A stretch of 64,000 nucleotides of DNA from Acidobacteriota bacterium (GTDB lineage Bacteria; Acidobacteriota; Vicinamibacteria; Vicinamibacterales; 2-12-FULL-66-21), in the NCBI GenBank assembly GCA_046731735.1, contig JBKPLP010000155.1, positions 14,199 through 78,198 of the forward strand, in the 5' to 3' direction. Below the pieces are notes generated by a model. It did not search any database. It was given only the letters and a program-made list of their open reading frames with translations, and had not been told where the DNA came from. Shown here in pieces: positions 1 to 64,000 of this stretch. A program made the translations under genes and the position numbers. How positions within the stretch are numbered: position 1 is the stretch's first letter; each line of letters opens with the position of its first letter.

Positions 1-897
1 GAGCTCGCTCGCGAGCCGGTTGTTCAACGGTGCCGCGATGTCCAGCAGACGTCGGCGGCGTGACTGTTCTGCGTCTGCCGCCTGCTCCGGCGTCAAGGCG
101 TCGATCGCCTCCCACGGTTCAGTGGAGGCGACGAGAGTTACCGGCTGCCCGGCATACAGGTCGGCGCGGAAGTATCCAGGGCTGCAGAGCGATCCGACTG
201 ACTCGTACCCGCGCAGCTTCTCCATGACGTACGGCACCTGGGCACTGCCGATTTCGTCAAGGGTCAGTGCCGCGCCACGGCCGTGTAAACGCAGCCGTAA
301 GGGAGGCAACTCCGATCCGCCGGATACTTCATAGCGGTTCTTCGTTCCGGTGACGACATACGAGAGCGAAGAGCCCGTATTGACCGGAGATTCGTAACTG
401 CGGAAATGAACCGACGGCCTGAGCGTCAGACGCACCGGTCCCTCGCCTGCGACCAATCGATAGATCAGATGCGTCGTGTTCTGGCCGTGCGGCATGAGCA
501 CGCGCTTTTCGATCGTGAGGCCGTCGATCTCATAAGTCCACACCGGCAGCCCGAGCTCCAGGCGGAACTCCTTCAGGTGCTCCGTCCGGTCCGCGGCGTT
601 CACGCCGGCGACTTCGTCTTCGTCGCCCAGCCAGACGACCCGCCGATCCTTGAGCCGGACACGCTCGAGCAGGTGATTGAGCATCACCATCCTGCCAAGC
701 GGCGCCGGCAGCGACGCGATCAGAACGCCGTGGTACCGCCGCGTCACGACGCCGGCAACCGTCCCCGACGCGTAGCCCCCAAGACCATTCGTTACGAGCC
801 ACTCCCGCCGTGGCATGGGGGCGTCGATGTCGCGGTCGCGCGGGCGTTCGATGATTCGCGTGACATCGGTCCCGCCGCCGACCGCCGCAGGCTCCAT
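1..897 (-). CDS. glycogen debranching enzyme / amylo-alpha-1,6-glucosidase family protein, N-terminal part (3' end outside window)
   Basis: Absent from the ORF track because it has no stop in the window. My minus-strand translation reads ...MPRREWLVTNGLGGYASGTVAGVVTRRYHGVLIASLPAPLGRMVMLNHLLE..., a typical N-terminus of bacterial/archaeal-type debranching enzymes. In-frame ATGs at 897 and 816. Adjacent to treZ. Confidence 0.7.
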   Translation of the reverse strand, partial: MEPAAVGGGTDVTRIIERPRDRDIDAPMPRREWLVTNGLGGYASGTVAGVVTRRYHGVLIASLPAPLGRMVMLNHLLERVRLKDRRVVWLGDEDEVAGVNAADRTEHLKEFRLELGLPVWTYEIDGLTIEKRVLMPHGQNTTHLIYRLVAGEGPVRLTLRPSVHFRSYESPVNTGSSLSYVVTGTKNRYEVSGGSELPPLRLRLHGRGAALTLDEIGSAQVPYVMEKLRGYESVGSLCSPGYFRADLYAGQPVTLVASTEPWEAIDALTPEQAADAEQSRRRRLLDIAAPLNNRLASEL

Positions 898-904
898 CAC
901 ACGA

Positions 905-2776
905 TCAGTCGTCATCGTCGTCAGCCACCGGTACCGGGCCGAGGAGCAACGCCGCTTCTCCGGGCAGGCGCCACAACGCATTCGGGTGTACGGGGGCGGT
1001 CCCGTGTCCGCCGTACTTCACCGACTCGCTGCTCCATAGCACGCGCCACTTCGCTCGTTCCGGAGGTCCGAGCAGCGGCTCCGGCGTCGGGCTCAAGTCG
1101 AGGTCGCAGCCAAGGTTCAACACCAAGAGGCGGTCTCCGTCGGGCGAGAAAAAGCGGAGCGCCATGGTTTCCGGCGCGAGCACCGCGCCATCGACCCGGA
1201 CCGGGTGGGTGATCGCCCTGCTGCTTCGGCGAATCTGCAGAAGATCACGGTGCAGCGCGTAGCTATGCGTGTGGGTCTTGCGCTCGTCGAGATTCAGCTT
1301 ACAGCGCTCGAACGTCTCCTCCGCATCAGGGGGTGCCAGCAGCGGGGCCACTTCCGGATCGAGGACGCTCGAAAACTGCGCCAGGAATTCGAAGCGTCCC
1401 TTGCGGATGCCCTCACGCAGCTCCCCCTTGTGATCCGCGAAATACAGGAAAGGCGCTGACGATGAGAACTCCTGGCCCTGGAACAGTAACGGGGTCCCTG
1501 GGCCGAGCAGCGTCAGCGCCGTCAGTGCGCGGAAGCGGGCGGGCGACGACATTTGATGCACGCGGCGCCCCAGCGCCGAGTTCGCGACCTGATCGTGATT
1601 CTCGATGTACGAGACGAACGAGTGCGGCGGCAGGTCGAGCGACGACGTGCCGCGGCGCTTTTTCTGCCAGGTGTACCACTGGCCCTGATACAGATAGCCG
1701 TACTTCGCAGAGGAGATCAGCTCCTGAACGCTCCCTTTGTAATCGCTGTAGTACGCTTCGCGCCAGCCGGTCAGCGCGACGATGGCGCTGTGATGAAAGT
1801 CGTCGTTCCAGAGCGAATCGAGCCCATGACCGCCCTGCGACACAGGCCGCACGAGGGTGCTTTCCTGCGGTTCGTTCTCGGCGATGAGATACAGCCGCTT
1901 CGATCCGCCGGCCGCGCGCGCGCGCCGGACGATCGACGCGATGACATGCTCCTTCGAGGTGTGGTCCTGGATGTCCTGCGTCGCGTCGAGCCGAAGGCCA
2001 TCGAAATGGAACTCGTCGATCCAGTAACCGGCATTCTCGACGAAGAAGGCCCGCGCCGGCCCGGACGTCTCGAAATTGATCGCGCGGCCCCAGTCGTTCT
2101 TGTATCGATCGGTGAAGTAATCGTTCGAGAACTCGCCCAGATAGTTGCCGTCGGGGCCGAGATGGTTGTAGACGACGTCGAGGATGACGCCGATGCCGAG
2201 CGCATGCGCGCGGTCGATGAAGGCACGAAGATCGTCGGGCGTGCCGTAAAGCCGCGTCGGCGCGTACAGGTCGACGCCGTCGTAACCCCAGCCGAAGCGG
2301 CCGGGAAACTCGGCGATCGGCATCAGCTCGACGACGGTGATCCCGAGAGACTGCAACTCCTCGAGCTGCGTCTTCGCCGCATTCCACGTTCCTTCGGGCG
2401 TGAACGTGCCGGCGTGGAGCTCATAGATCACCTGTCCGAGGGGATCGACGCCTTGCCACGATTGATCCGTCCACGGAAACGGCTCCGGATCGACGATCAT
2501 CGAGGGTCCGTGTGGTCCGTCCGGTTGGAAGCGGGAGACGGGATCGGGGCGCAGACGATCCCCGTCGAGCCGGAACCAGTAGCGCGTACCCGCGGCGGCC
2601 TTGGGAATTCTCGCCTCGAAATAGCCGTCCTCCACGCGCTCGAGCGCGTGGGCGGTTCCGCCATCGATCACGAAGTCGACGCGGCCGCACGCCGGAGCCC
2701 AGACTCGTGCGTGCGCGCCGCCGTCCTTGAGTAATTCGACGCCTGCTGACAGGCGCCGCGATATCGAAACCGGCAT
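905..2776 (-). CDS. treZ: malto-oligosyltrehalose trehalohydrolase (GH13)
   Basis: 623-aa ORF. N-terminal E-set region followed by GH13 motifs (GVILDVVYNH, GLRLDA, IAENE, NHD). Confidence 0.88.
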   Translation of the reverse strand: MPVSISRRLSAGVELLKDGGAHARVWAPACGRVDFVIDGGTAHALERVEDGYFEARIPKAAAGTRYWFRLDGDRLRPDPVSRFQPDGPHGPSMIVDPEPFPWTDQSWQGVDPLGQVIYELHAGTFTPEGTWNAAKTQLEELQSLGITVVELMPIAEFPGRFGWGYDGVDLYAPTRLYGTPDDLRAFIDRAHALGIGVILDVVYNHLGPDGNYLGEFSNDYFTDRYKNDWGRAINFETSGPARAFFVENAGYWIDEFHFDGLRLDATQDIQDHTSKEHVIASIVRRARAAGGSKRLYLIAENEPQESTLVRPVSQGGHGLDSLWNDDFHHSAIVALTGWREAYYSDYKGSVQELISSAKYGYLYQGQWYTWQKKRRGTSSLDLPPHSFVSYIENHDQVANSALGRRVHQMSSPARFRALTALTLLGPGTPLLFQGQEFSSSAPFLYFADHKGELREGIRKGRFEFLAQFSSVLDPEVAPLLAPPDAEETFERCKLNLDERKTHTHSYALHRDLLQIRRSSRAITHPVRVDGAVLAPETMALRFFSPDGDRLLVLNLGCDLDLSPTPEPLLGPPERAKWRVLWSSESVKYGGHGTAPVHPNALWRLPGEAALLLGPVPVADDDDD

Positions 2777-2785
2777 CCGAAAACT

Positions 2786-4348
2786 CTACGTCAATCTCGC
2801 AACGCGTCTGCGTTCGCGACCGGTCAGCCGCGCAATCTCCGCCGTCAGCACCGAGGGCTCGATGGGTTTCGGCACGTGGCGCTGCACCTCCGCAATCATC
2901 TGTCCCAGGCGGGTATCGCTGCGGGCAAATGTCGTCAACGCGAGTGCCGGGATGCGGCCGCCGCGCTCGGAGTCGAGCGAATGCACTTTTCCGACCAGCG
3001 CATAGGAATCGTGCGCCGGCGACGCCGCGTCGCTGATCAGCACGTCCGGACTCCAGCGCTCCAGCCATTCGAGCGCGTCGGCGACCGAGCCCACCGTCTG
3101 CACGTTGGCGCCGCGCTGCCACAGCACCGTCCGGACCAGCTCACGCCCGTCCAGATCTTGATCGAGGACCAGCACGCGCAACCCCTCGAGCGGCGCTTGC
3201 GACGACATGCGAACGGCGGGCGTCGCCTCCTCCGGGACCTTCGACGGCAGCAGTTCGGGTGACTGAAGCGGCAACCGCACGGTGAACATCGCCCCGGGAG
3301 CGTCCGTCCGGTTCTGCGCCGCGATTTCGCCGCCCTGCAGCGTCACCAGCTCGCGCACGAGGGCCAGCCCGACGCCGAGACCACCGAACGCGCGCGTGCT
3401 CGAGGAATCCTGCTGAGTGAAGCGATCGAATATGCGAGGCAGAAACGCGGGATCGATGCCGGAGCCGCTGTCGGCCACGGTGACTGTCGCCTCAGCGCCG
3501 TGCGACTCCACGACGAGCTGCACGGTACCGCCGCGCGGTGAGAATTTGATCCCGTTCGACAACAGATGCCAGACAACCTGGCGCAAGCGTGACGCGTCGC
3601 CGAGAACGACGACCGGCGTGGCCGGCAGCGAGACCTGGATATCGACCCCTTTGGCGCGCGCCGCAGATTCCACCGACAGAACGGCCTGCTGCGCCGCGTC
3701 ATTCAGCGTCGTCGGCTGACTCTCGAGGTGCAGTTCACCCGTCAGCGCTCGTGAGACGTCGAGCAGATCGCCCGTGAGCTGCGCCTGGAGCTTGGCGTTG
3801 CGCTCGATCGATTCGAGTCCGCGCGCCGACGTGTCCCCATCGAGCTTCCCGCTGCGCATCAAGTGCACCCATCCGAGCACCGCGTTGAGTGGCGTCCGCA
3901 GCTCGTGCGAGACGGTCGCCAGGAACTGATCTTTTGTCCGGTTCGCCGCTTCGCTCTCGCGCCGTGCGACCTGCGCGACGCGCGCCTGTTGATCGGATGT
4001 ACGTCGCGCGGCCCTCAGCTCGGAGATCACCGCAACGAGCATCAGCGCCTGAACGACGAACATCGCGAGATGGGTCGCCACCGAGACGTCGATCGGTGCG
4101 AGTCTCCCGGCTTCCTCCGCCCCCAGAACGGCCCCCAGGACCGTCGCCGCCAGCGCCGGCCCGGTGCCGGCGAACCAGGCGCTCGCCATCACCGCGATAC
4201 CCAGAAGAATGAACTTCGCCGGCTCATCAACGGGCCAGCCCGACAGGTGATCGACGACGAATACAACAGCGACAGCGGCGAGGGCGATCGTGAAGCGCAA
4301 AGGGGCAGGAAATGTCGGAAACGGATAAGCGTCGGGTGTGCCTCTCAT
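2786..4348 (-). CDS. hybrid sensor histidine kinase/response regulator
   Basis: N-terminal membrane segments, HisKA H-box (SHELRTPLNAV), HATPase_c (G-x-G motifs) and a C-terminal REC domain (VLVLDQD...DVLISD). Confidence 0.85.
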   Translation of the reverse strand: MRGTPDAYPFPTFPAPLRFTIALAAVAVVFVVDHLSGWPVDEPAKFILLGIAVMASAWFAGTGPALAATVLGAVLGAEEAGRLAPIDVSVATHLAMFVVQALMLVAVISELRAARRTSDQQARVAQVARRESEAANRTKDQFLATVSHELRTPLNAVLGWVHLMRSGKLDGDTSARGLESIERNAKLQAQLTGDLLDVSRALTGELHLESQPTTLNDAAQQAVLSVESAARAKGVDIQVSLPATPVVVLGDASRLRQVVWHLLSNGIKFSPRGGTVQLVVESHGAEATVTVADSGSGIDPAFLPRIFDRFTQQDSSSTRAFGGLGVGLALVRELVTLQGGEIAAQNRTDAPGAMFTVRLPLQSPELLPSKVPEEATPAVRMSSQAPLEGLRVLVLDQDLDGRELVRTVLWQRGANVQTVGSVADALEWLERWSPDVLISDAASPAHDSYALVGKVHSLDSERGGRIPALALTTFARSDTRLGQMIAEVQRHVPKPIEPSVLTAEIARLTGRERRRVARLT

Positions 4349-4428
4349 CGCCAGGGACCGTTTCCGCGCCGGGGTGCACGCGCGTTACCTCTCGGAAACG
4401 CTTTCGCAACGCCCATGCCACGCACGGT

Positions 4429-5142
4429 TCAGTCAGCGGAAGTTCTTGAAGGATGCTCGGAGGCCGCGATATCGGGCGCATCGACGGTTTCCGGCGGTTC
4501 CGCACCGACCGCGCTGGTGCGGTCCACCTGCTCTGGAGTTGCCGACTCCGCCGGCCCGAGAACCTCGTCGATCAATCCGTAGTCGCGGGCGCGAACGGCG
4601 TCGAGATAGAAGTCGGTCCGCTTGGTGTCGCGGATGATCTGGCGCAGCGGCTTGCCCGAGCGCTCAGCGAGAATGCGGTAGATCTGGCTTTGCATCTGCT
4701 TCAGACGATCCAGATGCTGCGCTGCCGCGGTCGTGGACTGCCAGCCGGCCCACTTGGCTGGTTCGTGGATCATGATCCAGGAATGCGGGAATGCGAGGCG
4801 CCGTCCCGGGCTCGCTGCCTGCAGCACGACCGAGCCCATCGAGTAGGCCATTCCCTGCACCACAATCGTGATTTGGACGCCCTTTGAGACGAGATAGCGG
4901 ATCGAGTCGTGGATGGCCAGACCGTCCGTGACATTGCCACCCGCGCTGTTGATATAGACGGTGATGGGGTTATCGCCTTCGTTGGCCAGCTCGCGCAGCC
5001 GCTCAATGGCCGAGCGCGCCGTATCTTTTTCGATATCTCCAATGATGTAGATGTCGCGCAGCTGATCAGCTTGTTCCTTGCGGACGATCTCCTTGACTGC
5101 CTCGATCAGCTCGTTGAGCAGACGGTCGTTCATTTCGCCCAT
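4429..5142 (-). CDS. ClpP-family serine protease (stand-alone, with N- and C-terminal extensions)
   Basis: ClpP-like motifs are present: INSAGGNV, GMAYSMGSVVL (Ser), IMIHEP (His). I trimmed the listed 305-aa ORF to MGEMNDRLL because its upstream part overlaps the next gene. Confidence 0.7.
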   Translation of the reverse strand: MGEMNDRLLNELIEAVKEIVRKEQADQLRDIYIIGDIEKDTARSAIERLRELANEGDNPITVYINSAGGNVTDGLAIHDSIRYLVSKGVQITIVVQGMAYSMGSVVLQAASPGRRLAFPHSWIMIHEPAKWAGWQSTTAAAQHLDRLKQMQSQIYRILAERSGKPLRQIIRDTKRTDFYLDAVRARDYGLIDEVLGPAESATPEQVDRTSAVGAEPPETVDAPDIAASEHPSRTSAD

Positions 5143-5195
5143 ACTGTGGCAGCTCTTCGCATGCCGCGTGCCGGATTCGCGCAGCTCAGCCGTAT

Positions 5196-5801
5196 TCAGC
5201 GCGCGGCCCTGGGAATAACGAATTTTTCGGCGGTGTGGGTGTCGGAGAAACTCACGACCTTTACATCTACCAGACCGGCGTGTTTCCCCGCTGACATCAC
5301 CTCGGCTTCCGTGATGGCTTTCGAACCCTTGGGACGGATTACCCACAACGCACCGGCAGCTTTCAGTGCGCCTCTCAGATCCGTCAGCCGTGCCAGGGCG
5401 GCGCGGGATTCGGCGCCATAGAAAATCAAATCCACGGAGCCGCCTGCGCGGGTGGTCACCCTCAGGCCGAGGGTGTTCAATTCCTCAACGAGATCCGCGT
5501 GCCGCGCTCCGGCAATGAGGACCGACATCCCCGCCTTCGCACCGAGCTTGTCGATACGCGAGGGCGGGTTCATGATGCGCTGCGCCCACCGGGCAGCAAC
5601 GGGCCCGAGCTCCAGGACGGCAGTCTTTCGCCCGAACTGAATCGTCAGCGAGCCGTCCTTCGCTGTCGCAGACGTGACATCCCTGATGGGGATTACCACC
5701 CGGTCGGCTCCTCGCACGATCAACTCGTGCTGCTCCAGGACGGCTTTCCCTTTGACGCTGCGTCCGTCGAGCCGCAGCGTGCACGCGGCGTCATACCCCA
5801 T
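5196..5801 (-). CDS. DUF3052-like domain protein
   Basis: Trimmed to MGYDAACTLRLDG. The C-terminal half resembles DUF3052 (KLGAKAGMSVLIAG...DLIFYGAES...). Its start overlaps the stop of the upstream gene. Confidence 0.5.
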   Translation of the reverse strand: MGYDAACTLRLDGRSVKGKAVLEQHELIVRGADRVVIPIRDVTSATAKDGSLTIQFGRKTAVLELGPVAARWAQRIMNPPSRIDKLGAKAGMSVLIAGARHADLVEELNTLGLRVTTRAGGSVDLIFYGAESRAALARLTDLRGALKAAGALWVIRPKGSKAITEAEVMSAGKHAGLVDVKVVSFSDTHTAEKFVIPRAAR

Positions 5802-6294
5802 GGAATTTGGCCTCCAATGCCGCCAGATATGCGTTGATGGTGGCCTCGTACCCGAAGACGAAGCGCGCCATGAATCGAAACAACGGGTTGTAGATCTCGC
5901 CGTCCTCCGAAATGCGCAACCGGCTGCCATGCGGCGCCGGCGCGATCTCGAAGGTCCAGGTGCCGCCGAACGGCAGATTCGGATCGGCGATGCGGCTGAC
6001 CAGGACCTTCGGCGCGTCCATGCGCTCGAACGCGAACGTCATCCTCCCCGACTTGCCGTCTTCTATCCACATCGGTTTGCCGTCACGATCGGTGAGGCGG
6101 GTGATCCGCTTCACGTCGCGGCGCCATGAGGGAAACGCCTCGACGTCGGTGAGTGTGCGCCAGAGCGGTTCCGGCGGGACGGGAAGCATTCGCTCGGCGG
6201 ACGCGTGGTGCGAACGCGGCAGGCGCGAACCAATCAAAACGGCGATGCCCGCAATAGCGCCGACGACGATTAACCCAAGTGCGACCCACTTCAT
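5791..6294 (-). CDS. SRPBCC (START/polyketide-cyclase-like) family protein with N-terminal membrane anchor
   Basis: 167-aa ORF with a TM helix followed by an SRPBCC-like pattern (LWRTLTDVEAFPSWRRDV...). Confidence 0.6.
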   Translation of the reverse strand: MKWVALGLIVVGAIAGIAVLIGSRLPRSHHASAERMLPVPPEPLWRTLTDVEAFPSWRRDVKRITRLTDRDGKPMWIEDGKSGRMTFAFERMDAPKVLVSRIADPNLPFGGTWTFEIAPAPHGSRLRISEDGEIYNPLFRFMARFVFGYEATINAYLAALEAKFHGV

Positions 6295-6773
6295 GGCGTA
6301 CTCCGTTGTTCCGCGCCGGTTTCGTTCGACGTGGTCACGCGCGAGGCTGCCTCCGCCAGCAGCGCGAGCCCGCGCACGGCAAGCGCGCGTTCCTCTTCCG
6401 TCAGCGCCGCCACCAGCGCTTCCACTCGCGGCGCATCGAGCACGGACGCCGAGTCGCGGACGCGGACGCCTGCTGATGTCAGGCGCACGTGGACGCGCCG
6501 TCGATCCGCCGCATCACGCGCGCGTACCGCGTAGCCTTGACGTTCCAAGCGATCGATTGCGATCGACATCGTTGCCGCCGTGACGCCCATGTGACGCGCG
6601 AGATCGTTCACAGTGGTCGGATCGATCTCGTCGAGGTGGTCGAGGATGCTGGCTTGATGGCGGCTGAGGAGGCGGTGTGATTCCGCGTCGCGGACGTGGC
6701 GCGTGTGACAGGCGAAGTAGATGCGGGGATAGAGCGCCATCACCTGGCGTGCCGCATCGCGGCTGGATTTCAC
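6291..6773 (-). CDS. MarR family transcriptional regulator
   Basis: 160-aa ORF with a winged-HTH MarR pattern (VNDLARHMGVTAATMSIAIDRLERQGYAVR). GTG start. 4-bp overlap with the downstream SRPBCC gene. Confidence 0.85.
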   Translation of the reverse strand: MKSSRDAARQVMALYPRIYFACHTRHVRDAESHRLLSRHQASILDHLDEIDPTTVNDLARHMGVTAATMSIAIDRLERQGYAVRARDAADRRRVHVRLTSAGVRVRDSASVLDAPRVEALVAALTEEERALAVRGLALLAEAASRVTTSNETGAEQRSTP

Positions 6774-6779
6774 GGCGGT

Positions 6780-6808
6780 ATTAAACCAATTTTATTTTGT
6801 TTTGTCAA
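6780..6808 (-). promoter_or_regulatory. candidate sigma-70 promoter of marR (TTGACA-N17-TTTAAT), predicting a leaderless transcript
   Basis: Minus strand reads TTGACAaaacaaaataaaattggTTTAATaccgccGTG. The -10 element ends 6 nt before the GTG start. It lies in the only AT-rich stretch of this spacer. An imperfect palindrome AAATTACCGTAAATT is nearby. Confidence 0.4.
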
Positions 6809-7010
6809 AGCAATATAAATTACCGTAAATTGTTCTAAACCTGCGGCATCGCTCTTCCGTCCAATTGCACGGCCGCTGAAAAATTGGTGGAGAGAACTGA
6901 CCGGATCCGGGACGGCCCGTGTCCGAAGGCGGTCAATCCACGGGGCGTCCAACCGTCGCGGTGGCCCCATAACTATAAGCTGCAGCGGTAATTAGAAGTA
7001 CTCTCAGCGC

Positions 7011-7026
7011 TGGCACTCGAATTGGA
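7011..7026 (+). promoter_or_regulatory. candidate sigma-54 (-24/-12) promoter
   Basis: TGGCACtcgaaTTGGA compared with the consensus TGGCAC-N5-TTGCW. It lies 53 nt upstream of the adaptor gene start. The operon itself encodes a sigma-54-dependent activator. Confidence 0.55.
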
Positions 7027-7078
7027 CTATCTGGCTGGTGCCGGAGTCTCCCTCTCCGGACTCAGTACAGAGGCAACA

Positions 7079-8356
7079 ATGGTCGACATCGCACGTCCGT
7101 CGCAAGCAAAGAAGAAACGCATTCGCCGCATCCTTTACGGAAGCGGTGCGCTCCTCGTCATCATCCTCATTACCGTTGGCGTCTCGCGGCTGAAACCCGC
7201 GGCGCCATCGATCGAGCGCGCCACCGTCTGGATGGACGCGGTCAAGCGTGGGTCGATGCTCCGCCAGGTCCGCGGATCCGGCACGCTCGTGCCCGAAGAC
7301 ATCCGCTGGGTCACGTCGACAACGCAAGGGAAGGTCGAGCGCATCGTACTGCGTCCCGGCGCGACGGTGACGCCGGCCACGGTCATCCTCGAGTTGACCA
7401 ACCCCGAACTCGAGCAGTCGGTCCGAGACGCCCAGCTCGGCTATCAATCCGCACAGGCCGCCTTCGTCAACCGCAAGCAGGAGCTCGAGAGCCAGCTCCT
7501 CAACCAGCAGGCGGATGTCGCGGGAATCAAGGCGTCCTACAACAACGCGGCACTTCAACTCGAAGCGCAAGAGAAGCTCTTCAAGGATGGGCTGGTTTCG
7601 GAGATTCAGCTCAAGCAGTCGCGCACGGCAGCGGCGGAACTCGATAATCGTCTGAAAATCGCCCAGCAGCGTCTCGACATGCAAACGGCCGGGATCAAAT
7701 CGCAACTGGCGCCGCAGGAAGCGGACGTGGATCAGCGTCGCGCCAATTACGAGCTTCGCCGCCGGCAGCTCGAGGACCTCAAGGTCAAAGCCGGCATGTC
7801 GGGCGTGCTCCAGGAGATTCCAGTCGAGCGCGGTGCGCAGGTTGCACCGGGCGCCAACCTCGCGCGCGTTGCAGATCCGACGAACCTCAAGGCAGAACTG
7901 CGCATCGCGGAAACACAGACGAAGGACATCCGCATCGGACAGACGGCCGAAGTGGACACGCGGCAGGGCACCGTGAAGGGACACGTGGCGCGCATCGATC
8001 CGAAATCAACCGGCGGCACCGTCGGGGTCGACATCATCCTCGAAGGCGCTCTCCCCTCGGGATCCCGCCCTGATCTCAGCGTCGATGGCACAATCCAGCT
8101 CGAGAAGCTGGACAGCGTCATCTACGTCGGCCGTCCGGCCTTCGGCCAGGAGAACAGCACGGTCTCGCTCTTCAAAGGGCTCCCCAGCGGCTGCCTGCCC
8201 TCGACTTGCACCGAGGCGGTTCGCACGACCGTCAAGCTGGGACGCAGCTCGGTGAGCCAGATCGAGATCGTCGACGGGCTCCAGCCCGGCGACGTGGTGA
8301 TTCTGTCGGACATGTCCGCACAGGACTCGTTCGATCGCATTCGGATTGGTGGATAA
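7079..8356 (+). CDS. efflux transporter periplasmic adaptor subunit (HlyD/MacA family)
   Basis: N-terminal TM anchor, long coiled-coil region and a beta-barrel C-terminus. Start chosen at MVDIARPSQAKKKR (ORF track lists 7022). Confidence 0.8.
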   Translation: MVDIARPSQAKKKRIRRILYGSGALLVIILITVGVSRLKPAAPSIERATVWMDAVKRGSMLRQVRGSGTLVPEDIRWVTSTTQGKVERIVLRPGATVTPATVILELTNPELEQSVRDAQLGYQSAQAAFVNRKQELESQLLNQQADVAGIKASYNNAALQLEAQEKLFKDGLVSEIQLKQSRTAAAELDNRLKIAQQRLDMQTAGIKSQLAPQEADVDQRRANYELRRRQLEDLKVKAGMSGVLQEIPVERGAQVAPGANLARVADPTNLKAELRIAETQTKDIRIGQTAEVDTRQGTVKGHVARIDPKSTGGTVGVDIILEGALPSGSRPDLSVDGTIQLEKLDSVIYVGRPAFGQENSTVSLFKGLPSGCLPSTCTEAVRTTVKLGRSSVSQIEIVDGLQPGDVVILSDMSAQDSFDRIRIGG

Positions 8357-8401
8357 GACATGAGGCGGTCCATACAGGGCTGCCCTACATAAGGAGCCAC
8401 G

Positions 8402-9154
8402 ATGAACACGTCCGCGCCCACGCTGATCCATCTCGACGGCGTCACCAAGGTCTTCTTCACCGACGAAGTCGAGACGCACGCGCTTGCCGGGATTCACCTC
8501 GACATCAAGACCGGCGAGTACATCGCGATTGCCGGGCCATCGGGCTGCGGCAAGTCGACGCTGCTCTCGATCCTCGGCCTGCTCGACTCGCCGACCGAGG
8601 GCAAGTACACGCTCAACGGCAAGTCGGTGGCGGACCTGCCGCTCTCCGAACGGGCGCGCGTGCGCAACCGCGAGATCGGGTTCATCTTTCAGAGCTTCAA
8701 CCTGATCGGCGACCTGAACGTGTACGAGAACGTCGAGCTTCCGCTCACCTACCGCGGCATGAAGTCGGCGGAACGCAAGGAGCGCGTCATGGCGGCGCTC
8801 GAGAAGGTCGGCATGGCGCACCGGGCCAAGCACCTCCCGAGCCAGCTGTCCGGCGGTCAGCAGCAGCGTGTCGCAGTCGCGCGCGCGGTCGCGGGAGCCC
8901 CCTCAATCCTGCTGGCGGACGAGCCCACCGGAAACCTCGACTCCAAAAACGGCGAGGCGGTCATGGAGCTGCTGCGGGAGCTGCACCGCGAGGGGGCGAC
9001 GATCTGCATGGTGACGCACGATCCGCGCTACGCCCGGCACGCCGATCGCTCCATCCACCTGTTCGACGGCCGCGTCGTCGAGGAAGACGAAGCGGTGAAG
9101 CAGCGGGCGGAGAAAGACCAGCTCGAGGAAAGCGGCTTCGACATGTCACACTGA
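8402..9154 (+). CDS. ABC transporter ATP-binding protein (MacB/LolD-type ATPase)
   Basis: Walker [10 protein letters not shown], signature LSGGQQQRV, Walker B ILLADEPT and an H-loop. Confidence 0.9.
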
Positions 9155-9224
9155 GCGCCAGCAGCCAGCTCCACGCTTCCACGACCGGAGACCGTGACCC
9201 CTGGAAGCCGGAAGCTGGACGCTG

Positions 9225-10661
9225 GTGACTGACTCCATGCTCATCACCGATCACCTGCGCAACGGGCGAAGCGAGGCGCCGGAGACCGTCCGGCACCCCG
9301 TGCGCCAGAGCGAACCACGCGTGCTCATCGCGGACGATCAATCGGACGTCCTCGAAGCGCTGCGGCTGCTGCTCAAGGCGGAAGGCTTTCAGCTCGAAAC
9401 CGCCTCGTCGCCGGCCGGCGTGCTGGCCGCGATTGAGGCGCGCGAATTCGACGTGGCGCTGATCGACCTGAACTACGCGCGCGACACGACGTCGGGCGAA
9501 GAAGGACTCAACCTGCTCTCCCGGATCCAGGGAATCGATCCCACCCTGCCGGTTGTCGTGATGACCGCGTGGGGCAGCGTCGAAGTCGCCGTCGAGGCGA
9601 TGCGGCGCGGCGCGCGCGATTTCGTGCAGAAGCCGTGGGACAACGCCCGGCTCCTCGCGATCATTCGCACGCAGATCGAACTGAGCCAGGCGCTCCGCAA
9701 AGGCCAGCGGCTCGAGGCCGAGAACTCGTTGCTTCGCGGCGAGGGGATGCCGAAGCTGATCGCGGAATCGGCCGCGATGCAGAACGTGCTGCAGGTCGTC
9801 TCGCGCGTCGGGCCGTCGGACGCGAACGTGCTGATCCTCGGCGAAAACGGTACCGGCAAGGGCGTCGTCTCGCGGGCGCTGCACGCGGTTTCGAGCCGGG
9901 CCTCGCGGCCGATGGTGGTGGTCAACTCGGGTGGCGTCTCCGAAGGCGTCTTCGAGAGTGAGCTGTTCGGGCACGTCCGCGGCGCGTTCACCGACGCGAA
10001 AACCGACCGCGTCGGCCGGTTCGAGCTCGCCGACCAGGGCACGCTGTTCCTCGACGAAATCGCCAACGTTCCCATGAGCCAGCAGCAGAAGCTGCTGCGG
10101 GTCATCGAGACCGGTGAGTTCGAGCGCCTCGGATCGTCACGGACCCGGCGCGTCGACGTTCGCATCATTTCGGCGACGAATGCCAACCTGGCGGACGAAG
10201 TCGCGGCGGGACGGTTCCGTCAGGATCTCCTCTTCCGGCTGAATACGATCGAAATCCGTGTGCCGTCGCTTCGTGACCGCCGCGAGGATCTGCCGCTGCT
10301 CGCGCAGCACTTCCTCCGGCAGCACGCGCAGCGCTATCGCAAGCGCCTCACTGGCTTCGAGAGCGGAGCGATGCAGATCCTGCTCGAGCACCCCTGGCCC
10401 GGCAACGTACGCGAGCTGGATCACGCGATCGAGCGCGCGGTGCTGATGGCGCCGGGGCCGCTCATAAAGGCAACCGATCTCGGGCTGCGCAGCGGAAGCG
10501 CAGCGGCCGGCCGGCTGGAAGACATGAGCCTCGAGGACGTCGAGTGCTTCCTCATCAAGAAGGCGATGACCCGCTTCGATGGCAATGTCAGCCAGGCGGC
10601 AAAGGCGTTGGGCTTGAGCCGTAGCGCTTTGTACCGACGGCTGCAGCGCTACGGTTTATGA
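9225..10661 (+). CDS. sigma-54-dependent Fis-family response regulator (NtrC type)
   Basis: REC domain, AAA+ domain (GENGTGKG, GAFTDA, ESELFGH) and a C-terminal Fis HTH. Start is either GTG 9225 or ATG 9237. Confidence 0.9.
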   Translation: MTDSMLITDHLRNGRSEAPETVRHPVRQSEPRVLIADDQSDVLEALRLLLKAEGFQLETASSPAGVLAAIEAREFDVALIDLNYARDTTSGEEGLNLLSRIQGIDPTLPVVVMTAWGSVEVAVEAMRRGARDFVQKPWDNARLLAIIRTQIELSQALRKGQRLEAENSLLRGEGMPKLIAESAAMQNVLQVVSRVGPSDANVLILGENGTGKGVVSRALHAVSSRASRPMVVVNSGGVSEGVFESELFGHVRGAFTDAKTDRVGRFELADQGTLFLDEIANVPMSQQQKLLRVIETGEFERLGSSRTRRVDVRIISATNANLADEVAAGRFRQDLLFRLNTIEIRVPSLRDRREDLPLLAQHFLRQHAQRYRKRLTGFESGAMQILLEHPWPGNVRELDHAIERAVLMAPGPLIKATDLGLRSGSAAAGRLEDMSLEDVECFLIKKAMTRFDGNVSQAAKALGLSRSALYRRLQRYGL

Positions 10662-10670
10662 GGGGTGCCA

Positions 10671-10730
10671 AGGTAAAAGGTAGAAGGTAAAAGGTAAAAG
10701 GTAAAAGGTAAAAGAGAGCTACCTTCTTCC
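10671..10730. repeat. heptamer tandem repeat AGGTAAA x6 (one AGGTAGA variant) followed by inverted CTACCTTCTTCC
   Basis: Read directly in the 69-bp spacer between the regulator and the kinase genes. Confidence 0.9.
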
Positions 10731-10736
10731 TTGACC

Positions 10737-12134
10737 ATGCAGCGCCCCAAACCCGAGCCGCGATTAAGCCACGATCGCCGAATCCTCCTGATGGCGTTCG
10801 CCTCGGGTCTTCCGGGCGCGGCCATCTCCCTCATCTTCCTGTGGACCGGCGATTTCACGCCGAAAGTCCAGTGGACGCTCACCGTCCTCATCATCACATT
10901 CTGCCTGGGCTTCGCCTTCGCGCTGCGCGAGCGCGTCGTGCTTCCGCTGCAGACGCTGTCGAACCTCCTCGCCGCGCTCGGCGAAGGGGACTTCTCGATT
11001 CGCGCGCGCGGTGCGCACGGCGGCGACCCGCTCGGCGAGGTCATGATCGAGGTCAACGCGCTCGTGGAGACGCTGCGCCACCAGCGCCTGGACGCGCTCG
11101 AGGCCACGACGCTGCTGCGAAAAGTCATGGCAGAGATCGAGGTGGCGGTCTTCACGTTCGACGAGACCCAGGAGCTCAAATTCGTGAATCGCGCCGGCGC
11201 GCAGCTCCTCAGCCAGCCGGCCGAGCGGCTGTTGGGACGCCGTGCCGACGAGATCGATCTGGCGGAGTGCCTTACGGGCGACGCGCCGCGCGTCATCAAC
11301 ACCGTGTTCCCGGGAGGCGTCGGCCGCTGGGAGATTCGGCGCAGCCAGTTCCGCCAGGGCGGACGGCCGCACGAACTGCTCGTGCTTTCGGATCTCAGTC
11401 AGCCGCTCCGCGAAGAGGAACGCCAGGCCTGGCAGCGGCTGATTCGCGTCATCGGGCACGAGATGAACAACTCGCTGGCGCCGATCAAATCGATCGCGGG
11501 CAGCCTGGCCACCATCGTCGATCGCGATCCGCCGCCGCGCGACTGGCGCGACGACGTCCAGCGTGGGCTGGGTGTCATTGCCTCGCGATCCGAGTCGCTC
11601 AGCCGATTCATGAGCGCGTACGCGCGGCTCGCCAAACTGCCGCCGCCCAAGCTGGCGCCGCTCGACGTTGCGGCATTCGTCGATCGCGTCGTGACGCTCG
11701 AGAAGGCGCACCACATTGGCGTCGCGCCCGGCCCGCGGCTGACGATTCAGGGTGACGGCGATCAGCTGGAGCAGCTCTTGATCAACCTCATTCGCAACGC
11801 CGTTGACGCGGTGAAGGAAACCGGAGGCGGGGTGACCGTGGGTTGGCAACGTCTGCCCGGGTCGGTGCCGCTGACGATGGAACTGTGGGTCGAGGATGAG
11901 GGCCCCGGCCTCTCGAATACCGGTAACCTCTTCGTTCCGTTCTTTACGACCAAGCCCGGAGGATCGGGTATCGGCCTCGTGCTGAGTCGGCAGATTGCCG
12001 AAGCACACGGCGGCAGCCTCGTGCTCGAGAACCGGAGCGATCGTCAGGGCTGCCGCGCCAGCCTTCGGCTCCCCGTCCACGCCCTGGCGCAGTTGCGCGC
12101 CGACGCCGCGGAATCCCAAATAGTCAGCCGTTAG
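10737..12134 (+). CDS. sensor histidine kinase (TM-HAMP-PAS-HisKA-HATPase)
   Basis: H-box GHEMNNSLAPI. N and G boxes (NLIRNAVDA, DEGPGL, GGSGIGL). Confidence 0.85.
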   Translation: MQRPKPEPRLSHDRRILLMAFASGLPGAAISLIFLWTGDFTPKVQWTLTVLIITFCLGFAFALRERVVLPLQTLSNLLAALGEGDFSIRARGAHGGDPLGEVMIEVNALVETLRHQRLDALEATTLLRKVMAEIEVAVFTFDETQELKFVNRAGAQLLSQPAERLLGRRADEIDLAECLTGDAPRVINTVFPGGVGRWEIRRSQFRQGGRPHELLVLSDLSQPLREEERQAWQRLIRVIGHEMNNSLAPIKSIAGSLATIVDRDPPPRDWRDDVQRGLGVIASRSESLSRFMSAYARLAKLPPPKLAPLDVAAFVDRVVTLEKAHHIGVAPGPRLTIQGDGDQLEQLLINLIRNAVDAVKETGGGVTVGWQRLPGSVPLTMELWVEDEGPGLSNTGNLFVPFFTTKPGGSGIGLVLSRQIAEAHGGSLVLENRSDRQGCRASLRLPVHALAQLRADAAESQIVSR

Positions 12135-12170
12135 GCGCGCGCTGCGATCTCCGCTACGATCTCCTCCTCG

Positions 12171-13288
12171 ATGTTGCGACGGATTTTTGACGGCCCTATT
12201 GATCTGTGGGCGTTCGGCTTGGCGCTTGCCGCCACGCTTGCCGCCGCGTGGCTGGCAGCTCGCATCGCCCGCCGCGTTACTGTCGTAGCCCTTACCGCGC
12301 TCGTCCGGGACACGGTTTCGTCGGCGAGCCCGCAGGTCAAACGGTTGCTGCGTCTGGTCGCCGCCGCGGCGTTCGTGTTAGCGGTCAGCGTCGTCCTGGT
12401 CCCGGCGCTCGATCTCGCCGGCCTGCGCCCGCGCCGCGGTGTCCATCTCGGTACCCTGGTGGACTGGGGCCTCACGTCAGGGCGCAGGCTCCTGCTGATC
12501 GCGATCCTTGCCTACGCGCTCATCCGTATGACGACGCTGGCAGTGCGGCGATTCGAGCACGAGGTCGGTCTCGGCAGCGGTCTTGACGCGCTCGAACGGG
12601 CGAAGCGCGCCCGGACTCTGGGCTCGGTCATTGAGCGCGTGGTGACCGTACTGGTGACCGGCGTCGCGGTCGTCATGGCCCTGGATTTGTTCGGCGTCAA
12701 CATCGGCCCTGTCCTGACCGGTGCCGGCATCGCCGGACTTGCGGTTGGTTTCGGCGCACAGACGCTGGTGCGCGACGTCATCAGCGGATTCTTCCTGATC
12801 CTGGAGAATCAAGTCCGCGTCGGTGACATCGCGACGATCAACGGAACGGAAGGTCTGGTGGAGGCGATCAACCTGCGGACGATCGTGCTGCGCGACCTCG
12901 AAGGCACCGTCCACGTCTTCCCGAACGGCGCCATCAACACGCTCGGCAATCGCAGCAAGGACTTCTCGTACTACGTGGTCGATCTCGCGGTGTCGTATTA
13001 CGACGATCCGGACCAGGTTGCCGAGGCGGTGCGCGAAGTCGGCGCCGGGCTGCAGGCCGACCCGGTGTTCGGGCCGTCAATCCTCGAGCCCATCGAGATT
13101 CTGGGAGTCGACGCGTTCGGCGAGTGGTCGGTGAAGATGAAGGTGCGGATACGCACGGTGCCGCTGAAACAGTGGGAGGTCGGGCGCGAGTTGCGGCGGC
13201 GGATCATCAAGACATTCGAGCAGCGCGGCTTCGCGATTCCGTTTCCGGTGCCCGCGACCGCGGTGAGGCCGCAGCCGCCGGCCGGCGC

Positions 13289-13295
<7 letters not shown>
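12171..13295 (+). CDS. mechanosensitive ion channel family protein (MscS-like)
   Basis: Several TM helices followed by an MscS beta-domain pattern ([17 protein letters not shown]...). Confidence 0.85.
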
Positions 13296-14173
<878 letters not shown>

Positions 14174-14180
14174 GGCCGCG

Positions 14181-14831
14181 TCAGTCCTTGTCGAAGTTCT
14201 GCTCGAGTCGCCGAATCTTCAGCAGACGCCGAACATATCGCGCTTCTTTCATGGCGGTCCCCATCCACGCGTCGACGATCTGGATCGCCGCGGCGGGGCC
14301 ATCGAGCAGGGCGGATCCAAGAGTGACGACGTTGGCGCCGTTATGCTCGCGCGAGTAGCGCGCGATCGTTTCGTTGAGGCACATCGCCGCGCGCACCCCG
14401 CGCACCTTGTTGGCGGCCATCGCGGAACCGATCCCGGCGCCGTCGATTACGATCCCGGCATCCGCCTCGCCGCGCGCCACGCTCCGCGCGACAGCGCCGG
14501 CGATATCCGGGTAATCGACGGGATCCGTTGTGTTCGTGCCGATATCGAGCACTGCCACGGCACGGCCGCGCAGGTGCGCGACGAGCGCGCTCTTCATGGC
14601 GAGGCCGGTATGATCGCTGCCGATCGTCACGCGTCTGATCTGAGCCGCCGGCGCCAGGTCGGGCGGCAGCGACGCATCGGAGGATCCCGCGAGGATCACC
14701 GTCACGCGGCGCGCGGCAAGGGTATCCTTCGCCAGCGGTGTCACATGGCCGCCGTTTGCGAGCTCCACCGTCGCGCCGATATCCAGCGTGCGCGCGTCGG
14801 CTTCGGTGATGATGTCGAATCGTTTCAGCAT
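14181..14831 (-). CDS. rpiB: ribose-5-phosphate isomerase B (RpiB/LacAB family) with ~65-aa N-terminal extension
   Basis: RpiB core ([32 protein letters not shown]). The extension is [45 protein letters not shown]. Confidence 0.85.
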
Positions 14832-14913
14832 GCTGCTGACTACCAGCGTTTCAAAACGGCGATCTCAATCAAGGATGTCCGCCGTCACGCTGCATTCCTG
14901 TCTTAAGAGCAGT

Positions 14914-15014
14914 ACAGGAGAAAGGGAGAACAGGAGAAATCGACGGACTCGTCGCTGATTCCCGCGGATTTCATTGCGGCCTCTCCTCTCCTCCCTTTCT
15001 CCCTTTCTCCTGTG
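14914..15014. repeat. inverted-repeat element, arms ACAGGAGAAAGGGAGAACAGGAGAAA / rc of CACAGGAGAAAGGGAGAAAGGGAGGAG
   Basis: Arms at 14914-14939 and 14980-15014 are complementary around a ~40-nt core. A related copy lies at 40153-40256. Confidence 0.85.
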
Positions 15015-15042
15015 TGATCTTGGGGCGGCTGTCAGTCGAATC

Positions 15043-15558
15043 TCACTGTCCATCGAGCACCGCAATGTACGATAGATTCCGGTACTTCTCGGCGTAATCC
15101 AATCCGTACCCCACGACGAACCGATCCTCGATGGTGAAACCGATGTACTCGACGGTGACATCCACCTGACGTCGCGACGGTTTGCTCAGGAGGCATGCGG
15201 TGCGGAGCGACTTGGGGGAGCGCGCGCGCAGAATGTCCTGCAGATACGTCAGCGTCAACCCGGTATCGACGATGTCCTCGACGATGATGACGTGGCGGCC
15301 CTCGAGTCCCGAATCGAGATCCTTCAGCAGCCGTACCTCGCCGGATGACTTGGTGCTCTTGGCATAGCTCGAGACGGCGATAAAGTCGACCGTGACCCGC
15401 GGTGTCATCGCCCGAATCAGGTCCGACATGAACACGAATCCCCCTTTGAGCACGCACACGAGATGAATCTCTTCACCCTCGGGGTAATCCCGCTCGATCT
15501 CTGCGGCAAGTTCCGTCACCCGCGACTGGATCGCGTCGTCGCGCAGCAGTACGTTCAT
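15043..15558 (-). CDS. hpt: hypoxanthine phosphoribosyltransferase
   Basis: 171 aa with the PRPP-binding motif VIIVEDIVDTGLT and typical Hpt N- and C-termini. Confidence 0.9.
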   Translation of the reverse strand: MNVLLRDDAIQSRVTELAAEIERDYPEGEEIHLVCVLKGGFVFMSDLIRAMTPRVTVDFIAVSSYAKSTKSSGEVRLLKDLDSGLEGRHVIIVEDIVDTGLTLTYLQDILRARSPKSLRTACLLSKPSRRQVDVTVEYIGFTIEDRFVVGYGLDYAEKYRNLSYIAVLDGQ

Positions 15559-16964
15559 CGAACCGCAGCCCTCACCTTCTCCGCGTATGCGCGCGCCTCG
15601 CTCAGCACGGCCGCCTCGTCGAGCGTCAGCACGCGGCGATCGCGCATCAGCACACGGCCATTCACGATGGTGTTCCTGACGTCGTCGCCGCGCGTGGTAT
15701 AGACGAGGTGCGACATGACGTCGTAAAGCGGCGTCTGCCGCGCCGCCCCCATCGACACGGTGATGACGTCGGCGCGCTTCCCGGGCTCGAGCGAGCCGAT
15801 CCGCTGTTCCAGGCCCAGCGCACGCGCGCCTTCGATCGTCCCCATTTCGAGCGCGGTTCGCGCCGGCACCGCGCGCGGATCGCCGGTCTGCAGCTTCGCC
15901 AGCAGGGCTGCCTGGCGGACGGCTTCGAACATATCGAGATCGTTATTGCTCGCGGCGCCGTCGGTGCCAATCCCGACGGCGATCCCGCTGCCGCGCATCG
16001 CGACGACCTTTGCCGCGCCGCTCGCCAGCTTCATGTTGCTCTCCGGATTGTGCGACACGCCGACGTGATGCCGCGCGAGGATCTGCATGTCGCCCGGCGT
16101 CAACCACACACCGTGGGCGGCCAGCGTGCGCGGGCCCGGTCCCGCTCCGGCCGCAGGACCCCAGAATCCAATCGTCTGCAGGTATGCGGCCGGCGTCGCC
16201 TTGTGCTTCTGCTGCGACGTCTTCATCTCGTCGCGGGTTTCCGAGAGGTGGATCAGCACCGGCGCGGCGGTGCGGATCGCCAGCGCACGCACCGACTTCA
16301 GCGTCGCGCTGTCCAGCGTGTACATCGAATGGGGCGCAATCGCCGGGACGATCAACTCGTCGCCGGCAAACTGCCGCAGAAACGCTTCGGTCCGCGCGAG
16401 TTCTTCGGCCGGCGTTTTCGCGTCGGCGACCGGGAACTGAATGATCGTCTGTCCGAGCACGCCGCGCAGACCGGCGGCCTTCGTGACCGCGGCGATCTCC
16501 TCCTCGAAGTAATACATGTCGGTGTAGGTCGTCGTCCCCGACTGGATCATTTCGAGCGCCGCCAGCCGCGTGCCGGCGCGGACGAAGTCCCGGCTGACGG
16601 TCTTCGCCTCGGCAGGAAAGATGTACTTCTGCAGCCACTCCATCAGCGCCAGATCGTCGGCCAGCCCGCGGTACAACACCATCGGCGCGTGGGTGTGGGT
16701 GTTGATGAGGCCCGGCATCACAACCTGGCCGGTTGCGTCGATCGTCTCCCGGGCGGTGAAGCGCGCCGCCACCGCGTCAGCCGTGTCGACGGCGACGACG
16801 TCCTGGCCGTCAATGGCAACAGCGCCGGGCGAGAGCACGCGTCCCGCGGCGTCCATGGTAACCACGGTGCCTCCCGTGATCAGGAGCGCAACCGGGCGCC
16901 GCGCCGGCTGCACGGCGACGGCAATCACCGCGCCGATCAGGAGCGCACTGATCCGCATGAACAT
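15555..16964 (-). CDS. amidohydrolase family protein (MTA/SAH-deaminase / chlorohydrolase-like), signal peptide
   Basis: HTHAPM metal-binding motif, and HLSET and DGAASNN motifs. N-terminal MFMRISALLIGAVIAVAV. Confidence 0.8.
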   Translation of the reverse strand: MFMRISALLIGAVIAVAVQPARRPVALLITGGTVVTMDAAGRVLSPGAVAIDGQDVVAVDTADAVAARFTARETIDATGQVVMPGLINTHTHAPMVLYRGLADDLALMEWLQKYIFPAEAKTVSRDFVRAGTRLAALEMIQSGTTTYTDMYYFEEEIAAVTKAAGLRGVLGQTIIQFPVADAKTPAEELARTEAFLRQFAGDELIVPAIAPHSMYTLDSATLKSVRALAIRTAAPVLIHLSETRDEMKTSQQKHKATPAAYLQTIGFWGPAAGAGPGPRTLAAHGVWLTPGDMQILARHHVGVSHNPESNMKLASGAAKVVAMRGSGIAVGIGTDGAASNNDLDMFEAVRQAALLAKLQTGDPRAVPARTALEMGTIEGARALGLEQRIGSLEPGKRADVITVSMGAARQTPLYDVMSHLVYTTRGDDVRNTIVNGRVLMRDRRVLTLDEAAVLSEARAYAEKVRAAVR

Positions 16965-17000
16965 GAAGCTGAAATTCTACCTCCGACCTGGATGGCGCTT

Positions 17001-17028
17001 TACCTTTTACCTTTTACCTCTTACCTTT
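17001..17028. repeat. heptamer tandem repeat TACCTTT x4 (reverse complement of the 10671 family)
   Basis: Fills most of the 69-bp divergent spacer between the amidohydrolase and upp genes. Confidence 0.9.
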
Positions 17029-17033
17029 AACGC

Positions 17034-17657
17034 GTGCCGGTCCACATCGTTTCCCATCCGCTGGTGCATGACGCGCTGGCCACCCTGCGCGATTCCTCGA
17101 CGCCTCCCGAACTGTTCCGGCGGATGGCCGTGCGGATCAGCCTGTTGCTGGCCGCTGAAGCCACGCGCGATGTACCGGGCACCGACGTCACGGTACAGAC
17201 GCCGCTCGGTCCAGCTTCAGGCCGCACCATTACCCATGATGTCGTCGTGGTCCCGGTGCTCAGGGCCGGCCTCGGCATGCTCGACGCGATCCTCGAGTTG
17301 ATCCCGACGGCGCGAGTCGGGCACATCGGGCTGCAGCGCGACGAGATCACCGCGGTCGCTTCGCAGTATTATTCGAAGCTGCCGGCGGATTTGAGCCGCA
17401 GCTTCGTGCTCATGATCGATCCCATGCTGGCCACCGGCGGCAGCGCGGTCGCGGCGCTCGACCTGCTGCGGCTGGCAGGGGCGAACGCCGTCCGCATGAT
17501 CTGCATCGTCGCCGCGCCGGAAGGAATCGCGCTGGTCGAGCAGCATCATCCCGACGTCGCGATCTATACCCCGGTCGTTGACCGGGGGTTGAACAGCCAC
17601 AAGTTCATCGTCCCGGGTCTGGGCGATTTCGGCGACCGGTTATACGGCACGACGTAG
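17034..17657 (+). CDS. upp: uracil phosphoribosyltransferase
   Basis: 207 aa, GTG start. Upp motifs (VPVLRAGLGM, IDPMLATGGS, GLGDFGDR). Confidence 0.9.
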   Translation: MPVHIVSHPLVHDALATLRDSSTPPELFRRMAVRISLLLAAEATRDVPGTDVTVQTPLGPASGRTITHDVVVVPVLRAGLGMLDAILELIPTARVGHIGLQRDEITAVASQYYSKLPADLSRSFVLMIDPMLATGGSAVAALDLLRLAGANAVRMICIVAAPEGIALVEQHHPDVAIYTPVVDRGLNSHKFIVPGLGDFGDRLYGTT

Positions 17658-17696
17658 GCGGGAACCGCGGTCGGCAGCGTCCACGAGGGTACGAGC

Positions 17697-18545
17697 ATGA
17701 AGAAGACAGGCGGCACGGCGACGGTCGAACGACGCGCGCAACAGCGCGTCTCGGATGAGAAGTGGCGCACCGCGCTGACCAGCATCCAGCCGAACAAAAT
17801 TCTCCTGCGCGGCTACCCGCTCGACGAGATCATGGGGCGGCTGTCGTTCGGCGAAGCGATCTACCTGCTGCTCATCGGGGAGTGCCCGACCCCTGCCATC
17901 GGACGCCTCATGGAAGCGCTGCTCGTGTCGTTCATCGATCACGGGGCGACGCCTCCCTCCACGCTCGCGGCGCGCAACACCGCGACCACCGGCGCCCCGC
18001 TCCGCGCGTGCGTGGCGGCAGGCGTCCTCGGATTCGGCCGCTATCACGGCGGCGACATCGAGAGCTGCATGCAGTTTCTCGATGCCGGACTCGAGCTCGT
18101 GCGAAAAGGCAAGTCGTATAGCGATGCCGCGACAGAGATCGTCGAGCGATGGGAACCGACCGGCGAAGCCCTGCCTGGCTTCGGCCACCGCTTTCACACG
18201 CGCGATCCACGCGCGACGCGGCTGTTCCAGATGGCGCTCGAGCTCGAAGTCGAAGGCACGCACATTCAGATGATTCGTGCGGTCGAGATGTTCCTCCACA
18301 CGCGGCATGGGCAGGATGAGGCGCCGATGCCGATCAACATCGACGGCGCCATCGCGGCGGTGTGCAGCGACCTCGGCATGCCGCCGGCCATCGCCAATGC
18401 GCTCTTCATCATCTCGCGTGTGCCGGGAATCGCCGCGCAGGCGCAGGAGGAGCGGGATCGCCAGCATCCGATGCGCCAAATCGACCCGAAGGACCATATC
18501 TACGACGGCCCTTCGGAGCGCCGGCTGCCGGAGCGGAGAAAGTAA
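17697..18545 (+). CDS. citryl-CoA lyase / citrate-synthase-like family protein
   Basis: Short citrate-synthase fold: LRGYPLDEIMG, HGGD..., PGFGHRFH, NIDGA. Confidence 0.7.
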   Translation: MKKTGGTATVERRAQQRVSDEKWRTALTSIQPNKILLRGYPLDEIMGRLSFGEAIYLLLIGECPTPAIGRLMEALLVSFIDHGATPPSTLAARNTATTGAPLRACVAAGVLGFGRYHGGDIESCMQFLDAGLELVRKGKSYSDAATEIVERWEPTGEALPGFGHRFHTRDPRATRLFQMALELEVEGTHIQMIRAVEMFLHTRHGQDEAPMPINIDGAIAAVCSDLGMPPAIANALFIISRVPGIAAQAQEERDRQHPMRQIDPKDHIYDGPSERRLPERRK

Positions 18546-18550
18546 CCGAA

Positions 18551-18578
18551 TCGCGACCCGCGAGCCGCGAACCGCGTC
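18551..18578. repeat. heptamer tandem repeat (T/C)CGCGAN x4
   Basis: TCGCGAC CCGCGAG CCGCGAA CCGCGTC fills the 33-bp convergent spacer. Confidence 0.8.
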
Positions 18579-20024
18579 TTAATACTTCGACTGAGACGGG
18601 TCGATCCGGTCGATCCACTCCAGGATGCCACCCTTGAGATTGTGGATCCGCGTGAAGCCGCGCTCCTGAAGCAGCGCCACCGCCTTCGCGCTGCGCGCAC
18701 CCACTTTGCAGTGCACGACGAGATCGCGCGTCGCGTCGAGCTCCGCCGTGCGCCGGGGCAGCTCACCAAGGGGGATCAGCCTCGATCCCGCGATCCGGCA
18801 GATCTGAAACTCGTTCGGCTCCCGCACGTCGAGGAGGTCGAAGTCCTCGCCGCGGTCGATCTTCGCCTTCAAGTCTTCGACGGTGATCTCGGGAACGCCG
18901 CTGCCCGCCGGCTGCGCGTGTGCAGCGGGCACAATGCCGCAGAACTGATCGTAGTCGATGAGCGCCTTGATCGTCGGGTGATCGCCGCAGATCGGGCATT
19001 CGGGATCGCGTCGCAGCCGCAGCTCGCGGAACCGCATCTGCAGCGCGTCGTAGAGCAGCAGCCGTCCGACCAAGGGTTGGCCGGCGCCGAGGACCAACTT
19101 GATCGCTTCGGTGGCCTGAATGACGCCGATGACGCCCGGCAGCACGCCGAGCACCCCGCCTTCCGCGCAGCTCGGGACGAGACCCGGAGGAGGTGGTTCA
19201 GGATAGAGGCAGCGATAGCAGGGCCCGCCTTTCACCGCGAAGACGGACGCCTGGCCATCGAACCGGAAGATGCTGCCGTACGCGTTCGGCTTGCCCAGGA
19301 GCACGCACGCGTCGTTCACGAGGTAGCGCGTCTGGAAGTTGTCGGTTCCGTCGAGGATGACGTCGTAGTCCTTCAGCACGTCGAGCGCGTTCTTGGAGGT
19401 CAGCGTGACTTCGTGAAGGACGACGTTGACGCCCGCGTTCATCGCCATGATGCGCTCGCGCGCCGCCACGAGCTTCCGCCGTCCGACATCCGGGGTGCCG
19501 TAGATGATCTGCCGCTGCAAATTGCTCGAGTCGACGACATCGAAGTCCACAATCCCCAACGTGCCGATGCCGGCTGCCGCGAGATACATCGCCGCTGGCG
19601 CACCGAGCCCGCCGGCGCCTATGCACAGCACACTGGCCGCCTTCAGCTTGCGCTGTCCCTCGACGCCGACCTCCGGCATGATCAAATGACGGCTGTAGCG
19701 CTGCACTTCTTCACGCGTCAGTTCCGGAGCGGCGCGAACCGCCGCCCCCGACCCGCCCGCGACCGACGGCACGATGCTGATGGTGTCACCGGCCTTCAAG
19801 GTCGTCTTCTCGCGATCGAGGTGACGGATGTCTTCGTCGTTGACGTAGATGTTGACGAAGCTTCGCAGCCGTCCGTCCTCGGTGTAGAGGTGTCGGCGAA
19901 GATCGCCGTACTGGCCGATGAGCCCCTGCAGGGCATCGCCGACGGTTGTGCCTTCAACTTCGACGACGTCGCGCTTGCCGACAAACGGGCGGAGCGGCGT
20001 CGGGATCAGAATCCGATGGGCCAT
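18579..20024 (-). CDS. fusion protein: CysO/MoaD/ThiS-like sulfur-carrier domain (ends ...SVAGG) + MoeB/MoeZ-type E1 adenylyltransferase + C-terminal rhodanese
   Basis: Residues 1-91 resemble CysO-type carriers (FVNIYVNDEDIR...IVPSVAGG). These are followed by a RYSRHL / GAGGLG Rossmann fold, CxxC...CxxC, and a rhodanese domain with active-site CKVGARS. Confidence 0.85.
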   Translation of the reverse strand: MAHRILIPTPLRPFVGKRDVVEVEGTTVGDALQGLIGQYGDLRRHLYTEDGRLRSFVNIYVNDEDIRHLDREKTTLKAGDTISIVPSVAGGSGAAVRAAPELTREEVQRYSRHLIMPEVGVEGQRKLKAASVLCIGAGGLGAPAAMYLAAAGIGTLGIVDFDVVDSSNLQRQIIYGTPDVGRRKLVAARERIMAMNAGVNVVLHEVTLTSKNALDVLKDYDVILDGTDNFQTRYLVNDACVLLGKPNAYGSIFRFDGQASVFAVKGGPCYRCLYPEPPPPGLVPSCAEGGVLGVLPGVIGVIQATEAIKLVLGAGQPLVGRLLLYDALQMRFRELRLRRDPECPICGDHPTIKALIDYDQFCGIVPAAHAQPAGSGVPEITVEDLKAKIDRGEDFDLLDVREPNEFQICRIAGSRLIPLGELPRRTAELDATRDLVVHCKVGARSAKAVALLQERGFTRIHNLKGGILEWIDRIDPSQSKY

Positions 20025-20079
20025 GTCATGTCCTCAGTCGAGACGAAGAATCGCAGGCGATCGCCGGCGGGCACGGCGA

Positions 20080-21345
20080 TCAATGCCCCGCCGGCAGCAC
20101 CACCGCCGCTTCTCCCGACGAGCGAAGATACGCTTCGAAGTCCTGGAGCGATCGGCTGATTTGCACGGGCGGCGCGACGCGCGATCCGATGGTTTCCGCC
20201 GCTGTCTTGTACCCGTTGCCGGTAATGCAGATGACCACCGATTCGTCGGGCGCGATGGCGCCCGATTGCACCAGCTGAATGGTGCCGGCGAGCGTCGCGC
20301 CGCCGGCCGGCTCGGTGAAAATGCCTTCGGTTTCGGCGAGCAGCTCCATCGCCTGGAGAATCTGCTCGTCGGTCGACGCGACGCCGGTGCCACCGGTCGA
20401 CGTCACGGTCCGCACGACCTGGAACCCGTCCGCCGGGTTGCCGATCGCGATCGACTTCGCGATCGTCGACGGCTTGACCGGTTCGGGGTACTCGAGACCC
20501 TGCTCCAGCGCACGCACGACCGGCGCACAGCCCGCCGCCTGTGCCGCGTGGATCTTCGGCAGATCACCGGTGACCAGACCCACTTCGCGAAGCTCGCGGA
20601 ACGCTCTGAAGATTCGCGGCAGCAACGTACCACCGGCGACCGGAGACACCAGATGTTTCGGGAAACGCCACCCGAGCTGTTCGACGACTTCGAATCCGAG
20701 GGTTTTGGCCCCTTCCGCGTAGTAGCTGCGCAGATTGATGTTCGCGAAGCCCCATCCGAGCTTGTCGGCAACCTGCGTGCACAGCCGGTTGACGTCGTCG
20801 TAGTTGCCGCGAACCCCGATCACATGCGGCCGGAACACCGCCGACCCGAGCACCTTCCCGAGCTCGAGATCGTCCGGGATGAAGACGTAGCATTCCAGTC
20901 CGAGCCGCGCCGCGTGCGCCGACACGCTGTTCGCAAGATTTCCGGTGGACGCGCAGCCGAACACCGTGAAACCCAGTTCGACCGCGCGGGTTGCCGCGAT
21001 CGAGACCACTCGATCCTTGTACGAGAGCGTCGGATGATTGACCGAATCGTCCTTGATGAAGAGCTCCTGCAGGCCGAGCGTCCTGGCCAGGCGATCGGCC
21101 CGGACGAGCGGCGTACACCCCGAATGGAATCCGGTGCGCGGCTCACCGGTGATCGGCAGCAGCTCACGGAACCTCCACACGTTTCGAGGTCGCCGCTCCA
21201 CCACGTCGCGCGTGAGCGCGCCGCGTACGCCGTCGTAGTCGTAGACCACCTCGAGCGGACCCAGGCATTGATCGCAGACCCACAGCGCCTCGGCAGGAAA
21301 CTTCGCCCCGCACAGATGGCACTGGAGTCCCGTCATGAACGTCAT
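20080..21345 (-). CDS. threonine-synthase-family PLP enzyme (second ThrC paralog; candidate O-phosphohomoserine sulfhydrylase, MetM-like)
   Basis: N-terminal CxxC...CxxC ribbon and a PLP lysine context (PTLSYKDR). Sits between thrB and the sulfur-carrier/E1 gene. Confidence 0.8.
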   Translation of the reverse strand: MTFMTGLQCHLCGAKFPAEALWVCDQCLGPLEVVYDYDGVRGALTRDVVERRPRNVWRFRELLPITGEPRTGFHSGCTPLVRADRLARTLGLQELFIKDDSVNHPTLSYKDRVVSIAATRAVELGFTVFGCASTGNLANSVSAHAARLGLECYVFIPDDLELGKVLGSAVFRPHVIGVRGNYDDVNRLCTQVADKLGWGFANINLRSYYAEGAKTLGFEVVEQLGWRFPKHLVSPVAGGTLLPRIFRAFRELREVGLVTGDLPKIHAAQAAGCAPVVRALEQGLEYPEPVKPSTIAKSIAIGNPADGFQVVRTVTSTGGTGVASTDEQILQAMELLAETEGIFTEPAGGATLAGTIQLVQSGAIAPDESVVICITGNGYKTAAETIGSRVAPPVQISRSLQDFEAYLRSSGEAAVVLPAGH

Positions 21346-22289
21346 GCTTTACCTTTCCCTTTACCTTTCCGTCGCGCGACTGAGCTCGAGACCGCCCCGA
21401 GTCTGGTCGAAGCGCGATGCACCGGCACCGCCCTGATCGTGCAGGCGACCCGCTCCTGCCGGTACGCCTGTTTCAAAATCCGTTCTGCCGCGGCCGTCGG
21501 TCCGTTCGTGAACGCGGCGATGGATGGGCCGGCTCCGCTCAGGCAGAACCCGATCACATCAGGATGCCGCACCGAGAGCAGCCGGCGCAACCCCGGCACC
21601 AGCCGCTCCCGATACGGCTGGTGAACGCGATCGCGGAGCGCCTCCCGAAAATCGTCCGCATCAGCCGACTGGAGCGCGCCGAGGAGGAGTGCCAGCCGCT
21701 GCAGGTTGAACACCGCGTCGCCGACCGGCAGCCGACTCGGGATCGCCCGCCGCGAAAGCGGGGTCGGCAGCTCCAGTGCTGGTGTCGCGACGACGATGCG
21801 CCATGCGCGCGGCCACGGCCACCGGGCAACCCGGATCGTTCCGTCTGCCATGGCGCAGCAGCTCGTCACACCGCCAAACAAGGAAGGCGCGACGTTGTCC
21901 GGGTGCCCTTCGATCTTGGACGCTGCCGAGAGAATTTCGGCCCCGGGCCGCCTGCCGTCCACGAGTTCACGCAGCCGCAGGCCGGCCACGGTGGCGGCGG
22001 CACTGCTTCCCAGCCCGGAGCGCAGTGGAATCTCGCTATGCACTTCGACCTCGAGCGACGGAGCCCGCTTGACACGGCCGAGCGCGCGAAATCCGTCCGC
22101 GATCCGATTCGGCCCCCCGATGGGTCCGTCCACGAAATGCCACGTCAGCCTGCCGCGGCCGTCGTGCTCGATATTCCTGACGCGTAGCCGCAGATACAAC
22201 CCCACTGCAAGGCCCAGCGTGTCGAACCCGGGGCCGAGATTCGCGATGGATCCGGGCACGACAATCTCGCGTGGCCTCACGCGCTGCAT
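21342..22289 (-). CDS. thrB: homoserine kinase
   Basis: Trimmed to MQRVRPREIVVPGSIANLGPGFDTLG. GHMP kinase motif PLRSGLGSSAA. The start overlaps the sulfite reductase stop, and the stop overlaps the next ATG. Confidence 0.85.
   Translation of the reverse strand: MQRVRPREIVVPGSIANLGPGFDTLGLAVGLYLRLRVRNIEHDGRGRLTWHFVDGPIGGPNRIADGFRALGRVKRAPSLEVEVHSEIPLRSGLGSSAAATVAGLRLRELVDGRRPGAEILSAASKIEGHPDNVAPSLFGGVTSCCAMADGTIRVARWPWPRAWRIVVATPALELPTPLSRRAIPSRLPVGDAVFNLQRLALLLGALQSADADDFREALRDRVHQPYRERLVPGLRRLLSVRHPDVIGFCLSGAGPSIAAFTNGPTAAAERILKQAYRQERVACTIRAVPVHRASTRLGAVSSSVARRKGKGKGKA
21347..21370. repeat. CTTTACCTTTCC x2 (TACCTTT family)
   Basis: Lies inside the last 10 codons of the thrB ORF, where it is translated as KGKGKGKA, directly upstream of the next gene's ATG. 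Confidence 0.8.
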
Positions 22290-24127
22290 TCGCCGTCCAT
22301 GACCTCCGGATTGAACGCGTGATCTTCGCCTGGATCGATGAAGTCCTGCGGCCGGACGTCGTCGGCCGTCAGCTGCTCGAGATCCGCCACCGCGGCTCGC
22401 GCCCGCGCGGTGTCGACCCGGTGGAAGAACGTGCCGGCACTCTCGCCGTGTGCCCGTTCCACTTCGTACAGTTTCAATAAACGCTCGACCGCTTCCGGAA
22501 TGCGACGCGCGGGAATCTTCGCGGTCAGGCGGCCGAACTGTGCGCCGTCCTGTCCCTGTCCACCGCCAAGCATCAGAAAGTACTGCGGTACCGCGCGGTC
22601 GCCGAGCTTTCTCACGCTTCCCTGGAATCCGATGCTCGCCACGTGATGCTGCCCGCAGCCGTTCGGGCAGCCACTGATCTTGATCCGCGCGTCCGACGCA
22701 ATCCGCAGCAGTGCGGGCGATTGCTGCTCCAGGTTCTCTTCGATCAGTTTCGCGAGGCCTCGCGACTGCGTGACCGCGAGACGGCACGACTCGGCGCCGG
22801 GACAGCTGGTGACGTCGGTGATCGTGCCCGCGCCGGCGCGCGCGAGACCCGCGGCGGCAAGCCGTCGATACAGCCCAGGCACCTGCCCGCTGCGTACCCA
22901 CCGCAGCAGCAGGTTCTGATCCACTGTGGTGCGCACCAGGCCGTCCGCGTACGCTTTCGACAGCGCGGCGATCGCGCGCATCTGACCCGACGTGATGTCG
23001 CCGAGCTCCAGCGAAACGGTCACCTGGGAGTACTCGCTCTGTTTCTGAGGCCGCAGATTCGTCCGCAGCCACTCGCTGCGCTCACGGCCAGGGCCGCCAT
23101 CTCCTGTCTCCCGCAGCGGGACAATCCCCGGCCCCTTCACCGCGGTCGCACCGACGAGCGCGGCAATGTCGGCGATCGCCGGCGGCTCCGCGCGCTCCGA
23201 CTCAGGCGCCTGTTCAACCGGCGGATTCTCCGGATCGAAGGGCAGGCGTGCGGCGGCGGATGCGCGAAGATCCTCGAGTTCGCGCTGAAACTCGGCGTGC
23301 CACGCCTCCCAACCCATCTTCTTCACGAGGAATTTCAGCCGGTTCCGCTGCTTATGTTCGTAATCGCCATGCCGTTGGAAGACGCGCAGCACCGCTTCCG
23401 CCACCATCAGGATCTCGGATGCCGGCAGGAACTCGTACAGCGATGCGCCCGAACGGCACATGATCGACGTGCCGCCGGCGACCTGCACCCTGAAACCGCG
23501 AGCGCCGGAGCCATCCGGCGCCAGCATCGCGCGATACCCCAGGTCGTTGATTGAGGTTGCCGTATGGTCCTCGGACGCGCATCCCTCGAACGCGATCTTG
23601 AACTTGCGCGGAAGCGCGGAACTGAGCGGATGGCGCAGCAGATAGCGCGTCATCGCCTCCGCATACGGCGTGACGTCGAAGATCTCGTCGCGCGCGACTC
23701 CGGCGTGCGGGCACGCGGTGATATTGCGCACGGAGTTGCCGCACGCTTCACGCGTCGTCAATCCGCTGTCCGCGAGACGCCGCAGGGCGGGCTCTGCGTC
23801 GTGCAACTTCACGAAGTGAAACTGCACGTTCTGCCTGGTCGAAATGTGGCCGAACCCGCGTGAGTAGCGGTCGGCGACGTCGGCGAGCGCCTCCAGCTGC
23901 GCCGCATCCAGAATGCCTTGCGGGATCTTCACGCGCAGCATCTGCGCGTCCGCGTCCTGCCGTTGCCCGTACGTGCCTCGCAGCAAACGGAACCGACGCC
24001 ACTCCTCGGGTGATATGTCGCCGCGCTCGAACTGATCGAGTGTGCGCACGAACTCGTCGATGTCGTTGGTATCGGCAAAGGACAGCCGGGTGCGGCCGTA
24101 AGTGCGAGGATCGTCCAAGACTGCCAT
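22277..24127 (-). CDS. ferredoxin-dependent sulfite reductase (NirA/Sir family, siroheme-[4Fe-4S])
   Basis: Trimmed to MAVLDDPRTYGRT. Two nitrite/sulfite reductase repeats and cluster cysteines (TSCPGAESC, SGCPNGC). Adjacent to siroheme synthesis genes. Confidence 0.85.
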   Translation of the reverse strand: MAVLDDPRTYGRTRLSFADTNDIDEFVRTLDQFERGDISPEEWRRFRLLRGTYGQRQDADAQMLRVKIPQGILDAAQLEALADVADRYSRGFGHISTRQNVQFHFVKLHDAEPALRRLADSGLTTREACGNSVRNITACPHAGVARDEIFDVTPYAEAMTRYLLRHPLSSALPRKFKIAFEGCASEDHTATSINDLGYRAMLAPDGSGARGFRVQVAGGTSIMCRSGASLYEFLPASEILMVAEAVLRVFQRHGDYEHKQRNRLKFLVKKMGWEAWHAEFQRELEDLRASAAARLPFDPENPPVEQAPESERAEPPAIADIAALVGATAVKGPGIVPLRETGDGGPGRERSEWLRTNLRPQKQSEYSQVTVSLELGDITSGQMRAIAALSKAYADGLVRTTVDQNLLLRWVRSGQVPGLYRRLAAAGLARAGAGTITDVTSCPGAESCRLAVTQSRGLAKLIEENLEQQSPALLRIASDARIKISGCPNGCGQHHVASIGFQGSVRKLGDRAVPQYFLMLGGGQGQDGAQFGRLTAKIPARRIPEAVERLLKLYEVERAHGESAGTFFHRVDTARARAAVADLEQLTADDVRPQDFIDPGEDHAFNPEVMDGECSA

Positions 24128-24132
24128 ATGAG

Positions 24133-24909
24133 TTATATCCCGCTCAGACTTCGGCGCTCGGCTTCGGCGTGCCGCACCGCGTCCTGCGTTGAAAGAAGGC
24201 CAGCCAGCGCCGCGACCGCCCCGACGACGATGACGCCCGGCAGGCCGCTGTCCTCGACGGCGTCCCGCACGGCGAGTAAATCGAGCGTGCCGTGCCACTC
24301 CTCCGCCCCGGGGTGCGAGGCGCCGAACAGCACGGCCGCCGGAGTCTGCGCAGCCCAGCCCGATGCGCGCAGCTGGTCGACGATCGCCGCACGATTCGCG
24401 ATGCCCATGAGTACGACGATCGTCGCGCTGCCCGGCGCCAGCGACCGCAGCACCGGCCCATACGCCGACTCGGCATGGCCCGAGAGGACGATGAACGCAG
24501 ATGCCAGACCGCGATGCGTGACGGGAATCCCCGCAAGCAGCGGCGCCGCGATGGCGCTGCTGATTCCCGGAACGACTTCACAGGGGATGCCTGCGGCAGC
24601 GAGGGCCAGCGCCTCTTCGCCGCCGCGGCCGAACACGAACGGGTCGCCGCACTTCAGGCGGACGACCTTGTGGCCGCGCCGCGCCTCGCGAACCATCAGC
24701 CGGTTGATCGCGTCCTGCCGGATCGCCGGGCGCCCCGCGCGCTTACCGACGAAGAAACGCCGCGCGCGCGCGGCATGGCGCAACGCGGCAGTATCCACGA
24801 GCGCATCGTAGAGCACCAGATCCGCTTCCTCGAGACGCCGCACGGCCTTGACGGTGAGCAGCTCCGGATCGCCCGGGCCGGCGCCGATGAGGGAGACAGA
24901 ACCAGTCAT
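24133..24909 (-). CDS. cobA: uroporphyrinogen-III C-methyltransferase
   Basis: 258 aa with LIGAGPGDPELLT and GDPFVFGRGGEE motifs. Confidence 0.9.
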   Translation of the reverse strand: MTGSVSLIGAGPGDPELLTVKAVRRLEEADLVLYDALVDTAALRHAARARRFFVGKRAGRPAIRQDAINRLMVREARRGHKVVRLKCGDPFVFGRGGEEALALAAAGIPCEVVPGISSAIAAPLLAGIPVTHRGLASAFIVLSGHAESAYGPVLRSLAPGSATIVVLMGIANRAAIVDQLRASGWAAQTPAAVLFGASHPGAEEWHGTLDLLAVRDAVEDSGLPGVIVVGAVAALAGLLSTQDAVRHAEAERRSLSGI

Positions 24910-25697
24910 TTTTTACTCTGCGCTGGGGCCCCACCCCCAGCGCCTGCCAGCACTCGCTCATCGCTCGTGCCGCTGTTTCGATCGACATCCCGCTTAGTCA
25001 ACATCGGGGCCCCACCCTCAACGCCTGCCAGCACTCGCTCATCGCTCGTGCCGCTGGTTCGATCGACATCCCGCTTAGTCAACATCGGGGCCCCACCCTC
25101 AACGCCTGCCAGCACTCGCTCATCGCTCGTGCCGCTGGTTCGATCGACATCCCGCTTAGTCGACATCGATCTCGATGTGTAGAGCGCATTCAGGGCTTCG
25201 AGCAGCTCCGGGCGGCGTGCCTCCATCGGCACTTCCCGCTCGCGCCATGAGCGGCGCAGCTCGTGTGCGCGCTCGCTCCAACTCTCGAGATCACTCGGGA
25301 GCAGGGCATCCAGCGCTTCGCGAAGCAGTCCCGCGAGCGCGGGCGCCGCTCCGTCGGTCGAGATCCCCAGCGTCACCCCGCCCCGACGGACGACGCCGCC
25401 GAGATACACGGTGGCGTTCGCGGGATCGTCGACGGCGTTCACGAAAACCTGCCGGCGCTCCGCTGCCTCCGCCACACGGCGATTGACCTCGGGGGGCGCG
25501 GCCGCAACAACGAACCAGGCCTCGTCGACATCCGACGGCTCGAAACCCCGGCGCTCGATTCGTACGCCGGCGGCCTCGACCTCTTGGCACACGTCGGGCG
25601 CGACGACCGTCACGTCAGCGCCAGCGGCCTTCAGTGCGGCCAGCTTCGACGCGGCGACAGGACCGGCGCCGACGACGAGCACCCGGCGGCGGTGCAA
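24906..25697 (-). CDS. sirC: precorrin-2 dehydrogenase / sirohydrochlorin ferrochelatase (SirC/CysG-N type) with repeat-derived C-terminal tail
   Basis: VLVVGAGPVAASKL Rossmann fold and a VNAVDDP motif. TTG 25697 or GTG 25682 start. The last ~85 aa are encoded by the 81-bp tandem repeat. Confidence 0.75.
   Translation of the reverse strand: MHRRRVLVVGAGPVAASKLAALKAAGADVTVVAPDVCQEVEAAGVRIERRGFEPSDVDEAWFVVAAAPPEVNRRVAEAAERRQVFVNAVDDPANATVYLGGVVRRGGVTLGISTDGAAPALAGLLREALDALLPSDLESWSERAHELRRSWREREVPMEARRPELLEALNALYTSRSMSTKRDVDRTSGTSDERVLAGVEGGAPMLTKRDVDRTSGTSDERVLAGVEGGAPMLTKRDVDRNSGTSDERVLAGAGGGAPAQSKK
24925..25167. repeat. 81-bp tandem repeat x3
   Basis: Copies start at 24925, 25006 and 25087 and differ by only a few substitutions. 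The unit is ~GGGGCCCCACCCTCAACGCCTGCCAGCACTCGCTCATCGCTCGTGCCGCTGGTTCGATCGACATCCCGCTTAGTCAACATC. Confidence 0.95.
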
Positions 25698-25743
25698 CTT
25701 CAGGAACGCTGGGAACAGGGCGATGACGGCAACTCCTTTCCAT

Positions 25744-25786
25744 GAAAAACAAAAAGCCCGGGAGGTGTCTGGCCTCCCGGGCTTCG
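25744..25786 (-). terminator. intrinsic terminator / attenuator hairpin upstream of sirC
   Basis: Minus strand reads AAGCCCGGGAGG-ccagaca-CCTCCCGGGCTT followed by TTTGTTTTT. The 12-bp GC stem lies 20 nt after the poly-Cys leader stop. Confidence 0.8.
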
Positions 25787-25809
25787 TTATGTCTCGTGCG
25801 TTGAATGCT

Positions 25810-25908
25810 TTAGAACATCACGCCTGGACCGAAGGCAGGGAAGCCCCGAATGCTGCACATACAGCAGCAGCAGCAACAATTACAGGCGCAGGGGTTCCCG
25901 TAGAGCAT
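25810..25908 (-). CDS. candidate polycysteine leader peptide (32 aa)
   Basis: ATG CTC TAC GGG AAC CCC TGC GCC TGT AAT TGT TGC TGC TGC TGC TGT ATG TGC AGC ATT CGG GGC TTC CCT GCC TTC GGT CCA GGC GTG ATG TTC TAA = MLYGNPCACNCCCCCCMCSIRGFPAFGPGVMF. Confidence 0.6.
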   Translation of the reverse strand: MLYGNPCACNCCCCCCMCSIRGFPAFGPGVMF

Positions 25909-25915
25909 TTTGCTG

Positions 25916-25945
25916 TTTATACCCCACCTCAGGCCGGAATCGCAA
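25916..25945 (-). promoter_or_regulatory. candidate promoter TTGCGA-N18-TATAAA for the poly-Cys leader (near-leaderless)
   Basis: Minus strand reads TTGCGAttccggcctgaggtggggTATAAAcagcaaaATG. The -35 element lies in the last codons of thrC. Confidence 0.35.
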
Positions 25946-27254
25946 GATCGAGGTGCCTCCGCACCTGGTCATAATCGTTGGGCAGCTCGATGGGGCGGTT
26001 CGCCCGCCGCGACACGATCCCCTCCAGGGTGCCCGCGTGGTAGCCCGCCTTGAAATCCGTGAATTTCAGGCCGCTCGCGGTCGAAATCACCACCACCCGG
26101 TCGCTTGCCTTGATCTCGCCTCGTCCTGCGAGCTTGATCAGTGCGGCCAGCGCAACGCCGGTGTGCGGACACGCGAACATGCCGGTCTTGTCGGCATGAG
26201 CGACCGCGTCCGCAAGCTCCTGCTCGTTGGCCTGTTCGACTGTCCCGCCGGAGCGCTTCAGGGCGGCAATCGCCTTCTGCACGGAAACCGGGTTCCCGAT
26301 TTGAATCGCCGACGCGAGCGTCGGACGCGCGGTGACCGGCTTGAATTGCCAGCGATTCAGCGACGCCAGGTAAAGCGGGTTGGCCGCTTCGGCCTGCGCC
26401 GCGATCAGTCGCGGCACGCGCGCAACCAGGCCAAGGTCCCGCATCATCTCAAAGCCGGCGGCGAACGCGCTGATGTTTCCCAGGTTGCCCGCCGGGACGA
26501 TGACGACGTCCGGCACCTGCCAGTCGAACTGCTGGGCAATCTCGATGGCGACCGTCTTCTGCCCTTCGAGCCGCAGACTGTTCATCGAGTTCGCCAGGTA
26601 CAGCCCTTCGTCGTCGGCCAGCCGCTGGATGATCGCCATGCACCCGTCAAAATCCGTGTCGAGTGCGAAGACGACCGCTCCGTTGGCCAGGGGCTGGACC
26701 AGTTGCGCGACGGTCACTTTCCCCCGCGGCAGCACGACAATGGCGGGAATCTCCGCGGCGGCGGCGTACGCGGCAAGCGATGCCGACGTATCGCCCGTGG
26801 ACGCGCAGCCGACTGCGCGGATCTGCTTCCCCTGGGCCATCATCTGGCGGACCATGGACACGAGCACCGTCATCCCGAGGTCCTTGAACGATCCCGTGTG
26901 CGAGTTGCCACACAACTTGACCCAGACGTCCTTCAAGCCGATCGATCGGCCGAACGCGTCGGCGAGAAACAGATTCGTGCCCCCCTCATCCATCGAGACT
27001 ACGTTCTCATCTTCGATTTCCGGGCAGACCCACTCCTTCTTGCCCCAGACGCTCGATCCGTACGGCCATGCGGTGCGCTTGTACCGTTCATCGAAGAGAC
27101 GCATCCACGCCGCCGCGCTCCGGTCGCGGAGCGCGTCCAGGTCGTGAACGACCTCGAGCAGACCGCCGCAGGTCGGACAGCGGTAGATGACCGTGTCCAG
27201 CGAATACGACCCGGGACAGCCGGCGACGCAGCGGAACTCGGCGCGATAGCTCAC
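25929..27254 (-). CDS. thrC: threonine synthase
   Basis: 441 aa. N-terminal Zn-ribbon-like CxxC...CxxC and a PLP lysine context (HTGSFKDLG). Confidence 0.9.
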
Positions 27255-28579
27255 GCCGCGCTCCCCGGGGTGGCCGATGACAGCACGGGAAGCACGACTG
27301 GCGGCTCACCGTGAAAATCGCACTGGGACATTTCCTGGATCGCCCGATCGATCGCGGACGCCGGGGCCGGATCGAGGCTGACCACGAAGGGCCGGCGGCC
27401 GGCGGGAAACCCGGGCTCCTGAAGAATTGCGTCGATGTTGATGTCGTGGCGCGCGAAGACGGTCGCGAGCGCTGCGATGATTCCCGGTCGGTCCGCGACG
27501 GTGAAGCGCACGTAGAACGCGCTGGTGAAATCCGGCGACACGTCTGCCCGGTTCGCAGCCGCACGGGAGCTGAAGGGCACGGCTTCGCGCGCGATCGCGA
27601 GCAGGTCCGACATGACAGCCACGGCCGTCGGCTCTCCGCCCGCGCCAAGGCCCCCAAACGTCGTTTCGCCACCATACTGGCCGCGCAGGGTCACCAGGTT
27701 CTCGCTGCCGCGCACGCGCGCGAGCGGCGAATCGAGCGGCACGAGCGCCGGCCCGACCGCCGCGGTCAACACACGGGGATCCGCTGTCCGTTCGGCCCAC
27801 GCGACCTGCCGGATGGTGCAACCCATCTGCTGCGCGTAGACGAAGTCGACCGCGTCGATGACGTCGATGCGCCGCGACTGGATTGCACCCGCGGGCACGT
27901 GCGTCCGCAGCGCGATGTGAGCCAGAATCGCGAGCTTCGCCTGGGCGTCGAACCCTTCGATGTCCTGAGACGGATCGGCTTCGGCAAGCCCCAGCGCCTG
28001 GGCCTCCGCGAGCGCTTCCCAGAATGGCACGCGCTGCCGCTCCATGCGGCTCAGGATGTAGTTGCACGTGCCGTTGAGAATCCCGGCGACGCGGGTCAGC
28101 TTGTCCCCGGCGAGCCCGTGCTCAATCGCGCGGATCACCGGGACGCCGCCAGCGACCGCAGCCTCGAAGCGCACGTGCCGTTTCGATCGTGCCGCCTCTT
28201 CCAGTAACTCAGGACCGGCGTGAGCTATCACCTGTTTGTTGGCGGTGACGACCGACTTCCCTGCTCTCAGCGCCCGTCGGATCCACTCCTCGGCCGGCAT
28301 CCGTCCACCGATCAGCTCGACGAGGACGTCCACGTCGTCGTTCAGCACGTCGTCGATCCTGTCGGTCCAGCGGATGGAGTCGTCGAGCCAGTCGACGCGC
28401 TTGCGTTCGATACCGCGATTCAGAATCGCCACGAGCTGAAGTTCGGGCGGCGCGAGATCCTGCAGCAGCCGGGCCACGGATCGACCGACGGTACCGAACC
28501 CGGCGATCGCCACGCGGGTCCTCTGCGTAACCGGCTTCGTCGCGGCGGACGGGACTGTGGCTGCGGCGGGCGCGCTCAT
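27251..28579 (-). CDS. hom: homoserine dehydrogenase (with C-terminal ACT domain)
   Basis: GFGTVG NAD-binding motif, catalytic domain and ACT-like tail. 4-bp overlaps with both neighbours. Confidence 0.9.
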
Positions 28580-29964
28580 GCCTGCACCATAGGCGTCTGC
28601 GCGGCGTCGCGGCGGCGCGCACCTCCGAAGAACCAGTCGTGCAGCCGCGACACGGCAGGTATCGCCTGAGTCGCGTCGACGACGAACGACAGCGTCCGCT
28701 TACCGTCCGGTTGGGCAACGAGATGAACCTGCAAATCGCGCAGGGCGCCGGCCACATCCGCTGCCAGATGCCGATTCGCACTCAACCCTTCGCCCACCAC
28801 CGTCACCGTCGCAAGATCGTCGGTCACCCGGACGTCGGCAAATTTTCCAAGCGATCGGCGTAGTAGATCAAGCGTCGGCGCTGCCTGAACCGTGAACACG
28901 AGCCGGTTTCCGCACAGATCAGCGAGGACGGCCTCGACGTCCGCGAGTTCGAGCTCACCAAACACCCGCGATACGAACTCGTCGACGTCGGCGCGTTCGT
29001 GGGCGAGGACTTCGAACAGGATCGCGCCGTCGCGGCAGGCGAGACCGGCCACCGGCCGCGCGTCCTCCGCGGTTCGCGCGGCGCTGACGACGGTTCCGGA
29101 CACGTGCGGCCGTTGCGAGTTGCGGACGACAACGGGAATCGCGCAATCGACGGCTGGCGCGATCGTACCGGGGTGCAGCACCTTCGCGCCAAACGACGCG
29201 AGGTCGTGTGCTTCACCGTACGAAAGATGCGGTACGAGACGCGCATGGGGTACCAGGCGCGGGTCGGCGGTCATGATGCCGTCGACGTCGGTCCAGATCT
29301 GAATCTCGTCCGCGCCGAGGCAGGCACCGAACACCGCGGCGGAGCAGTCCGACCCGCCGCGCCCGAGCGTCGTCGTCACGCCCTTCGCATCGGATCCGAT
29401 GAAGCCGCCGAGGACCACGATATCGCCGCGATCGAGCTCGGGGCGCACGAGACGGACACAGGCTTCGCGTGTCGCGATGAGATCGGGAGCGGCGCCGCCG
29501 TGGTGGCTGTTCGTGCGCAGGACGTCCCGGGCATCGAGCCACGTGGCCGGCACGCCGCCATCGCGCAGCACTGCCGCCAGCAGCCGGCTGCTCCAGAGCT
29601 CTCCCGCTGCCGCCACCTCATCGACCGAGCGCGCGGACAGGCGCCCCGGCGCCGCTTCGAGGGTCGCGGCGACCTGCGCGGCAATCGCATAGAACTCGTG
29701 CTGGAGTGCCACCCGTGCCGTGCGTTCGCGAATCATCTCGGCCGCCGCGAGGTGCCGGCGCAACAGCAGGTCGAGGTTGCGCGGCGGCGGATTCCCCGGA
29801 ATCGTCGCGCCCGCAGCCGCCACGTTCAGCAGCGCGTCGGTCACACCGGCGAGCGCCGACACCACCACTAGGCGCGACCGTCGTTCGGCCGCGATGATCC
29901 CGGCCACCCGCCGAATCGATTCCACCTCGCCGACTGAGGTGCCGCCGAATTTCAGGACTACCAC
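28576..29964 (-). CDS. ask: aspartate kinase
   Basis: GTG start giving MVVLKFGGTSV, with RBS GAGGAG upstream. Amino-acid kinase domain plus ACT domains. Confidence 0.9.
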   Translation of the reverse strand: MVVLKFGGTSVGEVESIRRVAGIIAAERRSRLVVVSALAGVTDALLNVAAAGATIPGNPPPRNLDLLLRRHLAAAEMIRERTARVALQHEFYAIAAQVAATLEAAPGRLSARSVDEVAAAGELWSSRLLAAVLRDGGVPATWLDARDVLRTNSHHGGAAPDLIATREACVRLVRPELDRGDIVVLGGFIGSDAKGVTTTLGRGGSDCSAAVFGACLGADEIQIWTDVDGIMTADPRLVPHARLVPHLSYGEAHDLASFGAKVLHPGTIAPAVDCAIPVVVRNSQRPHVSGTVVSAARTAEDARPVAGLACRDGAILFEVLAHERADVDEFVSRVFGELELADVEAVLADLCGNRLVFTVQAAPTLDLLRRSLGKFADVRVTDDLATVTVVGEGLSANRHLAADVAGALRDLQVHLVAQPDGKRTLSFVVDATQAIPAVSRLHDWFFGGARRRDAAQTPMVQA

Positions 29965-30025
29965 ACGATCTCTCCTCGTCTTACGCCTGACGCCGCGGCG
30001 ACCCTAAAAGGGTCGCCCTACACTC

Positions 30026-30058
30026 AAAAAAAAACCCGCCGGCTGAGAGCCGGCGGGT
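30026..30058 (-). terminator. intrinsic terminator inside the ask 5' leader (attenuator)
   Basis: Minus strand reads ACCCGCCGGC-tctca-GCCGGCGGGT followed by T9, 61 nt upstream of the ask GTG. Confidence 0.75.
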
Positions 30059-30092
30059 TGGGGTGCGCAATGCCTTTAATTGGGCTGTTTCG

Positions 30093-30194
30093 TCAGGAAG
30101 CGCGTGCGCAAAGACCGCCGGCGTGGCGAATTCGAATGGTTCGAATTCGCATACACGTGCAACACATCGCCGTAGCCTTGGACTGGAACCGCAT
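30093..30194 (-). CDS. candidate leader ORF (33 aa, or 24 aa from an internal ATG)
   Basis: MRFQSKATAMCCTCMRIRTIRIRHAGGLCARAS. It contains the segment GCCGGCGGT, which mimics the terminator 3' arm. Weak translation signals. Confidence 0.3.
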   Translation of the reverse strand: MRFQSKATAMCCTCMRIRTIRIRHAGGLCARAS

Positions 30195-30209
30195 CGCTTC
30201 TGGCTGTCG

Positions 30210-30239
30210 AGTATAGGCGGCACCCCTGGACAGCGTCAA
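30210..30239 (-). promoter_or_regulatory. candidate sigma-70 promoter of the ask-hom-thrC leader (TTGACG-N18-TATACT)
   Basis: Minus strand reads cTTGACGctgtccaggggtgccgccTATACTcgacagcc. Confidence 0.45.
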
Positions 30240-30327
30240 GCCCAGGCCGTCATCCCATTAACTGATCTTATGAAGTTGAAAACATTATAAATTTGACTTC
30301 ACGACGCCCGGCCGTCACCATAACCAT

Positions 30328-30417
30328 ATGCGTGGACCGGTCATTCCGGGGATCGTCGTTGTCGGGGTCATCGGCCGTCTTACCGGCCGAATCCTGGCCC
30401 GATGTCCACACGAGTGA
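30328..30417 (+). CDS. candidate branched-chain amino acid leader peptide (29 aa)
   Basis: MRGPVIPGIVVVGVIGRLTGRILARCPHE: 5 Val, 4 Ile and 2 Leu, with the core IVVVGVI. The stop codon is embedded in the antiterminator segment. Confidence 0.6.
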   Translation: MRGPVIPGIVVVGVIGRLTGRILARCPHE

Positions 30418-30442
30418 CGGCGCAAGAAATCAACAGGCAGAC

Positions 30443-30480
30443 AGGCCGTCACTCGAAACCGGGCGACGGCCTTTTTGTTT
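30443..30480 (+). terminator. intrinsic terminator / attenuator upstream of pheA-ilv genes
   Basis: AGGCCGTC-(14-nt loop)-GACGGCCT followed by TTTTTGTTT. Confidence 0.65.
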
Positions 30481-30489
30481 CTGGAGCTA

Positions 30490-30595
30490 TAGGGCGGCAC
30501 GTCCGCCGCCCTAAGGCGGGGCATAAAGCCCCGCCTTATGAGAGCCGGTGTTGTAGGCCGGGGCGTTAGTTGTAGGCCGGGGCTTTAGCCCCGGC
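30490..30595. repeat. cluster of GC-rich REP-like hairpins
   Basis: Three hairpins: TAGGGCGGC-acgtcc-GCCGCCCTA, AAGGCGGGGC-ataaa-GCCCCGCCTT, and a direct repeat GTTGTAGGCCGGGGC x2 with GCCGGGGC-ttta-GCCCCGGC. The related copy is at 57688-57752. Confidence 0.8.
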
Positions 30596-30609
30596 GCCGA
30601 GGAGAGCCA

Positions 30610-31476
30610 GTGCGAGTCGCGTATCAAGGTGAACCGGGCGCGTTCAGCGAAGCGGCCGTTCTGCGGTTGCTGCCGGAGGCTGAGCCGCGTCCCTGCCCCA
30701 CGTTCGATGACGTGTTCGACGCGGTCAGCACCGGGACGGTGAACCTCGGCGTCGTCCCGATCGAGAATTCCATCGGCGGATCCATCCACCGCAATTACGA
30801 CCTCCTGGTCGAGCGGGAGCTGTCCATCGTCGGCGAGGTGCAGGTGCCCGTGGTGCACAACCTCCTCGCGCTGCCGGGAGTCGAGCTCGACGATGTGCGT
30901 CGGGTGTTGTCGCACCCGCAGGCGCTCGCCCAGTGCGCCCGCTTCCTCCGCGGCCTCGAACACGTCGAGGCGATTGCCACGTACGACACGGCAGGCAGCG
31001 CGAAGATGGTGCGCGACGAACAGCGCCGCGACACCGCGGCGATCGCTTCCGAGCGCGCCGGTCAGCTGTTTGGCCTCGACGCCGTCAAGACCGGCATCCA
31101 GGACTTCGACGACAACATCACACGGTTCCTGGCCATCTCGCGTCAGCGCGTTCCGCTCGGGGCGCCCAACAAGACCAGTCTCGTGTTCACGCTGAAGAGT
31201 GCGCCGGGAGCGCTCTTCAAGGCGCTGAGCGTGTTCGCGCTGCGCGACATCGATCTGTCGAAGCTCGAATCGCGCCCGGTGCCCGGACGCCCGTGGGAAT
31301 ACCTGTTCTACCTCGACGTCGCGGCGGCACGAGAGGACCTGCAGTGTGCGCGCGCCATGGTGCACCTCGCTGAATTCGCACCGTCGCTCCGGACGCTCGG
31401 ATCGTACCCGCGATGGCGCGAGCCCGACGAAGCGACGGAAACCCCGCGATCGAACCACGGAGGCGCCCGTGGGTGA
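30610..31476 (+). CDS. pheA: prephenate dehydratase (PDT + ACT)
   Basis: GTG start after [34 protein letters not shown] and ESRP motifs. Confidence 0.9.
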
Positions 31477-33160
31477 TCAGACGCCGCGCCCGTTGAAATG
31501 GCAGAGCGGTGGCATCACCGAAGGCGCGAGCCGGGCGCCGGCGCGCGCGATGCTTCACGCTGCGGGGTTCACGCGCGATGACCTCGCGAAGCCGCTCGTC
31601 GGCGTGGCGAACACCTGGATCGAAATCGGCCCGTGCAACTATCACCTGCGGGATCTCGCCGTGCGTGTCAAGGAAGGGATTCGCGAGGCCGGCGGCACGC
31701 CGATGGAGTTCAACACGGTCTCGATCTCCGACGGCATCACGATGGGATCCGCGGGCATGCGCACGTCGCTCGTCAGCCGCGAAGTGATCGCGGACAGCAT
31801 CGAGCTCGTCGCGCGCGGCAACCTGTTCGACGCGCTCGTCGTGCTGGTCGGCTGTGACAAGACCATCCCCGGCGCGGCAATGGCGCTCGCGCGGCTCGAC
31901 ATTCCCGGCGTTCTCCTCTACGGCGGGTCGATCGCTCCGGGCCGTTTTGCCAACCGTGACGTCACCATCCAGGACGTCTTCGAAGCGGTCGGCGCGCATG
32001 CGGCGGGCCGGCTGACCGACGCGCAGCTGTGTGACATCGAAGACAACGCGTGTCCGGGCGCCGGAGCCTGCGGCGGCCAGTTCACCGCGAACACCATGGC
32101 CACGGCGTGCGAGTTCCTCGGCCTCGCGGCAATGGGCAGCGGCGACGTTCCCGCGACCGACGCGGCAAAAAACGACGTGGCGCACAAGACGGGCGCGCTG
32201 GTCATGGACGTGCTGAAACGCGGCGCTCGCCCGTCCACAATCGTCACGCGTGAGGCGCTGGAAAACGCCATCGCGGCGGTCGCCGGCACCGGCGGCTCGA
32301 CCAACGCCGTTCTGCACCTCATCGCGATCGCACGCGAAGCGGGCGTCACGCTGCGGCTCGAGGACTTCGACCGGATCAGCGCGCGCACGCCGCTGTTCGC
32401 GGATCTCAAGCCGGGCGGGCGCTTCGTGGCCGTCGATCTCCACAAAGCGGGAGGCACGCGGATCGTTGCGAGCCGGCTGAAAGCGGCTGGCGCGCTGCAC
32501 GCGAACGCCATCACCGTCAGCGGCCGGACGATCGGCGAAGAGGCGGACGCCGCCGTGGAAACACCCGGCCAGCAGGTCGTTCGGCCCGTGCATCAGCCGC
32601 TGAAGTCATCCGGCGGGCTCGTGATCCTCAGAGGCAACCTCGCGCCCGAGGGGTGCGTGGTGAAGGTCGCGGGACACGACTTCGCGACTCATCGCGGTCC
32701 GGCGCGTGTGTTCGACAGCGAGGAAGACGCGTTCGAAGCCGTTCAGGCCGGGCGCATCAAGGCGGGCGACGTGGTCGTCATCCGCCACGAAGGGCCGAAA
32801 GGAGGCCCAGGGATGCGCGAGATGCTCGGGGTCACCGCAGCGATCGTCGGAGCCGGACTCGGTGAAACAGTCGCCCTCGTCACCGACGGACGTTTTTCGG
32901 GGGCGACCCATGGCCTCATGGCCGGACACGTCGCGCCCGAAGCCGCCGCAGGTGGCCCGATCGCCGCCGTGCGCGACGGCGACACGATCGTGTTCGACAT
33001 TCCCCGGCGCACGTTGAAAGTAGACATCAGCGACGCTGAGATCGGGGCGCGGCTGAAGACCTGCAAACCGCTGCCGCCGCGGTTCACGACCGGTGTCATG
33101 GCGAAATACGCGCGGCTGGTATCGTCCGCGGCTGAAGGCGCGGTGACGTCGGCGGTGTAA
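31469..33160 (+). CDS. ilvD: dihydroxy-acid dehydratase
   Basis: Trimmed to GTG 31469 (GGAGG lies 6 nt upstream), overlapping the pheA stop. Motifs [20 protein letters not shown] and GRFSG. Confidence 0.9.
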
Positions 33161-33163
33161 GAC

Positions 33164-33203
33164 GGCTTCAGGGCTTCAAGGCTTCAGGGCTGAGGGCTCA
33201 AGG
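33164..33203. repeat. 7-8-nt tandem repeat GGCTTCAG/GGCTTCAA/GGCTGAG/GGCTCAA x5
   Basis: Fills the 50-bp ilvD-ilvB spacer and ends in the ilvB RBS (AAGGAAAAGATATG). Confidence 0.9.
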
Positions 33204-33210
33204 AAAAGAT

Positions 33211-34923
<1,713 letters not shown>

Positions 34924-34934
34924 GGAGACACATC

Positions 34935-35487
34935 ATGAAGGTGCATACGTTTACCGTCTACGTCGAAGATCGACCCGGCGTGCTGAACCGCGTGTCGTCG
35001 CTCTTCCGACGGCGCGGATTCAACATCGTCTCCCTCGCGGTCGGCCACAGCGAAACCCCCGGCGTGTCGCGCATGACGCTCGTCGTCGAAACCGACTCCG
35101 GCGGCGCGCAGCGGATTGCCGCGCATCTCTACAAGCTGATCCACGTCATCCGCGTCGAGGACATCACCAATCGGCCGGCGGTCATCCGCGATCTCGCGCT
35201 CATCAAGGTGAGCGCCGATCGCGAACACCGCCCGTCGCTCATGCAGCTCGCCGAGGTCTTCGGGGCGCGCGTCGTCGACGTCACGCCGGAGTCGATCGTC
35301 ATCGAGATGGCCGGGTCGGAAGCCAAGATCGACGGGCTGCTCGATGTGCTCCGGCCGTACGGTGTGCTCGAGATGGTGCGCACGGGCCGCGTCGCGATGG
35401 CGCGAGGCGTCGGCAGCTCGCCCGCGAACGGCCGCGGCCCCACGGCCGCGCTGCCGGAAGAGGAATCGGGCGTGTCGTATTCGGTTT

Positions 35488-35489
<2 letters not shown>
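34935..35489 (+). CDS. ilvN: acetolactate synthase small (regulatory) subunit
   Basis: ACT domain MKVHTFTVYVEDRPGVLNRVSSLFRRRGFNI. Confidence 0.9.
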
Positions 35490-35537
<48 letters not shown>

Positions 35538-35552
35538 AATAACAATAACCAT

Positions 35553-35650
35553 TGACGGACAGCGAAGCCACCAACGAACAGCGCAGCTCCTAACGGACAG
35601 CGCAGTCCCTAACGAACAGCGAAGACACCATTAACGGACAAGTCACAACG
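35553..35650. repeat. 19-22-nt tandem repeat AACGRACAGCGMAG... x~4.5
   Basis: ACGGACAGCGAAGCCACCA / ACGAACAGCGCAGCTCCTA / ACGGACAGCGCAGTCCCTA / ACGAACAGCGAAGACACCATTA / ACGGACAAGTCACA. Confidence 0.85.
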
Positions 35651-35667
35651 AATTGAGGAGTTTGACA

Positions 35668-36687
35668 GTGCCAAAAATCTATTACGACGCCGATGCGGAT
35701 CTCGCGCTCATTCGCGGGCGCAAGGTTGCAATCCTCGGCTACGGATCGCAGGGGCACGCGCACGCGCTGAATCTGCGCGACAGCGGCGTCGACGTGCGCG
35801 TCGGGCTGCAGGCGTCGAGCAAATCGCGCGGCAAGGCGCAGGCCGACGGCCTGACCGTTACCGATCCGGCGTCGGCATCGGAGTGGGCCGACGTCATCAT
35901 GGTGCTCGTGCCCGACACCATCCAGGCGACGCTCTACCGCGACGCCATCAAGCCGCATCTGAAAGCAGGCAACACGTTGATGTTCGCGCACGGGTTCAAC
36001 GTCCGCTTCGGCACGCTCGATATTCCCAAGGATGTCGACGTCTCGATGATTGCGCCGAAGTCGCCGGGGCACCGCGTCCGCGAACTCTACCAGGAGGGTG
36101 CGGGCACGCCTGCGCTGCTGGCCGTCCACCAGGATGCCAGCGGGCAGGCCAAGCAGGTCGCGCTCGCCTACGCGAAAGGGATCGGCGTGACGCGGGCGGG
36201 CGTCATTGAGACGACGTTCGCCGAAGAAACGGAAACGGACCTGTTCGGCGAACAGGCTGTCCTGTGCGGCGGCGTCAGCGCCCTCGTCAAGGCCGGATTC
36301 GAAACGCTCGTCGAAGCGGGGTACCAGCCCGAGATCGCGTACTTCGAATGCCTTCACGAGCTGAAGCTGATCGTCGATCTGATGTACCAGGGGGGCCTGA
36401 ATTACATGCGTTACTCGGTCAGCGACACCGCGGAGCACGGAGACTATACCGGCGGCCCGCGCCTGATCAACGAGGAGACGAGGAACGAGATGCGCCGCAT
36501 GCTCAAGGAGATCCAGGACGGCACCTATGCGGCGAAGTGGATCGAGGAGGATCGCAAGGGACGGCCGTGGTTCAACGCCCAGCGGGAGCGCGAGCAGGGC
36601 CAACAGCTCGAAGAGGTCGGCGCCCGGCTGCGCGCGCTGATGCCCTTCCTGAAGCCCGTGAAGCACCGGCAGCCCGCGGGGGTTTAG
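35668..36687 (+). CDS. ilvC: ketol-acid reductoisomerase
   Basis: GTG 35668 is preferred (GAGGAG lies 7 nt upstream; ORF track lists TTG 35653). [15 protein letters not shown] motif. Confidence 0.92.
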
Positions 36688-36690
36688 AAT

Positions 36691-36781
36691 TCATCCCTAA
36701 TCCCTAATCCCTGATCGTGAATCCCTCATCGGGAACCGACGAGGATCAGATGCATGATTGACGATTGGGGATTAGGGATTG
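36691..36781. repeat. inverted pair of heptamer arrays (ATCCCTA)n ... (TAGGGAT)n forming a long hairpin
   Basis: TCATCCCTAATCCCTAATCCC (36691-36711) is complementary to GGGGATTAGGGATTGA (36767-36782). The inner part also pairs: CTGATC...GATCAG. Confidence 0.85.
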
Positions 36782-36797
36782 AAGCGACTTTGAAGTA

Positions 36798-37751
36798 ATG
36801 GACCTGAGACAGCTCGAGATTCTGCGCGCGATCGCCGAAACCGGTTCCTTCACCGCGGCCGGCGCGCGCCTGCACGTCTCGCAGTCCGCAATCAGCCGTC
36901 AGGTTCTGCTCCTCGAGGAAGAATTCAAGGAACCGCTCTTTATCCGCTTCGGGCGGCGCATCCAGATCACGCCGACCGGAGAAACGCTGCTGCAGCTCAG
37001 CCACCGCGTGTTCGCCGACATCCGCGACACGTCGGAAAGCATCCTCGACACGAAGAAGAAACTCACCGGCACACTGCGCCTGGTTGGCGGCATGACGGTG
37101 TGTCTCTACGTGTTTCCGAGCCTGCTGAAGGAGTTCCGCCGCCAGCACCCCGACGTCGACATCAAGGTGATCACGGGTGGGACACCGCGGCTCATTCGCC
37201 AGCTCCGATCCGGGACCGCTGATCTGGGACTCCTGACGCTGCCGGTCGACGACAACGCACTGGTCGCCGAGCCGGTGATTCGTGAGGAGCTCCTGCTGGT
37301 CACTCCAGGGGGCCACCGCCTCGCGGGCAGCAAGGTCGTCTCCCCGAGCGCGCTCGTCCGGCAGCCGTTCATCTTGTTCGAAAGCGGGTCGAACACGCGG
37401 CGCGTCATCGACGAGTTCTTCGTCCGTGCAGACATCAAGCCACGCGTGGTCGCCGAGACCGAGAACGTAGAAATCATCAAGTCGATGGTTGCCTCGGGCC
37501 TCGGCATCAGCATCGTCCCCTTCCAGTCGGTTGCGCGCGAGACGCGCGGCGGGAGCCTGTCGGTCGCGCGTATCCAGGGAGAGACGATGGTGCGCGAGAC
37601 CGGCTGGGTCCACCTGCGCTCCGAACGAACGCCACGAATGGTGCGAGAGATGATGGATACGCTGACTCGCATCATGCCGCGCCTGAAGCTGTCGCAGCAG
37701 CCCGCCCACAAGCGCGCCTCCGTGCAGCACGCGATCGCGTCCGGCGAGTAG
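36798..37751 (+). CDS. LysR family transcriptional regulator
   Basis: N-terminal [39 protein letters not shown] plus a LysR substrate-binding domain. Confidence 0.88.
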
Positions 37752-37759
37752 CATCTTTT

Positions 37760-38062
37760 ATGCGCCTCACCGAGCGGGAGATCGATAAACTCCTCATTTT
37801 CACGGCGGCGGACGTCGCGCGGCGGCGGCGCGCCCGCGGCCTGAAGCTGAACCACCCAGAAGCTGTCGCCCTCATCACCGCCGAAGTGCTCGAAGGCATC
37901 CGCGACGGGAAGAGCGTGGCCGATCTGATGGTGATGGGCGCGCAGGTGTTGACGCGCGACGACGTGATGGAGGGGATCGCGGAGATGATTCCGGAAATCC
38001 AGGTGGAAGGCACCTTTCCGGACGGCACCAAGCTCGTCACCGTCCACGACCCGATTCGATGA
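37760..38062 (+). CDS. ureA: urease subunit gamma
   Basis: [23 protein letters not shown]..., 100 aa. Confidence 0.95.
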
Positions 38063-38427
38063 TTCCGGGCGAGCTGTTCCTGCGCGACGAGCCCGTCGAA
38101 CTGAATGCCGGACGCGAGCCGATCCGCATCCGCGTCGACAACGCCGGCGATCGGCCGATCCAGATCGGATCGCACACGCACTTTTTCGAAGTCAACAAAC
38201 ATCTTCGGTTCGATCGTGGTCGCGCGTACGGCTGTCATCTGAACATCCCGGCCGGGACCGCGCTTCGGTTCGAACCCGGCGAAGGACGGGAGATCGATCT
38301 CGTGCCGTTTGGCGGGACGCGCCGCGTGTTCGGCATGAGCGGACTGGTCAATGGCTCGCTCGACGATCAGCGCGATCAGGCAGTTAGCCGTGCGAGCGAG
38401 CGCGGCTTCACCGGGGATCGACGGTGA
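38059..38427 (+). CDS. ureB: urease subunit beta
   Basis: MIPGELF...[16 protein letters not shown]. Confidence 0.93.
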
Positions 38428-40130
38428 AGATTCCGCGGCGGACGTACGTCGATCTTTACGGCCCCACCACCGGAGATCGCGTTCGCCTCGGGGACACGTC
38501 TCTCGTGCTCGAGATCGACCGCGACCATGCGCGGTATGGTGACGAGGTCGTGTTCGGTGGCGGCAAGGTCATCCGCGATGGACAAGGGCAATCCCAGGCA
38601 ACCCGCGCGGCGGGCGCGCCGGACCTCGTGATCACGAACGCCATCGTCGTGGATCACTGGGGCGTCGTAAAGGCCGACGTGGGCGTCCGCGACGGCCGCA
38701 TCAGTGCGATCGGAAAGGCCGGCAATCCCGACATTCAGGACGGGGTCACGCCCGGTCTCGAGATCGGTCCGTCGACTGAAATCCTCGCGGGCGAGCATCG
38801 AATCCTGACCGCGGGCGGAATCGATTCCCACATCCACTTCATCAGCCCGCAGCAGGCGTGGGAAGCGCTCTACAGCGGCATCACCACCATGATCGGCGGC
38901 GGCACCGGGCCGGCGGAAGGCACGCGGGCGACGACCTGCACGCCCGGTGAGTGGAACATTCGACGGATGCTGGAAGCAGCCGAAGGACTGCCGCTGAATT
39001 TCGGGTTCCTGGGAAAAGGCAACGCGTCCCTGCCGGACCCGCTGGTCGAGCAGATCGTCGCCGGAGCGATTGGCCTGAAGCTGCACGAAGATTGGGGCAC
39101 GACGCCGCAGGCAATCGACACCGCGCTCGGCGTCGCGGACGAGTACGACGTGCAGGTCGCGATTCATACCGACACGCTGAACGAATCAGGATTCGTCGAG
39201 GACACGCTCGCCGCCTTCAAGGGCCGGACGATTCACACCTACCACAGCGAAGGTGCCGGCGGCGGGCACGCCCCCGACATCATGAAGGTCTGCGGTCAGC
39301 CAAACGTGCTGCCGTCGAGCACGAACCCGACGATGCCGTACACGGTGAACACGCTCGACGAGCACCTGGACATGCTGATGGTCTGCCATCACCTCAACCC
39401 GCAGGTACCCGAAGACGTCGCGTTCGCCGAGTCGCGAATACGGCCGGAGACGATGGCCGCGGAGGACGTCCTGCACGATCTCGGCGCGATCAGCATGATG
39501 TCATCCGACTCGCAGGCGATGGGCCGCGTCGGCGAAGTCATCACACGCACGTGGCAGACGGCGCACGTGATGAAAGAGACGCGAGGCGCGCTCCGCGGCG
39601 ATCGGGCGGAGAACGACAACCTGCGCATACGCCGTTACGTCGCGAAGTACACGATCAATCCCGCACGCACGCACGGGATCGCCGATTACGTCGGGTCGAT
39701 CGAGGTCGGCAAGTGGGCTGACCTCGTGTTATGGTCGCCGGCCTTTTTCGGCGTCAAACCCGACCTCATCGTCAAGGGCGGGATGATCGTCGCGGCACTG
39801 ATGGGAGACCCCAACGCGTCCATCCCGACGCCTGAGCCGGTGCGGTATCGGCCGATGTTCGGCGCGCTGGGCAAAGCGCCCGACGGGCTCGCGGCGACGT
39901 TCGTCTCGCGCGCCGCGCTCGACTCGAGGTCGCTGCCGGCATCGCTCCGGCGGACCCTGCTGCCGGTGCGGAACACGCGGACGCTCGGCAAACGGGATAT
40001 GGCCATGAACGATGCGCTGCCGTCGATCGAGATCGATGCGGAGCGCTATACCGTCACCATCGATGGAGAGAGAATAGAGCCGAAGGCCGCGGCGCGGCTG
40101 CCGCTGGCACAGCGGTATTTTTTGTTCTGA
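38424..40130 (+). CDS. ureC: urease subunit alpha
   Basis: 568 aa with [16 protein letters not shown] and MVCHHL motifs. Confidence 0.95.
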
Positions 40131-40152
40131 GCGACAGCCACACTGAAGATCA

Positions 40153-40256
40153 AAACAGGAGGAAGGGAGAAAGGGAGAAGCTGCGACCTCCAAGAGCGCA
40201 AACGCGAATACGGGACTCGCGGTGTTCAGGATTCTCCCCTTCTCTCCTGCTTCTGT
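40153..40256. repeat. inverted-repeat element (second copy of the 14914 family) between ureC and ureE
   Basis: Left arm AACAGGAGGAAGGGAGAAAGGGAGAAG. The right arm GATTCTCCCCTTCTCTCCTGCTTCTGTT is its imperfect complement. Confidence 0.85.
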
Positions 40257-40318
40257 TGCCTTTGGCAGCCAAGCCAGCGCGACAGTGACTGTCGTCGATT
40301 AGATCGTAGGGGCCCCAG

Positions 40319-40771
40319 ATGAAACCCGAACCCGCAATCCCGATCCGTATTCTCCGCCGCGACGCTGAGCCGCCAGCAGGACTCCCCGTCGTCGAGCTGC
40401 CGATGAGCGCGCACGACAGACGACGCGTTCGGAGGCTGGTGGAAGCGCCTGATGGCGTCGTCCTCGCGCTGGAGCTGCCGACGGGCACGATTCTCCATCC
40501 GGGGCAGCTGCTGCACCACGACGCTGAAGCGGCATACATCGTGTCCGCCGCCGACGAGGACGTGCTGGTGGTGCGGCCGCGCGACATCGCCGAGGCGGCG
40601 CGCGTCGCGCATCTGATCGGGAATATGCATCGCGACATCCACATCGAAGACCGGGAGGTCGTCACGCTGGCAGATGAGGGGTTGCTGGAGCGGATCCGCA
40701 AGCTGGGCGTCGACGTCGAACGGGTGCGCCGCCCGTTCCATGGACGCGCCCCAGGGGAGCACGCGCATTGA
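40319..40771 (+). CDS. ureE: urease accessory protein UreE
   Basis: 150 aa with HLIGNMH and a His-containing C-terminus. Confidence 0.85.
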   Translation: MKPEPAIPIRILRRDAEPPAGLPVVELPMSAHDRRRVRRLVEAPDGVVLALELPTGTILHPGQLLHHDAEAAYIVSAADEDVLVVRPRDIAEAARVAHLIGNMHRDIHIEDREVVTLADEGLLERIRKLGVDVERVRRPFHGRAPGEHAH

Positions 40772-41436
40772 TGCGCAGCGCGCAGCTGCTGCGGCTGTTC
40801 CAGCTGTTCGATTCGCAGTTCCCGGTCGGCGCCTTTGCACACTCCGGCGGCCTGGAAACATACGCGCAGGCCGGCGCCGGACTCCCAGCGCTGCGCGTGC
40901 TGCTGACCAATCAGGTCGCCCTCGGATGGGGGCGCGGCGAGCTCGCGGCCGCATGCCTGGCATGGAGCGCCGCCGGCGCACCATCCGCGCCGCGTGAACT
41001 GGATCGGCTCGCGTCCCGCGCCGGCGCGTTCAAGGTGGTTCCGGCGGTACGCGACGCCAGCGTCCGTCTCGGCACGAGAACGCTGACGCTGCTCCGCCGG
41101 CTGTATCCTGACGAGATCGCTGCTCTCGATCCGCAGCCGGCTCACCACGCGGTGATCGTCGGCGCGGCCGCGCGGCTGCTGGAGCTGCCGCAGCGCGAGC
41201 TGTTGCTCGCGTACGGGCAGAGTCTGCTCGCGGGAACGCTGGCCGCCGCGACCCGGTGCATGCCGGTCAGTCCGGCGCAGACGCAAGCGTTGATCGTCGA
41301 ACTACAGCCGCAGCTCGCCGACGCCGTCGAATGCGTCATCGCGGCTCCGGAAGACGCGATGTTCACCTGCACACCGGCGCTCGACATCAGGTGTGACCAG
41401 CAGGGACGTTTACATACACGGCTCTTTCAGTCGTGA
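40768..41436 (+). CDS. ureF: urease accessory protein UreF
   Basis: LLRLFQLFDSQFPVGAFAHSGGLE. Confidence 0.88.
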   Translation: MMRSAQLLRLFQLFDSQFPVGAFAHSGGLETYAQAGAGLPALRVLLTNQVALGWGRGELAAACLAWSAAGAPSAPRELDRLASRAGAFKVVPAVRDASVRLGTRTLTLLRRLYPDEIAALDPQPAHHAVIVGAAARLLELPQRELLLAYGQSLLAGTLAAATRCMPVSPAQTQALIVELQPQLADAVECVIAAPEDAMFTCTPALDIRCDQQGRLHTRLFQS

Positions 41437-41443
41437 GCGCCGC

Positions 41444-41501
41444 GATTCGCGATTCGCGGATTTCTTGATTAGGGATTCGCGATTAGGGATTAGGGATTCG
41501 G
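41444..41501. repeat. mixed heptamer array GATTCGC / GATTAGG x8
   Basis: Fills the ureF-ureG spacer up to 3 nt before the ureG ATG. Confidence 0.9.
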
Positions 41502-41504
41502 TTC

Positions 41505-42110
41505 ATGAGCGTCACCATAGGTGTAGGCGGCCCGGTCGGGTCTGGCAAGACGGCGCTGCTCGACAGCTTGTGCAAGCGGCTGCGGGATCGCTACAGTCTG
41601 GTGGTCATCACCAACGACATCTACACCCATGAGGATGCCGAATTCCTGATGCGCTCCGGCGCGCTGCCGATCGAGCGGATTCGCGGTGTGCAGACCGGCG
41701 GCTGCCCGCATACCGCCATCCGCGAAGACACCTCGATCAACCATGAGGCGCTCGACGCGATGCGGGCGCGGTTCCCGGACGCCGAGATCCTGTTTCTCGA
41801 ATCCGGCGGCGACAATCTCGCCGCGTCCTTCAGCCCCGAGCTCGTCGACGTCAGCATCTACGTCGTCGACGTGGCCGGCGGCGACAAAGTACCGCGCAAG
41901 GGTGGTCCGGGAGTGACGCGCAGCGATCTTCTGGTCATCAACAAGACCGATCTCGCGCCGCTGGTCGGGGCCGACCTCGGGGTGATGCAGCGCGACGCCG
42001 AGAAGATTCGCAACGGCAAGCCAATCGTGTTCACCAACCTGAAACGCGGCGACGGACTGGACGAGGTCATCGAGTGGATACGGCGTCAGGTGCTGTTCGA
42101 GAAGTCGTAG
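41505..42110 (+). CDS. ureG: urease accessory GTPase UreG
   Basis: P-loop GGPVGSGKT, and ESGGDNL and NKTDL motifs. Confidence 0.95.
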
Positions 42111-42904
42111 GTCGCCTCGATCTCACGTTCGCCGCGGGTCGCGCGGGCACCGTACTCGCTCAGGCGCACGTGCGCGCGCCGCTGAAAATCGTCCGCCCGT
42201 TCGCGCTCGAGGACGGGCGCGTCCTGGTCCAGATTCTCCACCTCGGACCGGGATTGTGTGCCGGAGACGAGTACGCGATCGACATCACCGTCCAGGCAGG
42301 CGCACGCGTCGTGATCATCATGCAGTCCGCCTCGCGCGTACTCGGCATGCCGGCGCGAACGGAGGCGTCGCAATCCGTCACCCTCGAGGTCGAGGGAGAC
42401 GGCCATCTGGAGTACTACCCGGGCCTCACGATCCCGTTCGCCGACAGCAGCTTCGTGCAACGCGTGCGCGTAAACGCCGCGCGCCAGTCACGAGTGGGAA
42501 TCCTTGAAACCTGGGGCACCGGCCGCAGCGTTCGCGGCGAGCACCTGGCGTTCCGCAAGATTTCGAGCCGAACAGCCGTGTGCATTGATGGCGAGGTCGT
42601 TTACGCGGACGCGACGGAACTCGAACCCACGCGGTGCAATGTCTCTGGCACCGGTGTTTTGGACGGGCATCGCTACCTGGCGTCAGGCTTCTGGTATGGC
42701 GCGACGCTGGGTCAGCCGGCGAGCCCGCCCGCACGAGACGCGGTACTCTGCGCATTTGGTCAGAGCACGCCACAGTCTGTCTACCTGAGAGCGCTGGCAG
42801 TCGACGGCGACGCGATCGCGCAGGTCGGCAGCGACGCCGTTCAGATCGTCAATGCCGCCTGGGGACTACAGTCAATCCCGCTGCGACGATTTACTTCGTC
42901 GTAG
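42074..42904 (+). CDS. ureD: urease accessory protein UreD/UreH
   Basis: 276 aa, GTG start overlapping the ureG 3' end. Assigned by position and size within the ure cluster. Confidence 0.8.
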
Positions 42905-42959
42905 CTATCAGCTATCAGCTATCAGCTACTAGCCACCAGCCACCCAGCCGCCAGCCGCC
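42904..42959. repeat. degenerating heptamer array GCTATCA x3 -> GCTACTA -> GCCACCA -> GCCGCCA
   Basis: Fills the convergent spacer between ureD and the DUF1080 gene. Confidence 0.9.
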
Positions 42960-43874
42960 TCATTTCTCCGGCTGATCGTATCCCGCCAGCCTGCGAATCC
43001 ACACATTGCGATAGCGAACCGGGTGGTTGTGATCCTGCAGCGTCAGCGGCAGCTCCGGATCGTGCGGCGCGTACTGATGGACCGTCGCGGTCGCCGACGT
43101 GGGGCCCATGATCGGACGCCGATGGTGCACGAGCACGCCGTTCCAGAGCACCGTGACGTACGCAGGCGCGACGGTCATGGTGCCGTTGAACTTCGGCGCC
43201 TCGAAGATGATGTCGTAGGTCTGCCACTCACCCGGCTTCTTCGCCACGTTCACGAGCGGCGGGTACTCGCCGTAAATCGCGGCCGCCTGGCCGTCCGCGT
43301 AGGTCACGTTCTCGTACGAATCGAGCACCTGAACCTCGTACTTGCCCATGAAGCTCACGCCGCTATTGCCGCGGTCCTGGCTGGCGCCCTTGGCGGGCGA
43401 CGGCGTCGCCCACTCGAGGTGCAGCTGCACGTCGCCGAACTTCTCGCGGGTGACGATCGACCCGGTTCCGGCGCCGGTTTCGAAGTAACCGTCCCGCACC
43501 GGCCACTTTGCGTCCGCTGCGTTCCGCGCCGACATCCATTTCGACAGATCCTTGCCGTCGAAAAGCACGATCGCGTCGGCCGGCGCCGCACCCGGGGTCG
43601 CGCCCGGCGTCACCATGCGCGGGTGCGGACGCGAGGCGTCATGAATGCGCCACGGCGTGCCAGGAATCTCCGCGAGTTTGGTGAACCCGATGATCGCATT
43701 GCGATCGTCGCGCACTGGACCGGTATCAGTCTGATTGCCGCGTCCTGCAGGTTGCGGCGTGGGCTGCGCCTGACGCGCGTCGACCAGCGCGCCGAGCGCG
43801 AGCAGTGCGATTGCGACGGCGACACCAACTGAAATGCGAGTCAACGAAATCGATCGAGACGAATCGGACATCAT
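42960..43874 (-). CDS. DUF1080 (3-keto-disaccharide hydrolase-like) domain protein, secreted
   Basis: Signal/TM segment, then a typical DUF1080 pattern (LFDGKDLSKW...GNSGV...YEVQVLD...IRYRNVWIR-like). Confidence 0.75.
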   Translation of the reverse strand: MMSDSSRSISLTRISVGVAVAIALLALGALVDARQAQPTPQPAGRGNQTDTGPVRDDRNAIIGFTKLAEIPGTPWRIHDASRPHPRMVTPGATPGAAPADAIVLFDGKDLSKWMSARNAADAKWPVRDGYFETGAGTGSIVTREKFGDVQLHLEWATPSPAKGASQDRGNSGVSFMGKYEVQVLDSYENVTYADGQAAAIYGEYPPLVNVAKKPGEWQTYDIIFEAPKFNGTMTVAPAYVTVLWNGVLVHHRRPIMGPTSATATVHQYAPHDPELPLTLQDHNHPVRYRNVWIRRLAGYDQPEK

Positions 43875-44079
43875 GAGAACTCCTGCGGGTAGTGGTCAAT
43901 TCCCAGATCATGCGAACTATGCATCAGTTATGTGGAATGAGGTTTGGTTCGTCGATCGTCAGCGGGCACTGCGGTGTTGAAGGTAACGACCTCGGTTGTA
44001 AACCATCTCCTCGCGCCTGCGTATATACCCGAGAATCCACGGTTGCGGCACACTCCGTCAGCTTGCGGGATCTTAGCCC

Positions 44080-45042
44080 ATGAGAACACTCGCCGGTGTC
44101 TTGCTTCCCGCATTGCTTGGCGGATTCGTGCACGCCGAGGGGCACGATCGCGCGCAGGTCCCGACCGCGGCAGCGATCGTCGCGCAGTCGCCGTGTCAAT
44201 TCAGTACGTTCGAGGAACAGACGCCCTTTACCAGACGCTTCTACTCGAAGGCTGATTACGACAGGGCAAAGAGCAACGCGTCGATCGACTGTCTCAGGAT
44301 TCAGTACTTGAGCGATGGCCTGAAGGTGGTCGGCTTCCTGGTCAAGCCTCGCGATCCGGAGGGAAGGCGCTATCCCGTCATTATCTACAACCGTGGCGGT
44401 CTGCTGGACGTCGGGAAGATCGATGCGCCGAACATTCTCGATTTCTACGAGCTCTCCGCCAACGGTTTCGTGGTGTTGGCGTCGCAGTATCGTGGCAACG
44501 ACGGTGGGGAAGGCATGGAGGAGTTCGGCGGGGCCGACGTCGGCGATGTCGTCACGCTCGTCTCTCTCGCGGCCTCGCTGCCCTACGCGGATCCGAAGAA
44601 CATTTTCTTGTACGGCCATTCACGCGGCGGGATGATGGCGTTCCTGGCCCTTGCGCGCGGGGTGCCGGTGAATGCCGCAGCCGTGGTCGGCGGCATCTAC
44701 GACCTGGAAGGTCTGATGGAGGCGATGAAGCAACGCATGGCCGGCGTTGCCACCCGCGTGATGAAGCTGATTCCCGATTATCCGAGTCGGGGCGCCGCCG
44801 CACTCGCCGAACGCTCGGTCATGCAGTGGCCGGAGAAGGTCGCCGTTCCACTGCTGATGATTCATGGTGCGGATGACGAGGAAGTACCGGTGTCGCAGGC
44901 GCTGGCGTTTGCGGCGAAGTTAAGCGGCCTGCGGAAGGAGTACGAGTTGATCGTATACGCGAAGGAGATCCACGAGGCGCTCAATAATCGCCGCGATCGG
45001 GATGCGCGGATCGTCGCGTGGTTCCGGCGCTACATGCGGTAG
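44080..45042 (+). CDS. alpha/beta hydrolase, S9 prolyl-oligopeptidase / dienelactone hydrolase family, secreted
   Basis: Signal peptide, nucleophile elbow GHSRGG, and later D and H residues (HGADDEEV, EIHEA). Confidence 0.75.
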   Translation: MRTLAGVLLPALLGGFVHAEGHDRAQVPTAAAIVAQSPCQFSTFEEQTPFTRRFYSKADYDRAKSNASIDCLRIQYLSDGLKVVGFLVKPRDPEGRRYPVIIYNRGGLLDVGKIDAPNILDFYELSANGFVVLASQYRGNDGGEGMEEFGGADVGDVVTLVSLAASLPYADPKNIFLYGHSRGGMMAFLALARGVPVNAAAVVGGIYDLEGLMEAMKQRMAGVATRVMKLIPDYPSRGAAALAERSVMQWPEKVAVPLLMIHGADDEEVPVSQALAFAAKLSGLRKEYELIVYAKEIHEALNNRRDRDARIVAWFRRYMR

Positions 45043-45112
45043 AGCAGCCACCTCCTGCACGGCGCGTTGCCCGGCCGCGCGATGTTGGGCTACACTTGGT
45101 GCTTCCCATTAC

Positions 45113-45184
45113 GGGCGCTTGGCTCAGCGGTAGAGCATCGCCTTCACACGGCGGGGGTCAGTGGTTCGAATCCACTAGCGCCCA
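45113..45184 (+). tRNA. tRNA-Val (anticodon CAC)
   Basis: Folded by hand into a cloverleaf: acceptor GGGCGCT/AGCGCCC, D arm GCTC-AGCGGTA-GAGC, anticodon arm TCGCC-TTCACAC-GGCGG, T arm AGTGG-TTCGAAT-CCACT. CCA is not encoded. Confidence 0.9.
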
Positions 45185-45231
45185 CTAGATTTTATCCGGG
45201 TCGCTTGCAACGAAACTGCAATGGACGCAAG

Positions 45232-45270
45232 AAAGGGGGCGCCTCAACCGAGGCGCCCCTTTCGCTTTTG
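45232..45270. terminator. bidirectional intrinsic terminator
   Basis: aaaGGGGGCGCCTC-aacc-GAGGCGCCCCttt, flanked by an A-rich 5' side and a T-rich 3' side. It lies downstream of tRNA-Val (+) and of the islet genes (-). Confidence 0.7.
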
Positions 45271-45378
45271 CCGTGAAAGACCCCAACCCGCGTTTAACTT
45301 GCCGATACACGGTTCGGCGAACATGTACCACCGGTGTGGCGGCGGAGGCGTGGGGGACGCCGACTGCTGCTTCTGCGT

Positions 45379-45822
45379 TTAATTATCACCGAGCTTCAGC
45401 CCCAGCATGGACGCCAAACGGTTCACTTCCTGACGCGGCGCGGGTCTTGACCAAAAGCCTGCCGTCGGAGGATCTGACGTCAGGTACCCGGGGCCGATAC
45501 CGTACCCACCCAGGCCACGGCTCCCAGCGTAGAAGTGAAGGACGAAATCCGGTGGGACGGGTCCTCGAAGGGGATCTTGCCACCCCGAACGATAGGCTTG
45601 GATGAAGCGCGCAGCCGCACTCACCTGCGCGGCATCATTCGTCGTCTTGACGATATCACCGGAGCGCGTGAGCACAACGAGTCGATTCGCCCGCTCCAGT
45701 GGCGAGAAGTCGATCTTGTGTCGTATGCCAAACAACGCACAGCCCGCGATCAGCACAGTTGCCGGCATAACGGTAAGCAGAGCGACTGCCTTCATCGTCA
45801 TCGAAGGACTGGGTTGGAGCAT
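45379..45822 (-). CDS. hypothetical lipoprotein
   Basis: Signal peptide with a lipobox-like LIAGC. No family recognised. Visibly lower GC than the surroundings. Confidence 0.5.
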   Translation of the reverse strand: MLQPSPSMTMKAVALLTVMPATVLIAGCALFGIRHKIDFSPLERANRLVVLTRSGDIVKTTNDAAQVSAAARFIQAYRSGWQDPLRGPVPPDFVLHFYAGSRGLGGYGIGPGYLTSDPPTAGFWSRPAPRQEVNRLASMLGLKLGDN

Positions 45823-46298
45823 TACGTGGCGTCCTTGGAAATCTGCGGATACACCGAGACCTCAATGCCTACGCCCAGTTCGCCGGCAAGCGCGAGAAGC
45901 TTCGGGGGCAAGAACACGCTTTGGTAGATTGGAGGCTCTGCCGAAGCAGGGGAAGCAAACGGAAAATCCAAATACACCTGTTCGACGTCAGAGCTTGCAG
46001 CGAGCGCGGACAGATCGCGCCGAAACGTTTCTAGAAATTCCAGCGCATCGGCAATCTGACCTTGGAGATCCGTCCACTCCTTGCCGCTCACGTTGACTTT
46101 GAAGCCACCCTCATCGTGCGTGCGGCCGTAGAACTTGGCGCCTAAGCGCCGAGGCTCGCCTTTGCACCATGACTCGTATGCGGGCAGACTTGAATGCTCG
46201 AGGAATTTCTGTGGATCGAAGTGTTCGCCGTACACGCGCAGGACGCACATGATTCGTGAGGTGAGAACGGTCTCACTAATGATAGCCCGACGATCCAT
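45822..46298 (-). CDS. hypothetical protein, DUF4279-like
   Basis: The pattern LRVYGEHFDPQKFLEHSSLPAYESWCKGEPR resembles DUF4279 N-termini. Its stop overlaps the start of the lipoprotein gene. Confidence 0.45.
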   Translation of the reverse strand: MDRRAIISETVLTSRIMCVLRVYGEHFDPQKFLEHSSLPAYESWCKGEPRRLGAKFYGRTHDEGGFKVNVSGKEWTDLQGQIADALEFLETFRRDLSALAASSDVEQVYLDFPFASPASAEPPIYQSVFLPPKLLALAGELGVGIEVSVYPQISKDAT

Positions 46299-46441
46299 CT
46301 CGCGGTCGGTCTACGGGGCCCTCCTCGGTTCGAATGCGGAATGCTTCACGCAACAGGCGGGCAAACGGGCCACGGCCCGGAGGGAAAGTTCCTGCAAAGC
46401 CACGGTGGGGCGCGAGTCGGTGATTATGTAACGGCGGTTCA

Positions 46442-46458
46442 CAGTGGTTCGATCCACT
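46442..46458 (+). repeat. degenerate direct repeat of the tRNA-Val T-arm/3' end (att-like remnant)
   Basis: CAGTGGTTCGA-TCCACT here compared with CAGTGGTTCGAATCCACT at 45159-45176. Confidence 0.55.
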
Positions 46459-46469
46459 CGCAGGGAACC

Positions 46470-46498
46470 AAAAAAAACGGCCGCCGTAACGCGGCCGT
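46470..46498 (-). terminator. intrinsic terminator of the 46579-47145 gene
   Basis: Minus strand reads ACGGCCGC-gttacg-GCGGCCGT followed by T8. Confidence 0.75.
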
Positions 46499-46508
46499 TT
46501 TCATTCCC

Positions 46509-46577
46509 ATCGTCAATCGACATTCAATCGTCAATCTGCAACCGGCATTGCACTCGCCAATCGGCAACCGGCAATCG
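46509..46577. repeat. degenerate heptamer array (TCGTCAA/TCAATCG/GCAACCG/GCAATCG...)
   Basis: Period-7 pattern read directly, immediately 3' of the 46579 gene stop. Confidence 0.7.
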
Positions 46578-46578
46578 T

Positions 46579-47145
46579 TCACGATCCAGCCTTCTTCCCC
46601 TTGACCTGCGCGGTCAGCGTCGACAGCATCTTCGCGTATCGCTCGTCGGCGTCCGAGTACGCCTTCGTGTAATCCGCGTCGCTCATCTTGGCCTTCTTGG
46701 CGTCCCCGTCGAAGAGGACGGTCTTGTCCGACTGTTCGTAGGTGTCGGCCGCCTGATCGCCGTCCGGCTTGGACCTCAGGCCATCCGCGCCTGCGTCCTG
46801 AACGAATACCTTGCTGCCGCGGACCGATGCGGATTGCAGATCGACGTACACACCCATGTAGTCGTTGGTTTTGATTCGCTCCGTGAGCAGCGGCGGCGCG
46901 GCGTATTTCGCGGAGACGACGAGCAGTTGCGTGCCGGGAATGTAGAGCGCGGCGATGAAGGCGTTGGGATCGGACGGATCGGCGGCGGCGATGTTTTCGA
47001 GCTTGGCGGCGTCGAGCGCCTGGATCAGCTCTTTTGCAGCCTGGGCGGACTTGGACTCCTGCGTCGCGGCGGCCGCAATGGGCAGCGTCGCCGCGGACAG
47101 CAGAAGGGCGGCGGCTCCCAGGCAATGCCGGTGGAACTGTGGCAT
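46579..47145 (-). CDS. secreted hypothetical protein
   Basis: 188-aa ORF with a signal peptide (LGAAALLLSAATLPIAAAAT). Codon usage looks coding. No family recognised. Confidence 0.5.
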   Translation of the reverse strand: MPQFHRHCLGAAALLLSAATLPIAAAATQESKSAQAAKELIQALDAAKLENIAAADPSDPNAFIAALYIPGTQLLVVSAKYAAPPLLTERIKTNDYMGVYVDLQSASVRGSKVFVQDAGADGLRSKPDGDQAADTYEQSDKTVLFDGDAKKAKMSDADYTKAYSDADERYAKMLSTLTAQVKGKKAGS

Positions 47146-47216
47146 GTGGACCTACCTTGTAAATGAGTCTGAGGCCCTCCTTTTAACACGCCTGGGCTGG
47201 CTCGTAAAGCCGGTTG

Positions 47217-47648
47217 TCACCCGATGAAGAGCGGATCCTCCTCCTCGGAGGTTCGCCGGGCGCCGGGGTCGGCCTCGCGCAGGGTGCGGAGGGCCCCCAG
47301 ACTGGCACGGATCGCCGCCACGATCGCCAGTCCTTCCCGCGCCGGCGTGACAATCGCGTCTTGCACGATCGCCGCCGTCTGCTCGACGCGCACCGACAAA
47401 TCCGTCACCAGACGATCGACTTTCTGCGCCTGCGCAGTCGCAAGCGCAACGGTCCGCGAGGCTTCCTCCGCGATGGCGTTCGCGCGCGCGATGAGCGGCT
47501 TCACGTCCTGGTGGACGGACGCGATCAGCTGCTGCGCCTGCTTCGCCAGCCGCAGCGCCGCGATGATCGCGCCGACCTGGATGAGCGCCATCAGCAGCGT
47601 GGCGATCGCGATGACCGCGAGGAAGACGTTGGACCAGTCGTTGGTCAC
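47217..47648 (-). CDS. DUF948-like membrane protein
   Basis: N-terminal TM helix followed by long Ala/Gln-rich helices. 4-bp overlap with the upstream YtxH gene, a pairing I recognise as common. Confidence 0.55.
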   Translation of the reverse strand: MTNDWSNVFLAVIAIATLLMALIQVGAIIAALRLAKQAQQLIASVHQDVKPLIARANAIAEEASRTVALATAQAQKVDRLVTDLSVRVEQTAAIVQDAIVTPAREGLAIVAAIRASLGALRTLREADPGARRTSEEEDPLFIG

Positions 47649-47953
47649 AGAGCCTCTCCGCCGCCGGTGGCCGGACCCGGGCCGGCCGTGCCGCTTCGCG
47701 CCTGCTGGTACGCCTCGCGGCCGCGATCGATCGCGGACGAGATCGTGTCGCGCTGCCGCGTCGCGAACTCGCGTGCCTGACGCGCGGCTTCGCTCGCGCG
47801 CTCACGGCCTTCCCGCGCGCGATCGGCGAGCATGCGGCGGGTCTCCTCACCCGAGGTCGGCGCCATCAGCAGCGCGACCGCCGCGCCGGTGACCGCCCCA
47901 AGGACAAACGCAATTACCACCGTTCCCGCCGCGCCGCCGTCGTCTCTCGCCAT
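47645..47953 (-). CDS. YtxH domain protein
   Basis: GAVTGAAVALLMAPTSGEETRRML is the typical YtxH N-terminus. Confidence 0.65.
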   Translation of the reverse strand: MARDDGGAAGTVVIAFVLGAVTGAAVALLMAPTSGEETRRMLADRAREGRERASEAARQAREFATRQRDTISSAIDRGREAYQQARSGTAGPGPATGGGEAL

Positions 47954-47967
47954 GGCCTCTCTCCCAC

Positions 47968-49008
47968 TCAGAAAATGCTGACCCTGACATTCAGGTACTT
48001 CTTCGGATCCTTGCGTATGTCACCGATGAGGCTCCGAAGCTCATTCGCCGCGCCGTTCATGTTCTCATATAACTGCTTGTCGTGGAGCAACTGGCCGGCG
48101 CTGCCCTGTCCCTGCTCGAGGTCGGTCGTCAGCTTGTCAATGCGCGACGCAATCGAATTGAACCGATCGTAGAGCTGCTGATCCGTCAGCAGCTTGCCCG
48201 CCGTTCCTTCACCCCGCGACAGCCGTCCCGTCACCTGATCGAGGTTGGCGGTTGCCGAGGTCAGCGACTTCGCCAGCTGCTCGTCGCGCAGCAGGCGCCC
48301 GATGCTGCCTTCGCCCGCGTTGATCCGGCGGGTCAACTCCTGCAGATTCGCGAGCGCGGCGTTGGCGCGGTCGTAGGCGACGGGATCGCGAATCAGTCTG
48401 CCGAGTGTGCCGTTGCCTCGATTGATGGATTCGGCGACCGCCTGGGTCGACGCGACCAGCTCGTTCAGCTCGCGATACATCTGATCATCAGTGAAGAGTT
48501 TTCCCACCGTTCCCTGCCCCGCCCTGATCTGCTTGATCAGCCCGGTCGCCTGCTCGAGCGTCTGCGTCGCGTTCTCCGCCACGTCCGCGATCTGTCCCGG
48601 TGTGCGCGCGCTCTGGATGAAATCGCCGTCCTTCAGCGGTTTCCCCGCCGACGACGGGCTGATCTCGATGATCGGCTCCCCCAGCAGGCTCAGCGAGCCG
48701 ATCGACGCGCGTGACTGTTCGGTGATGCGGCTCTGGTTCTCGTCGTTCACCTTCATGGTGACCTGAACTTCGGCGCCGACGAAATCGACCGAGGTGACCT
48801 TGCCGACATCCACGCCCGCGACACGCACCACGGCGCCCGACTTGATGCCCTGGACATTCTTGAAGGTCGTCCGCAGTTTGTAGGTCCCGGCGAAGAACCC
48901 ACCCTGCCCTCCGACGGCGATGATCACCATGATCGCGAGAACCAGCGCGACCACCGCGACGATGCCGATTTTCAGTTCCGCCCAGGCAAGCGATCGTGTG
49001 CGTGGCAT
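47968..49008 (-). CDS. mlaD: MlaD/MCE family protein with five ~33-aa C-terminal repeats
   Basis: Trimmed to MPRTRSLAWAELKIG. MCE domain, then five repeats of G-x-G-[TS]-x-G-[KRQ]-L-[FIL]-x-D-x-x-x-Y. Confidence 0.8.
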   Translation of the reverse strand: MPRTRSLAWAELKIGIVAVVALVLAIMVIIAVGGQGGFFAGTYKLRTTFKNVQGIKSGAVVRVAGVDVGKVTSVDFVGAEVQVTMKVNDENQSRITEQSRASIGSLSLLGEPIIEISPSSAGKPLKDGDFIQSARTPGQIADVAENATQTLEQATGLIKQIRAGQGTVGKLFTDDQMYRELNELVASTQAVAESINRGNGTLGRLIRDPVAYDRANAALANLQELTRRINAGEGSIGRLLRDEQLAKSLTSATANLDQVTGRLSRGEGTAGKLLTDQQLYDRFNSIASRIDKLTTDLEQGQGSAGQLLHDKQLYENMNGAANELRSLIGDIRKDPKKYLNVRVSIF

Positions 49009-49015
49009 AAAAGTC

Positions 49016-49870
49016 CTAGGACAGAAACGCGTGAATATACGGATCGCGCGCCGCCATCTCGCGCAGCTCGCTGGCATTGCCCTCGAACCCGATGCGGCCG
49101 TCTTTCAGCATGATGAACTCCGCTTCGTCCGCCTTGCGCGGCGGTGCTTTCTCGATGTGCAATTCCTCGCTCGCCCGCACCGCCATGTGCTCGGCGACGA
49201 AGAACGCATCGCGGAGCTGATGCGTCACGACAATGGAGCTGACCCCCTCGAGGTCGCGCAGCTTGATGATCTCCTCGTCGATAGTCAGCGACGTAATCGG
49301 ATCGAGCCCCGTCGTCGGCTCGTCGTAGAGCAGAATTCGGGGCTTGGCGGTCATCGCCCGCGCGATGGCGACGCGGCGCCGCTGGCCGCCTGACAGCTCC
49401 GACGGCATCCGGTCGATGAACTCCGAGAGGCGCACGAACCCGAGGACCTCCTTGACGCGTTGGTCGACGGCGTCGAGGGGCACATCCGACTCTTCGAACA
49501 GCTTGTAGCCGACATTCTCGCGCACGGTGAGCGAATCGAACAGCGCCCCTTCCTGGAAGACCATGCCCAGATCGGCCCGCACCTTCATCAGGTCGTCTTC
49601 CTTCATGTTGTCGACGCGCTCGCCATTGACGAAAATCGCCCCGGCATCGGGCCGCAGCAACCCCAGAATCAGCCGCAGGATCGTCGATTTTCCCGCACCG
49701 CTGGCGCCGAGAAAAATCTTCGTATGCCCCGTCTTCAACGTGAACGACACGTCGCGAAGGATCTCCTTGTCGTCGAACGCGAGGCTGACGCGGTCGAATA
49801 CGACGATCGGTCCGCCAGGGCCAAGCGCGTCCTCGAGCAGCGGCGATCGGGGGGCCTGCTGAATCGGCAT
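49016..49870 (-). CDS. mlaF: ABC transporter ATP-binding protein (MlaF-like)
   Basis: Trimmed to MPIQQAPRSP. Walker A GASGAGKST, signature LSGGQRRRV, Walker B LLYDEPT. Confidence 0.9.
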   Translation of the reverse strand: MPIQQAPRSPLLEDALGPGGPIVVFDRVSLAFDDKEILRDVSFTLKTGHTKIFLGASGAGKSTILRLILGLLRPDAGAIFVNGERVDNMKEDDLMKVRADLGMVFQEGALFDSLTVRENVGYKLFEESDVPLDAVDQRVKEVLGFVRLSEFIDRMPSELSGGQRRRVAIARAMTAKPRILLYDEPTTGLDPITSLTIDEEIIKLRDLEGVSSIVVTHQLRDAFFVAEHMAVRASEELHIEKAPPRKADEAEFIMLKDGRIGFEGNASELREMAARDPYIHAFLS

Positions 49871-50643
49871 CAGTACATCAATGCGATGAGGAGCTTGGTC
49901 ACGAAAAAGTCGACCGCGATGACCGCGACCGATGCGGCGACGACCGCGTTCGTCGTTGCCCGCCCCACCCCCTGCGTGCCGCCGTGCGTGCGCATGCCGA
50001 CGTGACAGCCGATACTCGTGATCGTGAAGCCGATGAAAAATGGTTTGATCAGTCCCATCCAGACGTCCTGAATGTAGAGCCCGTTGACGACGCTGTTCCA
50101 GTACACGCTGGACGCGACCTTCAGCTGCGTCACGGTGACGATCCACCCGCCGACCATCCCGATGCCGCCCGAGACGACGGTGAGCAGCGGCACCATGATC
50201 AGTCCGGCGAGGATGCGCGGCAGGACGAGCTTCCGCATCGGATCGCTGCCCAGCGCACGCAGCGCGGCAATCTGCTCGGTCACCATCATCGACCCCAGCT
50301 CCGCGGCGATCCCCGAGCCGACGCGCCCCGCGACCATCAATCCGGTCAGCACCGGCCCGAGCTCCTTGACCATCGAGGCGCTCACCAGCCGTCCCACCAT
50401 CGACCGGGCGCCGAACTGATCGAGCGTAAACCCGGACTGCAGCGCGAGCACCATGCCGGTGAACATCCCGGTCAGCAATACGACGGTCAGCGACCCGACG
50501 CCAATGGTTTCGAATTGCTCCACGATGTCGCGGAAGTAGAACGGCCGGGTGACGCAGGCGCGCGCCACCTTGCCGACCATCAGCACGTATTCCTGGACTT
50601 CGAGCAGGGCCGATTTGGCCCAGGTCTGGACGAGCGCGACCAT
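49870..50643 (-). CDS. mlaE: ABC transporter permease (MlaE-like)
   Basis: 257 aa, multi-TM, with the conserved MVTEQIAALRALG motif. Confidence 0.88.
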   Translation of the reverse strand: MVALVQTWAKSALLEVQEYVLMVGKVARACVTRPFYFRDIVEQFETIGVGSLTVVLLTGMFTGMVLALQSGFTLDQFGARSMVGRLVSASMVKELGPVLTGLMVAGRVGSGIAAELGSMMVTEQIAALRALGSDPMRKLVLPRILAGLIMVPLLTVVSGGIGMVGGWIVTVTQLKVASSVYWNSVVNGLYIQDVWMGLIKPFFIGFTITSIGCHVGMRTHGGTQGVGRATTNAVVAASVAVIAVDFFVTKLLIALMY

Positions 50644-52656
<2,013 letters not shown>

Positions 52657-52680
52657 CGTGATCTGAACAGCGTACCACAG

Positions 52681-53622
52681 CTACTTCCCGTCTTTTTGTG
52701 ACTTCAGGAGCGGCGCGTAGTAGCCCCGGCGCGTACGCAGCTTGACGTCTTTGAGATCGGGTCGCTTGAGCCGGATGTCCACGGTGCGCCACGCGCCATT
52801 GGTGCGCGGGTCGGTCGAGGTGTAGCCCAGGCTGTATCGCGCCGCAATCTCGCGCTCGATCTTGTCGTACATCTTCTCGACTTCTTTGACGCTGGTCGGG
52901 AAGAGGGCAAGGCCACCGGTCGTCTGTGAAAACTGCGACAGTTCCATCTGCAGTTGCATGCGCGACGAGCTGCGCTGATGTTCGAGATAGCCGACCACGT
53001 AGACGGTGACATCCGCGGCCTTCAGCAGATCGAGCACTTCGTTGAGCGTGAGCGTGCTGCGCGTGTCGCCGCCGTCGGTGTACATGATCAGGACCTTCTG
53101 GCCGTCCTGTTCCGCCGTGCCGCCGATGTACTGGCCGAGCGCGTCATACAGGGCGGTGTAGCCGTCGGTCTTGCGCCCGCGGATCCGCTCGATCAGGTGG
53201 TCGTAGCGGCTCTGCTCGTAGCGCGCCACGCGGATTTCGGTATCGAAATCGACGAGCGTGATGTCCTGCGCGCGGTCCATCTTGTTGAGGAACTTGATCG
53301 CCGCGGTGCGCACATCCTTGATGTCCTCTTCCATGCTGCCGCTGGCGTCGAGGAGGAACCCGATGTGGAGCGGCGGCGCCTTCTCAGGGTCGCCCGCCGC
53401 GAAGAACTTGATCGTCTGCGGCTTCCCTTCCTCCCGGACTTCGAAGTCGTCCGCGGTGAGCCCGGTCACCGGTATGCCGTGCTTGTCCGTGACGACGATC
53501 GCGAAGTTGACGAGATCGGCCTGGGAGCGGAACGTCGGCACCTGTTGCGCGAGAACAAACGTCGACGCGAGCACAACGCTCGCGCACGACACGCCAAGGC
53601 CGTTCATGGGGTACCTCAACAC
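52681..53622 (-). CDS. VWA domain-containing protein (Acidobacteria-type VWFA-related domain)
   Basis: Signal peptide, then ...FRSQADLVNFAIVVTDKHGIPVTGLTADDFEVREEGKPQ and the MIDAS motif DASGSM. Confidence 0.8.
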   Translation of the reverse strand: MLRYPMNGLGVSCASVVLASTFVLAQQVPTFRSQADLVNFAIVVTDKHGIPVTGLTADDFEVREEGKPQTIKFFAAGDPEKAPPLHIGFLLDASGSMEEDIKDVRTAAIKFLNKMDRAQDITLVDFDTEIRVARYEQSRYDHLIERIRGRKTDGYTALYDALGQYIGGTAEQDGQKVLIMYTDGGDTRSTLTLNEVLDLLKAADVTVYVVGYLEHQRSSSRMQLQMELSQFSQTTGGLALFPTSVKEVEKMYDKIEREIAARYSLGYTSTDPRTNGAWRTVDIRLKRPDLKDVKLRTRRGYYAPLLKSQKDGK

Positions 53623-53669
53623 TACGAGACCACGGAAGCCACGTAGCCGTCGCCTTCATGGCCTCTCAG

Positions 53670-56231
53670 TTAGAACACTTTGACCGCGCTGATTCTGTAC
53701 ACCTGCGTGCCGAGCGAGCCGTTGGTGTTGACGCCGCGGAATCCGTAGCCCCATTCGAGCGCGAGCAGCGTCCCGAACGGCGCGGGAGCTTCGACTGCGC
53801 CTCCGACACCCGTGTAGTTGCGCAGCCCCCGGCCGAATCCGGGATCGTGCGCCCACGCCGAATCGAAGAACCCATCGACGCGCACCAGTTTCGACACGCC
53901 CCACGCCAGAGCGGTTCGCACGACCGCTCCTCGATCGTACCGGATCAGCGCCGAGGGATAGCCGCGCAGGCGGTTGTCGAATGTGCCGAACGAATACCGG
54001 CTGAAGCGATCGAGGTCCTTGCCGGCCATCCAGGCAGCCTCGGCACGCGCGACGAGATGCGGCGTGACGACGGCTGAGCGCGCGAGCGTCGCGCCGTAAC
54101 GCTGAAAGTCGCGTTGCGCGGGGTCGTACTCGCCCGGCCGGTCGCGCCCCCACGCGCGCCAGCCCGTGCGCCGCGCACCGTTCCACCAGATCGAGCCGTT
54201 CCAGCCGGCGCGCTGCACGTCCAGCCCCAGCCGCACCCCGTGCACGACCTGATCGGCCGGGACGCTGAAGTCGATCGCCGTTTGATCGCCGCGTGCGAGG
54301 TGAGTGTAATCCAGGTCGTAGCCCGCGCGTATCGAGATGCGCGGGGTCAACGGTCGCAGCAGCCACACCGATGCCGCCGCGGGGCGCTGCCGGATGTCTT
54401 CTACGTAAATCTCGCGCCCATTCACGAACGCGCGATCGTTGTACGAGGACGCGATACCGAACGCGCGGCCGGCGAGCTGCCAGCGGCTTCCGCCCAGCGA
54501 GGGAATGGAGAACGCGAGCTGCCCGTACGTGCCGCCGAAGAACCCATTGAACTGGGTGCCGGTGTTGAACAGGTTGAAATCGACGTAACTGATGCCGGCA
54601 AACGGCAGCGGCACCGAGATGTTCGGATCGATGATCACGCCGCCAATCAGCGTACGGACGCGATTGGCCCGGCCGGCAATCTCCGGTGCATCCTTGCCGG
54701 GCTCGGTTTCCTTTTTGAGATAGCGAAAGCCCTGCGGCGTGTCGCGGAGCATCAGCGCCGCTTCACCATAGGCGCGGGTCCGTCGCTCGTTCAGGTCCGG
54801 CGGATTCACCTCGGTGCGGCTGATTGCCAGCACGCGGTGGATCGGGGTCCGATGCGCCGCGCCTTCGTACATCTGGCGTACGTCGGAACGTGCGAGCAGC
54901 CAGATGCCGGGCTGCACCTGGCTGAATTCGTCCGTCTGCTCGGACGCCACGATGGCGCCGCGAAGGCCCGTTTGCGCCGCGGCCACCTTCAGCATCGCGA
55001 AGGAATCCATCGCAATCCATGCCTGGCCGCGGAAAAGGGGCCGGCTGTTCTCCCGAGGATTGGGATCCGGCTCGAACGCCACGACGTAACACGGCGTTCC
55101 CGCGACCGTATCGCGGCCCGCCAAGCGATACTGATAGCGGTTCGTCAGCTCGATGGCCAGCGGCGGCGAAGCGACCCGTTCGGGCTCGATAATTGGCAGG
55201 CGCGGGATCGCCTTGCCGCTGAACGCAATCCCGTTGACTCGAATCGCGCGCTGCTCGATCTCCGTCCTGTCCCGCCCGGTGTAAATCGTCGTGTCAGAAC
55301 TGATCGAGACGGGCGCGGGGAAGCCGGGCGCCTCGAACGTCAGCGTCAGCGTGCCGATCGCGATCAGTTCGTGGACGATCGCCGCCTGGCGCGCCGCGGC
55401 CGCCTGGTGCCGCGCGACGATTTCCTCGACGGTCAGCGCGCGCGATCCAACCACCTCGACATTCTCACCGACCCGCTCGCCGGCTGGCTGCGTCGGCTCG
55501 ACGCCGGCAGGGAGCGCCGCGACGCGCGCGAGCTCGGTCGCGAGCGGTGCGGCGGCCGCCGGATCGTCCGGCAGGCGCCACAGCCAATGGGTGACCCCAG
55601 GCGCGCTCTTCGTCAAGGCGAGCACGTCCGGCACCGACGCGGACGGTGAGGCAACCGCGCGCCAGATCTCCGTGCCCGGCGCGTCGAACGGGTCGCGGCC
55701 ATTGACCACGACGAAGTCGACATAGGAACCGAGTTCGCGCGCGAGCACGAACGTCATCGTCGGGACGTCCGCGGCCAGTCCGAGCATCAGCGTCGCCGGG
55801 GCCGCGGCGCGGATCGCGGTCAGCCGCGTCTTCAGCCCGAACACGTATTCGTCAGGGGCCTCGCCGGCGCGAGGACCCTCGATGCCTATCACCACGCGGC
55901 GCGCGGCAGCCACGAGCTCGGGGGCAGGGCTCGTTTGTGGGAGTGCCGTCACGAGGAGGCCCGGGCGCCCTCCACGCTTCTCAATCGACGCCAGGGCTTC
56001 AGCGGCGGTCGCCTCGGAGCCGGGGGCGACGCGGACGAGCACCTCCATCCCGTCGAGTTCCGCTGGAAGCAGCGAGACCTGCTCGGGGGACACGGAAAGC
56101 GCCACGCAAGCCGCGCAGGCGGCCCCTTGGGCTGCGGCGCCCGGCACGAAGGGTGACGCCAGCAGGACGGTCGCGGCGAGGAACAGCGAAACGGGTAACT
56201 CGGCCACGGCGTATAATGTCCGTTTGGTCAT
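53670..56231 (-). CDS. large secreted protein with C-terminal outer-membrane beta-barrel (Omp85/surface-antigen-like), function unknown
   Basis: 853 aa with a signal peptide, alternating beta-strand pattern in the C-terminal half, and a terminal ...YRISAVKVF (aromatic C-terminus). Confidence 0.5.
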   Translation of the reverse strand: MTKRTLYAVAELPVSLFLAATVLLASPFVPGAAAQGAACAACVALSVSPEQVSLLPAELDGMEVLVRVAPGSEATAAEALASIEKRGGRPGLLVTALPQTSPAPELVAAARRVVIGIEGPRAGEAPDEYVFGLKTRLTAIRAAAPATLMLGLAADVPTMTFVLARELGSYVDFVVVNGRDPFDAPGTEIWRAVASPSASVPDVLALTKSAPGVTHWLWRLPDDPAAAAPLATELARVAALPAGVEPTQPAGERVGENVEVVGSRALTVEEIVARHQAAAARQAAIVHELIAIGTLTLTFEAPGFPAPVSISSDTTIYTGRDRTEIEQRAIRVNGIAFSGKAIPRLPIIEPERVASPPLAIELTNRYQYRLAGRDTVAGTPCYVVAFEPDPNPRENSRPLFRGQAWIAMDSFAMLKVAAAQTGLRGAIVASEQTDEFSQVQPGIWLLARSDVRQMYEGAAHRTPIHRVLAISRTEVNPPDLNERRTRAYGEAALMLRDTPQGFRYLKKETEPGKDAPEIAGRANRVRTLIGGVIIDPNISVPLPFAGISYVDFNLFNTGTQFNGFFGGTYGQLAFSIPSLGGSRWQLAGRAFGIASSYNDRAFVNGREIYVEDIRQRPAAASVWLLRPLTPRISIRAGYDLDYTHLARGDQTAIDFSVPADQVVHGVRLGLDVQRAGWNGSIWWNGARRTGWRAWGRDRPGEYDPAQRDFQRYGATLARSAVVTPHLVARAEAAWMAGKDLDRFSRYSFGTFDNRLRGYPSALIRYDRGAVVRTALAWGVSKLVRVDGFFDSAWAHDPGFGRGLRNYTGVGGAVEAPAPFGTLLALEWGYGFRGVNTNGSLGTQVYRISAVKVF

Positions 56232-56251
56232 GGTCGTTCACCGTTCCTGAC

Positions 56252-57679
56252 ATGCGCGTCTTTGCAATCTGCCAGGACGAGCTCGTCATAAGGTCGCTCG
56301 ACACCGTTCTGCTGCCCAGCTTCGAGGTCGATTTCCTCGTCGAAAGCCGACCGCTCGCCCGCCGGCTCCACGACGCCGGGATTGAGGCAAGCGCCGGCGA
56401 CCCCCGGCGCATCGACACCTACCTGAAAGCGGACATCTCCCCCAACACCTGTTTCATCGTCGAGGACAACGGCCGCCGCAGCGTGAAAAAAGTGTTGTCG
56501 GCGATCCGCGATGCGGGCGGCACTCTCGTTTACGTTCTGCATACCTCCCCGGGTAAGACCGCGGATGCGATGCGCGCGGAGTTTCCCGACGTCACCCATC
56601 TGGATCTCCCTGAACTCATCCGGCCAACCCTGGTCACCGAGCTCAGCCGCTCGCTGACTCGGGCCCGCGTCCAGCAGTACCAGCGGTACTTCGCCGACGC
56701 CGACAAAGTCCTGATCCTCCTGCATAACGAGCCGGATCCCGACGCGCTGGCCAGCGGGCTGGCGCTGCGGAACCTGCTTCGCCGCACAAAGACTACTGCA
56801 ATCATCGGGGCAATCCAGGGAGTGACGCGGCCGGAAAACCTGCGTATGGCGAACATGCTCGACATCCATGTCGAGAAAGTCACGCCGGCTCACTTCGGCG
56901 AATTCGATCGCATCGCCACCGTGGACGTCCAGCCGCACTATTTCGGCGGAATGCTGGATCGGGTGGATCTCGTAGTCGACCACCACCCTGAACAGACCGG
57001 ATACAGCGCTGCCTACAAGGACATCCGCGCTGATTACGGGTCGACCTCGACCATCCTGACGGAGCATCTGCGCGCGGTCGACGTGAACATCTCGGAGCGC
57101 ACGGCGACCGCGATGCTGTATGCAATCAAGTCGGACACGTTGTTTTTTGCGCGTCATACGAATCGCGTCGACCTGGAAGCGTTCACCTTCCTCTATCCAT
57201 TGGCGGACGCCGCGCTCATCCGGAAGATGGAGGGAGCAGAAATCACGCTGGACCGCCTCGAATACGTCACCCGCGCAAGCCAGGGCGGGATCATGAAGGA
57301 GCAGGTGTTCAGCGCCTTCATCGGCGAGGCGCCGCGCGAGGATTTCATTCCCTACACCGCCGATTTCTTCCTGCAGCTGGAAGACGTCAAATGGACGATC
57401 ATTGCCGGCGTCGTCGCCGGCTCGATGATCATCAGCGTGCGCAACCTCGGCTACTCACGGAACGCCGGCGAGTTCGTGAAACGCTGGTTCTCGGATATCG
57501 GCAACGCGGGCGGTCATCGTGCCATGGCGAAGGCGGTCATCCCGATTGAGAAGTTCCGTGAAAAATTCGGCGAGCTGCACGGTCCGTCAATCACCGCCCG
57601 GATCGCCGAGATCGCCGAGCAGTTCCTGCACGAGCCGATGGCGGAAAAGAAGCCGAGAGAGCCGACCCCGACGCGTTGA
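56252..57679 (+). CDS. DHH/DHHA1 family phosphoesterase with N-terminal regulatory domain
   Basis: Trimmed to MRVFAICQDE. Motifs HNEPDPDALAS, DHH (VVDHHP) and GGHRAMA. Confidence 0.8.
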   Translation: MRVFAICQDELVIRSLDTVLLPSFEVDFLVESRPLARRLHDAGIEASAGDPRRIDTYLKADISPNTCFIVEDNGRRSVKKVLSAIRDAGGTLVYVLHTSPGKTADAMRAEFPDVTHLDLPELIRPTLVTELSRSLTRARVQQYQRYFADADKVLILLHNEPDPDALASGLALRNLLRRTKTTAIIGAIQGVTRPENLRMANMLDIHVEKVTPAHFGEFDRIATVDVQPHYFGGMLDRVDLVVDHHPEQTGYSAAYKDIRADYGSTSTILTEHLRAVDVNISERTATAMLYAIKSDTLFFARHTNRVDLEAFTFLYPLADAALIRKMEGAEITLDRLEYVTRASQGGIMKEQVFSAFIGEAPREDFIPYTADFFLQLEDVKWTIIAGVVAGSMIISVRNLGYSRNAGEFVKRWFSDIGNAGGHRAMAKAVIPIEKFREKFGELHGPSITARIAEIAEQFLHEPMAEKKPREPTPTR

Positions 57680-57687
57680 AGGAAGTT

Positions 57688-57752
57688 TAGCCCCGGCTTT
57701 TGGCGGCCCATAACGGCCGCCCCACGAGTAGGCCGGGGCTTTATGCCCCGGC
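57688..57752. repeat. GC-rich REP-like hairpin cluster
   Basis: TAGCCCCGGC...GGCGGCC-cataac-GGCCGCC...GCCGGGGC-tttat-GCCCCGGC. The last hairpin overlaps the stop codon of the 57741 gene. Same family as 30576-30595. Confidence 0.8.
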
Positions 57753-58913
57753 GACTCCGCCGAGCGCCTGATCGAGATCGGCGATCAGATCCTCAGGGTC
57801 TTCCAGCCCGACCGAAAGACGCGCCATGCTGTGCGTGACACCCGCACGCTCCAGCTCCTCCTCCGTGTGTCCCCACTGTGACGTCAAGACCGGCAGGCTG
57901 CACAGGCTCTCGACGCCGCCCAGGCTCGCGGCACGACGGAAGACGCTCAAGCGGTCGAAGAATTGCGCGGCGCGATCGTAGCCCCCTCCGACGTCGACGC
58001 AAAGCATTCCGCCGAATCCCCGCATCTGTTTCTTCGCAATCGCATGGTCCGGATGCTGTTCGAGGCCCGGGTAGTACACCGCGACGACACGCTTGTCGGA
58101 TGCCAGCCATCGCGCGACCGCCATCGCGTTGGCGTTGTGTCGTTCCATGCGCACGGCGAGCGTCTTGAGGCCGCGGCCGAGCGCGTATGCGGCGTAGGGG
58201 TCGAGGATGGTGCCGAGTTTCTTGCGCGCGTCGAGAATCGGCCCGATGAGCTGGGCCGGGCCGGCCAGCGCACCGGCGGTCACGTCGCTGTGCCCGTTGA
58301 GGTATTTGGTCGCGCTGTGCATCACCAAATCGACGCCGAGCGCGATTGGCTGCTGATTGATTGGGCTGGCGAACGTGTTGTCGATGACGGAGATCACGCC
58401 GCGCGCCGTGCACGCCCGTGCGACCGCGGCGATGTCGACGCATCGCAGGGTCGGGTTGATCGGCGACTCGAACCAGACAAGCTTCGTCGCCGGTGAGAAC
58501 AGCGATTCAGGCTGGGCGAGCTGTTGCAGCGAGACGAAGCGCGGTTTGACACCAAACTTCGTCAACAGGTCCGCCAGCAGGTGCAGCGTGCCGCCATAGA
58601 TCGCCGAACTGCACACGATTTCGTCGCCTGCTGCGGCAAGCCCCATCAACGCGGTGGTCGTCGCCGCCTGGCCGCTCGACAGCACCAGCGCTGCTTCCGT
58701 CCCTTCGAGCGCGGCGATCTTCTCCTCGACCGGCGTAATCGTCGGATTGGCGTACCGCGTGTAGAGGAACTTCGAAGACTTCCCCTCGTTGTACGCGCGT
58801 ACCTCGTCCGCGTTTTCGAAGATGAACGTCGTGGTTTCGTAGATCGGAGTGGTGAGGGGTTCGGCGCTGCGGTTGACGCCTTCCCCGCGGATCAATTGAG
58901 TGGCTGGTTTCAT
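57741..58913 (-). CDS. Cys/Met-metabolism PLP-dependent enzyme (cystathionine gamma-synthase/lyase or sulfhydrylase family)
   Basis: Trimmed to MKPATQLIRGEG. Motifs TPIYETTTF, YTRYANPT and SATKYLNGHSD (PLP lysine). Confidence 0.85.
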   Translation of the reverse strand: MKPATQLIRGEGVNRSAEPLTTPIYETTTFIFENADEVRAYNEGKSSKFLYTRYANPTITPVEEKIAALEGTEAALVLSSGQAATTTALMGLAAAGDEIVCSSAIYGGTLHLLADLLTKFGVKPRFVSLQQLAQPESLFSPATKLVWFESPINPTLRCVDIAAVARACTARGVISVIDNTFASPINQQPIALGVDLVMHSATKYLNGHSDVTAGALAGPAQLIGPILDARKKLGTILDPYAAYALGRGLKTLAVRMERHNANAMAVARWLASDKRVVAVYYPGLEQHPDHAIAKKQMRGFGGMLCVDVGGGYDRAAQFFDRLSVFRRAASLGGVESLCSLPVLTSQWGHTEEELERAGVTHSMARLSVGLEDPEDLIADLDQALGGVAGA

Positions 58914-58929
58914 GGCTTGCCGCGAAAGG

Positions 58930-60390
58930 TTACAACGCCGAAGGACCCGCCGCGCTGCCATTCACCGGTTGGACCTGCATGCGCTCTCCGCCGGCGCCGA
59001 CGACCGGTTCGATGAATTGCCGGTAGGCGTCCTCGTAGCCGCGATCAAGTAGCTCCGGGAGCGAATGCATCCGATCGGAGCGTTCGTCGTAGGCGCCGCG
59101 GAAGTCGAGTGGTCCGAGCGGGTTGTGCGCGGGACGAACGACGAACAGACCGGCGAAGCGGCCGGCAAAGAGCTCGAGCACATCGCGCAGGGCGGCCGCC
59201 TCGAATGCCGCGAGATGTTCGCCCACCCGGCCACGGAGATCGGCGCGGCCGCTGCTCAATTCGTGCGCCCGTGCCGCGGGGGGCGACGCGCTCACCAGGA
59301 TGACCTGCTCGGCGCCAGCGGCGGCGACTTCCTCGAGCAGACGCCCGAGCGCACCGGGTCGATCGCAGAGGCGGTGCGTCTCACCACGCCACGGCCCTTC
59401 GGCGGAAAAGGTGACCAGATGCGGCTCGGTCGCGATCGGGAGCGCGAGCGCCGCAGCCAGGGCGTCGAAGGCGTGCTCGCGCGAGGCGCCGGACAGATCG
59501 AATGCTTCCAGGTAGCGCCCCGCGCTCTCCGGAGCACCCGGGCGGCCGAAGAACCGCGGCCGGTGCTGCGGCGACAGCAGCGCGAACACGACGTCGCGCC
59601 GCGCGTCCATGTCGTGCATCCCGATCAGCAGCTCGCGAAACCCCGGCTGGCCGAGATTGTCCGACAGGAGCTCGATGTACCGCCGTGCGAGGTCGCTGGC
59701 CGGAGGCGCCGCAACGGCCGCCGCGCCGCGAATCAGGTTCCACAATTGCGCCAGTGTGCGATCGAAAGCGCCCCACGCCGACAGCGGCGATCCAAGCAGA
59801 CGCCACATCAATGTCGGGCGGGTGCGCCGTTTCGATCGATTCCGAATCCCCGATATGACGACCCCGATGGCGAGCGCCGCAACACCGACCAGGAGGGTAA
59901 ACAGCACGAGCCGTGGAATCGAGGTGGGAAGTGCCGCCGGCGCGAACAGCGCGTCGAGCCACCCGCGAAATGTTGTCCGCAGTGTAGTGCCCGCGTCGTC
60001 CAGGCCGACGAGGGTGAGCAGAAGCCCGGCGACGCCGACCAGAACGGCGAGCCCCAGCAGCGCCAGGGGAATCGCAAACAGAAGTGCCGCCGCAGCGAGA
60101 GACCAGCCGGCGATTCGCAGCGGAAGGCGCCAGCGGTAGAAGTCTGCGGCGGAGGACGCACGCCACAGGCCGTTGGCGTCCCACAGCCTCGCGCCGCCAT
60201 CGACCGCCGCGAAGACGGCGCCGATGACGCCGATGCCGCGGGCGCCGACGACATCGATCTTCACGCCCGCTTCATGCAACGCGCGGAGCACGCCCGCGTG
60301 ATAGGCCCCGGCGGTACCCGAACCGGTCAGCACGATCGCCGTGCGGAGCCGCGTCGAGTACTGCCGGTCCGGCGCGTCAGGAGTCATCAC
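58930..60390 (-). CDS. patatin-like phospholipase family protein with internal membrane segment
   Basis: N-terminus IVLTGSGTAGAYHAGVLRALHEAGVKIDVVGARGIGVIGA aligns to the patatin oxyanion and nucleophile motifs, followed by hydrophobic helices. Confidence 0.55.
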   Translation of the reverse strand: MMTPDAPDRQYSTRLRTAIVLTGSGTAGAYHAGVLRALHEAGVKIDVVGARGIGVIGAVFAAVDGGARLWDANGLWRASSAADFYRWRLPLRIAGWSLAAAALLFAIPLALLGLAVLVGVAGLLLTLVGLDDAGTTLRTTFRGWLDALFAPAALPTSIPRLVLFTLLVGVAALAIGVVISGIRNRSKRRTRPTLMWRLLGSPLSAWGAFDRTLAQLWNLIRGAAAVAAPPASDLARRYIELLSDNLGQPGFRELLIGMHDMDARRDVVFALLSPQHRPRFFGRPGAPESAGRYLEAFDLSGASREHAFDALAAALALPIATEPHLVTFSAEGPWRGETHRLCDRPGALGRLLEEVAAAGAEQVILVSASPPAARAHELSSGRADLRGRVGEHLAAFEAAALRDVLELFAGRFAGLFVVRPAHNPLGPLDFRGAYDERSDRMHSLPELLDRGYEDAYRQFIEPVVGAGGERMQVQPVNGSAAGPSAL

Positions 60391-60408
60391 GAATAGGGGC
60401 CGCGCAGG

Positions 60409-60873
60409 CTAGTCGTCGTGGATCGTGACCAGCTTCACGAGCTCGAAGCGCTTGCTGCCATTCGGCGCGGTGATTGTCACCTCGTCGCCTTCTTCCTTGC
60501 CGAGGAGGCCTCGGCCAATGGGCGAGGCAGTGGAGATCAACCCGCTTTCGACGTCGGCGTCCTCAGGCATGACGAGCTGATAGATCGTCACCTGGCCGCT
60601 CGGGTCCTTCAGATGCACGGTCGATCCGAATCCCACCTTGTCGTGCGGAATCTTGTCGAGGTTCATCAGCGAGATCTCGCTGACCCGCTTCTGCAGCATG
60701 CTGATGCGTGACTCGACGAGCCGCTGGCGTTCCTTCGCCGCCTGGTACTCCGCGTTCTCGCGGAGATCTCCCAGCTCGCGCGCACGTTTGATCTCTTTCG
60801 GCAGCTCGGTCTTCAGCTCCTTGTCCAGTGCCTGGATCTCGTCCTCGAACTTCTTGAGCAGACGGGCCTTCAT
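60409..60873 (-). CDS. greA: transcription elongation factor GreA
   Basis: 154 aa. Coiled-coil N-terminus (REN.EY.AAKE) and a C-terminal FKBP-like domain. Confidence 0.9.
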   Translation of the reverse strand: MKARLLKKFEDEIQALDKELKTELPKEIKRARELGDLRENAEYQAAKERQRLVESRISMLQKRVSEISLMNLDKIPHDKVGFGSTVHLKDPSGQVTIYQLVMPEDADVESGLISTASPIGRGLLGKEEGDEVTITAPNGSKRFELVKLVTIHDD

Positions 60874-60891
60874 GGCCGGAATGGTAACAGA

Positions 60892-60926
60892 AATTGCTGA
60901 TGTACGATTGCTGATTGCTGATTGTC
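60892..60926. repeat. heptamer array GATTGCT (x3 clear, x5 with variants)
   Basis: Lies in the divergent greA / methyltransferase spacer. Confidence 0.85.
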
Positions 60927-61033
60927 ACGGCCCGCTGAGTTCGTGAGTGGCGACGCTCCGCCGACACGGTTTTCGATCGGCGTTCGGCGCGAACCAGCAA
61001 TGAGACGACGCGACTACAATCGGAGCCACAGGC

Positions 61034-61864
61034 ATGAAGCGCATCTCGAGCCGGCAGAACGCGATCGTCAAACGATTTCGCGACGTGGCCCGAGGCGACC
61101 AGCCTCACCTGATGCTGCTTGACGGTGAACACCTGCTCCGTGAAGCAATCGCGTCGGGCATTCGGATCTCCGCGGTGGCTTTCGCCGATGGATCGGAGGT
61201 GGACGAGCTCATGCGTGGAGCACAACGGGAGGGCGCTGAGGTGTTCACCGTGACCGGCCAGGTGCTGGCGGCGATCAGTCCCGTGCGCGAGCCTTCCGGC
61301 GTCGTCGCGATCGCGGCGAAACCCCGGGCAACGCTGGACGACGTACTGGCGGCGCCAGCTCCGGCGAAACTGGAAAAGGCAGCGGGCAACGAGATCCGCC
61401 AGCCGCTGGTGGTGATGTTGAGCGACGTACAGGATCCGGGCAACATTGGCGCCGTCATTCGCGCGGCGGAGGGCTGCAGCGCGACCGGGGTGATCTGCAG
61501 CGAGGCCACGGCCGATCCGTTTGGTTGGAAGGCGCTCCGCGGTGCGATGGGCTCTGCCTTTCGCCTGCCGGTGGTCGCAAAACAGCCGCTCGCGGCTGCG
61601 ATCGCCAGCGCTCGCGCGTCCGGTCTGCGGGTGTTCGCGACAATCGCGCGCGGCGGCACACCGCTTCCCGAGTGCAACCTGCGGGAACCATCGGCGATCC
61701 TGTTTGGCAGTGAAGGCCGCGGGCTCGCCGACGAATTGATCGCCGCAGCCGACGAGCGCATGACCATTCCCATGCAGCACCCCGTCGAATCGTTGAACGT
61801 GGCGGTGGCGGCGGCGCTCGTCGTTTACGAGGCCGCGCGCCAGCGCCGGGCGCCGCACCGCTGA
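61034..61864 (+). CDS. TrmH/SpoU-family RNA 2'-O-methyltransferase
   Basis: SpoU motifs ([31 protein letters not shown]). Confidence 0.85.
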
Positions 61865-63198
61865 TGTCACTCTTCGACGACCCTTCGGCTCCCGCGCAAT
61901 CGAGCGGCCGCTCACGGCAGGCGGCGCCGGCGCCGCTCGCCGAGCGCATGCGGCCGCAGACGCTCGACGAATTCGTCGGGCAGGAGGCGCTGGTCGGGCC
62001 GGGACGCCCACTGCGCCGCGCAATCGATCAGGACCAGCTGCAGTCGATTATTCTCTGGGGTCCGCCGGGCACGGGAAAGACGACGCTCGCCCGACTCATC
62101 GCGACCGTCACCCGCGCGCACTTCATCTCGTTCAGCGCCGTGCTCTCCGGCATCAAGGAGATCCGCGCGGTCATGACGGAGGCGGAGGAAGCCCGCAGGC
62201 GCCTCGGACGCCGCACGATTCTCTTCATCGACGAAATCCACCGGTTCAACAAGGCGCAGCAGGACGCATTCCTGCCCCGTGTCGAAGCAGGCGACATCGT
62301 GCTCATCGGCGCGACGACGGAGAACCCGTCGTTCGAGGTGAATTCGGCGCTGCTGTCGCGCTCGAAGGTCTACGTGCTGAAGGCACTCGAGCCGAAGGAC
62401 ATCGTCGTGATTCTGCGCCGCGCGCTCGAGGATCCGGATCGCGGACTGGGTGCGCTCGAGATCCAGGCCGACGACGAGGCGCTCGCGGGCATCGCCCGCT
62501 ACGCCAACGGCGACGCGCGTGTGGCGCTGAACATGCTCGACACCGCGGCCGCCGCCGCCGGAAGCTCGAAACGCATCGACGTCCCGCTGGTGGCGGACCT
62601 CGCGCAGAACCGCGCGCTCCTCTACGACAAGAGCGGCGAAGAGCACTACAACCTGATCTCCGCGCTGCACAAATCGATGCGCAACAGCGATCCCGACGCG
62701 ACCGTGTACTGGCTCGCGCGGATGATCGAATCCGGCGAAGACCCGCTTTACATCGCGCGGCGGCTCGTCCGGTTCGCGTCGGAAGACATCGGCAATGCGG
62801 ATCCGCGTGCGCTCTCCATTGCCGTAGCGGCGAAGGATGCTGTCCACTTCATCGGCATGCCAGAGGGCAACACCGCACTCGCGCAGGCCGCCATCTACAT
62901 GGCGGTCGCCGCGAAGAGCAATGCCGTTTATCGCGCCTACCTCGAGGCTGCCGAGGCAGCGTCGCAGGAGATTGCTGAACCGGTGCCGCTGCACCTGCGC
63001 AATGCGCCCACCAAGCTGATGAAGGATCTGGAATACGGGAAAGGCTACCGCTACGCGCACGACGAGGAGGGCGGTATTGCGAGTGGCATGGAGTGTCTGC
63101 CGCCCGCTCACGCTGGACGGACGTTCTACGAGCCCACGGACCGCGGTCTCGAAGCGGAAATCAAAAAGAAGCTGGACGAGCTGCGGAAGAAACGCTGA
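61864..63198 (+). CDS. rarA: replication-associated recombination protein A (AAA+ ATPase)
   Basis: GPPGTGKTT and [10 protein letters not shown] motifs, and a MgsA C-terminal domain ([13 protein letters not shown]). Confidence 0.92.
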
Positions 63199-63201
63199 CG
63201 C

Positions 63202-64000
63202 TCAGTGGACCCGGCGCAGCATCTCGGCGCGCAGCGGCAGGATGAATGAAAACCGGAAATCTCCCTGCATCCGGCCGATCGGAATGCCCACGAGGTTGCC
63301 GTCGCGGTTCAGCACGCCGCCGCCCGAGACGCCCGGGTGCCCATCGGTGAGGCAGGTCACGAGATTGTTCTGCGTGCGCTGACCGACGTAGCCGGTGGCG
63401 AGAATAATCCCTTTGGAATAGTCGTTGCCCAGTCGGAAGATCGGATCCGCGAAATCAAAGCCGTACTCCAAATCCACGGTCAGCGGCGGCAGGTCGATCG
63501 GTTCGCGCACCTTGATGATGGCCCAGTCGCCTGGATCGACTTCCGCGCGCGCATCCCCGGCGTCGACCAGCTGAGCGATCAGCGCGCGACCTTTGTAGGT
63601 CACCTTGATCGACTGGATGCGGTGCGGATCGCTGACGCCCTCCTGCCCCAGCGCGACGACCGCGTGTTTGACGGTGATGAAATAGCCGTTGCCGAGATAT
63701 CCGGCGGTGCCGTAGTTGCTCGAGCCGTGATCGTCGTAGGTGTTCAGCTCGACGAAGCTGTTGCGCCGCTCGCGCAGGAGCGTCACCGGCAGCAGCCCCA
63801 TCTCCGCGCTCAGCTCGCGCTTCACGTCCGCGACGATCGCGGCACGGCTCTCGTCGTCCATCGGGACCGCGCCGGAAGCCGACCGGCGGCCGGCGGTGCC
63901 CGCCGTCGCCAGCTCGCGCTGGCGCAGCGAGTCGATCTCGGCACTCAGCGCCGCGAGGCGCTGCTCGCGGCTGGCGTTCTGGCGCGCGGCGAGGTAATTG
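63202..64000 (-). CDS. trypsin-like serine protease domain protein (5' end probably outside window)
   Basis: VKHAV (His) ... GHPGVSGGGVLN (Ser). The frame stays open upstream of the listed Met 63861 to the window edge, reading NYLAARQNASREQRLAALSAEIDSLRQRE... Confidence 0.65.
   Translation of the reverse strand, partial: NYLAARQNASREQRLAALSAEIDSLRQRELATAGTAGRRSASGAVPMDDESRAAIVADVKRELSAEMGLLPVTLLRERRNSFVELNTYDDHGSSNYGTAGYLGNGYFITVKHAVVALGQEGVSDPHRIQSIKVTYKGRALIAQLVDAGDARAEVDPGDWAIIKVREPIDLPPLTVDLEYGFDFADPIFRLGNDYSKGIILATGYVGQRTQNNLVTCLTDGHPGVSGGGVLNRDGNLVGIPIGRMQGDFRFSFILPLRAEMLRRVH

Follow-up and report, generated by a model that had tools for sequence, protein, structure and literature searches.

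The window analysed in this study is a 64-kb stretch of DNA. Six genes lie on its minus strand at 18579-25697, in the order sirC, cobA, a NirA-type reductase gene, thrB, a second gene of the ThrC family (ThrC-2) and a gene for a carrier-E1-rhodanese fusion. A sequence-only reading had described these genes as coupled, and they are indeed closely packed, with overlaps or gaps of 4-55 nt. sirC and cobA overlap by 4 bp, a 5-nt gap separates cobA from the reductase gene, and the latter overlaps thrB by 13 bp or 4 bp, depending on whether thrB starts at ATG 22289 or at GTG 22280. The thrB stop and the ThrC-2 start overlap by 4 bp, and 55 nt separate ThrC-2 from the fusion gene. Directly upstream on the same strand is an ask-hom-thrC unit, the internal junctions of which are 4-bp overlaps. 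Its first two genes, ask (28576-29964) and hom (27251-28579), were identified with Pfam and NCBIfam models and would supply homoserine. A terminator scan detected no terminator between ask-hom-thrC and the Cys leader preceding the six genes.

The full operon is kept in loci L001, L002, L089-L092 and L094. Its packaging had been called unusual in the sequence-only reading; it is less so than supposed, being conserved in a clade of soil Vicinamibacterales and having parts that recur in other phyla. What is new is nevertheless the packaging itself: thrB, the sulfite reductase and the siroheme genes form one unit, the carrier is fused to the E1, and a Cys leader is found, not a SAM riboswitch. Most likely, the region serves sulfur assimilation and methionine synthesis in a soil acidobacterium akin to the Vicinamibacterales, by a methionine route that was first reported in 2024.

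Siroheme genes, reductase and homoserine kinase

The sirC gene (24906-25727, minus strand; listed as 24906-25697) encodes a precorrin-2 dehydrogenase/ferrochelatase of the CysG N-terminal type, with an NAD_binding_7 domain and a score of 124 on NCBIfam model TIGR01470 (cutoff 62). The listed TTG start at 25697 probably truncates the gene, ATC 25727 being the more likely start codon. The 3′ end of sirC carries an 81-bp sequence repeated three times in tandem. cobA (24133-24909, minus strand) encodes the uroporphyrinogen-III C-methyltransferase of the siroheme step (263 bits on NCBIfam TIGR01469, cutoff 185). The next gene (22277-24127, minus strand) specifies a NirA-family, ferredoxin-type siroheme/[4Fe-4S] reductase with two NIR_SIR and two NIR_SIR_ferr Pfam domains. 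Among solved structures, plant ferredoxin-nitrite reductases and M. tuberculosis NirA come closest to it; its substrate is presumably sulfite rather than nitrite, given that the gene lies behind a Cys leader and together with a sulfur carrier.

thrB (21342-22289, minus strand) encodes a homoserine kinase, the predicted source of O-phosphohomoserine. It scores 200 bits on TIGR00191 (cutoff 168) and matches homoserine kinases in the PDB. The proposed coupling of thrB to the ThrC paralog is borne out by the 4-bp overlap and by a similar overlap with a ThrC-2-type gene in other Acidobacteriota (L010, L011, L013-L015).

Two distinct ThrC enzymes

The last gene of ask-hom-thrC (25929-27254, minus strand) encodes ThrC-1, which matches the plant-type threonine synthase of Arabidopsis (PDB 1e5x) over its whole length (residues 6-431, E = 3.4e-163). 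The canonical thrC that had been noticed just upstream is thereby confirmed. Judged by sequence, ThrC-1 is a real threonine synthase and would be a competing consumer of O-phosphohomoserine. ThrC-2 (20080-21345, minus strand) is only 28% identical to ThrC-1. From its phylogeny, its context and its active-site substitutions, we regard it as a MetM-like PLP enzyme and a putative O-phosphohomoserine-dependent homocysteine synthase.

Profile searches leave room for another reading, in which ThrC-2 is simply another true threonine synthase, thrB and its neighbor are only carried along in a sulfur-assimilation operon, and the carrier feeds a CysM-type cysteine synthase, or cofactor or tRNA thiolation, encoded elsewhere. 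ThrC-2 scores 251 on the NCBIfam thrC model TIGR00260, above its cutoff of 167, and 299 against the PRK08197 "threonine synthase" model (cutoff 303); its homologs are annotated as threonine synthase in every source. In addition, two relatives 71-74% identical to ThrC-2 (P0097 and P0110) have neither a carrier nor a riboswitch match; they belong to asd-ask-hom or hom-ask units, where they take the place of thrC behind hom. Against this reading, the plant-type enzyme is already encoded 4.6 kb upstream. Moreover, a tree that included the plant type and four bacterial threonine synthases of solved structure places all of these outside the ThrC-2 clade, which has a long stem and a bootstrap of 91/100. 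This agrees with the earlier view that the paralog is unlikely to be the housekeeping enzyme, and supplies the phylogeny that had been suggested as a check. Within the clade, the acidobacterial subclade (94/100) includes L016, which has both a SAM riboswitch and a ThiS gene.

Clade members also share invariant changes (T. thermophilus numbering) G64V, M65V, T88L, S155N, N157R and R160Y, and N188 is replaced by Gly or Ser. We take these to be phosphate-pocket positions of threonine synthase. Finally, a bona fide-type ThrC is encoded in the same locus as the clade member in L011, L014, L015, L035, L059 and L064, and the two are therefore non-redundant.

Genomic context of the ThrC-2 clade

We surveyed 80 species-representative loci, from more than 10 phyla, whose clade genes are 49-73% identical to ThrC-2. 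A ThiS-like ORF was found within 1 kb downstream of the clade gene in 58 of the 75 loci with enough downstream sequence. These linked ORFs end in AGG, mostly as PA[IV]AGG followed by the stop. Among the 80 loci, 18 have an E1 gene, nine a JAB gene and seven a sulfite reductase gene within 5 kb.

At 14 loci, a SAM riboswitch directly precedes the clade member. They belong to Micromonospora, Actinoplanes, Nonomuraea, Acidobacteriota, Verrucomicrobiota, Planctomycetota, Kiritimatiellae and one unclassified MAG, and include L006, L007, L008, L016, L021, L029, L036, L040 and L068, as well as L017, L018, L009 and L012, the last two with genes 72% and 70% identical to ThrC-2. In Nonomuraea, the riboswitch is followed by the ThrC-like gene and a 91-aa carrier gene, the layout reported for S. 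albulus metM-metO in papers citing that work (PMC12172450; bioRxiv 10.1101/2024.10.14.618325). ThrC-2 shares 46% identity with the Nonomuraea enzyme and 53% with a Microcystis homolog. The Microcystis homolog was reportedly not fully MetM-like in vivo (PMC12172450), a point against the MetM reading.

Overall, these comparisons support the ThrC-2 clade as a carrier-linked, methionine-regulated branch. Both the riboswitches and the pairing of enzyme and carrier genes across phyla speak against a second threonine synthase, which we consider quite improbable. The proposal that the ThrC paralog makes homocysteine with the carrier gains comparative support from the separate clade, the linked carriers, the riboswitches and the pocket changes.

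In the nearest acidobacterial relatives (L009-L015), no carrier gene lies within the surveyed range, which would allow sulfide to be used directly. ThrC-2 may then make homocysteine with free sulfide from the adjacent reductase, the carrier-E1 protein not being its obligatory donor but serving another thiolation or only buffering sulfide. In five of these relatives (L009, L010, L011, L012 and L015), the MetM-like gene is tied to sirC-cobA-sir and thrB. In the Microcystis study, which cites Hasebe 2024 on this point, Na2S stood in for MetM activity (PMC12172450). The frequent presence of a carrier gene behind the enzyme gene across phyla argues in the opposite direction, as do the properties of the carrier itself.

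The carrier-E1-rhodanese fusion

The fusion (18579-20024, minus strand) is 481 aa long, with Pfam ThiS (residues 5-91), ThiF (110-344) and Rhodanese (381-471) domains. Residues 1-91 (19752-20024), in frame with the E1, form a CysO/MetO-type sulfur-carrier domain ending in VAGG. Comparison of this region with known carriers, as had been recommended, gave M. tuberculosis CysO (3dwg_C) as the closest solved match, end to end through Gly-Gly (E = 5.6e-15), and a score of 100 bits with an HMM built from MetM-linked carriers. The domain is as close to CysO (41% identity) as to MetM-linked carriers (33-48%), a point in favor of ThrC-2 being a threonine synthase. Residues from about 92 to 481 (18579-19751) correspond to a MoeZ/MoeB-type E1 adenylyltransferase with a C-terminal rhodanese. 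The E1 matches Uba4, MoeB and ThiF in the PDB and scores 554 bits on the NCBIfam MoeB and 531 bits on the MoeZ model, each below its cutoff; the rhodanese cysteine lies in an HCKVGARS motif. The fusion gene is directly 3′ of ThrC-2 in all full operons of the clade, which disfavors a role for free sulfide alone.

Because the Gly-Gly is internal, the fused carrier would need cleavage behind Gly90-Gly91. A JAB protease gene is absent at this locus and in four relatives, though other relatives carry one there, and none was found anywhere in the 64-kb window. As compared to L002, the gene is cleanly missing, the flanking DNA being 84-85% identical. JAB is present in six other loci whose carrier has a long C-terminal extension. 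Its absence would suit free sulfide as the donor. It could also mean that the module is decaying: loss of JAB would leave an uncleavable fusion and therefore a non-functional carrier arm, sulfite reduction alone still mattering. However, all ORFs are intact, and Gly-Gly and the linker are unchanged. Operons without JAB were found in five or more distinct relatives, which are interleaved with JAB-plus ones, and one of them is seen in 71 contig-collection blocks. Strong purifying selection acts on the carrier domain (dN/dS 0.04-0.14 among relatives), to the same extent in JAB-less as in JAB-plus pairs. Decay is accordingly very hard to credit, and free sulfide as the donor, against which the selection on the carrier also counts, appears unlikely.

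A candidate cysteine-responsive attenuator

The proposed Cys attenuation of the operon is upheld by the features upstream of sirC. A poly-Cys leader ORF in the ORF listing (25810-25908, minus strand; MLYGNPCACNCCCCCCMCSIRGFPAFGPGVMF) has 32 codons, including nine Cys codons and an internal Met codon. It is followed by an intrinsic terminator (25785-25753, minus strand) with a 13-bp GC-rich stem (9 GC pairs), a U-run and a hairpin energy of -26.3 kcal/mol. As an alternative, the 5′ arm of the terminator can build an antiterminator with a segment of the leader ORF (25845-25829); in nascent RNA without the terminator 3′ arm this reaches -33 kcal/mol, and an equivalent pairing exists in L002. In thermodynamic folding of the full leader RNA, the terminator is always kept, so the case for antitermination is a kinetic, co-transcriptional one.

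The attenuator is kept in five related operons, with similar leaders upstream of sirC in L002, L091, L092 and L094. The leader upstream of sirC in L009 differs (MCTCCCCG...); there, the Cys leader precedes sirC-cobA-sir only, hom and the MetM-like gene being under SAM-riboswitch control. That the leader would sense Cys, not Met, is a further point for a threonine synthase.

Proposed pathway and comparison with known systems

SirC and CobA would provide siroheme for the NirA-type reductase, which would reduce sulfite to sulfide. ThrB would convert homoserine from ask-hom to O-phosphohomoserine, and ThrC-2 would exchange the gamma-carbon phosphate for sulfur, yielding homocysteine. As the source of the sulfur, the likeliest candidate is the thiocarboxylated C-terminus of the carrier: after the cut behind Gly90-Gly91, the carrier would be adenylated by the E1 domain and converted to the thiocarboxylate by sulfide or the rhodanese persulfide. 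Since ThrC-1 would lead to threonine and ThrC-2 to methionine, O-phosphohomoserine would be a plant-like branch point. Transcription would start at the ask promoter and reach the attenuator. When Cys-tRNA is scarce, ribosome stalling would favor the antiterminator and the six genes would be transcribed; with plentiful cysteine, the terminator would form. The sequence comparisons establish what the genes are, to which clade ThrC-2 belongs, how often its relatives have the neighbors counted above, and the leader, terminator and antiterminator sequences. From these we infer the substrate and product of ThrC-2, the use of the carrier over free sulfide, the cleavage of the fusion, the preference of the reductase for sulfite and the response of the attenuator. 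On the genomic evidence, the scheme as a whole, with O-phosphohomoserine as substrate, the thiocarboxylate as likeliest donor and Cys attenuation, is probable.

A similar cluster, HcyS/HcyF/HcyD/sulfite reductase/MetY of Wolinella succinogenes, was reportedly described by Krishnamoorthy and Begley in 2011. Iyer et al. (2006; PMC1779556) reported on ThiS-JAB-E1-sulfite reductase neighbourhoods. As in these clusters, a sulfite reductase accompanies a ubiquitin-like carrier, an E1 and a PLP enzyme making homocysteine (here predicted), and the carrier precursor requires trimming. The extension to be removed is however a whole E1 here and one residue there. Unlike in Wolinella, where MetY uses O-acetylhomoserine, a ThrC-family enzyme (fold type II) would act here on O-phosphohomoserine, with ThrB. 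The E1 here carries a rhodanese, always lacking in the sulfur-assimilation clusters of Iyer et al. (PMC1779556).

The sequence-only reading correctly placed the MetM/MetO route in Streptomyces: it is the S. albulus pathway published by Hasebe et al. (2024; Appl Environ Microbiol 90:e01247-24) and taken here as described in citing papers (PMC12172450; bioRxiv 10.1101/2024.10.14.618325). These name MetM, MetO, Mec and MoeZ as pathway members (bioRxiv 10.1101/2024.10.14.618325) and describe metM with a SAM riboswitch and adjacent metO (PMC12172450). As far as their descriptions of S. albulus MetM go, both systems share a ThrC homolog with a ThiS/CysO-type carrier, O-phosphohomoserine as substrate (here predicted) and a MoeZ-type E1 as loader. 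On the same descriptions, the carrier is fused to the E1 N-terminus here and is a free 90-residue protein there; thrB, sulfite reductase and siroheme genes share the operon here; a poly-Cys attenuator replaces the SAM riboswitch; and the Mec/JAB gene is missing from this locus.

Like the CysO/CysM/MoeZ/Mec cysteine pathway of M. tuberculosis, the module combines a CysO-like carrier, a MoeZ-like E1 with rhodanese and a phosphorylated amino acid acceptor. The partner is however ThrC-like, not CysM, and the kinase is a homoserine kinase; SAM control in relatives points to methionine rather than cysteine. Mycobacterial polycysteine leader ORFs (Canestrari et al., bioRxiv 10.1101/834739) likewise are short upstream ORFs with a run of Cys codons that sense cysteine for sulfur-metabolism genes, as predicted here. 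Those are leaderless and act at the level of translation by sequestering the ribosome-binding site (bioRxiv 10.1101/834739), whereas the present one has a classical leader peptide, antiterminator and intrinsic terminator inside a longer operon.

Organisation of the operon

The window has a G+C content of about 65%, and the names of the closest relatives of its proteins are Vicinamibacterales or Acidobacteriota. On the minus strand, nine genes lie head to tail, from ask to the gene of a carrier-E1 fusion protein. Domain and family scans identified ask (28576-29964), hom (27251-28579) and thrC (25929-27254), the last one coding for a plant-type threonine synthase (ThrC-1). A gap of 231 nt, holding a poly-Cys leader ORF and a terminator, separates thrC from sirC (24906-25697 as listed). 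Then follow cobA (24133-24909), the gene of a NirA-family siroheme reductase (22277-24127), thrB (21342-22289), a second ThrC-family gene (ThrC-2, 20080-21345) and a 481-codon fusion gene (18579-20024) with ThiS (5-91), ThiF (110-344) and Rhodanese (381-471) domains. The operon junctions consist of 4-bp overlaps, one 13-bp overlap, one 5-nt gap and one 55-nt gap, and the 3' boundary is marked by a convergent citrate-synthase-like gene. The scans and the junctions confirm the six minus-strand genes, from sirC to the fusion gene, that a sequence-only reading had placed here. That reading had also proposed a chain leading from sulfite to sulfide, to a protein thiocarboxylate and to homocysteine via O-phosphohomoserine, and the analysis supports this as the predicted pathway of the operon.

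Some details of the annotation may be mentioned. The TTG start listed for sirC (25697, minus strand) drops ten conserved residues, IALFPAFLKL. An ATC codon at 25727, located 8 nt past an AAGGAG sequence, aligns with the ATG of sirC in two related loci from other contigs (L001 and L009), and ATC occupies the same position in L002 and L091. Neither ATG, GTG nor TTG was found in frame upstream of sirC, which probably starts at this non-canonical ATC codon. At the 3' end of sirC (24925-25168), an 81-bp tandem repeat in 3.0 copies, with 97% matches, adds three TKRDVDRTSGTSDERVLAGVEGGAPML copies to the SirC protein. This repeat is not found at the same place in L002, and neither the rest of the window nor the other loci analysed contain a further copy. 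Finally, the recorded gene calls of L001 (7283-9126) and L002 (7876-9126) show the reductase gene split or shortened, a pattern that hints at frameshifts or miscalls in the two assemblies.

ThrC-2 groups apart from threonine synthases

To begin with ThrC-1, its match with the Arabidopsis threonine synthase covers the whole length of the protein (546 bits, E = 3.4e-163), which identifies it as a plant-type threonine synthase. The match, to chloroplast threonine synthase 1, spans the full mature length including the N-terminal domain, which in plants has a role in activation by SAM. ThrC-1 differs from the plant enzyme in having a CxxC...CxxC motif.

ThrC-2 is only 28% identical to ThrC-1. Domain scores (Pfam PALP, E = 1.7e-63; TIGR00260, 251 bits) make it a fold-type II PLP enzyme of the ThrC family; the curated thrC model is no discriminator here, because both proteins score above its cutoff. 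Against solved bacterial threonine synthases, ThrC-2 obtained 164-186 bits as compared to 179-201 bits for ThrC-1. In all sources, ThrC-2 and its homologs are labelled 'threonine synthase'.

Relatives of ThrC-2 were collected from 1.84 billion cluster representatives and a tree was built. ThrC-2 was placed in a large group having the motif KDRVV after the PLP lysine, at a position where all solved threonine synthases have KDRGM. In a second, bootstrapped neighbour-joining tree, one clade with 91% bootstrap support united ThrC-2 with every gene linked to a carrier or a riboswitch. Within it, an acidobacterial subclade including L016, a locus with both riboswitch and carrier, was supported at 94%. 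The four solved threonine synthases and the plant type formed separate groups. ThrC-2 clustered with genes in the published metM layout of SAM riboswitch and neighbouring carrier (Nonomuraea L008, Acidobacteria L016), which serve here as proxies for the Streptomyces albulus MetM. The phylogeny of the two paralogs agrees with the earlier claim that ThrC-2 is unlikely to be the housekeeping threonine synthase: it falls in a separate clade, and the plant-type ThrC-1 is present for that role.

The opposite view, that ThrC-2 is an ordinary threonine synthase, was considered when relatives 71-74% identical to it were found after hom on two contigs. It was set aside. SAM riboswitches precede relatives that are 72% and 70% (L009, L012) or 56-58% (L017, L018) identical to ThrC-2; genes of the ThrC-2 type and of the plant type lie adjacent to each other behind thrB in L011, L014 and L015; and ThrC-1 is clearly a plant-type threonine synthase. 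Moreover, since a SAM riboswitch governs hom together with the ThrC-2-type gene in L009, a position after hom is equally natural for a methionine enzyme.

The active site of ThrC-2

We compared 40 members of the MetM-like clade with 12 threonine synthases in one alignment, using Thermus thermophilus numbering. As expected, the PLP lysine fell at K61. Clade and threonine synthases were each fixed for a different state in 14 alignment columns. Among these are the changes G64V, M65V, T88L, S155N, N157R and R160Y, invariant in 40/40 clade members; N188 is replaced by Gly or Ser. In ThrC-2, the residues at T88, S155, R160 and N188 are L137, N204, Y209 and G238, and the motif is SYKDRVV as compared to SFKDRGM in threonine synthases, so that the threonine synthase pocket is not retained.

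The roles of the Thermus residues in the phosphate pocket were reportedly described by Omi (2003) and Murakawa (2011). We take Thr88, Asn154, Ser155, Arg160 and Asn188 of the Thermus enzyme to be those that hold the substrate phosphate. In threonine synthase, the phosphate, once released, directs water to the beta carbon. The changed pocket of the clade would suit substitution at the gamma carbon instead. The motifs P[TS]xS[YF]KDRVV, STGNL and N-x-N-[LM]-R-x-Y-Y mark the clade against true threonine synthases.

Gene context of the clade and known pathways

Species-representative genomes, one per species, were scanned with two peptide patterns and at least 600 stretches matched. Among the matches listed, 80 loci are 49-73% identical. 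They come from Acidobacteriota, Cyanobacteria (including Microcystis), Planctomycetota, Verrucomicrobiota, Nitrospirota, Nitrospinota, Actinomycetota, Deltaproteobacteria and Thermodesulfobacteriota MAGs, and others. Their ORFs were probed with the window proteins; in 75 of the loci, the sequence beyond the 3' end of the gene extends for 600 nt or more. A ThiS-like ORF was observed within 1 kb downstream in 58 of these 75 loci, and anywhere in the locus in 63. Within 5 kb, an E1 was found in 18 loci, a JAB protease (Mec-type, carrier-trimming) in 9 and a sulfite reductase in 7. In the window, the carrier domain starts 55 nt downstream of the ThrC-2 gene, as part of the E1 fusion. A SAM riboswitch lies directly upstream in 6 of the 20 short loci tested, and 14 related loci altogether have one. 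In Nonomuraea gerenzanensis, such a riboswitch is followed by a ThrC-like gene that shares 46% identity with ThrC-2, then by the gene of a ThiS protein of 91 residues with AGG at its C-terminus; in Micromonospora and Actinoplanes, the riboswitch is followed by a MetM-like gene. Members of the family are frequent in soil metagenomes. In one verrucomicrobial locus (L067, 7994-8596), two tandem ThiS-like carrier genes follow the MetM-like gene.

The MetM/MetO pathway was first described in 2024 and is said to originate with Hasebe (2024). According to a preprint citing that work, MetM, a homolog of ThrC that often carries the wrong annotation of threonine synthase, acts together with MetO as sulfur carrier, Mec as protease and MoeZ as E1 (bioRxiv 10.1101/2024.10.14.618325). 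A second citing report places a SAM riboswitch upstream of S. albulus metM, with metO adjacent to it, and mentions homologs in cyanobacteria (PMC12172450). This order of riboswitch, enzyme and carrier, as there described, is matched exactly in N. gerenzanensis, whereas the window operon has a Cys leader instead of the riboswitch, a difference of regulation and not of catalysis. Neighbourhoods combining ThiS, JAB, E1 and sulfite reductase have been known since 2006 (PMC1779556). In the Wolinella HcyS/MetY system, the PLP enzyme is MetY, an O-acetylhomoserine sulfhydrylase; in contrast, the PLP enzymes of the window operon are ThrC-family only, and neither MetY nor MetX was found among the window ORFs scanned. 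What is new is the carrier-E1 fusion, with thrB and the whole predicted sulfite-to-sulfide supply gathered in one operon, as are the cysteine attenuator and the repeated loss of the protease gene.

Overall, the conserved context and residues point to methionine synthesis as the putative function of the clade, against its 'threonine synthase' annotation. ThrC-1 and the MetM-like enzyme would together give a plant-like branch point at O-phosphohomoserine. Vicinamibacterales are abundant in soil; they would derive methionine via O-phosphohomoserine, from a plant-type branch point coupled directly to sulfite reduction.

A cysteine-codon leader precedes sirC

In the 231-nt gap upstream of sirC, an ORF of 32 codons, nine of them for Cys and one internal codon for Met, precedes a strong terminator (about -26 kcal/mol). 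When the nascent RNA was folded without the 3' arm of the terminator, the 5' arm paired inside the leader ORF to form an antiterminator of -33 kcal/mol, a structure that appeared in the nascent-RNA fold only and never in thermodynamic folding of the full-length leader. The same pairing is present in L002. The anatomy of a leader-peptide attenuator is complete, with Cys-rich ORF, intrinsic terminator and ORF-overlapping antiterminator, in agreement with the sequence-only reading, which had called the operon Cys-attenuated; the operon is a candidate for such control. A ribosome at the leader stop codon would cover the antiterminator segment, but stalling within the Cys codons would leave it open. 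The leader is kept in L002, L091, L092 and L094.

No known RNA element was detected in the operon with Rfam, and no SAM riboswitch in the window. In the literature searched, no classical Cys-codon transcription attenuator was found for cysteine. Mycobacterial cysteine leader ORFs act on translation (bioRxiv 10.1101/834739), whereas the window leader has an intrinsic terminator. The poly-Cys leader and its terminator would lend themselves to testing as a classical cysteine attenuator.

The acidobacterial contig L009 shows both types of control in series. A different poly-Cys leader with a similar terminator (319-475) precedes sirC-cobA-sir only, and a SAM riboswitch (4041-4154) precedes hom and the MetM-like gene. 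From this separate control, it seems that, in the window lineage, a Cys-controlled module for sulfite reduction and one for methionine were merged, with cysteine as the signal for both.

Upstream of ask (30033-30239, minus strand), there may be a second attenuator. It comprises a promoter-like site (30239-30210), a 33-codon ORF starting at ATG 30194, MRFQSKATAMCCTCMRIRTIRIRHAGGLCARAS, in which Thr, Met, Cys and Ile codons are mixed, and a strong terminator (30059-30033) before ask at 29964. The corresponding position in L001 is occupied by a small ORF containing CCCC. Elsewhere in the window, an Rfam match to the Helicobacter 5' ureB sRNA (38570-38865, minus strand, 92.6 bits) is antisense within the urease alpha-subunit gene (38388-40130, plus strand); conservation of the urease coding sequence, and not an sRNA, is the most likely cause of this match.

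The carrier-E1 fusion and loss of the JAB gene

Residues 1-91 of the fusion protein, which is identical to protein P0428, were matched by Pfam ThiS (5-91) and form a beta-grasp carrier ending in Gly-Gly. Their earlier assignment as a CysO-like carrier holds, in that they match M. tuberculosis CysO over the whole length as far as the terminal Gly-Gly (VAGG). Sequence does not discriminate between MetO and CysO, because the domain shares 33-48% identity with MetM-linked carriers and 41% with CysO. The E1 part has a ThiF domain and a C-terminal Rhodanese domain, with the active-site Cys in the motif HCKVGARS. It scores below the equivalog cutoffs of both MoeZ (NF005902, 531 vs 647) and MoeB (NF005646, 554 vs 633).

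The Gly-Gly pair occupies residues 90-91 of 481 and is followed by SGAAVRAAPELT, then by the E1. No internal start codon was found before residue 116. Because the Gly-Gly is internal, the free carboxylate needed for adenylation is absent until the chain is cut. In L001, L002, L003 and L094, a JAB gene (Prok-JAB, 141-155 codons) stands exactly between ThrC-2 and the fusion. It is absent from the window, from L089, L090 and L091, and from L092/L093, all of which retain only a 25-61-nt spacer with the last bases of the JAB gene; tblastn and HMM searches of the whole window found no JAB. Operons with and without JAB are interleaved by similarity. In JAB-less pairs, the dN/dS of the carrier domain is 0.04-0.14, showing that the carrier is still in use. 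At other loci, every carrier with a long C-extension and enough contig has a JAB (L024, L042, L051, L083, L027, L026).

The simplest answer to what cuts the chain in JAB-less genomes is a JAB encoded elsewhere. Since at least five related operons lost JAB yet the fused carrier is under strong purifying selection, a self-contained carrier-E1 polyprotein, resembling a ubiquitin precursor and independent of a dedicated JAB, was also envisaged. We regard this reading as improbable. In such a polyprotein, an unrecognised protease may free the carrier, or its action may be new for ThiS/MoaD systems. The same lineage would also have the plant-like branch point under a classical Cys-codon attenuator. 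A carrier made within its own E1, with or without a nearby JAB, would be a natural experiment on the processing of bacterial ubiquitin-like precursors.

Other carrier fusions were observed. ThiS-NIL fusions with an internal Gly-Gly follow the MetM-like gene in L024 (11158-11787), L042 (11279-11800), L051 (3206-3853) and L083 (3008-3532). Their hosts are Deltaproteobacteria, Syntrophaceae and Thermodesulfobacteriota MAGs and one unclassified MAG, each with JAB and E1. An Actinomycetota MAG (L027, 8359-12299) encodes SirC, Sir, JAB, a MetM-like gene and a rhodanese-less ThiS-E1 fusion (AGGSLSEDEVERYSRQ), which may represent an independent origin of the carrier-E1 fusion. The fusion ORF of L001 (11682-13367) has 80 extra codons made of low-complexity repeats (PENPRTREPENPRTREP).

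Follow-up and report, generated by a model that had tools for sequence, protein, structure and literature searches.

Capped-carrier systems that depend on a JAMM peptidase include CysO/Mec, HcyS/HcyD, QbsE/QbsD and MetO/Mec; in those of CysO and HcyS, which have been characterised, a JAMM peptidase is required for both maturation of the sulfur carrier and release of its adduct. HcyS belongs to the HcyS/HcyD/HcyF/MetY homocysteine pathway of Wolinella succinogenes, which Krishnamoorthy and Begley are said to have described in 2011. The HcyS-type operon of Wolinella appears as row 4e in the available part of the 2006 survey by Iyer et al. (PMC1779556), and the accessible text on Streptomyces albulus describes a MetM/MetO/Mec/MoeZ system that converts O-phosphohomoserine to homocysteine by way of a thiocarboxylate (10.1101/2024.10.14.618325; PMC12172450). 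Carriers can also be translated as fusions: in Deinococcus radiodurans the unlinked JAMM peptidase DR0402 cuts the linear MoaD–MoaE fusion DR2607 (PMC8832034), and the activity of M. tuberculosis MoaX requires a cut between GG and S (PMC4326299). Fusions of a carrier to an E1 have been catalogued, in the available portions of three surveys, as ThiS–ThiF proteins of epsilon-proteobacteria and Firmicutes (PMC1779556), as Ubl–E1 proteins of Thaumarchaeota (PMC2948915), and as archaeal MoaD–MoeB and MoaD–MoeB–rhodanese proteins with more than 55% identical acidobacterial proteins (PMC11237513). They share with the gene analysed here the order carrier, E1 and optional rhodanese, and the last of these surveys evidently covers the same family. 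The survey entries are filed under thiamine or molybdopterin synthesis, and in their accessible portions the three surveys (PMC1779556, PMC2948915, PMC11237513) do not link the fusion to a JAMM neighbour, to CysM- or ThrC-like partners or to JAMM loss.

The 64-kb window (the whole stretch of DNA that was analysed) encodes, on the minus strand like every feature given with coordinates below, a 481-aa polyprotein (18579..20024) in which the ORF list and three Pfam domains define a carrier, a linker, an E1 and a rhodanese domain. The N-terminal ThiS/CysO/MoaD-type beta-grasp carrier (aa 1–91; 19752..20024) matched PF02597 over aa 5–91 (55.4 bits, cut-off 22.5, E 9e-15, profile positions 1–76 of 76), and the NCBIfam models SAMP1 (NF041918; 60.1 bits, cut-off 60) and MoaD_arch (TIGR01687; 49.9 bits, cut-off 49.5) covered aa 11–91, reaching the last profile position. 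Among PDB sequences, M. tuberculosis CysO (3dwg_C, residues 5–93 of 93) aligned with aa 5–91 (E 1e-13) and 4n6e_B (1–90 of 90) with aa 1–91, the VAGG at aa 88–91 falling on the C-terminal GG of both. Because these two align end to end, the carrier domain stops exactly where free carriers end, and the Pfam, NCBIfam and PDB matches together bear out the preliminary description, which had recognized a CysO/MoaD-type carrier with an internal GG. Gly90–Gly91 (19752..19757) are read within the junction codons CCG TCG GTC GCG GGC GGG TCG GGG GCG GCG (P S V A G G S G A A), with cleavage predicted after Gly91, between GG and S, and are separated from the conserved E1 start by the linker SGAAVRAAPE (aa 92–101; 19722..19751). 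Past the GG the frame stays open, as had been stated, and the two alternative frames run into their first stops 31 and 38 nt further on. Since the primary translation product has 390 further residues after Gly91 (linker and E1–rhodanese), a free Gly carboxylate could come only by proteolysis, in agreement with the earlier view that the carrier is otherwise not open to adenylation.

The remainder of the protein, spanned by MoeB/MoeZ NCBIfam models from aa 93 to 481, comprises a ThiF/MoeB/MoeZ-type adenylyltransferase, or E1 (aa 110–344; 18993..19697; PF00899, 272 bits), and a rhodanese domain (aa 381–471; 18612..18884; PF00581, 67 bits). The E1 has a G136-A-G-G-L-G motif, two CxxC pairs and Cys286, and in an alignment of relatives (A2) C269, C272, C286, C343 and C346 were invariant, as was C439 in the rhodanese loop H-C439-K-V-G-A-R. 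It scored 470 bits with the NCBIfam MoeB model PRK08762/NF006444, over the cut-off of 449, and missed the curated MoeZ cut-offs (531 bits vs 647 for NF005902; 554 vs 633 for NF005646), so that we regard the E1–rhodanese part as MoeZ-like and not as a curated equivalog. An AlphaFold2 model of the full protein, from an alignment of 38 sequences 85–95% identical, reached a pLDDT of 55 and a pTM of 0.34, too poor for judging linker accessibility.

Relatives show the ORF to be genuine and conserved, encoding a polyprotein whose carrier is translationally fused to its own activating enzyme. The single-gene form was called in 120 of the 120 nearest protein clusters, as a continuous gene of 479–482 aa from NCBI, JGI, ENA and Logan assemblies, and a survey of split and fused relatives found it continuous in 64 of the 80 best species-level loci, 15 scored loci of the 80 being split by in-frame stops, with the E1 starting at about the linker end. 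Split and fused relatives are a single in-frame stop codon apart. The preliminary description had raised a sequencing frameshift, or an internal GTG start giving a separate E1, and the single-stop difference and the GTG codon at V107 could be read in that way. Recurrence of the same gene in 120 clusters, four assembly sources and 64 species-level loci refutes a frameshift or assembly artefact. As for an internal start, position 107 varies among V, I, Y, L, M and T in relatives and is not kept as a possible start codon, and initiation there would truncate the conserved E1 N-terminus, dropping the L-T-x-x-E ahead of RYSRH; an artefact or a separately initiated E1 is therefore barely conceivable.

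Conservation around the junction is sharply bounded. P-[SA]-[VI]-A-G-G was invariant in all 78 sequences scored, and in an 85-sequence alignment the linker was hypervariable in both length and sequence, the distance from GG to RYSRH running from 12 to 74 aa (median 19) among relatives. Of the 150 best carrier homologues, only three end exactly at GG; tails from 1 aa to a whole E1 are the rule, a statement that is qualitative, since searching 50%-identity representatives for the carrier domain returned mostly fragments and frameshifted calls, which give no fused-to-split ratio. The fusion itself was found in many soil Acidobacteria, in some Gemmatimonadota and Ignavibacteria, and in other phyla.

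The genes upstream of the fusion suggest the product of the system. At a distance of 55 nt lies the gene for a 421-aa PLP enzyme of the ThrC family that bears a Cys4 zinc ribbon at its N-terminus (20080..21345; PALP 215 bits, TIGR00260 250.7 bits), overlapped by the homoserine kinase gene thrB just upstream (21342..22289; TIGR00191 199.6 bits, cut-off 168, with GHMP kinase domains), whose ATG at 22289 has GGAGG ahead of it. A 616-aa sirohaem-type sulfite/nitrite reductase follows (22277..24127; NIR_SIR and NIR_SIR_ferr, two copies each, with NirA/CysI-family matches under their cut-offs), encoded also in L081–L088, and Pfam, translation and synteny with the related loci L085 and L083 placed a uroporphyrinogen methylase gene of sirohaem synthesis at ~24136–24909 and a NAD_binding_7/Sirohm_synth_M gene at 24906–25817 (outer bounds). 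Beyond them, Pfam and L083 synteny identified a second thrC, a homoserine dehydrogenase and an aspartate kinase gene (25929..30003, stop-to-stop bounds). That thrC (25929–27305; TIGR00260 219.6 bits) is only 28% identical to the ThrC-like gene next to the fusion. The preliminary description had missed that the adjacent gene, a ‘threonine synthase’, represents a second paralogue of thrC. Homologues of the ThrC-like enzyme, with 49–51% identity, are encoded ~4 kb or less from carrier/E1 genes in L080, L036, L039 and L051. Neighbours in the related loci were identified by targeted tblastn and locus-by-locus inspection, single-linkage ORF clustering being swamped by spurious antisense ORFs in GC-rich DNA.

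The combination of a second thrC paralogue with ThrB and a sulfite reductase points to homocysteine synthesis, and the gene content of the operon matches a pathway like MetM/MetO/Mec/MoeZ, in which O-phosphohomoserine is turned into homocysteine by way of a thiocarboxylate, with the ThrC-like gene product, judged by gene context, a candidate MetM-like homocysteine synthase. As far as the accessible accounts of S. albulus go, the likeness, which is one of gene content, lies in a ThrC-homologous PLP enzyme beside a ThiS/MoaD-type carrier, in a MoeZ-type E1–rhodanese as activating enzyme, in carrier maturation by a JAMM (Mec) peptidase, as proposed for the fusion, and in a homoserine kinase as source of the substrate. 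In S. albulus, however, the carrier is a separate gene, whereas in the window it is fused to the E1, and the window lineage has had its JAMM gene deleted (see below); moreover, the sulfite reductase, the sirohaem genes and thrB share the operon in the window, unlike in S. albulus. A SAM riboswitch, reported for S. albulus metM (PMC12172450) and probably not a defining trait, was absent from an Rfam gathering-threshold scan of the window, which returned only a tRNA and 5_ureB_sRNA.

Comparison with the M. tuberculosis CysO/CysM/Mec+/MoeZ system adds to the end-to-end alignment with CysO and the MoeZ-like E1–rhodanese a gene order, CysM-like–JAB–fusion, that most fusion relatives have. CysO is a separate protein ending at GG whereas the window carrier is fused, and in the window a ThrC paralogue takes the place of CysM as PLP partner; the operon genes just upstream of the window fusion are thrB and the ThrC-like gene, with no CysM-type gene among them. 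Many of the more distant relatives have a CysM-like gene ahead of JAB (335 bits on TIGR01138 in L013). The Wolinella pathway offers a JAMM peptidase that strips a carrier extension past GG, a sulfite reductase in the cluster and homocysteine as product, but its extension is a single residue and not a whole enzyme, its E1 has no rhodanese domain and its PLP enzyme is an O-acetylhomoserine sulfhydrylase.

In 71 of the 80 loci a Prok-JAB (JAMM, PF14464) gene lies upstream of the fusion on the same strand, within 400 nt in 67 of them and often overlapping the start codon of the fusion gene, and the JAB motif E...HSHx7Sx2D is intact in these upstream genes; among assessable continuous fusions, 57 of 62 (92%) have a JAB neighbour. 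These data agree with the earlier statement that extended carriers are processed by peptidases of the JAMM/Mec type. The self-processing also proposed there is not needed, because a dedicated JAMM gene adjoins the fusion in 71 of 80 loci, and in the relatives this peptidase largely accounts for maturation of the fusion by a cleavage that we infer. In the window itself, tblastn gave no JAMM match and a JAB profile built from 69 sequences, searched unfiltered, reached no better E than 1.5 (positive control, 4e-53), which bears out the earlier remark that the window shows no JAMM gene. Similarly, no JAMM gene was detected within ±10 kb of the continuous fusions at L001, L002, L011, L023 and L025.

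Linkage to JAB also bears on whether the carrier is released at all. The fused beta-grasp domain could instead stay uncleaved on the E1 as a module for docking or regulation, with sulfur coming from free sulfide or another carrier; a role of this kind has been proposed for the distinct Ub-like domain of Campylobacter ThiF in the available part of Iyer et al. (PMC1779556), the operon holds a sulfide-making sulfite reductase, and MetM-like activity was, in the accessible text, assayed with Na2S (PMC12172450). Such a module would leave the JAB linkage without a role, and it accords poorly with a domain that aligns end to end with working carriers, with an invariant Gly–Gly beyond which residues are free to vary up to the E1, with the 15 relatives whose split gene pair has a free-standing carrier, and with a window in which we found no second carrier gene. 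We regard it as distinctly improbable.

Alignment with L083, L088 and L004 revealed what became of the peptidase gene in the window lineage. Each of these three loci has a 429-nt JAB gene (9591–10019 in L083) at the position of the 55-nt spacer (20025..20079) between the ThrC-like and fusion genes, and the spacer is the scar of its deletion, retaining ~17 nt of the JAB 5′ end and ~45 nt of the 3′ end, the latter part with GAGGA, the fusion gene's ribosome-binding site; comparison with JAB-bearing relatives puts the deletion at ~370 nt. The preliminary description had passed over this spacer and so the JAMM deletion scar. The scar is common to the window and to L085, L086 and L087, which derive from separate ENA and JGI assemblies; three independent assemblies thus have it, and the JAB gene is kept in L083, L084 and L088 (91–92% identical). 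With an independent loss in L001/L002, the operonic JAB gene has been lost at least twice in the clade, the fusion being kept each time.

Between the window and L085 (dS 0.32), both of the deleted state, omega was 0.04 for the carrier, 0.11 for E1 plus rhodanese and 0.06 for the ThrC-like gene, as low as among JAB-containing relatives. Deletion of the JAB gene, in systems where a JAMM enzyme is needed twice (for maturation and for adduct release), could have left a dead pathway whose genes are decaying. With every ORF intact, omega of 0.04–0.11 at dS 0.32 in the carrier, E1 and ThrC-like gene, and a deleted state that persists in several independently sampled populations, we consider this very improbable, decay being largely refuted by the low post-deletion omega. 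Strong purifying selection after the deletion therefore argues that the system still works, most likely by means of a candidate JAMM peptidase whose gene would lie beyond the 64 kb and whose product would act in trans; the absence of a JAMM gene from the window, and from ±10 kb at the five JAB-less loci, counts against this proposal.

For the JAMM-deleted lineages, maturation by another GG-specific protease or by E1-assisted self-cleavage strikes us as unlikely, and we know of no self-cleaving ThiS-family protein. Its attractions are the loss of the operonic JAB gene at least twice with the fusion retained, the five continuous fusions that lack JAB within ±10 kb, and the fact that the protease cutting M. 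tuberculosis MoaX between GG and S is still unidentified (PMC4326299). It has to contend with the 92% of assessable fused loci that have JAB beside the fusion, with a JAB-less junction (GG-SGAAV) of the same kind as those of JAB-containing sisters (GG-AGTAL, GG-VGAVV), and with the documented processing of linear carrier fusions by unlinked JAMM genes (PMC8832034). More broadly, it is quite unlikely that the window, L085–L087 and L001/L002 have no suitable JAMM peptidase whatever, so that a new enzyme or the E1 itself cuts the junction or the tethered carrier works as it is; were this so, it would represent a maturation or activation mechanism so far unknown for ThiS/MoaD-family carriers. A JAMM peptidase supplied in trans has a parallel in Deinococcus, where the protease is at an unlinked locus as proposed here. 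Like the polyprotein of the window, DR2607, MoaX and Haloferax SAMP1–MoaE have a ThiS/MoaD domain with an internal GG upstream of a partner enzyme, and their activity needs a cut after GG; their partner is the sulfur acceptor MoaE of molybdopterin synthesis, whereas here it is the E1 and the pathway one of amino-acid synthesis.

We consider likely a scheme in which a JAMM cut frees the carrier, the E1 activates it and the ThrC-like enzyme makes homocysteine. A JAMM/Mec-type metallopeptidase would cleave past Gly91 to expose the carrier Gly–Gly carboxylate, which the freed E1 would adenylate. A persulfide on Cys439 of the rhodanese domain, or sulfide made by the sulfite reductase of the operon, would then convert the carrier to a thiocarboxylate, and the adjacent ThrC-like PLP enzyme would use this with ThrB-made O-phosphohomoserine to form homocysteine, any carrier–amino-acid adduct probably being released by the same JAMM peptidase. 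In the window lineage, where the operonic JAMM gene is deleted, a JAMM enzyme encoded beyond the 64 kb would perform the cut in trans.

Far from being an error or a new mechanism, the fusion is a known sulfur-carrier system in polyprotein form, and a widespread one. Its operon makes it probable that uncultured Vicinamibacterales convert O-phosphohomoserine to homocysteine with a protein thiocarboxylate. Annotation of the key enzyme as a second threonine synthase bears on the prediction of methionine prototrophy from genomes. Repeated loss of the operonic peptidase, with the capped carrier still under selection, amounts to a natural experiment, which suggests that trans supply of the processing enzyme can suffice, and the JAB-less lineages provide a clean test case for JAMM–carrier pairing.

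The carrier-E1 fusion proposed in the preliminary description stands, its 481-aa ORF occupying 18579..20024 on the minus strand. Direct reading of the junction DNA (CCG TCG GTC GCG GGC GGG TCG GGG GCG GCG) gives P-S-V-A-G-G-S-G-A-A, with both glycine codons at 19752-19757; the fusion frame has no stop past the Gly-Gly, and in the alternative frames the first stop falls 31 and 38 nt beyond it, near the ~30 nt first estimated. Pfam places a ThiS domain at aa 5-91 (whole profile covered, E 9e-15), a ThiF domain at aa 110-344 (272 bits) and a rhodanese domain at aa 381-471 (67 bits). NCBIfam matches to SAMP1 and archaeal MoaD extend to residue 91, and those to MoeB/MoeZ begin at about residue 93. 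In alignments to PDB entries, aa 5-91 cover M. tuberculosis CysO (3dwg_C) in full and aa 1-91 correspond to 4n6e_B, each up to its terminal Gly-Gly. Convergent with the fusion gene, 17697-18545 (+) encodes a 282-aa protein with only the C-terminal half of a citrate-synthase fold, a position kept in all close relatives (loci L081-L088).

In every one of the 120 best-scoring 90 %-identity clusters, drawn from NCBI, JGI, ENA and Logan assemblies, a single gene call spans all three domains (84-100 % identical to the fusion; 479-482 aa, one 540 aa). Screening a single genome of each species yielded 584 relatives, and our locus counts rest on the 80 best loci. Acidobacteriota predominate among these (Vicinamibacterales closest, at 88 %), alongside some Gemmatimonadota, Ignavibacteria, Kryptoniota and Spirochaetota and a single contig binned as Thermoplasmata. 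The fused architecture holds in 64 of the 80 loci and fails in 15, where at least one in-frame stop separates the Gly-Gly from E1 (L006, L009, L027, L053, L054, L057, L061, L065, L066, L067, L068, L072, L073, L077 and L080; stops in the junction region, ~270-400 nt into each match). The single gene in 120/120 clusters and the 64 continuous loci rule against a frameshift, raised earlier as a source of the apparent fusion, and an internal start yielding a separate E1 found no support. Since both states occur, and E1 in split loci starts about where the linker ends, the family switches readily between fusion and fission; the difference can be as small as one codon. P-[SA]-[VI]-A-G-G is present in 78 of 78 sequences scored, and the stretch from Gly-Gly to RYSRH has no conserved sequence and spans 12-74 residues (median 19, window 17), a pattern that fits a removable spacer, not a structural connection. 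Tails past Gly-Gly in split loci include RE, NGDR, GQEM, LKE, R, L, SLNYL, SSCCR, LTQDS and CCR; L080 is the sole one of the 15 to stop exactly at Gly-Gly and is also among the few without a JAMM (JAB) gene nearby. Seven contigs titled Cyanobacteriota, Acetobacteraceae, Heliobacteriaceae, Clostridia or Thermoplasmata (L012, L029, L030, L037, L039, L041, L075) encode a fusion protein with 57-67 % identity to its acidobacterial counterpart, a taxonomy that could reflect mis-binning or horizontal transfer; transfer of this family from Acidobacteria to Archaea has been suggested (PMC11237513).

Contigs encoding P0007, a fusion protein 91 % identical to that of the window, carry between the ThrC-like gene and the fusion, overlapping both, a 142-aa PF14464 (Prok-JAB) gene whose product matches Pfam with 89 bits and contains the JAMM motif (E in QECCG, then HSHPDAPARPSGED). 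Using this protein in tblastn, we found a homologue upstream of the fusion and on its strand in 71 of the 80 loci, at less than 400 nt from the fusion start in 67 and less than 150 nt in 54; three further loci were too short to be judged. For continuous fusions alone, the figure was 57 of 62 assessable loci. Among the 150 best carrier homologues in a representative set of 1.8 billion proteins, only three end at Gly-Gly, the others extending past it by a single residue, by short tails that are often Cys-rich, or by E1. Because JAB lies upstream in 71/80 loci and Gly-Gly ends are rare, this carrier subfamily is normally capped and linked in the genome to a JAMM peptidase, with the E1 fusion as the extreme form of cap. 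This agrees with the earlier view that the carrier needs processing and that JAMM is the fitting enzyme class; self-processing, offered as an alternative, is unsupported, the protease question being met by the adjoining JAB of relatives. Cys-rich tails are frequent in stand-alone carriers (P0137, P0146, P0269, P0172, P0169, P0207, P0250, P0142), e.g. GG-CCCCCCL, GG-CCVMTCGT, GG-CCPPAACCCR and GG-ACACYCPCRMNA; others of the subfamily have a single R or C after Gly-Gly.

As first noticed, the 64-kb window itself has no JAMM gene, either by tblastn or in a search with a profile of 69 relatives' JAB sequences, run with all filters off over all stop-to-stop frames of 30 codons or more (best E 1.5 versus 4e-53 for the positive control); nor was a second carrier gene found there. 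The 55-nt spacer at 20025-20079 (minus strand), between the ThrC-like stop and the fusion ATG, matches approximately the first 17 nt and last 45 nt of the 429-nt JAB gene when aligned with L083, L088 and L004, ~370 nt having gone from the middle, and the fusion gene's ribosome-binding site, GAGGA, sits in the retained 3' piece. The same scar occurs in two ENA assemblies (L085, L087) and one from JGI (L086), with proteins 94-95 % identical to the window's, so the deletion is real and inherited; JAB is kept in L088 (92 %) and L083/L084 (91 %). In a neighbour-joining tree of fusion proteins, JAB-containing L083/L088 fall between the window clade and the JAB-less L001/L002 clade (proteins 85-88 % identical to the window's), whose unrelated spacers of ~60-200 nt (L001 5549-5755; L002/L081 9940-10000) held no JAB remnant recognisable by eye. 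JAB was thus lost at least twice, the L001/L002 pattern indicating an older and independent loss. Post-deletion omega (window versus L085, dS 0.32), at 0.04 in the carrier, 0.11 in E1 plus rhodanese and 0.06 in the ThrC-like gene, matches the low level seen among relatives that still have JAB; the system has stayed functional without an operonic peptidase. In the 149-aa P0162, the first ~45 residues resemble a JAB N-terminus (YPHECCRALLG) and run directly into the carrier domain, which looks like another, independent, in-frame internal deletion of JAB. In split loci L006 (9609-10002) and L009 (9599-9971), the JAB match is broken across two reading frames, so that the gene is either a pseudogene with a frameshift or carries an indel error from long-read assembly.

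The fusion closes a minus-strand cluster transcribed in the order aspartate kinase, homoserine dehydrogenase and a thrC (25929-30003), two sirohaem-synthesis genes (24136-25817), a sirohaem sulfite/nitrite reductase (22277-24127), homoserine kinase ThrB (21342-22289), a second thrC-family gene with an N-terminal Cys4 ribbon (20080-21345), scar and fusion; by Pfam calls, this order is identical in L081-L088. The two thrC paralogues share just 28 % identity, and both (25929-27305, 219.6 bits; 20080-21345, 250.7 bits) exceed the TIGR00260 threonine-synthase cut-off, so automatic annotation would label both threonine synthase. From its gene context, the 20080-21345 product is probably a homocysteine synthase. 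A ThrC-like gene again lies within ~4 kb of carrier/E1 genes in L080 (Gemmatimonadaceae, with ThrB), L036, L039 and L051; distant relatives of the fusion mostly stand behind a CysM-like cysteine synthase and JAB, the arrangement of M. tuberculosis CysO/CysM/Mec/MoeZ. Elsewhere in the window, a 5_ureB_sRNA match (38570-38865, minus strand; Rfam, 92.6 bits) inside an apparent urease region, with a large ORF at 38388-40130 (+) and a putative P-loop GTPase-like ORF with GSGKT at 41487-42110, probably reflects ureB coding conservation rather than an sRNA, and a single tRNA gene lies at 45113-45184 (+; Rfam, 67 bits).

JAMM cleavage of linear carrier fusions is established, and the carrier-E1-rhodanese architecture is not new: a 2006 catalogue includes operons of JAB, E1-rhodanese and ThiS/MoaD, with or without cysteine synthase or sulfite reductase, an acidobacterial case among them, and notes ThiS-ThiF fusions (PMC1779556), thaumarchaeal Ubl-E1 fusions are given as 'shared with bacteria' (PMC2948915), a 2024 survey of archaeal MoaD-MoeB-rhodanese fusions remarks on >55 % identical acidobacterial proteins (PMC11237513), and JGI names these proteins 'sulfur-carrier protein adenylyltransferase/sulfurtransferase'. 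In the literature searched we found neither the link of this particular fusion to an overlapping JAMM gene, nor its pairing with an acidobacterial ThrC-like partner, nor repeated JAMM gene deletion with the capped carrier kept.

We propose that the fusion is translated as one polyprotein and would be cut after Gly91 by a JAMM peptidase, E1 then adenylating the freed carboxylate, and that the thiocarboxylate would come from a persulfide at rhodanese Cys439 or from sulfide made by the sulfite reductase. The ThrC-like enzyme would join it to O-phosphohomoserine. Mec and HcyD release adducts from carriers, and the JAMM peptidase may also free a carrier-homocysteine adduct. A close parallel is reported for the carrier MetO, matured by the JAMM peptidase Mec and thiocarboxylated by MoeZ, with which the ThrC homologue MetM, 'often misannotated' as threonine synthase, converts O-phosphohomoserine to homocysteine (10.1101/2024.10.14.618325; PMC12172450). 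The JAMM peptidase DR0402 of Deinococcus cuts DR2607, a MoaD-MoaE fusion encoded at an unlinked locus (PMC8832034), and in M. tuberculosis MoaX undergoes cleavage at GG|S by a protease whose gene is not its neighbour and which is not yet identified (PMC4326299). Given these unlinked cases, a trans-acting enzyme is plausible, and in the window lineage the JAMM peptidase serving the fusion is most likely encoded elsewhere.

Follow-up and report, generated by a model that had tools for sequence, protein, structure and literature searches.

An in-frame tandem array at the end of a Vicinamibacterales sirC gene, probably amplified from a dispersed two-hairpin element

The sirC-cobA junction and its repeat array

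The window analysed here, a 64-kb stretch of DNA from a bacterium of the Vicinamibacterales, carries on its minus strand a sirC ORF of 263 aa (24906..25697; precorrin-2 dehydrogenase/sirohydrochlorin ferrochelatase, CysG N-terminal type) and, downstream of it, cobA (uroporphyrinogen-III C-methyltransferase; 24133..24909, minus strand), with matches to Pfam TP_methylase (2.7e-46) and TIGR01469 (263 bits, cutoff 185). The sirC product has both parts of a SirC/CysG N-terminal protein, an NAD(P)-binding Rossmann domain and the sirohaem synthase central domain, with matches to Pfam NAD_binding_7 (PF13241; residues 2-100, 4.5e-25, 88.7 bits, cutoff 22.1), Sirohm_synth_M (PF14824; residues 105-129, 22.7 bits, slightly below the cutoff of 25) and TIGR01470 (124.1 bits, cutoff 62.3). 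Homology to other SirC proteins (6205 homologues) stops at about residue 176-178, the CysG model alignment reaching residue 178, which leaves a conserved core (residues 1-176; 25170-25697) and a repeat-encoded tail (residues 177-263). The two genes meet in an ATGA overlap (24906..24909, minus strand), where the cobA ATG at 24909-24907 shares bases with the sirC TGA at 24908-24906, as the original prediction had placed it.

The tail is encoded by three near-identical 81-bp units, resolved by Tandem Repeats Finder (TRF) at 24925-25168 (period 81, 3.0 copies, 97% matches, score 460) and constituting by a wide margin the strongest tandem repeat of the whole window. A 31-mer of the unit occurs three times, against none expected from 100 shuffles. 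All units lie head-to-tail on the minus strand: unit 1, proximal to the SirC core, at 25087..25167, the internal unit 2 at 25006..25086 and the cobA-proximal unit 3 at 24925..25005. Their start points agree with those predicted (24925, 25006 and 25087), as does the position of the array where a normal SirC would end after some 176 aa, tail-less relatives having 177 aa. Units 1 and 2 share 80 of 81 nt, and unit 3 stands 3-4 nt away from both. The minus-strand ORF runs open through all copies with no stop in the sirC frame, as had been claimed, and reads MSTKRDVDRTSGTSDERVLAGVEGGAP / MLTKRDVDRTSGTSDERVLAGVEGGAP / MLTKRDVDRNSGTSDERVLAGAGGGAP followed by AQSKK*; the translation had been given as one identical unit three times over, and while three peptide units are indeed present, they are only near-identical. 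The AlphaFold model is confident for the Rossmann core and gives pLDDT values below 50 and coil for residues 189-257, so that the tail is predicted to be disordered, a role that had been suggested for it.

The units differ in what they contain. Unit 1 has a 5' extension (ATG TCGACTAAGCGG..CGATCG), a first hairpin (H1) and only the 5' strand and loop of a second hairpin (H2), which is cut off by the duplication junction CCCC|GATG. The covariance model described below matches it at 25069-25143 with 64.8 bits and a mispaired H2, and the truncated unit 2 at 24988-25062, also with 64.8 bits. The sole complete copy consists of unit 3 plus 24907-24924 (match 24907-24981, 95.5 bits, E 1.4e-19). Its H1 (24948..24972, minus strand), seen in the fold, RNAalifold and pair counts, has the stem CGGCAC/GUGCUG around the invariant loop GAGCGAUGAGCGA, with the A-U variant at the covarying pair. 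Its H2 (24920..24943, minus strand), with the same three kinds of evidence and covariation at the fourth pair, has a 9-bp stem GCGCUGGGG/CCCCAGCGC and the loop GUGGGG. The A-rich 3' tail of the element, AGAGUAAAAAAUG (24907..24919, minus strand; family consensus GCGC-AAAGTAAGAAATG), carries the cobA start codon at its end.

Three other features of the junction were considered. The opposite strand is open across the repeat, as predicted (plus-strand ORF 24292..25182), and we rejected this ORF as a gene, since it is antisense to cobA and a usual high-GC artefact. There is no evidence for a CysG-like fusion of SirC with CobA through a -1 slip on AAAAAA-UGA, the A-run not being conserved in the related loci L004, L006 and L008. 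A promoter scan of 24000-26100 yielded no sigma-70-like site, and TTGACT at the head of each unit is therefore unsupported as a -35 box.

A dispersed family of two-hairpin elements

The 75-nt core of the unit is a member of a family, dispersed in the genomes of Vicinamibacteria-type soil Acidobacteriota, in which two hairpins are followed by an A-rich tail. Homology to the family extends over the entire unit, its TTGACTAAGCGG 5' part and A-rich 3' part included. Read 5' to 3' on the coding strand, the element comprises a variable 5' extension, often beginning TTGACTAAGCrG; H1, with the consensus CGGCNC / GN'GCUG and the invariant loop GAGCGAnnGAGCGA; the linker GCAG; H2, with the consensus GCGNUGGGG / CCCCAN'CGC and the loop GUGGGG; and the tail AAAGUAAGAAA, which often continues into AUG.

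A strict 31-nt pattern gave no matches in a first genome scan. A 22-mer scan of metagenomes located the element at non-sirC loci (L009/L011 and L010), a further match, L014, being rejected as a chance 22-mer. A degenerate 25-mer scan of GTDB genomes returned 82 stretches, about 60 of them in metagenome-assembled genomes (MAGs) of Vicinamibacterales/Acidobacteriota, with about 15, 11, 7, 5, 5 and 4 loci per genome; none of these roughly 60 copies adjoins sirC or cobA. The remaining 20 or so matches, which have neither the hairpins nor the flanks, were discounted as chance or unrelated; among them are matches in a single conserved gene shared by Massilia, Pseudoduganella and Herbaspirillum, and matches in actinomycetes. 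In the host MAGs the scan covered stretches of up to 8 kb around the matches, and in 491 kb of those loci a covariance model found 96 copies, about 15 of which the pattern had missed. Run with filters off on the 64-kb window, the same model found only the three sirC copies (95.5, 64.8 and 64.8 bits; next match 13 bits), so that the earlier statement that no related unit occurs elsewhere is true of the window only. With Rfam 15 at E<=1, the only window match to the element was a sub-threshold one to Chlorobi-1 (18.9 bits; gathering threshold 50), which was rejected as chance together with sub-threshold matches to isrL, Bp2_287 and mir-3155; at gathering thresholds, eight loci with canonical copies gave nothing but tRNAs.

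Members of the family normally occupy non-coding spacers, in sense orientation relative to the flanking genes and directly upstream of a start codon, the end of H2 usually lying 3-40 nt from it. With genes called by a crude GC3/open-frame rule in place of gene predictions, 28 sense and 6 antisense cases were counted where the flanking genes are co-directional; relative to the downstream gene the counts are 40 sense and 14 antisense. Copies are found inside essential operons (rplJ-rplL, nuo). Tandem arrays also occur in non-coding DNA, with periods of 91, 67 and 52 nt and stops in every sense frame; among tandem arrays at other loci, L042 and L093 lie on contigs that span hundreds of kb. When ORFs were examined directly at the retrieved loci, none of the roughly 60 other copies showed convincing read-through. 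A search for further proteins that had captured the element, with a 59-aa two-unit query, gave no match at E<=0.001, which says little for so short and low-complexity a query.

H1 and H2 were each predicted independently by RNAalifold. In the alignment of 51 copies, pair 20:38 is GC in 27, CG in 17 and AU in 5, and pair 50:68 is CG in 38, GC in 6, AU in 4 and UA in 2; the covariation score is 0.133 versus 0.036 in shuffles, none of 500 reaching it, with the qualification that most stem columns of alignment A1 were fixed by the search pattern and just two pairs were free to vary. Two-sided changes affect 10 of 15 pairs among 90 model hits, compared to 2.8 +/- 0.8 in shuffles, and alignment A3, being fitted to the model, leans towards structure. 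Compensatory changes also separate orthologous copies: in the rplJ-rplL spacer, L016 and L096 (flanks about 97% identical) differ at the covarying pair, C-G against A-T, and at sirC a covarying pair is C-G in the window and U-A in L004. Both stems show Watson-Crick covariation, on evidence limited by the two alignments. Compensatory pairs and a consistent orientation are generic marks of a structured cis-acting RNA; the element has both, subject to pattern ascertainment, a model-fitted alignment and crude gene calls.

Folding the unit as RNA, as had been proposed, gave a divided result. On folding, complete copies reach z-scores of -3.8 to -4.6, that of the window z = -4.48 (none of 200 shuffles equally good), while the truncated unit 2 folds no better than shuffled sequence (z = -0.39). 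The whole 311-nt array was likewise discarded as a folded structure (z = -1.35, not significant); only single complete copies stand out.

Alleles at the sirC locus

A search of relatives for the unit and for copy-number variation, as suggested with the original prediction, recovered both. One 90%-identity cluster contains alleles with two units (P0122/L002), three (the window) and four (P0121/L001), and the closest relatives together have 0, 1, 2, 3 or 4 units, exact counts depending on metagenome assemblies. Empty sites are present in P0008/L097 (91% identical) and P0009/L098-99, where a SirC of 177 aa ends in a GTGA overlap onto cobA; relatives with no unit are 88-91% identical. Orthologues with a normal stop and no repeat, which had been named as a potential refutation, thus do exist, but the repeat is not unique to one assembly. 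The proposal of a variable-number repeat is supported by these data, and that of a recent expansion fits the variation inside the 90%-identity cluster and the single difference between units 1 and 2.

In a tree of SirC cores, the alleles that bear the element fall into a single clade, in which losses are nested and the element was amplified independently at least four times. Amplification also took place separately in other sirC lineages, where the period is 87 or 93 nt, the latter (31 aa) read directly from the alleles of L004 (P0003). Periods of the sirC arrays from TRF are 81, 81, 81 and 87 nt, and every sirC array period is a multiple of 3, which is direct evidence of selection keeping the frame open across the captured element. 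The changes among units comprise 5 synonymous and 13 non-synonymous, i.e. 28% synonymous versus 27% expected if neutral, which argues that there is no selection on the tail peptide.

The 56-nt core of the element is 95-100% identical between the window and L003, L004, L005 and L007, and in the same comparisons the third-codon positions of the SirC core are 48-55% identical. Because the element retains such identity despite roughly 50% identical third-codon positions, we consider it to be old at sirC, though gene conversion or short recombination tracts could in principle account for the high conservation instead. Among the 51 aligned copies, only five have the A-U form of the covarying H1 pair: those at sirC in the window, L004 and L007, and two others, L009 and L011. 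This argues for descent at the locus over homogenisation from other copies. The locus offers a rare comparison, at one junction, of empty, single-copy and multi-copy alleles and of alleles with nested insertions.

Origin of the array and possible roles of the element

These observations are best explained, in our view, if the 81-bp array is an in-frame tandem amplification of one copy of a dispersed repeat element of about 100 nt, which we regard as likely. In the ancestor of the sirC clade, one copy would have come to occupy the sirC-cobA junction. The sequence TTGACTAAG presents stop codons in two frames and sirC reads the third (TTG-ACT-AAG), so that the ORF runs through the whole element to a stop overlapping or abutting the cobA start; in L003, L005 and L007 a few nt separate the sirC stop from the cobA ATG downstream of it, with no overlap. 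An illegitimate duplication may have joined ...GGGGCCCC to GATGTTGAC...; the internal units lack the 3' strand of H2, and the cobA-proximal copy alone is complete. Slippage or unequal recombination between 81-nt repeats would then have yielded 2, 3 or 4 units in the species cluster, a mechanism that we infer. The earlier suggestion of an intergenic element captured into coding sequence is supported by membership of the unit in a dispersed, normally non-coding family and by the empty sites of close relatives.

We postulate that the peptide is a disordered, unselected by-product, and that selection would act on (a) the complete element copy, in its nucleotide sequence and its structure, and (b) an open sirC frame, so that ribosomes passing through H1 and H2 would unfold them and reach their stop at the cobA AUG. 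The frame is thus probably kept open to preserve sirC-cobA translational coupling. An RNA element affecting this coupling, also raised originally, is a plausible candidate role, the intact structure being confined to the cobA-proximal copy and ending 10 nt before the cobA ATG.

As an in-frame variable-number tandem repeat, the array has a period that is a multiple of 3, near-identical units and copy number varying between close strains. It differs from other such repeats in that its unit comes from a non-coding structured element with an unselected peptide, and its host is a cytoplasmic biosynthetic enzyme, not a surface or contingency protein. Rickettsia palindromic elements (RPEs; mentioned in PMC3733652) are dispersed palindromic repeats that are read in frame within functional proteins and tolerated as extra peptide. 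The sirC tail is likewise an in-frame palindromic repeat forming an extra segment of a functional protein; however, RPEs are inserted inside many genes, whereas in-frame capture of the present element is exceptional, C-terminal and followed by tandem amplification.

Beyond sirC, the element may, as a tentative reading, be an undescribed, host-maintained cis-acting RNA module of Vicinamibacteria, a portable intercistronic cassette (stop - H1 - H2 - A-rich leader - start) controlling housekeeping genes (rplL, gltX, lysS, nuoJ, rlmI, ahcY, cobA). Stem-loops between cistrons serve elsewhere as stabilisers or processing sites, e.g. the REP in malE-malF and the puf operon hairpins. By analogy with this architecture, in which sense-oriented stable hairpins precede an A/U-rich single strand in the space between two cistrons, the element might be an mRNA processing or stabilising site; or else it might be a protein- or ribosome-binding translation-initiation module. 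In either case it would act as RNA. The sense bias, however, could also arise from strand-specific ssDNA transposition combined with gene-strand bias. A rather doubtful alternative is that the element is purely selfish, a REP- or MITE-like non-autonomous DNA whose ssDNA hairpins are moved by a Y1 transposase (RAYT or IS200/IS605-type), with the sirC copy and its amplification as neutral hitch-hikers and the covariation reflecting transposase recognition. The defining features of MITEs are target-site duplications and, at the termini, inverted repeats of 15-30 bp. Inspection of the alignments revealed no terminal inverted repeats, 5' TTGACTAAGCrG and 3' AAGTAAGAAAaGCTGAC not being reverse complements; TGAC does bound many copies on both sides, including that of the window (TTGACTAAG ... 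ATGACTGG), but empty and filled sirC sites give no clean insertion plus duplication. The element does resemble the Correia/NEMIS, ERIC and RUP elements, small repeats near gene starts that are co-transcribed, fold stably and can change neighbour expression (PMC3733652), in being a small non-coding repeat adjoining coding sequences. It also resembles REPs, which are GC-rich hairpins in spacers mostly between co-directional genes, often co-transcribed and tandem, that can supply stop codons, sit inside ORFs, are occasionally translated and form tandem clusters encoding 43-82 aa (PMC3733652). Like REPs and BIMEs, the element is a short, GC-rich imperfect palindrome dispersed at high copy in intergenic DNA (about 60 copies by the strict pattern, as many as 15 or so loci in one MAG, and 96 copies by the model in 491 kb) with tandem clusters, and here with a second repeat nested in the H2 loop. 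A rare class 3 of TnpA-Y1 with atypical hairpin repeats has furthermore been reported from Acidobacteria, with about 600 copies in Solibacter (PMC6006769). Against this, the REP foot (GTAG / GT[AG]G or CGTC; PMC3733652, PMC6006769) is absent at both feet and on both strands in alignment A1, where H1 is preceded by variable bases and H2 by GCAG, and the class 3 foot, 5' CnGA (PMC6006769), was found beside neither hairpin in the 51-copy alignment. Moreover, REPs are described as species-specific (PMC6006769), whereas the element has two distinct hairpins with invariant loops and an A-rich tail over some 75-100 nt, typically ends just upstream of a start codon and not just after a stop, and keeps a 95-100% identical core across lineages with saturated synonymous sites. 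The orthologous sirC locus retains its own H1 signature, copies persist in essential operons, and H1 has a G.U pair, kept in 82 of 89 copies, that on the opposite strand would become a C-A mismatch.

Two further explanations concern the array alone. That it is a misassembled short tandem repeat, the real genome having one unit or some other number, is unlikely. The count of three rests on a single assembly, and the near-identity of units 1 and 2 creates a repeat of about 160 nt that exceeds common assembler k-mers and carries a risk of short-read miscounting; among related short-read contigs, L012 starts and L013 breaks within the array. Nevertheless, independent assemblies from different samples and pipelines hold two units (ENA, L002), at least two (JGI, L012) and four (JGI, L001), with each L001 unit bearing its own substitutions; other lineages show other periods and diverged units (L003, 90% matches), and the same element is tandem at other loci on long contigs. 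The array itself is real, and only the exact count of three is uncertain. It is very improbable that the 27-aa repeats are a selected protein feature, that is, a functional SirC extension, such as a linker, a spacer of tunable length or a site for docking CobA or sulfite reductase, whose amplification would be adaptive. Many SirC homologues share the conserved motif SGTSDERVLAGAGGGAPAQ, the tail lies at the place of the interdomain linker in fused CysG, and the frame is preserved in every sirC array. On the other hand, the same nucleotide sequence is kept at about 60 non-coding loci with stops in all sense frames, the closest relatives lack the tail wholly, and substitutions pile up in the H2 half of the internal units, where the pairing partner is lost, which adds to the neutral ratio of changes and the predicted disorder. 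Judged from sequence, the SirC tail appears to derive from a non-coding repeat that was amplified and is translated.

The odd end of this sirC gene is thereby explained, and annotators should not take the tail as a new domain. The array also points to a very strongly conserved and apparently undescribed family, repeat or RNA, of two-hairpin elements upstream of core housekeeping starts in Vicinamibacteria, which are among the most abundant and least studied soil lineages. If it acts as RNA, the family would give Vicinamibacteria a new motif for regulation or processing, the invariant loops (GAGCGA x2, GUGGGG) would be ligand sites, and the sirC array would amount to a natural experiment, with additional H1 modules lined up ahead of the functional copy; if it is mobile DNA, it would be a repeat type without the known REP and MITE hallmarks. 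Tryptic peptides of the tail would include DVDRTSGTSDER and VLAGVEGGAPMLTK.

The sirC array and its host ORF

Tandem Repeats Finder resolved one outstanding tandem repeat in the window, at 24925–25168 (period 81, 3.0 copies, 97% matches, score 460), in agreement with the three near-identical 81-bp units at 24925, 25006 and 25087 of the original prediction. The array is real. In register, the 25006 and 25087 copies show a single-base difference, the cobA-adjoining 24925 copy differs from the other two by 3–4 bases, and the window contains a 31-mer of the unit three times, versus none in 100 shuffles. It lies within the sirC ORF (24906..25697, minus strand, 263 aa), which remains open through all copies, as predicted, until its TGA (24908–24906) overlaps the cobA ATG (24909–24907). 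The product carries NAD_binding_7 (residues 2–100) and Sirohm_synth_M (residues 105–129) in Pfam and scores 124 bits against TIGR01470 (cutoff 62), identifying a SirC/CysG-N-terminal protein; the downstream ORF is cobA (TIGR01469, 263 bits). SirC homology ends at ~residue 176–178, confirming that the units begin where a normal SirC stops (~176 aa), and the repeats are therefore an appendage. All three are read in frame, as had been claimed, although the peptide units, M(S/L)TKRDVDR(T/N)SGTSDERVLAG(VE/AG)GGAP, are near-identical rather than identical; the C-terminus is ...AQSKK. The opposite strand is indeed open over the repeat (24292..25182), yet this plus-strand ORF was rejected as a gene, being an ordinary high-GC artefact antisense to cobA.

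With filters off, R1, our covariance model of the element, matched only the three sirC copies in the whole window (next best 13 bits), upholding the absence of a related unit elsewhere. Only the cobA-proximal copy is complete (24907–24981, minus, 95.5 bits), the matches at 24988–25062 and 25069–25143 (minus, 64.8 bits each) being weaker. The duplication junction, ...GGGGCCCC joined to GATGTTGAC..., removes the 3' strand of hairpin H2, so units 1 and 2 (25087 and 25006) have hairpin H1 without H2. In the complete copy, H1 occupies 24948–24972, H2 24920–24943, and a tail, AGAGUAAAAAAUG, which ends in the cobA start codon, 24907–24919 (all minus). The truncated units, in the window as in L001 and L002 (DNA of 4- and 2-unit alleles), have substitutions concentrated in the H2 half that has lost its partner. 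Alleles of the window cluster have a six-A run before the sirC stop (AGU AAA AAA UGA; 24907–24919), with cobA in the -1 frame (AUG A); that a -1 slip here would yield a CysG-like SirC–CobA fusion is pure speculation. In two relatives, L005 and L007, the cobA ATG follows the sirC TAA in frame, two codons on.

A dispersed two-hairpin family

A 56-nt segment (AGCGGCACGAGCGAyGAGCGAGTGCTGGCAGGCGCTGGGGGTGGGGCCCCAGCGCA) is 95–100% identical between the window and the sirC loci L003, L004, L005 and L007, while adjacent SirC-core third-codon positions are only 48–55% identical; the 5' part of the tail is not conserved in these loci. A core 22-mer scan of JGI metagenomes gave six loci, including two sirC–cobA junctions (L012, L013) and a chance match that was discarded (L014). 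The other three hold the element away from sirC: at L010 it is flanked by a divergent rpiB-like gene and an RlmI-like gene, and at L009 and L011 by a sigma-54 regulator and a histidine kinase, to both of which it is antisense. Among GTDB representative genomes a strict pattern had 0 matches and a degenerate 25-mer 82 stretches, ~60 of them in Vicinamibacterales or 'Acidobacteriota' MAGs, so that the unit, when sought in relatives, proved dispersed at many separate loci per genome (~15 in MFD02840.bin.1.123, 11 in GS_HAYS_MAG_00036, 7 in GS_EKS_MAG_00027, 4–5 in three others). None of these ~60 loci adjoins sirC or cobA. The remaining ~20 stretches, from other phyla, were rejected, being without flanking hairpins.

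Homology spans the whole window unit, and many copies start (c)TTGACTAAGCrG and finish GCGC-AAAGTAAGAAA(A/T)G. Tandem arrays of the element recur at L015, L042 and L093, and also at L021, L049 and L060. A second repeat is nested in the H2 loop at L037, L044, L058, L082 and in the SirC tail of L008 (L008:3198-3342); it reads (G)CCGCCTTCGCC(A/G)AGGCTACGGCG..., is itself dispersed, and is translated as GPPSLGSDPTPNYGELGRSVGVGQ in the P0016/L008 tail. A related 48-nt insert encodes DPSAELRVVLSASKDE-like peptides in the SirC tails of P0010-12, P0017, P0021, P0022 and L005. One genome, MAG MFD02840, has (GTGCGAC)n heptamer arrays directly 5' of element copies, in place of the usual 5' part. Many 7-nt microsatellites also occur in the window (at 10670, 16999, 35490, 36693, 41441, 42903, 60893; AAGGTAA x6.4, TTTACCT x4.3, TTCGCGG x6.9, CGCGATT x8.3, AGCTATC x3.7, ATCCCTA, ATTGCTG) and the observation covers L017, L037, L042, L049, L060, L066, L092 and L093; such arrays may characterise these genomes generally.

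RNAalifold on 51 copies predicts two hairpins, H1 (CGGCNC...GN'GCUG, invariant loop GAGCGAnnGAGCGA) and H2 (GCGNUGGGG...CCCCAN'CGC, loop GUGGGG). Two positions were free in the search pattern and their covarying partners lay outside it: H1 pair 20:38 is GC in 27 copies, CG in 17 and AU in 5, and H2 pair 50:68 is CG in 38, GC in 6, AU in 4 and UA in 2. The covariation score was 0.133 versus 0.036 in shuffles (0/500 reached 0.133), and pairing dropped to 32–48% in slid registers. R1 detected 90–96 copies in ~0.5 Mb of loci, ~15 of them missed by the pattern; the alignment of R1 matches, which is fitted to the model and thus leans towards structure, has two-sided changes in 10/15 pairs (2.8 ± 0.8 in shuffles) and 97% of cells paired. 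In the spacer directly before rplL (ribosomal protein L7/L12), orthologous sense copies kept in two MAGs (L016:420-494, L096:3081-3155; flanks ~97% identical) have C-G versus A-T at the H2 pair, and the sirC H2 pair is C-G in the window and U-A in L004; neither of these compensatory changes depends on subfamilies. Both rplL spacers also hold a partial upstream copy, and the gene upstream is rplJ, by eye only. An H1 G.U pair, equivalent to a C-A mismatch in the opposite strand, is kept in 82/89 copies. Folded as RNA, as the original prediction had proposed, complete copies do much better than their shuffles (z -4.5 for the window terminal copy, -4.6 for L075 and -3.8 for L046), and an internal window unit does not (z -0.4). 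The element matched no family in Rfam 15.

Gain, loss and amplification at sirC

SirC homologues in soil Acidobacteriota vary in length between 177 and 290 aa, and C-terminal alignment defines a sub-clade with the motif SGTSDERVLAGAGGGAPAQ..K, single in most (P0004, P0005, P0014, P0015, P0043, P0044, P0060) and present two or three times, with differing unit boundaries, in P0002, P0003 and P0007. Extra inserts occur in the tails of P0010-13, P0016-18 and P0021-22. Copy number varies within the window's 90%-identity cluster, as the original prediction had proposed to check, with 2 units in a 236-aa and 4 in a 290-aa member; all end APAQSKK, both alleles have period 81 in DNA, and the L001 units each carry their own substitutions. 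Among tail-less relatives the nearest are P0008 (91% identical), ending ...TSREQERIQ, and P0009 (88%), ending ...ESRAQERVR, and tail-less sites L097–L099 pass by a GTGA overlap straight onto cobA; the sirC stop and cobA start form ATGA in the window cluster and lie a few nt apart in others. In a neighbour-joining tree of the 150-aa SirC core, element-bearing alleles form one clade within which tail-less P0008, P0009, P0020 and P0024 are nested, and amplification took place separately at least four times. This is most simply explained by a single old gain, after which the element was lost several times and independently amplified several times. Of the 51 aligned copies, five have the A-U form of the covarying H1 pair, those at sirC in the window, L007 and L004, plus L009 and L011, and this shared form argues for descent at the sirC locus over replacement from other copies. 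The first duplication would have been illegitimate, with ~1 nt microhomology only, and later changes could reflect slippage or unequal recombination between 81-nt units. The array represents a captured member of the dispersed family that has been amplified in frame and varies in copy number, and the hedged interpretation first offered was essentially right.

The close cluster has 11 units, among which the distinct variants comprise 5 synonymous and 13 non-synonymous changes (28% synonymous, versus 27% expected without selection), and AlphaFold models a confident Rossmann core with pLDDT <50 and no secondary structure at residues 189–257. The tail peptide is a by-product, unselected and probably disordered. 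Even between lineages whose synonymous sites are saturated, the complete copy hardly varies. The periods of sirC arrays are 81, 81, 81 and 87 nt by Tandem Repeats Finder and 93 nt (31 aa) in L004 (P0003), read from the sequence; those of non-coding arrays are 91, 67 and 52 nt, and every sense frame of these arrays contains stops. In the element's TTGACTAAG, two frames contain TGA and TAA, and sirC reads the remaining one. No convincing case of an upstream gene reading through was found among the other ~60 copies, making the sirC capture exceptional. Ribosomes on sirC would have to traverse and melt H1 and H2, terminating at the cobA AUG, and we infer that the frame is kept open for this reason.

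Placement, possible role and neighbouring features

A crude GC3/open-frame rule, used to call flanking coding strands, puts the element in sense orientation to co-directional flanking genes in 28 cases against 6 antisense; relative to the downstream gene, it is sense in 40 and antisense in 14. The end of H2 usually falls 3–40 nt short of a start codon, and several copies supply the start themselves, through the consensus-tail ATG. By Pfam, the downstream genes include rplL, an RlmI-like methyltransferase, nuoJ, gltX, lysS, ahcY, yqeY, phosphoketolase, a class III aminotransferase and a sulfate-binding protein; since copies lie inside essential operons, the element does not block transcription.

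The sense bias, conserved G.U pair, compensatory changes and position by start codons lead us to infer that the element acts as RNA. It is possible that it is instead a selfish, ssDNA-mobilised, REP-like sequence: REPs that supply stop codons, sit inside ORFs or occur as translated tandem clusters are documented (PMC3733652), and a rare TnpA-Y1 class with atypical hairpins has been reported in Acidobacteria (PMC6006769). However, the element is without terminal inverted repeats and the defining GTAG, CGTC or CnGA feet, and its conservation across lineages is unlike that of REPs, described as species-specific. Its kind is known, as Rickettsia RPEs and intragenic REPs are likewise small dispersed structured repeats that are translated on occasion, and amplification of the sirC unit is of the same kind as in-frame VNTRs. 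The family itself appears new, no description having been found in the literature on Acidobacteria or Vicinamibacter repeats. From its conservation, covariation and placement by start codons, the family may reasonably be regarded as a candidate functional RNA motif of a soil lineage that is abundant yet little studied.

Upstream of sirC, a small ORF encoding MLYGNPCACNCCCCCCMCSIRGFPAFGPGVMF (25810-25908, minus; 9 Cys in 32 aa, six consecutive) is followed by a strong intrinsic terminator (25753-25785, minus; 13-bp stem and T-run, ~55 nt upstream of sirC). In L001, L003-L008 and L098, sirC is likewise preceded by the peptide (..GNPCACNCCCC(C)MCS.RGFPAFGPGV..) and the terminator, both conserved, and together they look like a cysteine-codon leader-peptide attenuator of the sirC–cobA–sulfite reductase (sulfate assimilation) operon. 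Elsewhere in the window, a long minus-strand ORF (21342..23072) with a homoserine-kinase-like part ends in ...RRKGKGKGKA (21342-21370), encoded by a short tandem repeat, CTTTACCTTTCC, at 21347-21370; with putative gene limits, this is possibly another repeat-derived ORF end.

Follow-up and report, generated by a model that had tools for sequence, protein, structure and literature searches.

A predicted cysteine-sensing transcription attenuator with a putatively leaderless polycysteine ORF ahead of a sulfur operon in Vicinamibacterales

On the minus strand of a 64,000-nucleotide stretch of DNA from an uncultured member of the Vicinamibacterales (Acidobacteriota), hereafter the window, a 32-codon Cys-rich ORF is followed by a GC hairpin with a U-tract and then by sirC. 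What is the role of this short ORF at the head of a group of sulfur genes? A sequence-only reading of the window had proposed a Cys-sensing attenuator built from a leader ORF, a terminator and alternative RNA pairings. The core of this interpretation withstood every computational test that we ran, and the models described below make a ribosome-mediated transcription attenuator that senses the charging of tRNA-Cys the probable explanation of the locus. The principle of such an attenuator is already known; most likely it is the present form and the phylum that are new, and a literature search found no published report of the leader element in Acidobacteria.

The coding part of the leader consists of an ORF and, within it, the candidate regulatory codons.

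25810-25908, minus strand: leader ORF, 32 codons plus TAA, MLYGNPCACNCCCCCCMCSIRGFPAFGPGVMF (an ATG ORF in the ORF listing).
25855-25890, minus strand: candidate regulatory Cys codons C7, C9, C11-C16 and C18, mRNA nt 19-54 (from the chance estimate, synonymous variation and the stall model).

The sequence and the ORF listing confirm the earlier description of a 32-residue minus-strand product with 9 Cys (six of them consecutive) and 3 Met. By chance, a run of at least four TGY codons is expected 0.04 times per 64-kb window; the window holds a single locus with such a run, and the observed count was reached in 0 of 100 shuffles. Among the 160 related loci, which come from Vicinamibacterales and other Acidobacteriota, a short ORF with a Cys run is present in 91 and, within about 120 nt, a terminator as well in 77. 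This answers in the affirmative the conservation check on orthologous spacers that had been suggested for the Cys-rich ORF.

Family-wide, the Cys codons vary synonymously (TGC, 130; TGT, 114) and the run differs in length by whole codons among relatives. Conservation of the leader peptide is restricted to the run, and its flanks diverge completely between subfamilies. An 18-nt block past the run has nearly invariant nucleotides and is read in two frames among the relatives, as GLPCLR in most of them and as GFPAFG in the window and in three related loci (L013, L021 and L083). Its conservation as nucleotides across two frames suggests that the block acts as RNA. Together with the synonymous TGC/TGT variation and the divergent flanks, it argues for selection on the Cys codons and not on the peptide.

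The ORF is preceded at short distance by a promoter-like pair of hexamers.

25940-25945, minus strand: −35 hexamer TTGCGA, overlapping the last thrC codons (TTGACT or TTGACC in relatives).
25916-25921, minus strand: −10 hexamer TATAAA, with the ATG 7 nt downstream (from the sequence and comparison with relatives).

Both hexamers, separated by 18 nt (TTGCGA-N18-TATAAA), lie where the sequence-only reading had put them; the −10 element is 7 nt away from the ATG. The −35 hexamer of the window is weak, and the promoter of its relatives (TTGACT-N18-TATAAC) is much better. A promoter scan of the window did not call TTGCGA-N18-TATAAA, probably because the scan demands a T at position 6, where TATAAA has an A. 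The general form of the promoter in the family is TTGAC-N17-19-TAnnnn, and 34 of 36 leaders show the arrangement TTGnnn-N16-19-TAnnnn-N5-11-(A/G)TG, the start codon being that of the Cys ORF's own frame. Nearly all members of the window's subfamily have 7 nt between the −10 element and the start codon; in the family as a whole this distance is 5-10 nt. A −10 element positioned 5-10 nt before an in-frame ATG or GTG implies a leader transcript that is leaderless or nearly so, and this promoter geometry, conserved family-wide, would in turn imply leaderless translation in Acidobacteriota.

Downstream of the ORF lie a terminator and the start of sirC.

25753-25785, minus strand: intrinsic terminator hairpin, with 5′ arm 25785-25773, loop 25772-25766 and 3′ arm 25765-25753 (terminator scan).
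25744-25752, minus strand: terminator U-tract, UUUGUUUUU (sequence, terminator scan, relatives).
25733-25737, minus strand: Shine-Dalgarno sequence AGGAG of sirC (sequence, relatives).
24906-25724, minus strand: sirC (precorrin-2 dehydrogenase/ferrochelatase), the first regulated gene, with probable start ATC 25724.

The hairpin reported by the terminator scan comprises 13 pairs (9 of them G-C) and a 7-nt loop, followed by UUGUUUUUCA, with a predicted energy of −25.7 kcal/mol. Its helix is paired in 91% of the cells of the subfamily alignment. The sequence-only reading was thus right about the presence of a hairpin; its distance of 20 nt from the leader stop codon becomes about 24 nt, and its 12 bp become 13 pairs. 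In the 77 loci the terminator usually lies 22-45 nt past the stop codon of the short ORF, and a U-tract follows every hairpin. No separate terminator was found after thrC in the window. An exact search with the ThrC of the window matched a single 1.7-kb metagenome contig, from which nothing about the surroundings could be read.

We place the start of sirC most likely at ATC 25724, 8 nt after the AGGAG, because a conserved N-terminus, (I)ALFPAFLKL, is encoded upstream of both TTG 25697 and GTG 25682, the starts that had been proposed earlier. The hairpin lies about 15 nt before the AGGAG and does not sequester it. This location of the Shine-Dalgarno sequence outside the hairpin favours transcriptional over translational control in the window, and it bears on the strongest of the rival explanations, in which the hairpin blocks the ribosome at the sirC start, a Cys stall opens it, and termination is secondary or absent. 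Such translational attenuation is the mode of the sole experimentally characterised polycysteine leaderless short ORF, which is mycobacterial, and it would fit several divergent subfamilies in which the sirC ATG, without a Shine-Dalgarno sequence, is only 3-10 nt past the U-tract and the hairpin falls inside the ribosome footprint. We nevertheless consider it unlikely: the U-tracts behind the hairpins of all 77 loci are canonical and would be needless for simple occlusion, some relatives carry 60-150 nt of unrelated sequence between terminator and sirC, and in the window and its subfamily the AGGAG and start codon are about 15-30 nt beyond the hairpin and unpaired in predicted folds.

The genes behind the terminator are those that the sequence-only reading had named for siroheme synthesis, sulfite reduction and the homocysteine branch.

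24133-24909, minus strand: cobA/SUMT, downstream operon.
about 22277-24298, minus strand: NirA-family sulfite reductase, downstream operon.
20080-21345, minus strand: ThrC paralog resembling MetM, downstream operon.
18579-20024, minus strand: ThiS/SAMP-MoeZ-rhodanese fusion, downstream operon.
within 18579-24909, minus strand: thrB, downstream operon.

Since the ORFs are on the same strand and closely spaced or overlapping, the genes downstream of the leader probably form one operon. As judged from the encoded proteins, it would serve siroheme synthesis, sulfite reduction and a thiocarboxylate route to homocysteine; such a route, from O-phosphohomoserine to homocysteine, has been described in a preprint. 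In loci that begin with another gene than sirC, the leader stands before cysH, a TauE-like permease gene or thrB, indicating that the leader follows the sulfur operon and not the upstream gene.

An attenuator of the classical type also needs strands that can pair in alternative ways, and three such elements were located between the promoter and the terminator.

25891-25899, minus strand: segment 1, GGGAACCCC, mRNA nt 10-18, candidate anti-antiterminator strand with segment 2 as its partner (nascent-RNA fold).
25828-25847, minus strand: segment 2, candidate antiterminator strand GGGGCUUCCCUGCCUUCGGU, mRNA nt 62-81 (nucleotide conservation, pairing with the terminator 5′ arm).
25798-25824, minus strand: hairpin between segment 2 and the terminator, mRNA nt 85-111, spanning the stop codon of the short ORF and enclosed by the antiterminator helix (predicted folds).

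GGGCUUC (25846-25840), GAAGCCC (25785-25779) and GGGAACCCC (25899-25891), the segments on which the sequence-only reading had based its alternative pairings, are all found at these positions. For its antiterminator pairing with the terminator 5′ arm there is a stronger register: the 7-bp duplex GGGCUUC:GAAGCCC amounts to −11.3 kcal/mol, whereas the longer duplex of GGCUUCCCUGCCUUC with GAAGCCCGGGAGGCC reaches −24.1 kcal/mol (against −25.7 kcal/mol for the terminator) and is probably the main antiterminator. For nascent RNA of 138-143 nt the fold of minimum energy is predicted to be the antiterminator, and its helix is paired in 96% of cells over 14 pairs of the subfamily alignment. Conservation of the enclosed hairpin (nt 85-111) is partial, its sub-helices being paired in 54-98% of cells.

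At an earlier point in transcription, when the nascent RNA is 72-82 nt long, the predicted minimum-energy fold is instead the pairing of segment 1 with segment 2 (nt 10-18 with nt 62-71; −16.9 kcal/mol). This is the protector pairing claimed in the sequence-only reading, and it is formable in 77-94% of cells, its two sub-helices being paired in 94% and 77% of the cells of the subfamily alignment. The location of segment 1, 5′ of the Cys codons, is unusual; it would be covered directly only by stalls on the first few of them. Another helix, P1 (nt 20-26 with nt 83-89), was rejected as a main element; it has one compensatory change, in the window itself, at a pair that is mismatched in 8 of 25 sequences.

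To ask how specifically the antiterminator strand fits its terminator arm, we compared pairing energies across leaders. In a swap test, the terminator arm native to a leader has a pairing advantage of 3.8 kcal/mol over the dissimilar arms of other leaders (50 of 62 leaders), and the antiterminator pairing is better than its own shuffles in 58 of 62. By these modelled energies, antiterminator strand and terminator arm co-evolve across the family. Earlier duplex z-scores against shuffles were only moderate (mean −1.4); the swap test used a better-defined accessible region than this first pass. Compensatory changes in the segments, which the sequence-only reading had proposed to look for by alignment, were not significant within the close subfamily. 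Among its 25 sequences, which are too similar to one another, no helix showed significant compensatory covariation: the antiterminator had 0 compensatory double changes and the covariation of the segment 1:2 helix was indistinguishable from that of shuffles.

Equilibrium folding of the full-length leader always yields the terminator (P about 0.95), and even when a ribosome mask is applied, the terminator state keeps a lead of about 12 kcal/mol over the antiterminator state. Masking of the Cys codons, suggested earlier as a folding check, does not switch the structure at equilibrium, so that any switch must be kinetic. The equilibrium masks were replaced by analyses of nascent transcripts and of the energy gained by pairing as a ribosome slides along the leader, with an assumed footprint of 30 nt and with energy statistics drawn from related sequences.

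Across leaders, antiterminator pairing is modelled to gain −9.5 kcal/mol when the RNA is free, −12.8 to −14.7 kcal/mol when a ribosome sits on the Cys codons and −8.8 kcal/mol when it sits at the stop codon. For the window the stall effect is small (−13.1 kcal/mol free, −12.8 to −14.4 kcal/mol stalled). The gain is maximal when the first Cys codon of the run occupies the A-site, and it collapses once the A-site is 5-6 codons further on. The best stall codon encodes Cys in 62% of leaders, compared with 22% expected, and the optimum falls in the Cys run in 19 of the 22 sequence clusters obtained at 70% identity. Nearly all sequences were merged by single linkage at 62% identity, and likewise by average linkage at a distance of at least 0.40, because identity in the GC-rich background is about 60%; both settings were discarded.

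From the parts that are present, their conservation, their potential to pair and the position of the Cys codons, we infer a mechanism that combines leaderless initiation, ribosome stalling, kinetic competition and a response to cysteine. Transcription would start at the AUG or a few nt from it, and a ribosome would need no Shine-Dalgarno sequence to load on the 5′ end. With Cys-tRNA plentiful, the ribosome would pass the Cys codons and cover the antiterminator strand (mRNA nt 62-81); after its departure, segment 1 (nt 10-18) and the closing helices would hold that strand, the 13-bp terminator would form, and RNA polymerase would stop before sirC. With Cys-tRNA scarce, the ribosome would stall on codons 7-18 and hide segment 1, leaving the antiterminator strand free just past its leading edge. 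The free strand could then pair with the terminator 5′ arm as the latter emerges, no terminator would form, and the operon would be transcribed. If this is true, the terminator of the window would also insulate the sulfur operon from ask-hom-thrC read-through, because the AUG would then be internal to the transcript and lack a Shine-Dalgarno sequence, leaving the leader untranslated.

The leader might instead be an untranslated riboswitch or protein-binding RNA, with the Cys codons incidental to a UGC/UGU-rich structure, a possibility to which the conserved RNA blocks, and a UGCUGC run able to pair with a conserved GCAGC just downstream, lend some colour. We judge it very improbable. The frame is always open and always has the same order: a start codon at a set distance past the promoter, the Cys run, and a stop codon with the terminator 22-45 nt behind it. 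Both the synonymous variation of the Cys codons and the changes of run length by whole codons are at odds with incidental codons. The structures outside the terminator differ between subfamilies, unlike those of a ligand-binding aptamer. Rfam, too, holds no matching family: no relevant model was found at gathering score in the whole window or at E<=10 in 25500-26100, where the best matches were sub-threshold and to unrelated sRNA/miRNA models.

Least credible is a functional Cys-rich peptide (metal-binding or the precursor of a modified peptide), with the hairpin as its own terminator or that of the thrC operon: although the ORF is conserved and Cys-rich, thrC lacks a separate terminator in the window, and one distant relative scores weakly, below threshold, against the streptolysin S family (16.9 bits, cut-off 35), we rejected it, as MLYGNPCACNCCCCCCMCSIRGFPAFGPGVMF matches no Pfam or NCBIfam family above threshold, the Cys run alone is conserved between wholly different flanks, the C-terminal half is read in two frames over the same nucleotides, the neighbours are sulfur-assimilation enzymes with no modification or export genes adjacent, and the element stays before sulfur operons whatever the upstream gene.

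The attenuator reading has consequences for annotation and for the biology of the group. Annotation of the short ORFs as hypothetical proteins should be avoided. Acidobacteriota belong to the most abundant bacteria of soils, and to our knowledge almost nothing is known of their gene regulation; the leader family offers a recognisable sequence signal for sulfur assimilation across an order of mostly uncultured organisms. It would mark a set of cysteine-responsive operons, including the MetM/MetO-type thiocarboxylate route to homocysteine. If correct, this would be the first description of a leader-peptide attenuator family from Acidobacteriota and the first case of cysteine-specific attenuation by classical terminator/antiterminator switching. 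In the window's subfamily its design, with loading at the 5′ end and a silencing strand upstream of the sensing codons, would suit leaderless initiation.

Classical leader-peptide attenuators control trp, his, leu, thr, ilv and pheA in Proteobacteria and trp and ilvB in some Actinobacteria. As in these systems, a run of cognate codons precedes an intrinsic terminator whose 5′ arm is able to pair upstream, the position of the ribosome would decide the structure, and the operon would supply the pathway of the amino acid that is sensed. Unlike them, the present leader would sense cysteine, has an apparently leaderless mRNA without a leader Shine-Dalgarno sequence and occurs in Acidobacteriota. 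Its regulatory codons come after the candidate anti-antiterminator strand in the subfamily of the window, and neither by sequence nor by Rfam is it related to the classical leaders. Terminator/antiterminator control of sulfur amino-acid genes is also exerted by the S-box (SAM-I) riboswitches and Cys T-boxes of Firmicutes, which sense SAM or uncharged tRNA directly through an aptamer or tRNA-binding leader, without translation. They are functional analogues, and neither family was detected by Rfam at the window leader.

Closer in appearance are the actinobacterial leaders. In mycobacteria, leaderless polycysteine short ORFs such as Ms5788A, whose mRNAs start with AUG or GUG and which contain at least 2-3 Cys codons in a row, head the sulfur and cysteine operons of a 'Cys ribulon', and ribosome pausing on the Cys codons has been proposed to relieve repression (Canestrari et al. 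2020, bioRxiv 10.1101/834739). In the characterised case control is translational, with the Shine-Dalgarno sequence of the following gene masked in an RNA duplex and no intrinsic terminator involved (10.1101/834739). The leader described here shares with these short ORFs the consecutive Cys codons and the place ahead of sulfur genes, is predicted from its promoter geometry to be leaderless, and differs from the characterised case in its conserved terminator and U-tract and in a sirC Shine-Dalgarno sequence outside the hairpin. Comparative genomics had earlier predicted Cys leaders upstream of cys and cbs operons in Mycobacterium, Propionibacterium acnes and Bifidobacterium longum, 'without obvious terminators', for which Rho-dependent termination was suggested (Seliverstov et al. 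2005, PMC1262725). Those leaders, too, are short ORFs with Cys-codon runs before cysteine-metabolism operons; in contrast to them, clear intrinsic terminators and a candidate antiterminator are present here.

As the phyla differ and the Cys run alone is shared, we assume an origin independent of the actinobacterial elements. This suggests convergence, with polycysteine-leader sensing arising in a second phylum and acting on transcription termination as opposed to translation in mycobacteria. Whether Vicinamibacteria own an independently evolved 'cysteine ribulon', in which leaderless polycysteine ORFs with intrinsic terminators head sulfate-assimilation and homocysteine operons (with sirC, cysH, a TauE-like permease gene or thrB first), is in our estimate evenly balanced.

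The window encodes on its minus strand a 32-codon ORF with an ATG start (25908->25810; peptide MLYGNPCACNCCCCCCMCSIRGFPAFGPGVMF) containing nine Cys residues, six of them in a row, as the sequence-only reading had claimed. A run of at least four TGY codons is expected by chance 0.04 times per window; the observed count was reached in 0 of 100 shuffles, and this is the single locus with such a run in the whole 64 kb. The complementary segments described in that reading are all in place. Segment 1 is assigned here to mRNA nt 10-18 (25891..25899), and segment 2, the candidate antiterminator strand, to nt 62-81 (25828..25847). The Met codon right behind the Cys run (CCCCM, 25858-25860, minus strand) is kept in the window's subfamily, and it falls within the loop where the Cys codons themselves fold into a small hairpin (GCUGCUG-UAU-GCAGC). 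This Met codon may be structural, or may be a second sensed residue; the operon makes homocysteine too. The leader is flanked by the following genes:

Upstream: aspartate kinase, homoserine dehydrogenase and ThrC
Downstream, same strand: sirC
Downstream, same strand: cobA/SUMT, uroporphyrinogen-III methyltransferase
22277-24298, minus strand, downstream: NirA-family sulfite reductase
Downstream, same strand: thrB, homoserine kinase
20080-21345, minus strand, downstream: second threonine-synthase (ThrC) paralog
18579-20024, minus strand, downstream: ThiS/SAMP-MoeZ-rhodanese fusion, one polypeptide

In the route described by a recent preprint, the ThrC homolog MetM uses O-phosphohomoserine and a protein thiocarboxylate to form homocysteine. 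We infer that the operon tail (18579-22400, minus strand), with thrB, the ThrC paralog and the fusion, resembles this MetM/MetO thiocarboxylate route to homocysteine, in which case a ThiS/SAMP-like sulfur carrier would be fused to its own activating enzyme (MoeZ/ThiF). The thrB ORF as listed (21342-23072, minus strand) opens with a GTG, is 576 aa long and shares ~800 nt with the sulfite reductase ORF; as the kinase domain begins near residue 270, the true thrB start must be far downstream.

The 80 genome loci and the closest SirC homologs all come from MAGs of Vicinamibacterales or other Acidobacteriota. A poly-Cys short ORF is present in ~45 of the spacers upstream of sirC in these genome loci, nearly always with a terminator 22-45 nt past its stop. 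Conservation of the Cys-rich ORF in orthologous spacers, a check set by the sequence-only reading, was found in 91 of 160 loci once 80 metagenome loci were included, 77 of them with the terminator as well. In operons that begin with a gene other than sirC, the poly-Cys leader and terminator are located 1-2 kb upstream, before cysH, a TauE/SafE-like permease or thrB. Because of these placements, and because the gene 5' of the leader differs among loci of the window's subfamily, the leader goes with the sulfur operon and not with the adjacent gene.

Between subfamilies, peptide conservation is limited to the Cys run (for example MFSGNPCACNCCCCMQ..., VFKMCGCACACC..., VMKCTCACCCCCVA..., MSTCICCCCCCKGS...), whose length differs in whole-codon steps and whose retained Cys residues use synonymous codons (TGC, 130; TGT, 114). 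Members of the window's subfamily share, with almost no variation, an 18-nt block, GGGCTTCCCTGCCTTCGG; it reads GLPCLR in most genomes and GFPAFG in the window and three relatives (L013, L021 and L083), a frame attributed to an indel just upstream. Near-invariant nucleotides translated in two frames indicate that the block is selected as RNA and not as peptide. Several leader subfamilies that differ in most other respects have in common a CCUGAAC motif 10-25 nt 5' of the terminator (window form UUCUAAAGC, region 25810-25822, minus strand); this motif may be the 3' strand of an antiterminator-enclosed hairpin or a partner of the mRNA 5' end. No protein family matched the leader peptides and no Rfam family matched the leader region. 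Elsewhere in the window (38570-38865, minus strand) Rfam matches 5_ureB_sRNA (RF02514) over the full model at 92.6 bits; our guess is that this reflects conserved urease ureB coding sequence and not an sRNA.

The promoter arrangement TTGCGA-N18-TATAAA-N7-ATG proposed from sequence is present, but a consensus promoter scan did not call it. In 34 of the 36 leaders examined, TTGnnn is followed after 16-19 nt by TAnnnn and, 5-10 nt later, by an in-frame ATG or GTG; the first hexamer reads TTGAC in nearly all of these 34, and almost every member of the window's subfamily has 7 nt between -10 hexamer and start. There is no Shine-Dalgarno upstream of the leader start. This constant geometry in divergent subfamilies is as expected for a leaderless mRNA, or one with a leader of <=3 nt. 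The -35 hexamer of the window's leader falls within the last codons of thrC (stop 25929-25931), and no separate terminator was found behind thrC at 25909-25945 (minus strand). In an ask-hom-thrC read-through RNA the leader AUG would be internal and without a Shine-Dalgarno; the default end point of such transcripts would probably be the terminator of the attenuator.

The terminator scan identified a hairpin at 25785->25753 (13 pairs, 9 of them G-C; 7-nt loop; U-rich tail) with a folding energy of -25.7 kcal/mol in isolation. The GC hairpin and U-tract noted earlier are therefore real, with 13 pairs instead of 12, and ~24 instead of 20 nt past the ORF stop. In the window's nascent RNA without a ribosome, segment 1 pairs with nt 62-71 at lengths of 72-82 nt (-16.9 kcal/mol), which is the protector hairpin of the sequence-only reading. 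At 90-112 nt a closing helix forms between nt 20-26 and 83-89, and then the 5' end pairs with nt 92-104. Once the terminator 5' arm has emerged (138-143 nt), the minimum-energy fold is the antiterminator, GGCUUCCCUGCCUUC (nt 64-79) with GAAGCCCGGGAGGCC (nt 124-138), and from 150 nt onward it is the terminator. The 7-bp register first suggested for pairing with the terminator arm gives only -11.3 kcal/mol; the longer duplex is much stronger at -24.1 kcal/mol, comparable to the terminator. At equilibrium the terminator always wins in the full-length leader (P ~0.95) and is still ~12 kcal/mol better under a ribosome mask, so any switch must be kinetic. Switching in classical attenuators is generally assumed to be kinetic. 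Across the 25-sequence subfamily, 96% of cells are paired in the antiterminator, 91% in the terminator and 77-94% in the helix of segments 1 and 2, with no significant compensatory change in any of the three.

We modelled the effect of a ribosome in 65 leaders as the energy gained by the nascent RNA when the terminator 5' arm may pair upstream. The mean gain was -9.5 kcal/mol for free RNA, -12.8 to -14.7 kcal/mol with the ribosome on Cys codons and -8.8 kcal/mol with the ribosome at the stop codon. A modelled stall on Cys raised the gain in 59/65 leaders; the effect in the window itself is small. When the ribosome was slid codon by codon, the gain peaked (-13.95) when the A-site held the first of the consecutive Cys codons, stayed at ~-13 within 3 codons on either side and dropped to ~-7 at least 6 codons beyond the run start. 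Cys was the best stall codon in 62% of leaders, compared with a 22% codon share. After clustering at 70% identity to account for relatedness, the stalling effect held in 19 of the 22 clusters per comparison (p ~3e-5 to 4e-4). We also swapped terminator arms against each leader's accessible region: the leader's own arm pairs 3.8 kcal/mol better than dissimilar arms from other leaders (50/62 leaders), and 58 of 62 beat shuffles (mean z -1.8).

The reading that fits best, and that we consider probable, is that Cys-tRNA charging is sensed through classical ribosome-mediated transcription attenuation. A genuine rival, in subfamilies with the sirC ATG directly past the U-tract, is translational attenuation of the mycobacterial kind; it leaves the universal U-tracts unexplained and is at odds with the window, whose AGGAG is located past the hairpin. 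That the short ORF makes a functional peptide is argued against by the two-frame conservation, and an untranslated riboswitch by a frame that is always open, a fixed start and synonymous variation of the Cys codons. The order thrC stop, promoter, short ORF, terminator and the variable upstream gene speak against a mere thrC terminator, although the hairpin may additionally halt thrC read-through.

The sirC start is probably ATC 25724, in place of 25697 or 25682 as first read. An apparent non-canonical AUC start lies 6-8 nt past AGGAG in the window (25722-25737, minus strand) and in related loci L002-L016, L021, L083 and L085, with AUA replacing AUC in L011, L015 and L016. At least 13 loci lack an in-frame ATG, GTG or TTG where the conserved SirC N-terminus, (I)ALFPAFLKL, begins; an ATG occupies the corresponding position in L017, L032 and all other subfamilies. 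Gene callers choose GTG 25682, and conserved SirC residues are lost as a result. In other leader subfamilies (L033, L036, L039, L045, L049-L051, L077, L078, L096-L098 and others) the sirC ATG is only 3-10 nt past the U-tract with no recognisable Shine-Dalgarno, so the hairpin may influence translation initiation there too. Tandem-repeat-like inserts of 60-150 nt (CCAGTTTCCAGT..., AACTGGTAACTGG..., GAGCGACCGAGC...) separate terminator and sirC in some relatives (L010, L017, L018, L032; L070, L106).

No report of such a leader in Acidobacteria was found in open-access papers and preprints. In Actinobacteria, Cys-rich leader peptides 'without obvious terminators' have been predicted before cys and cbs operons (PMC1262725), and one mycobacterial polycysteine leaderless short ORF is a translational attenuator that hides the Shine-Dalgarno of the next gene (bioRxiv 10.1101/834739). 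We regard the Acidobacteriota leader as a solid, useful finding for specialists in RNA regulation and Acidobacteria, though not as categorically new. It has the sensing principle and, probably, the leaderless architecture in common with what is known, and differs in its phylum, its conserved intrinsic terminator and its candidate antiterminator.
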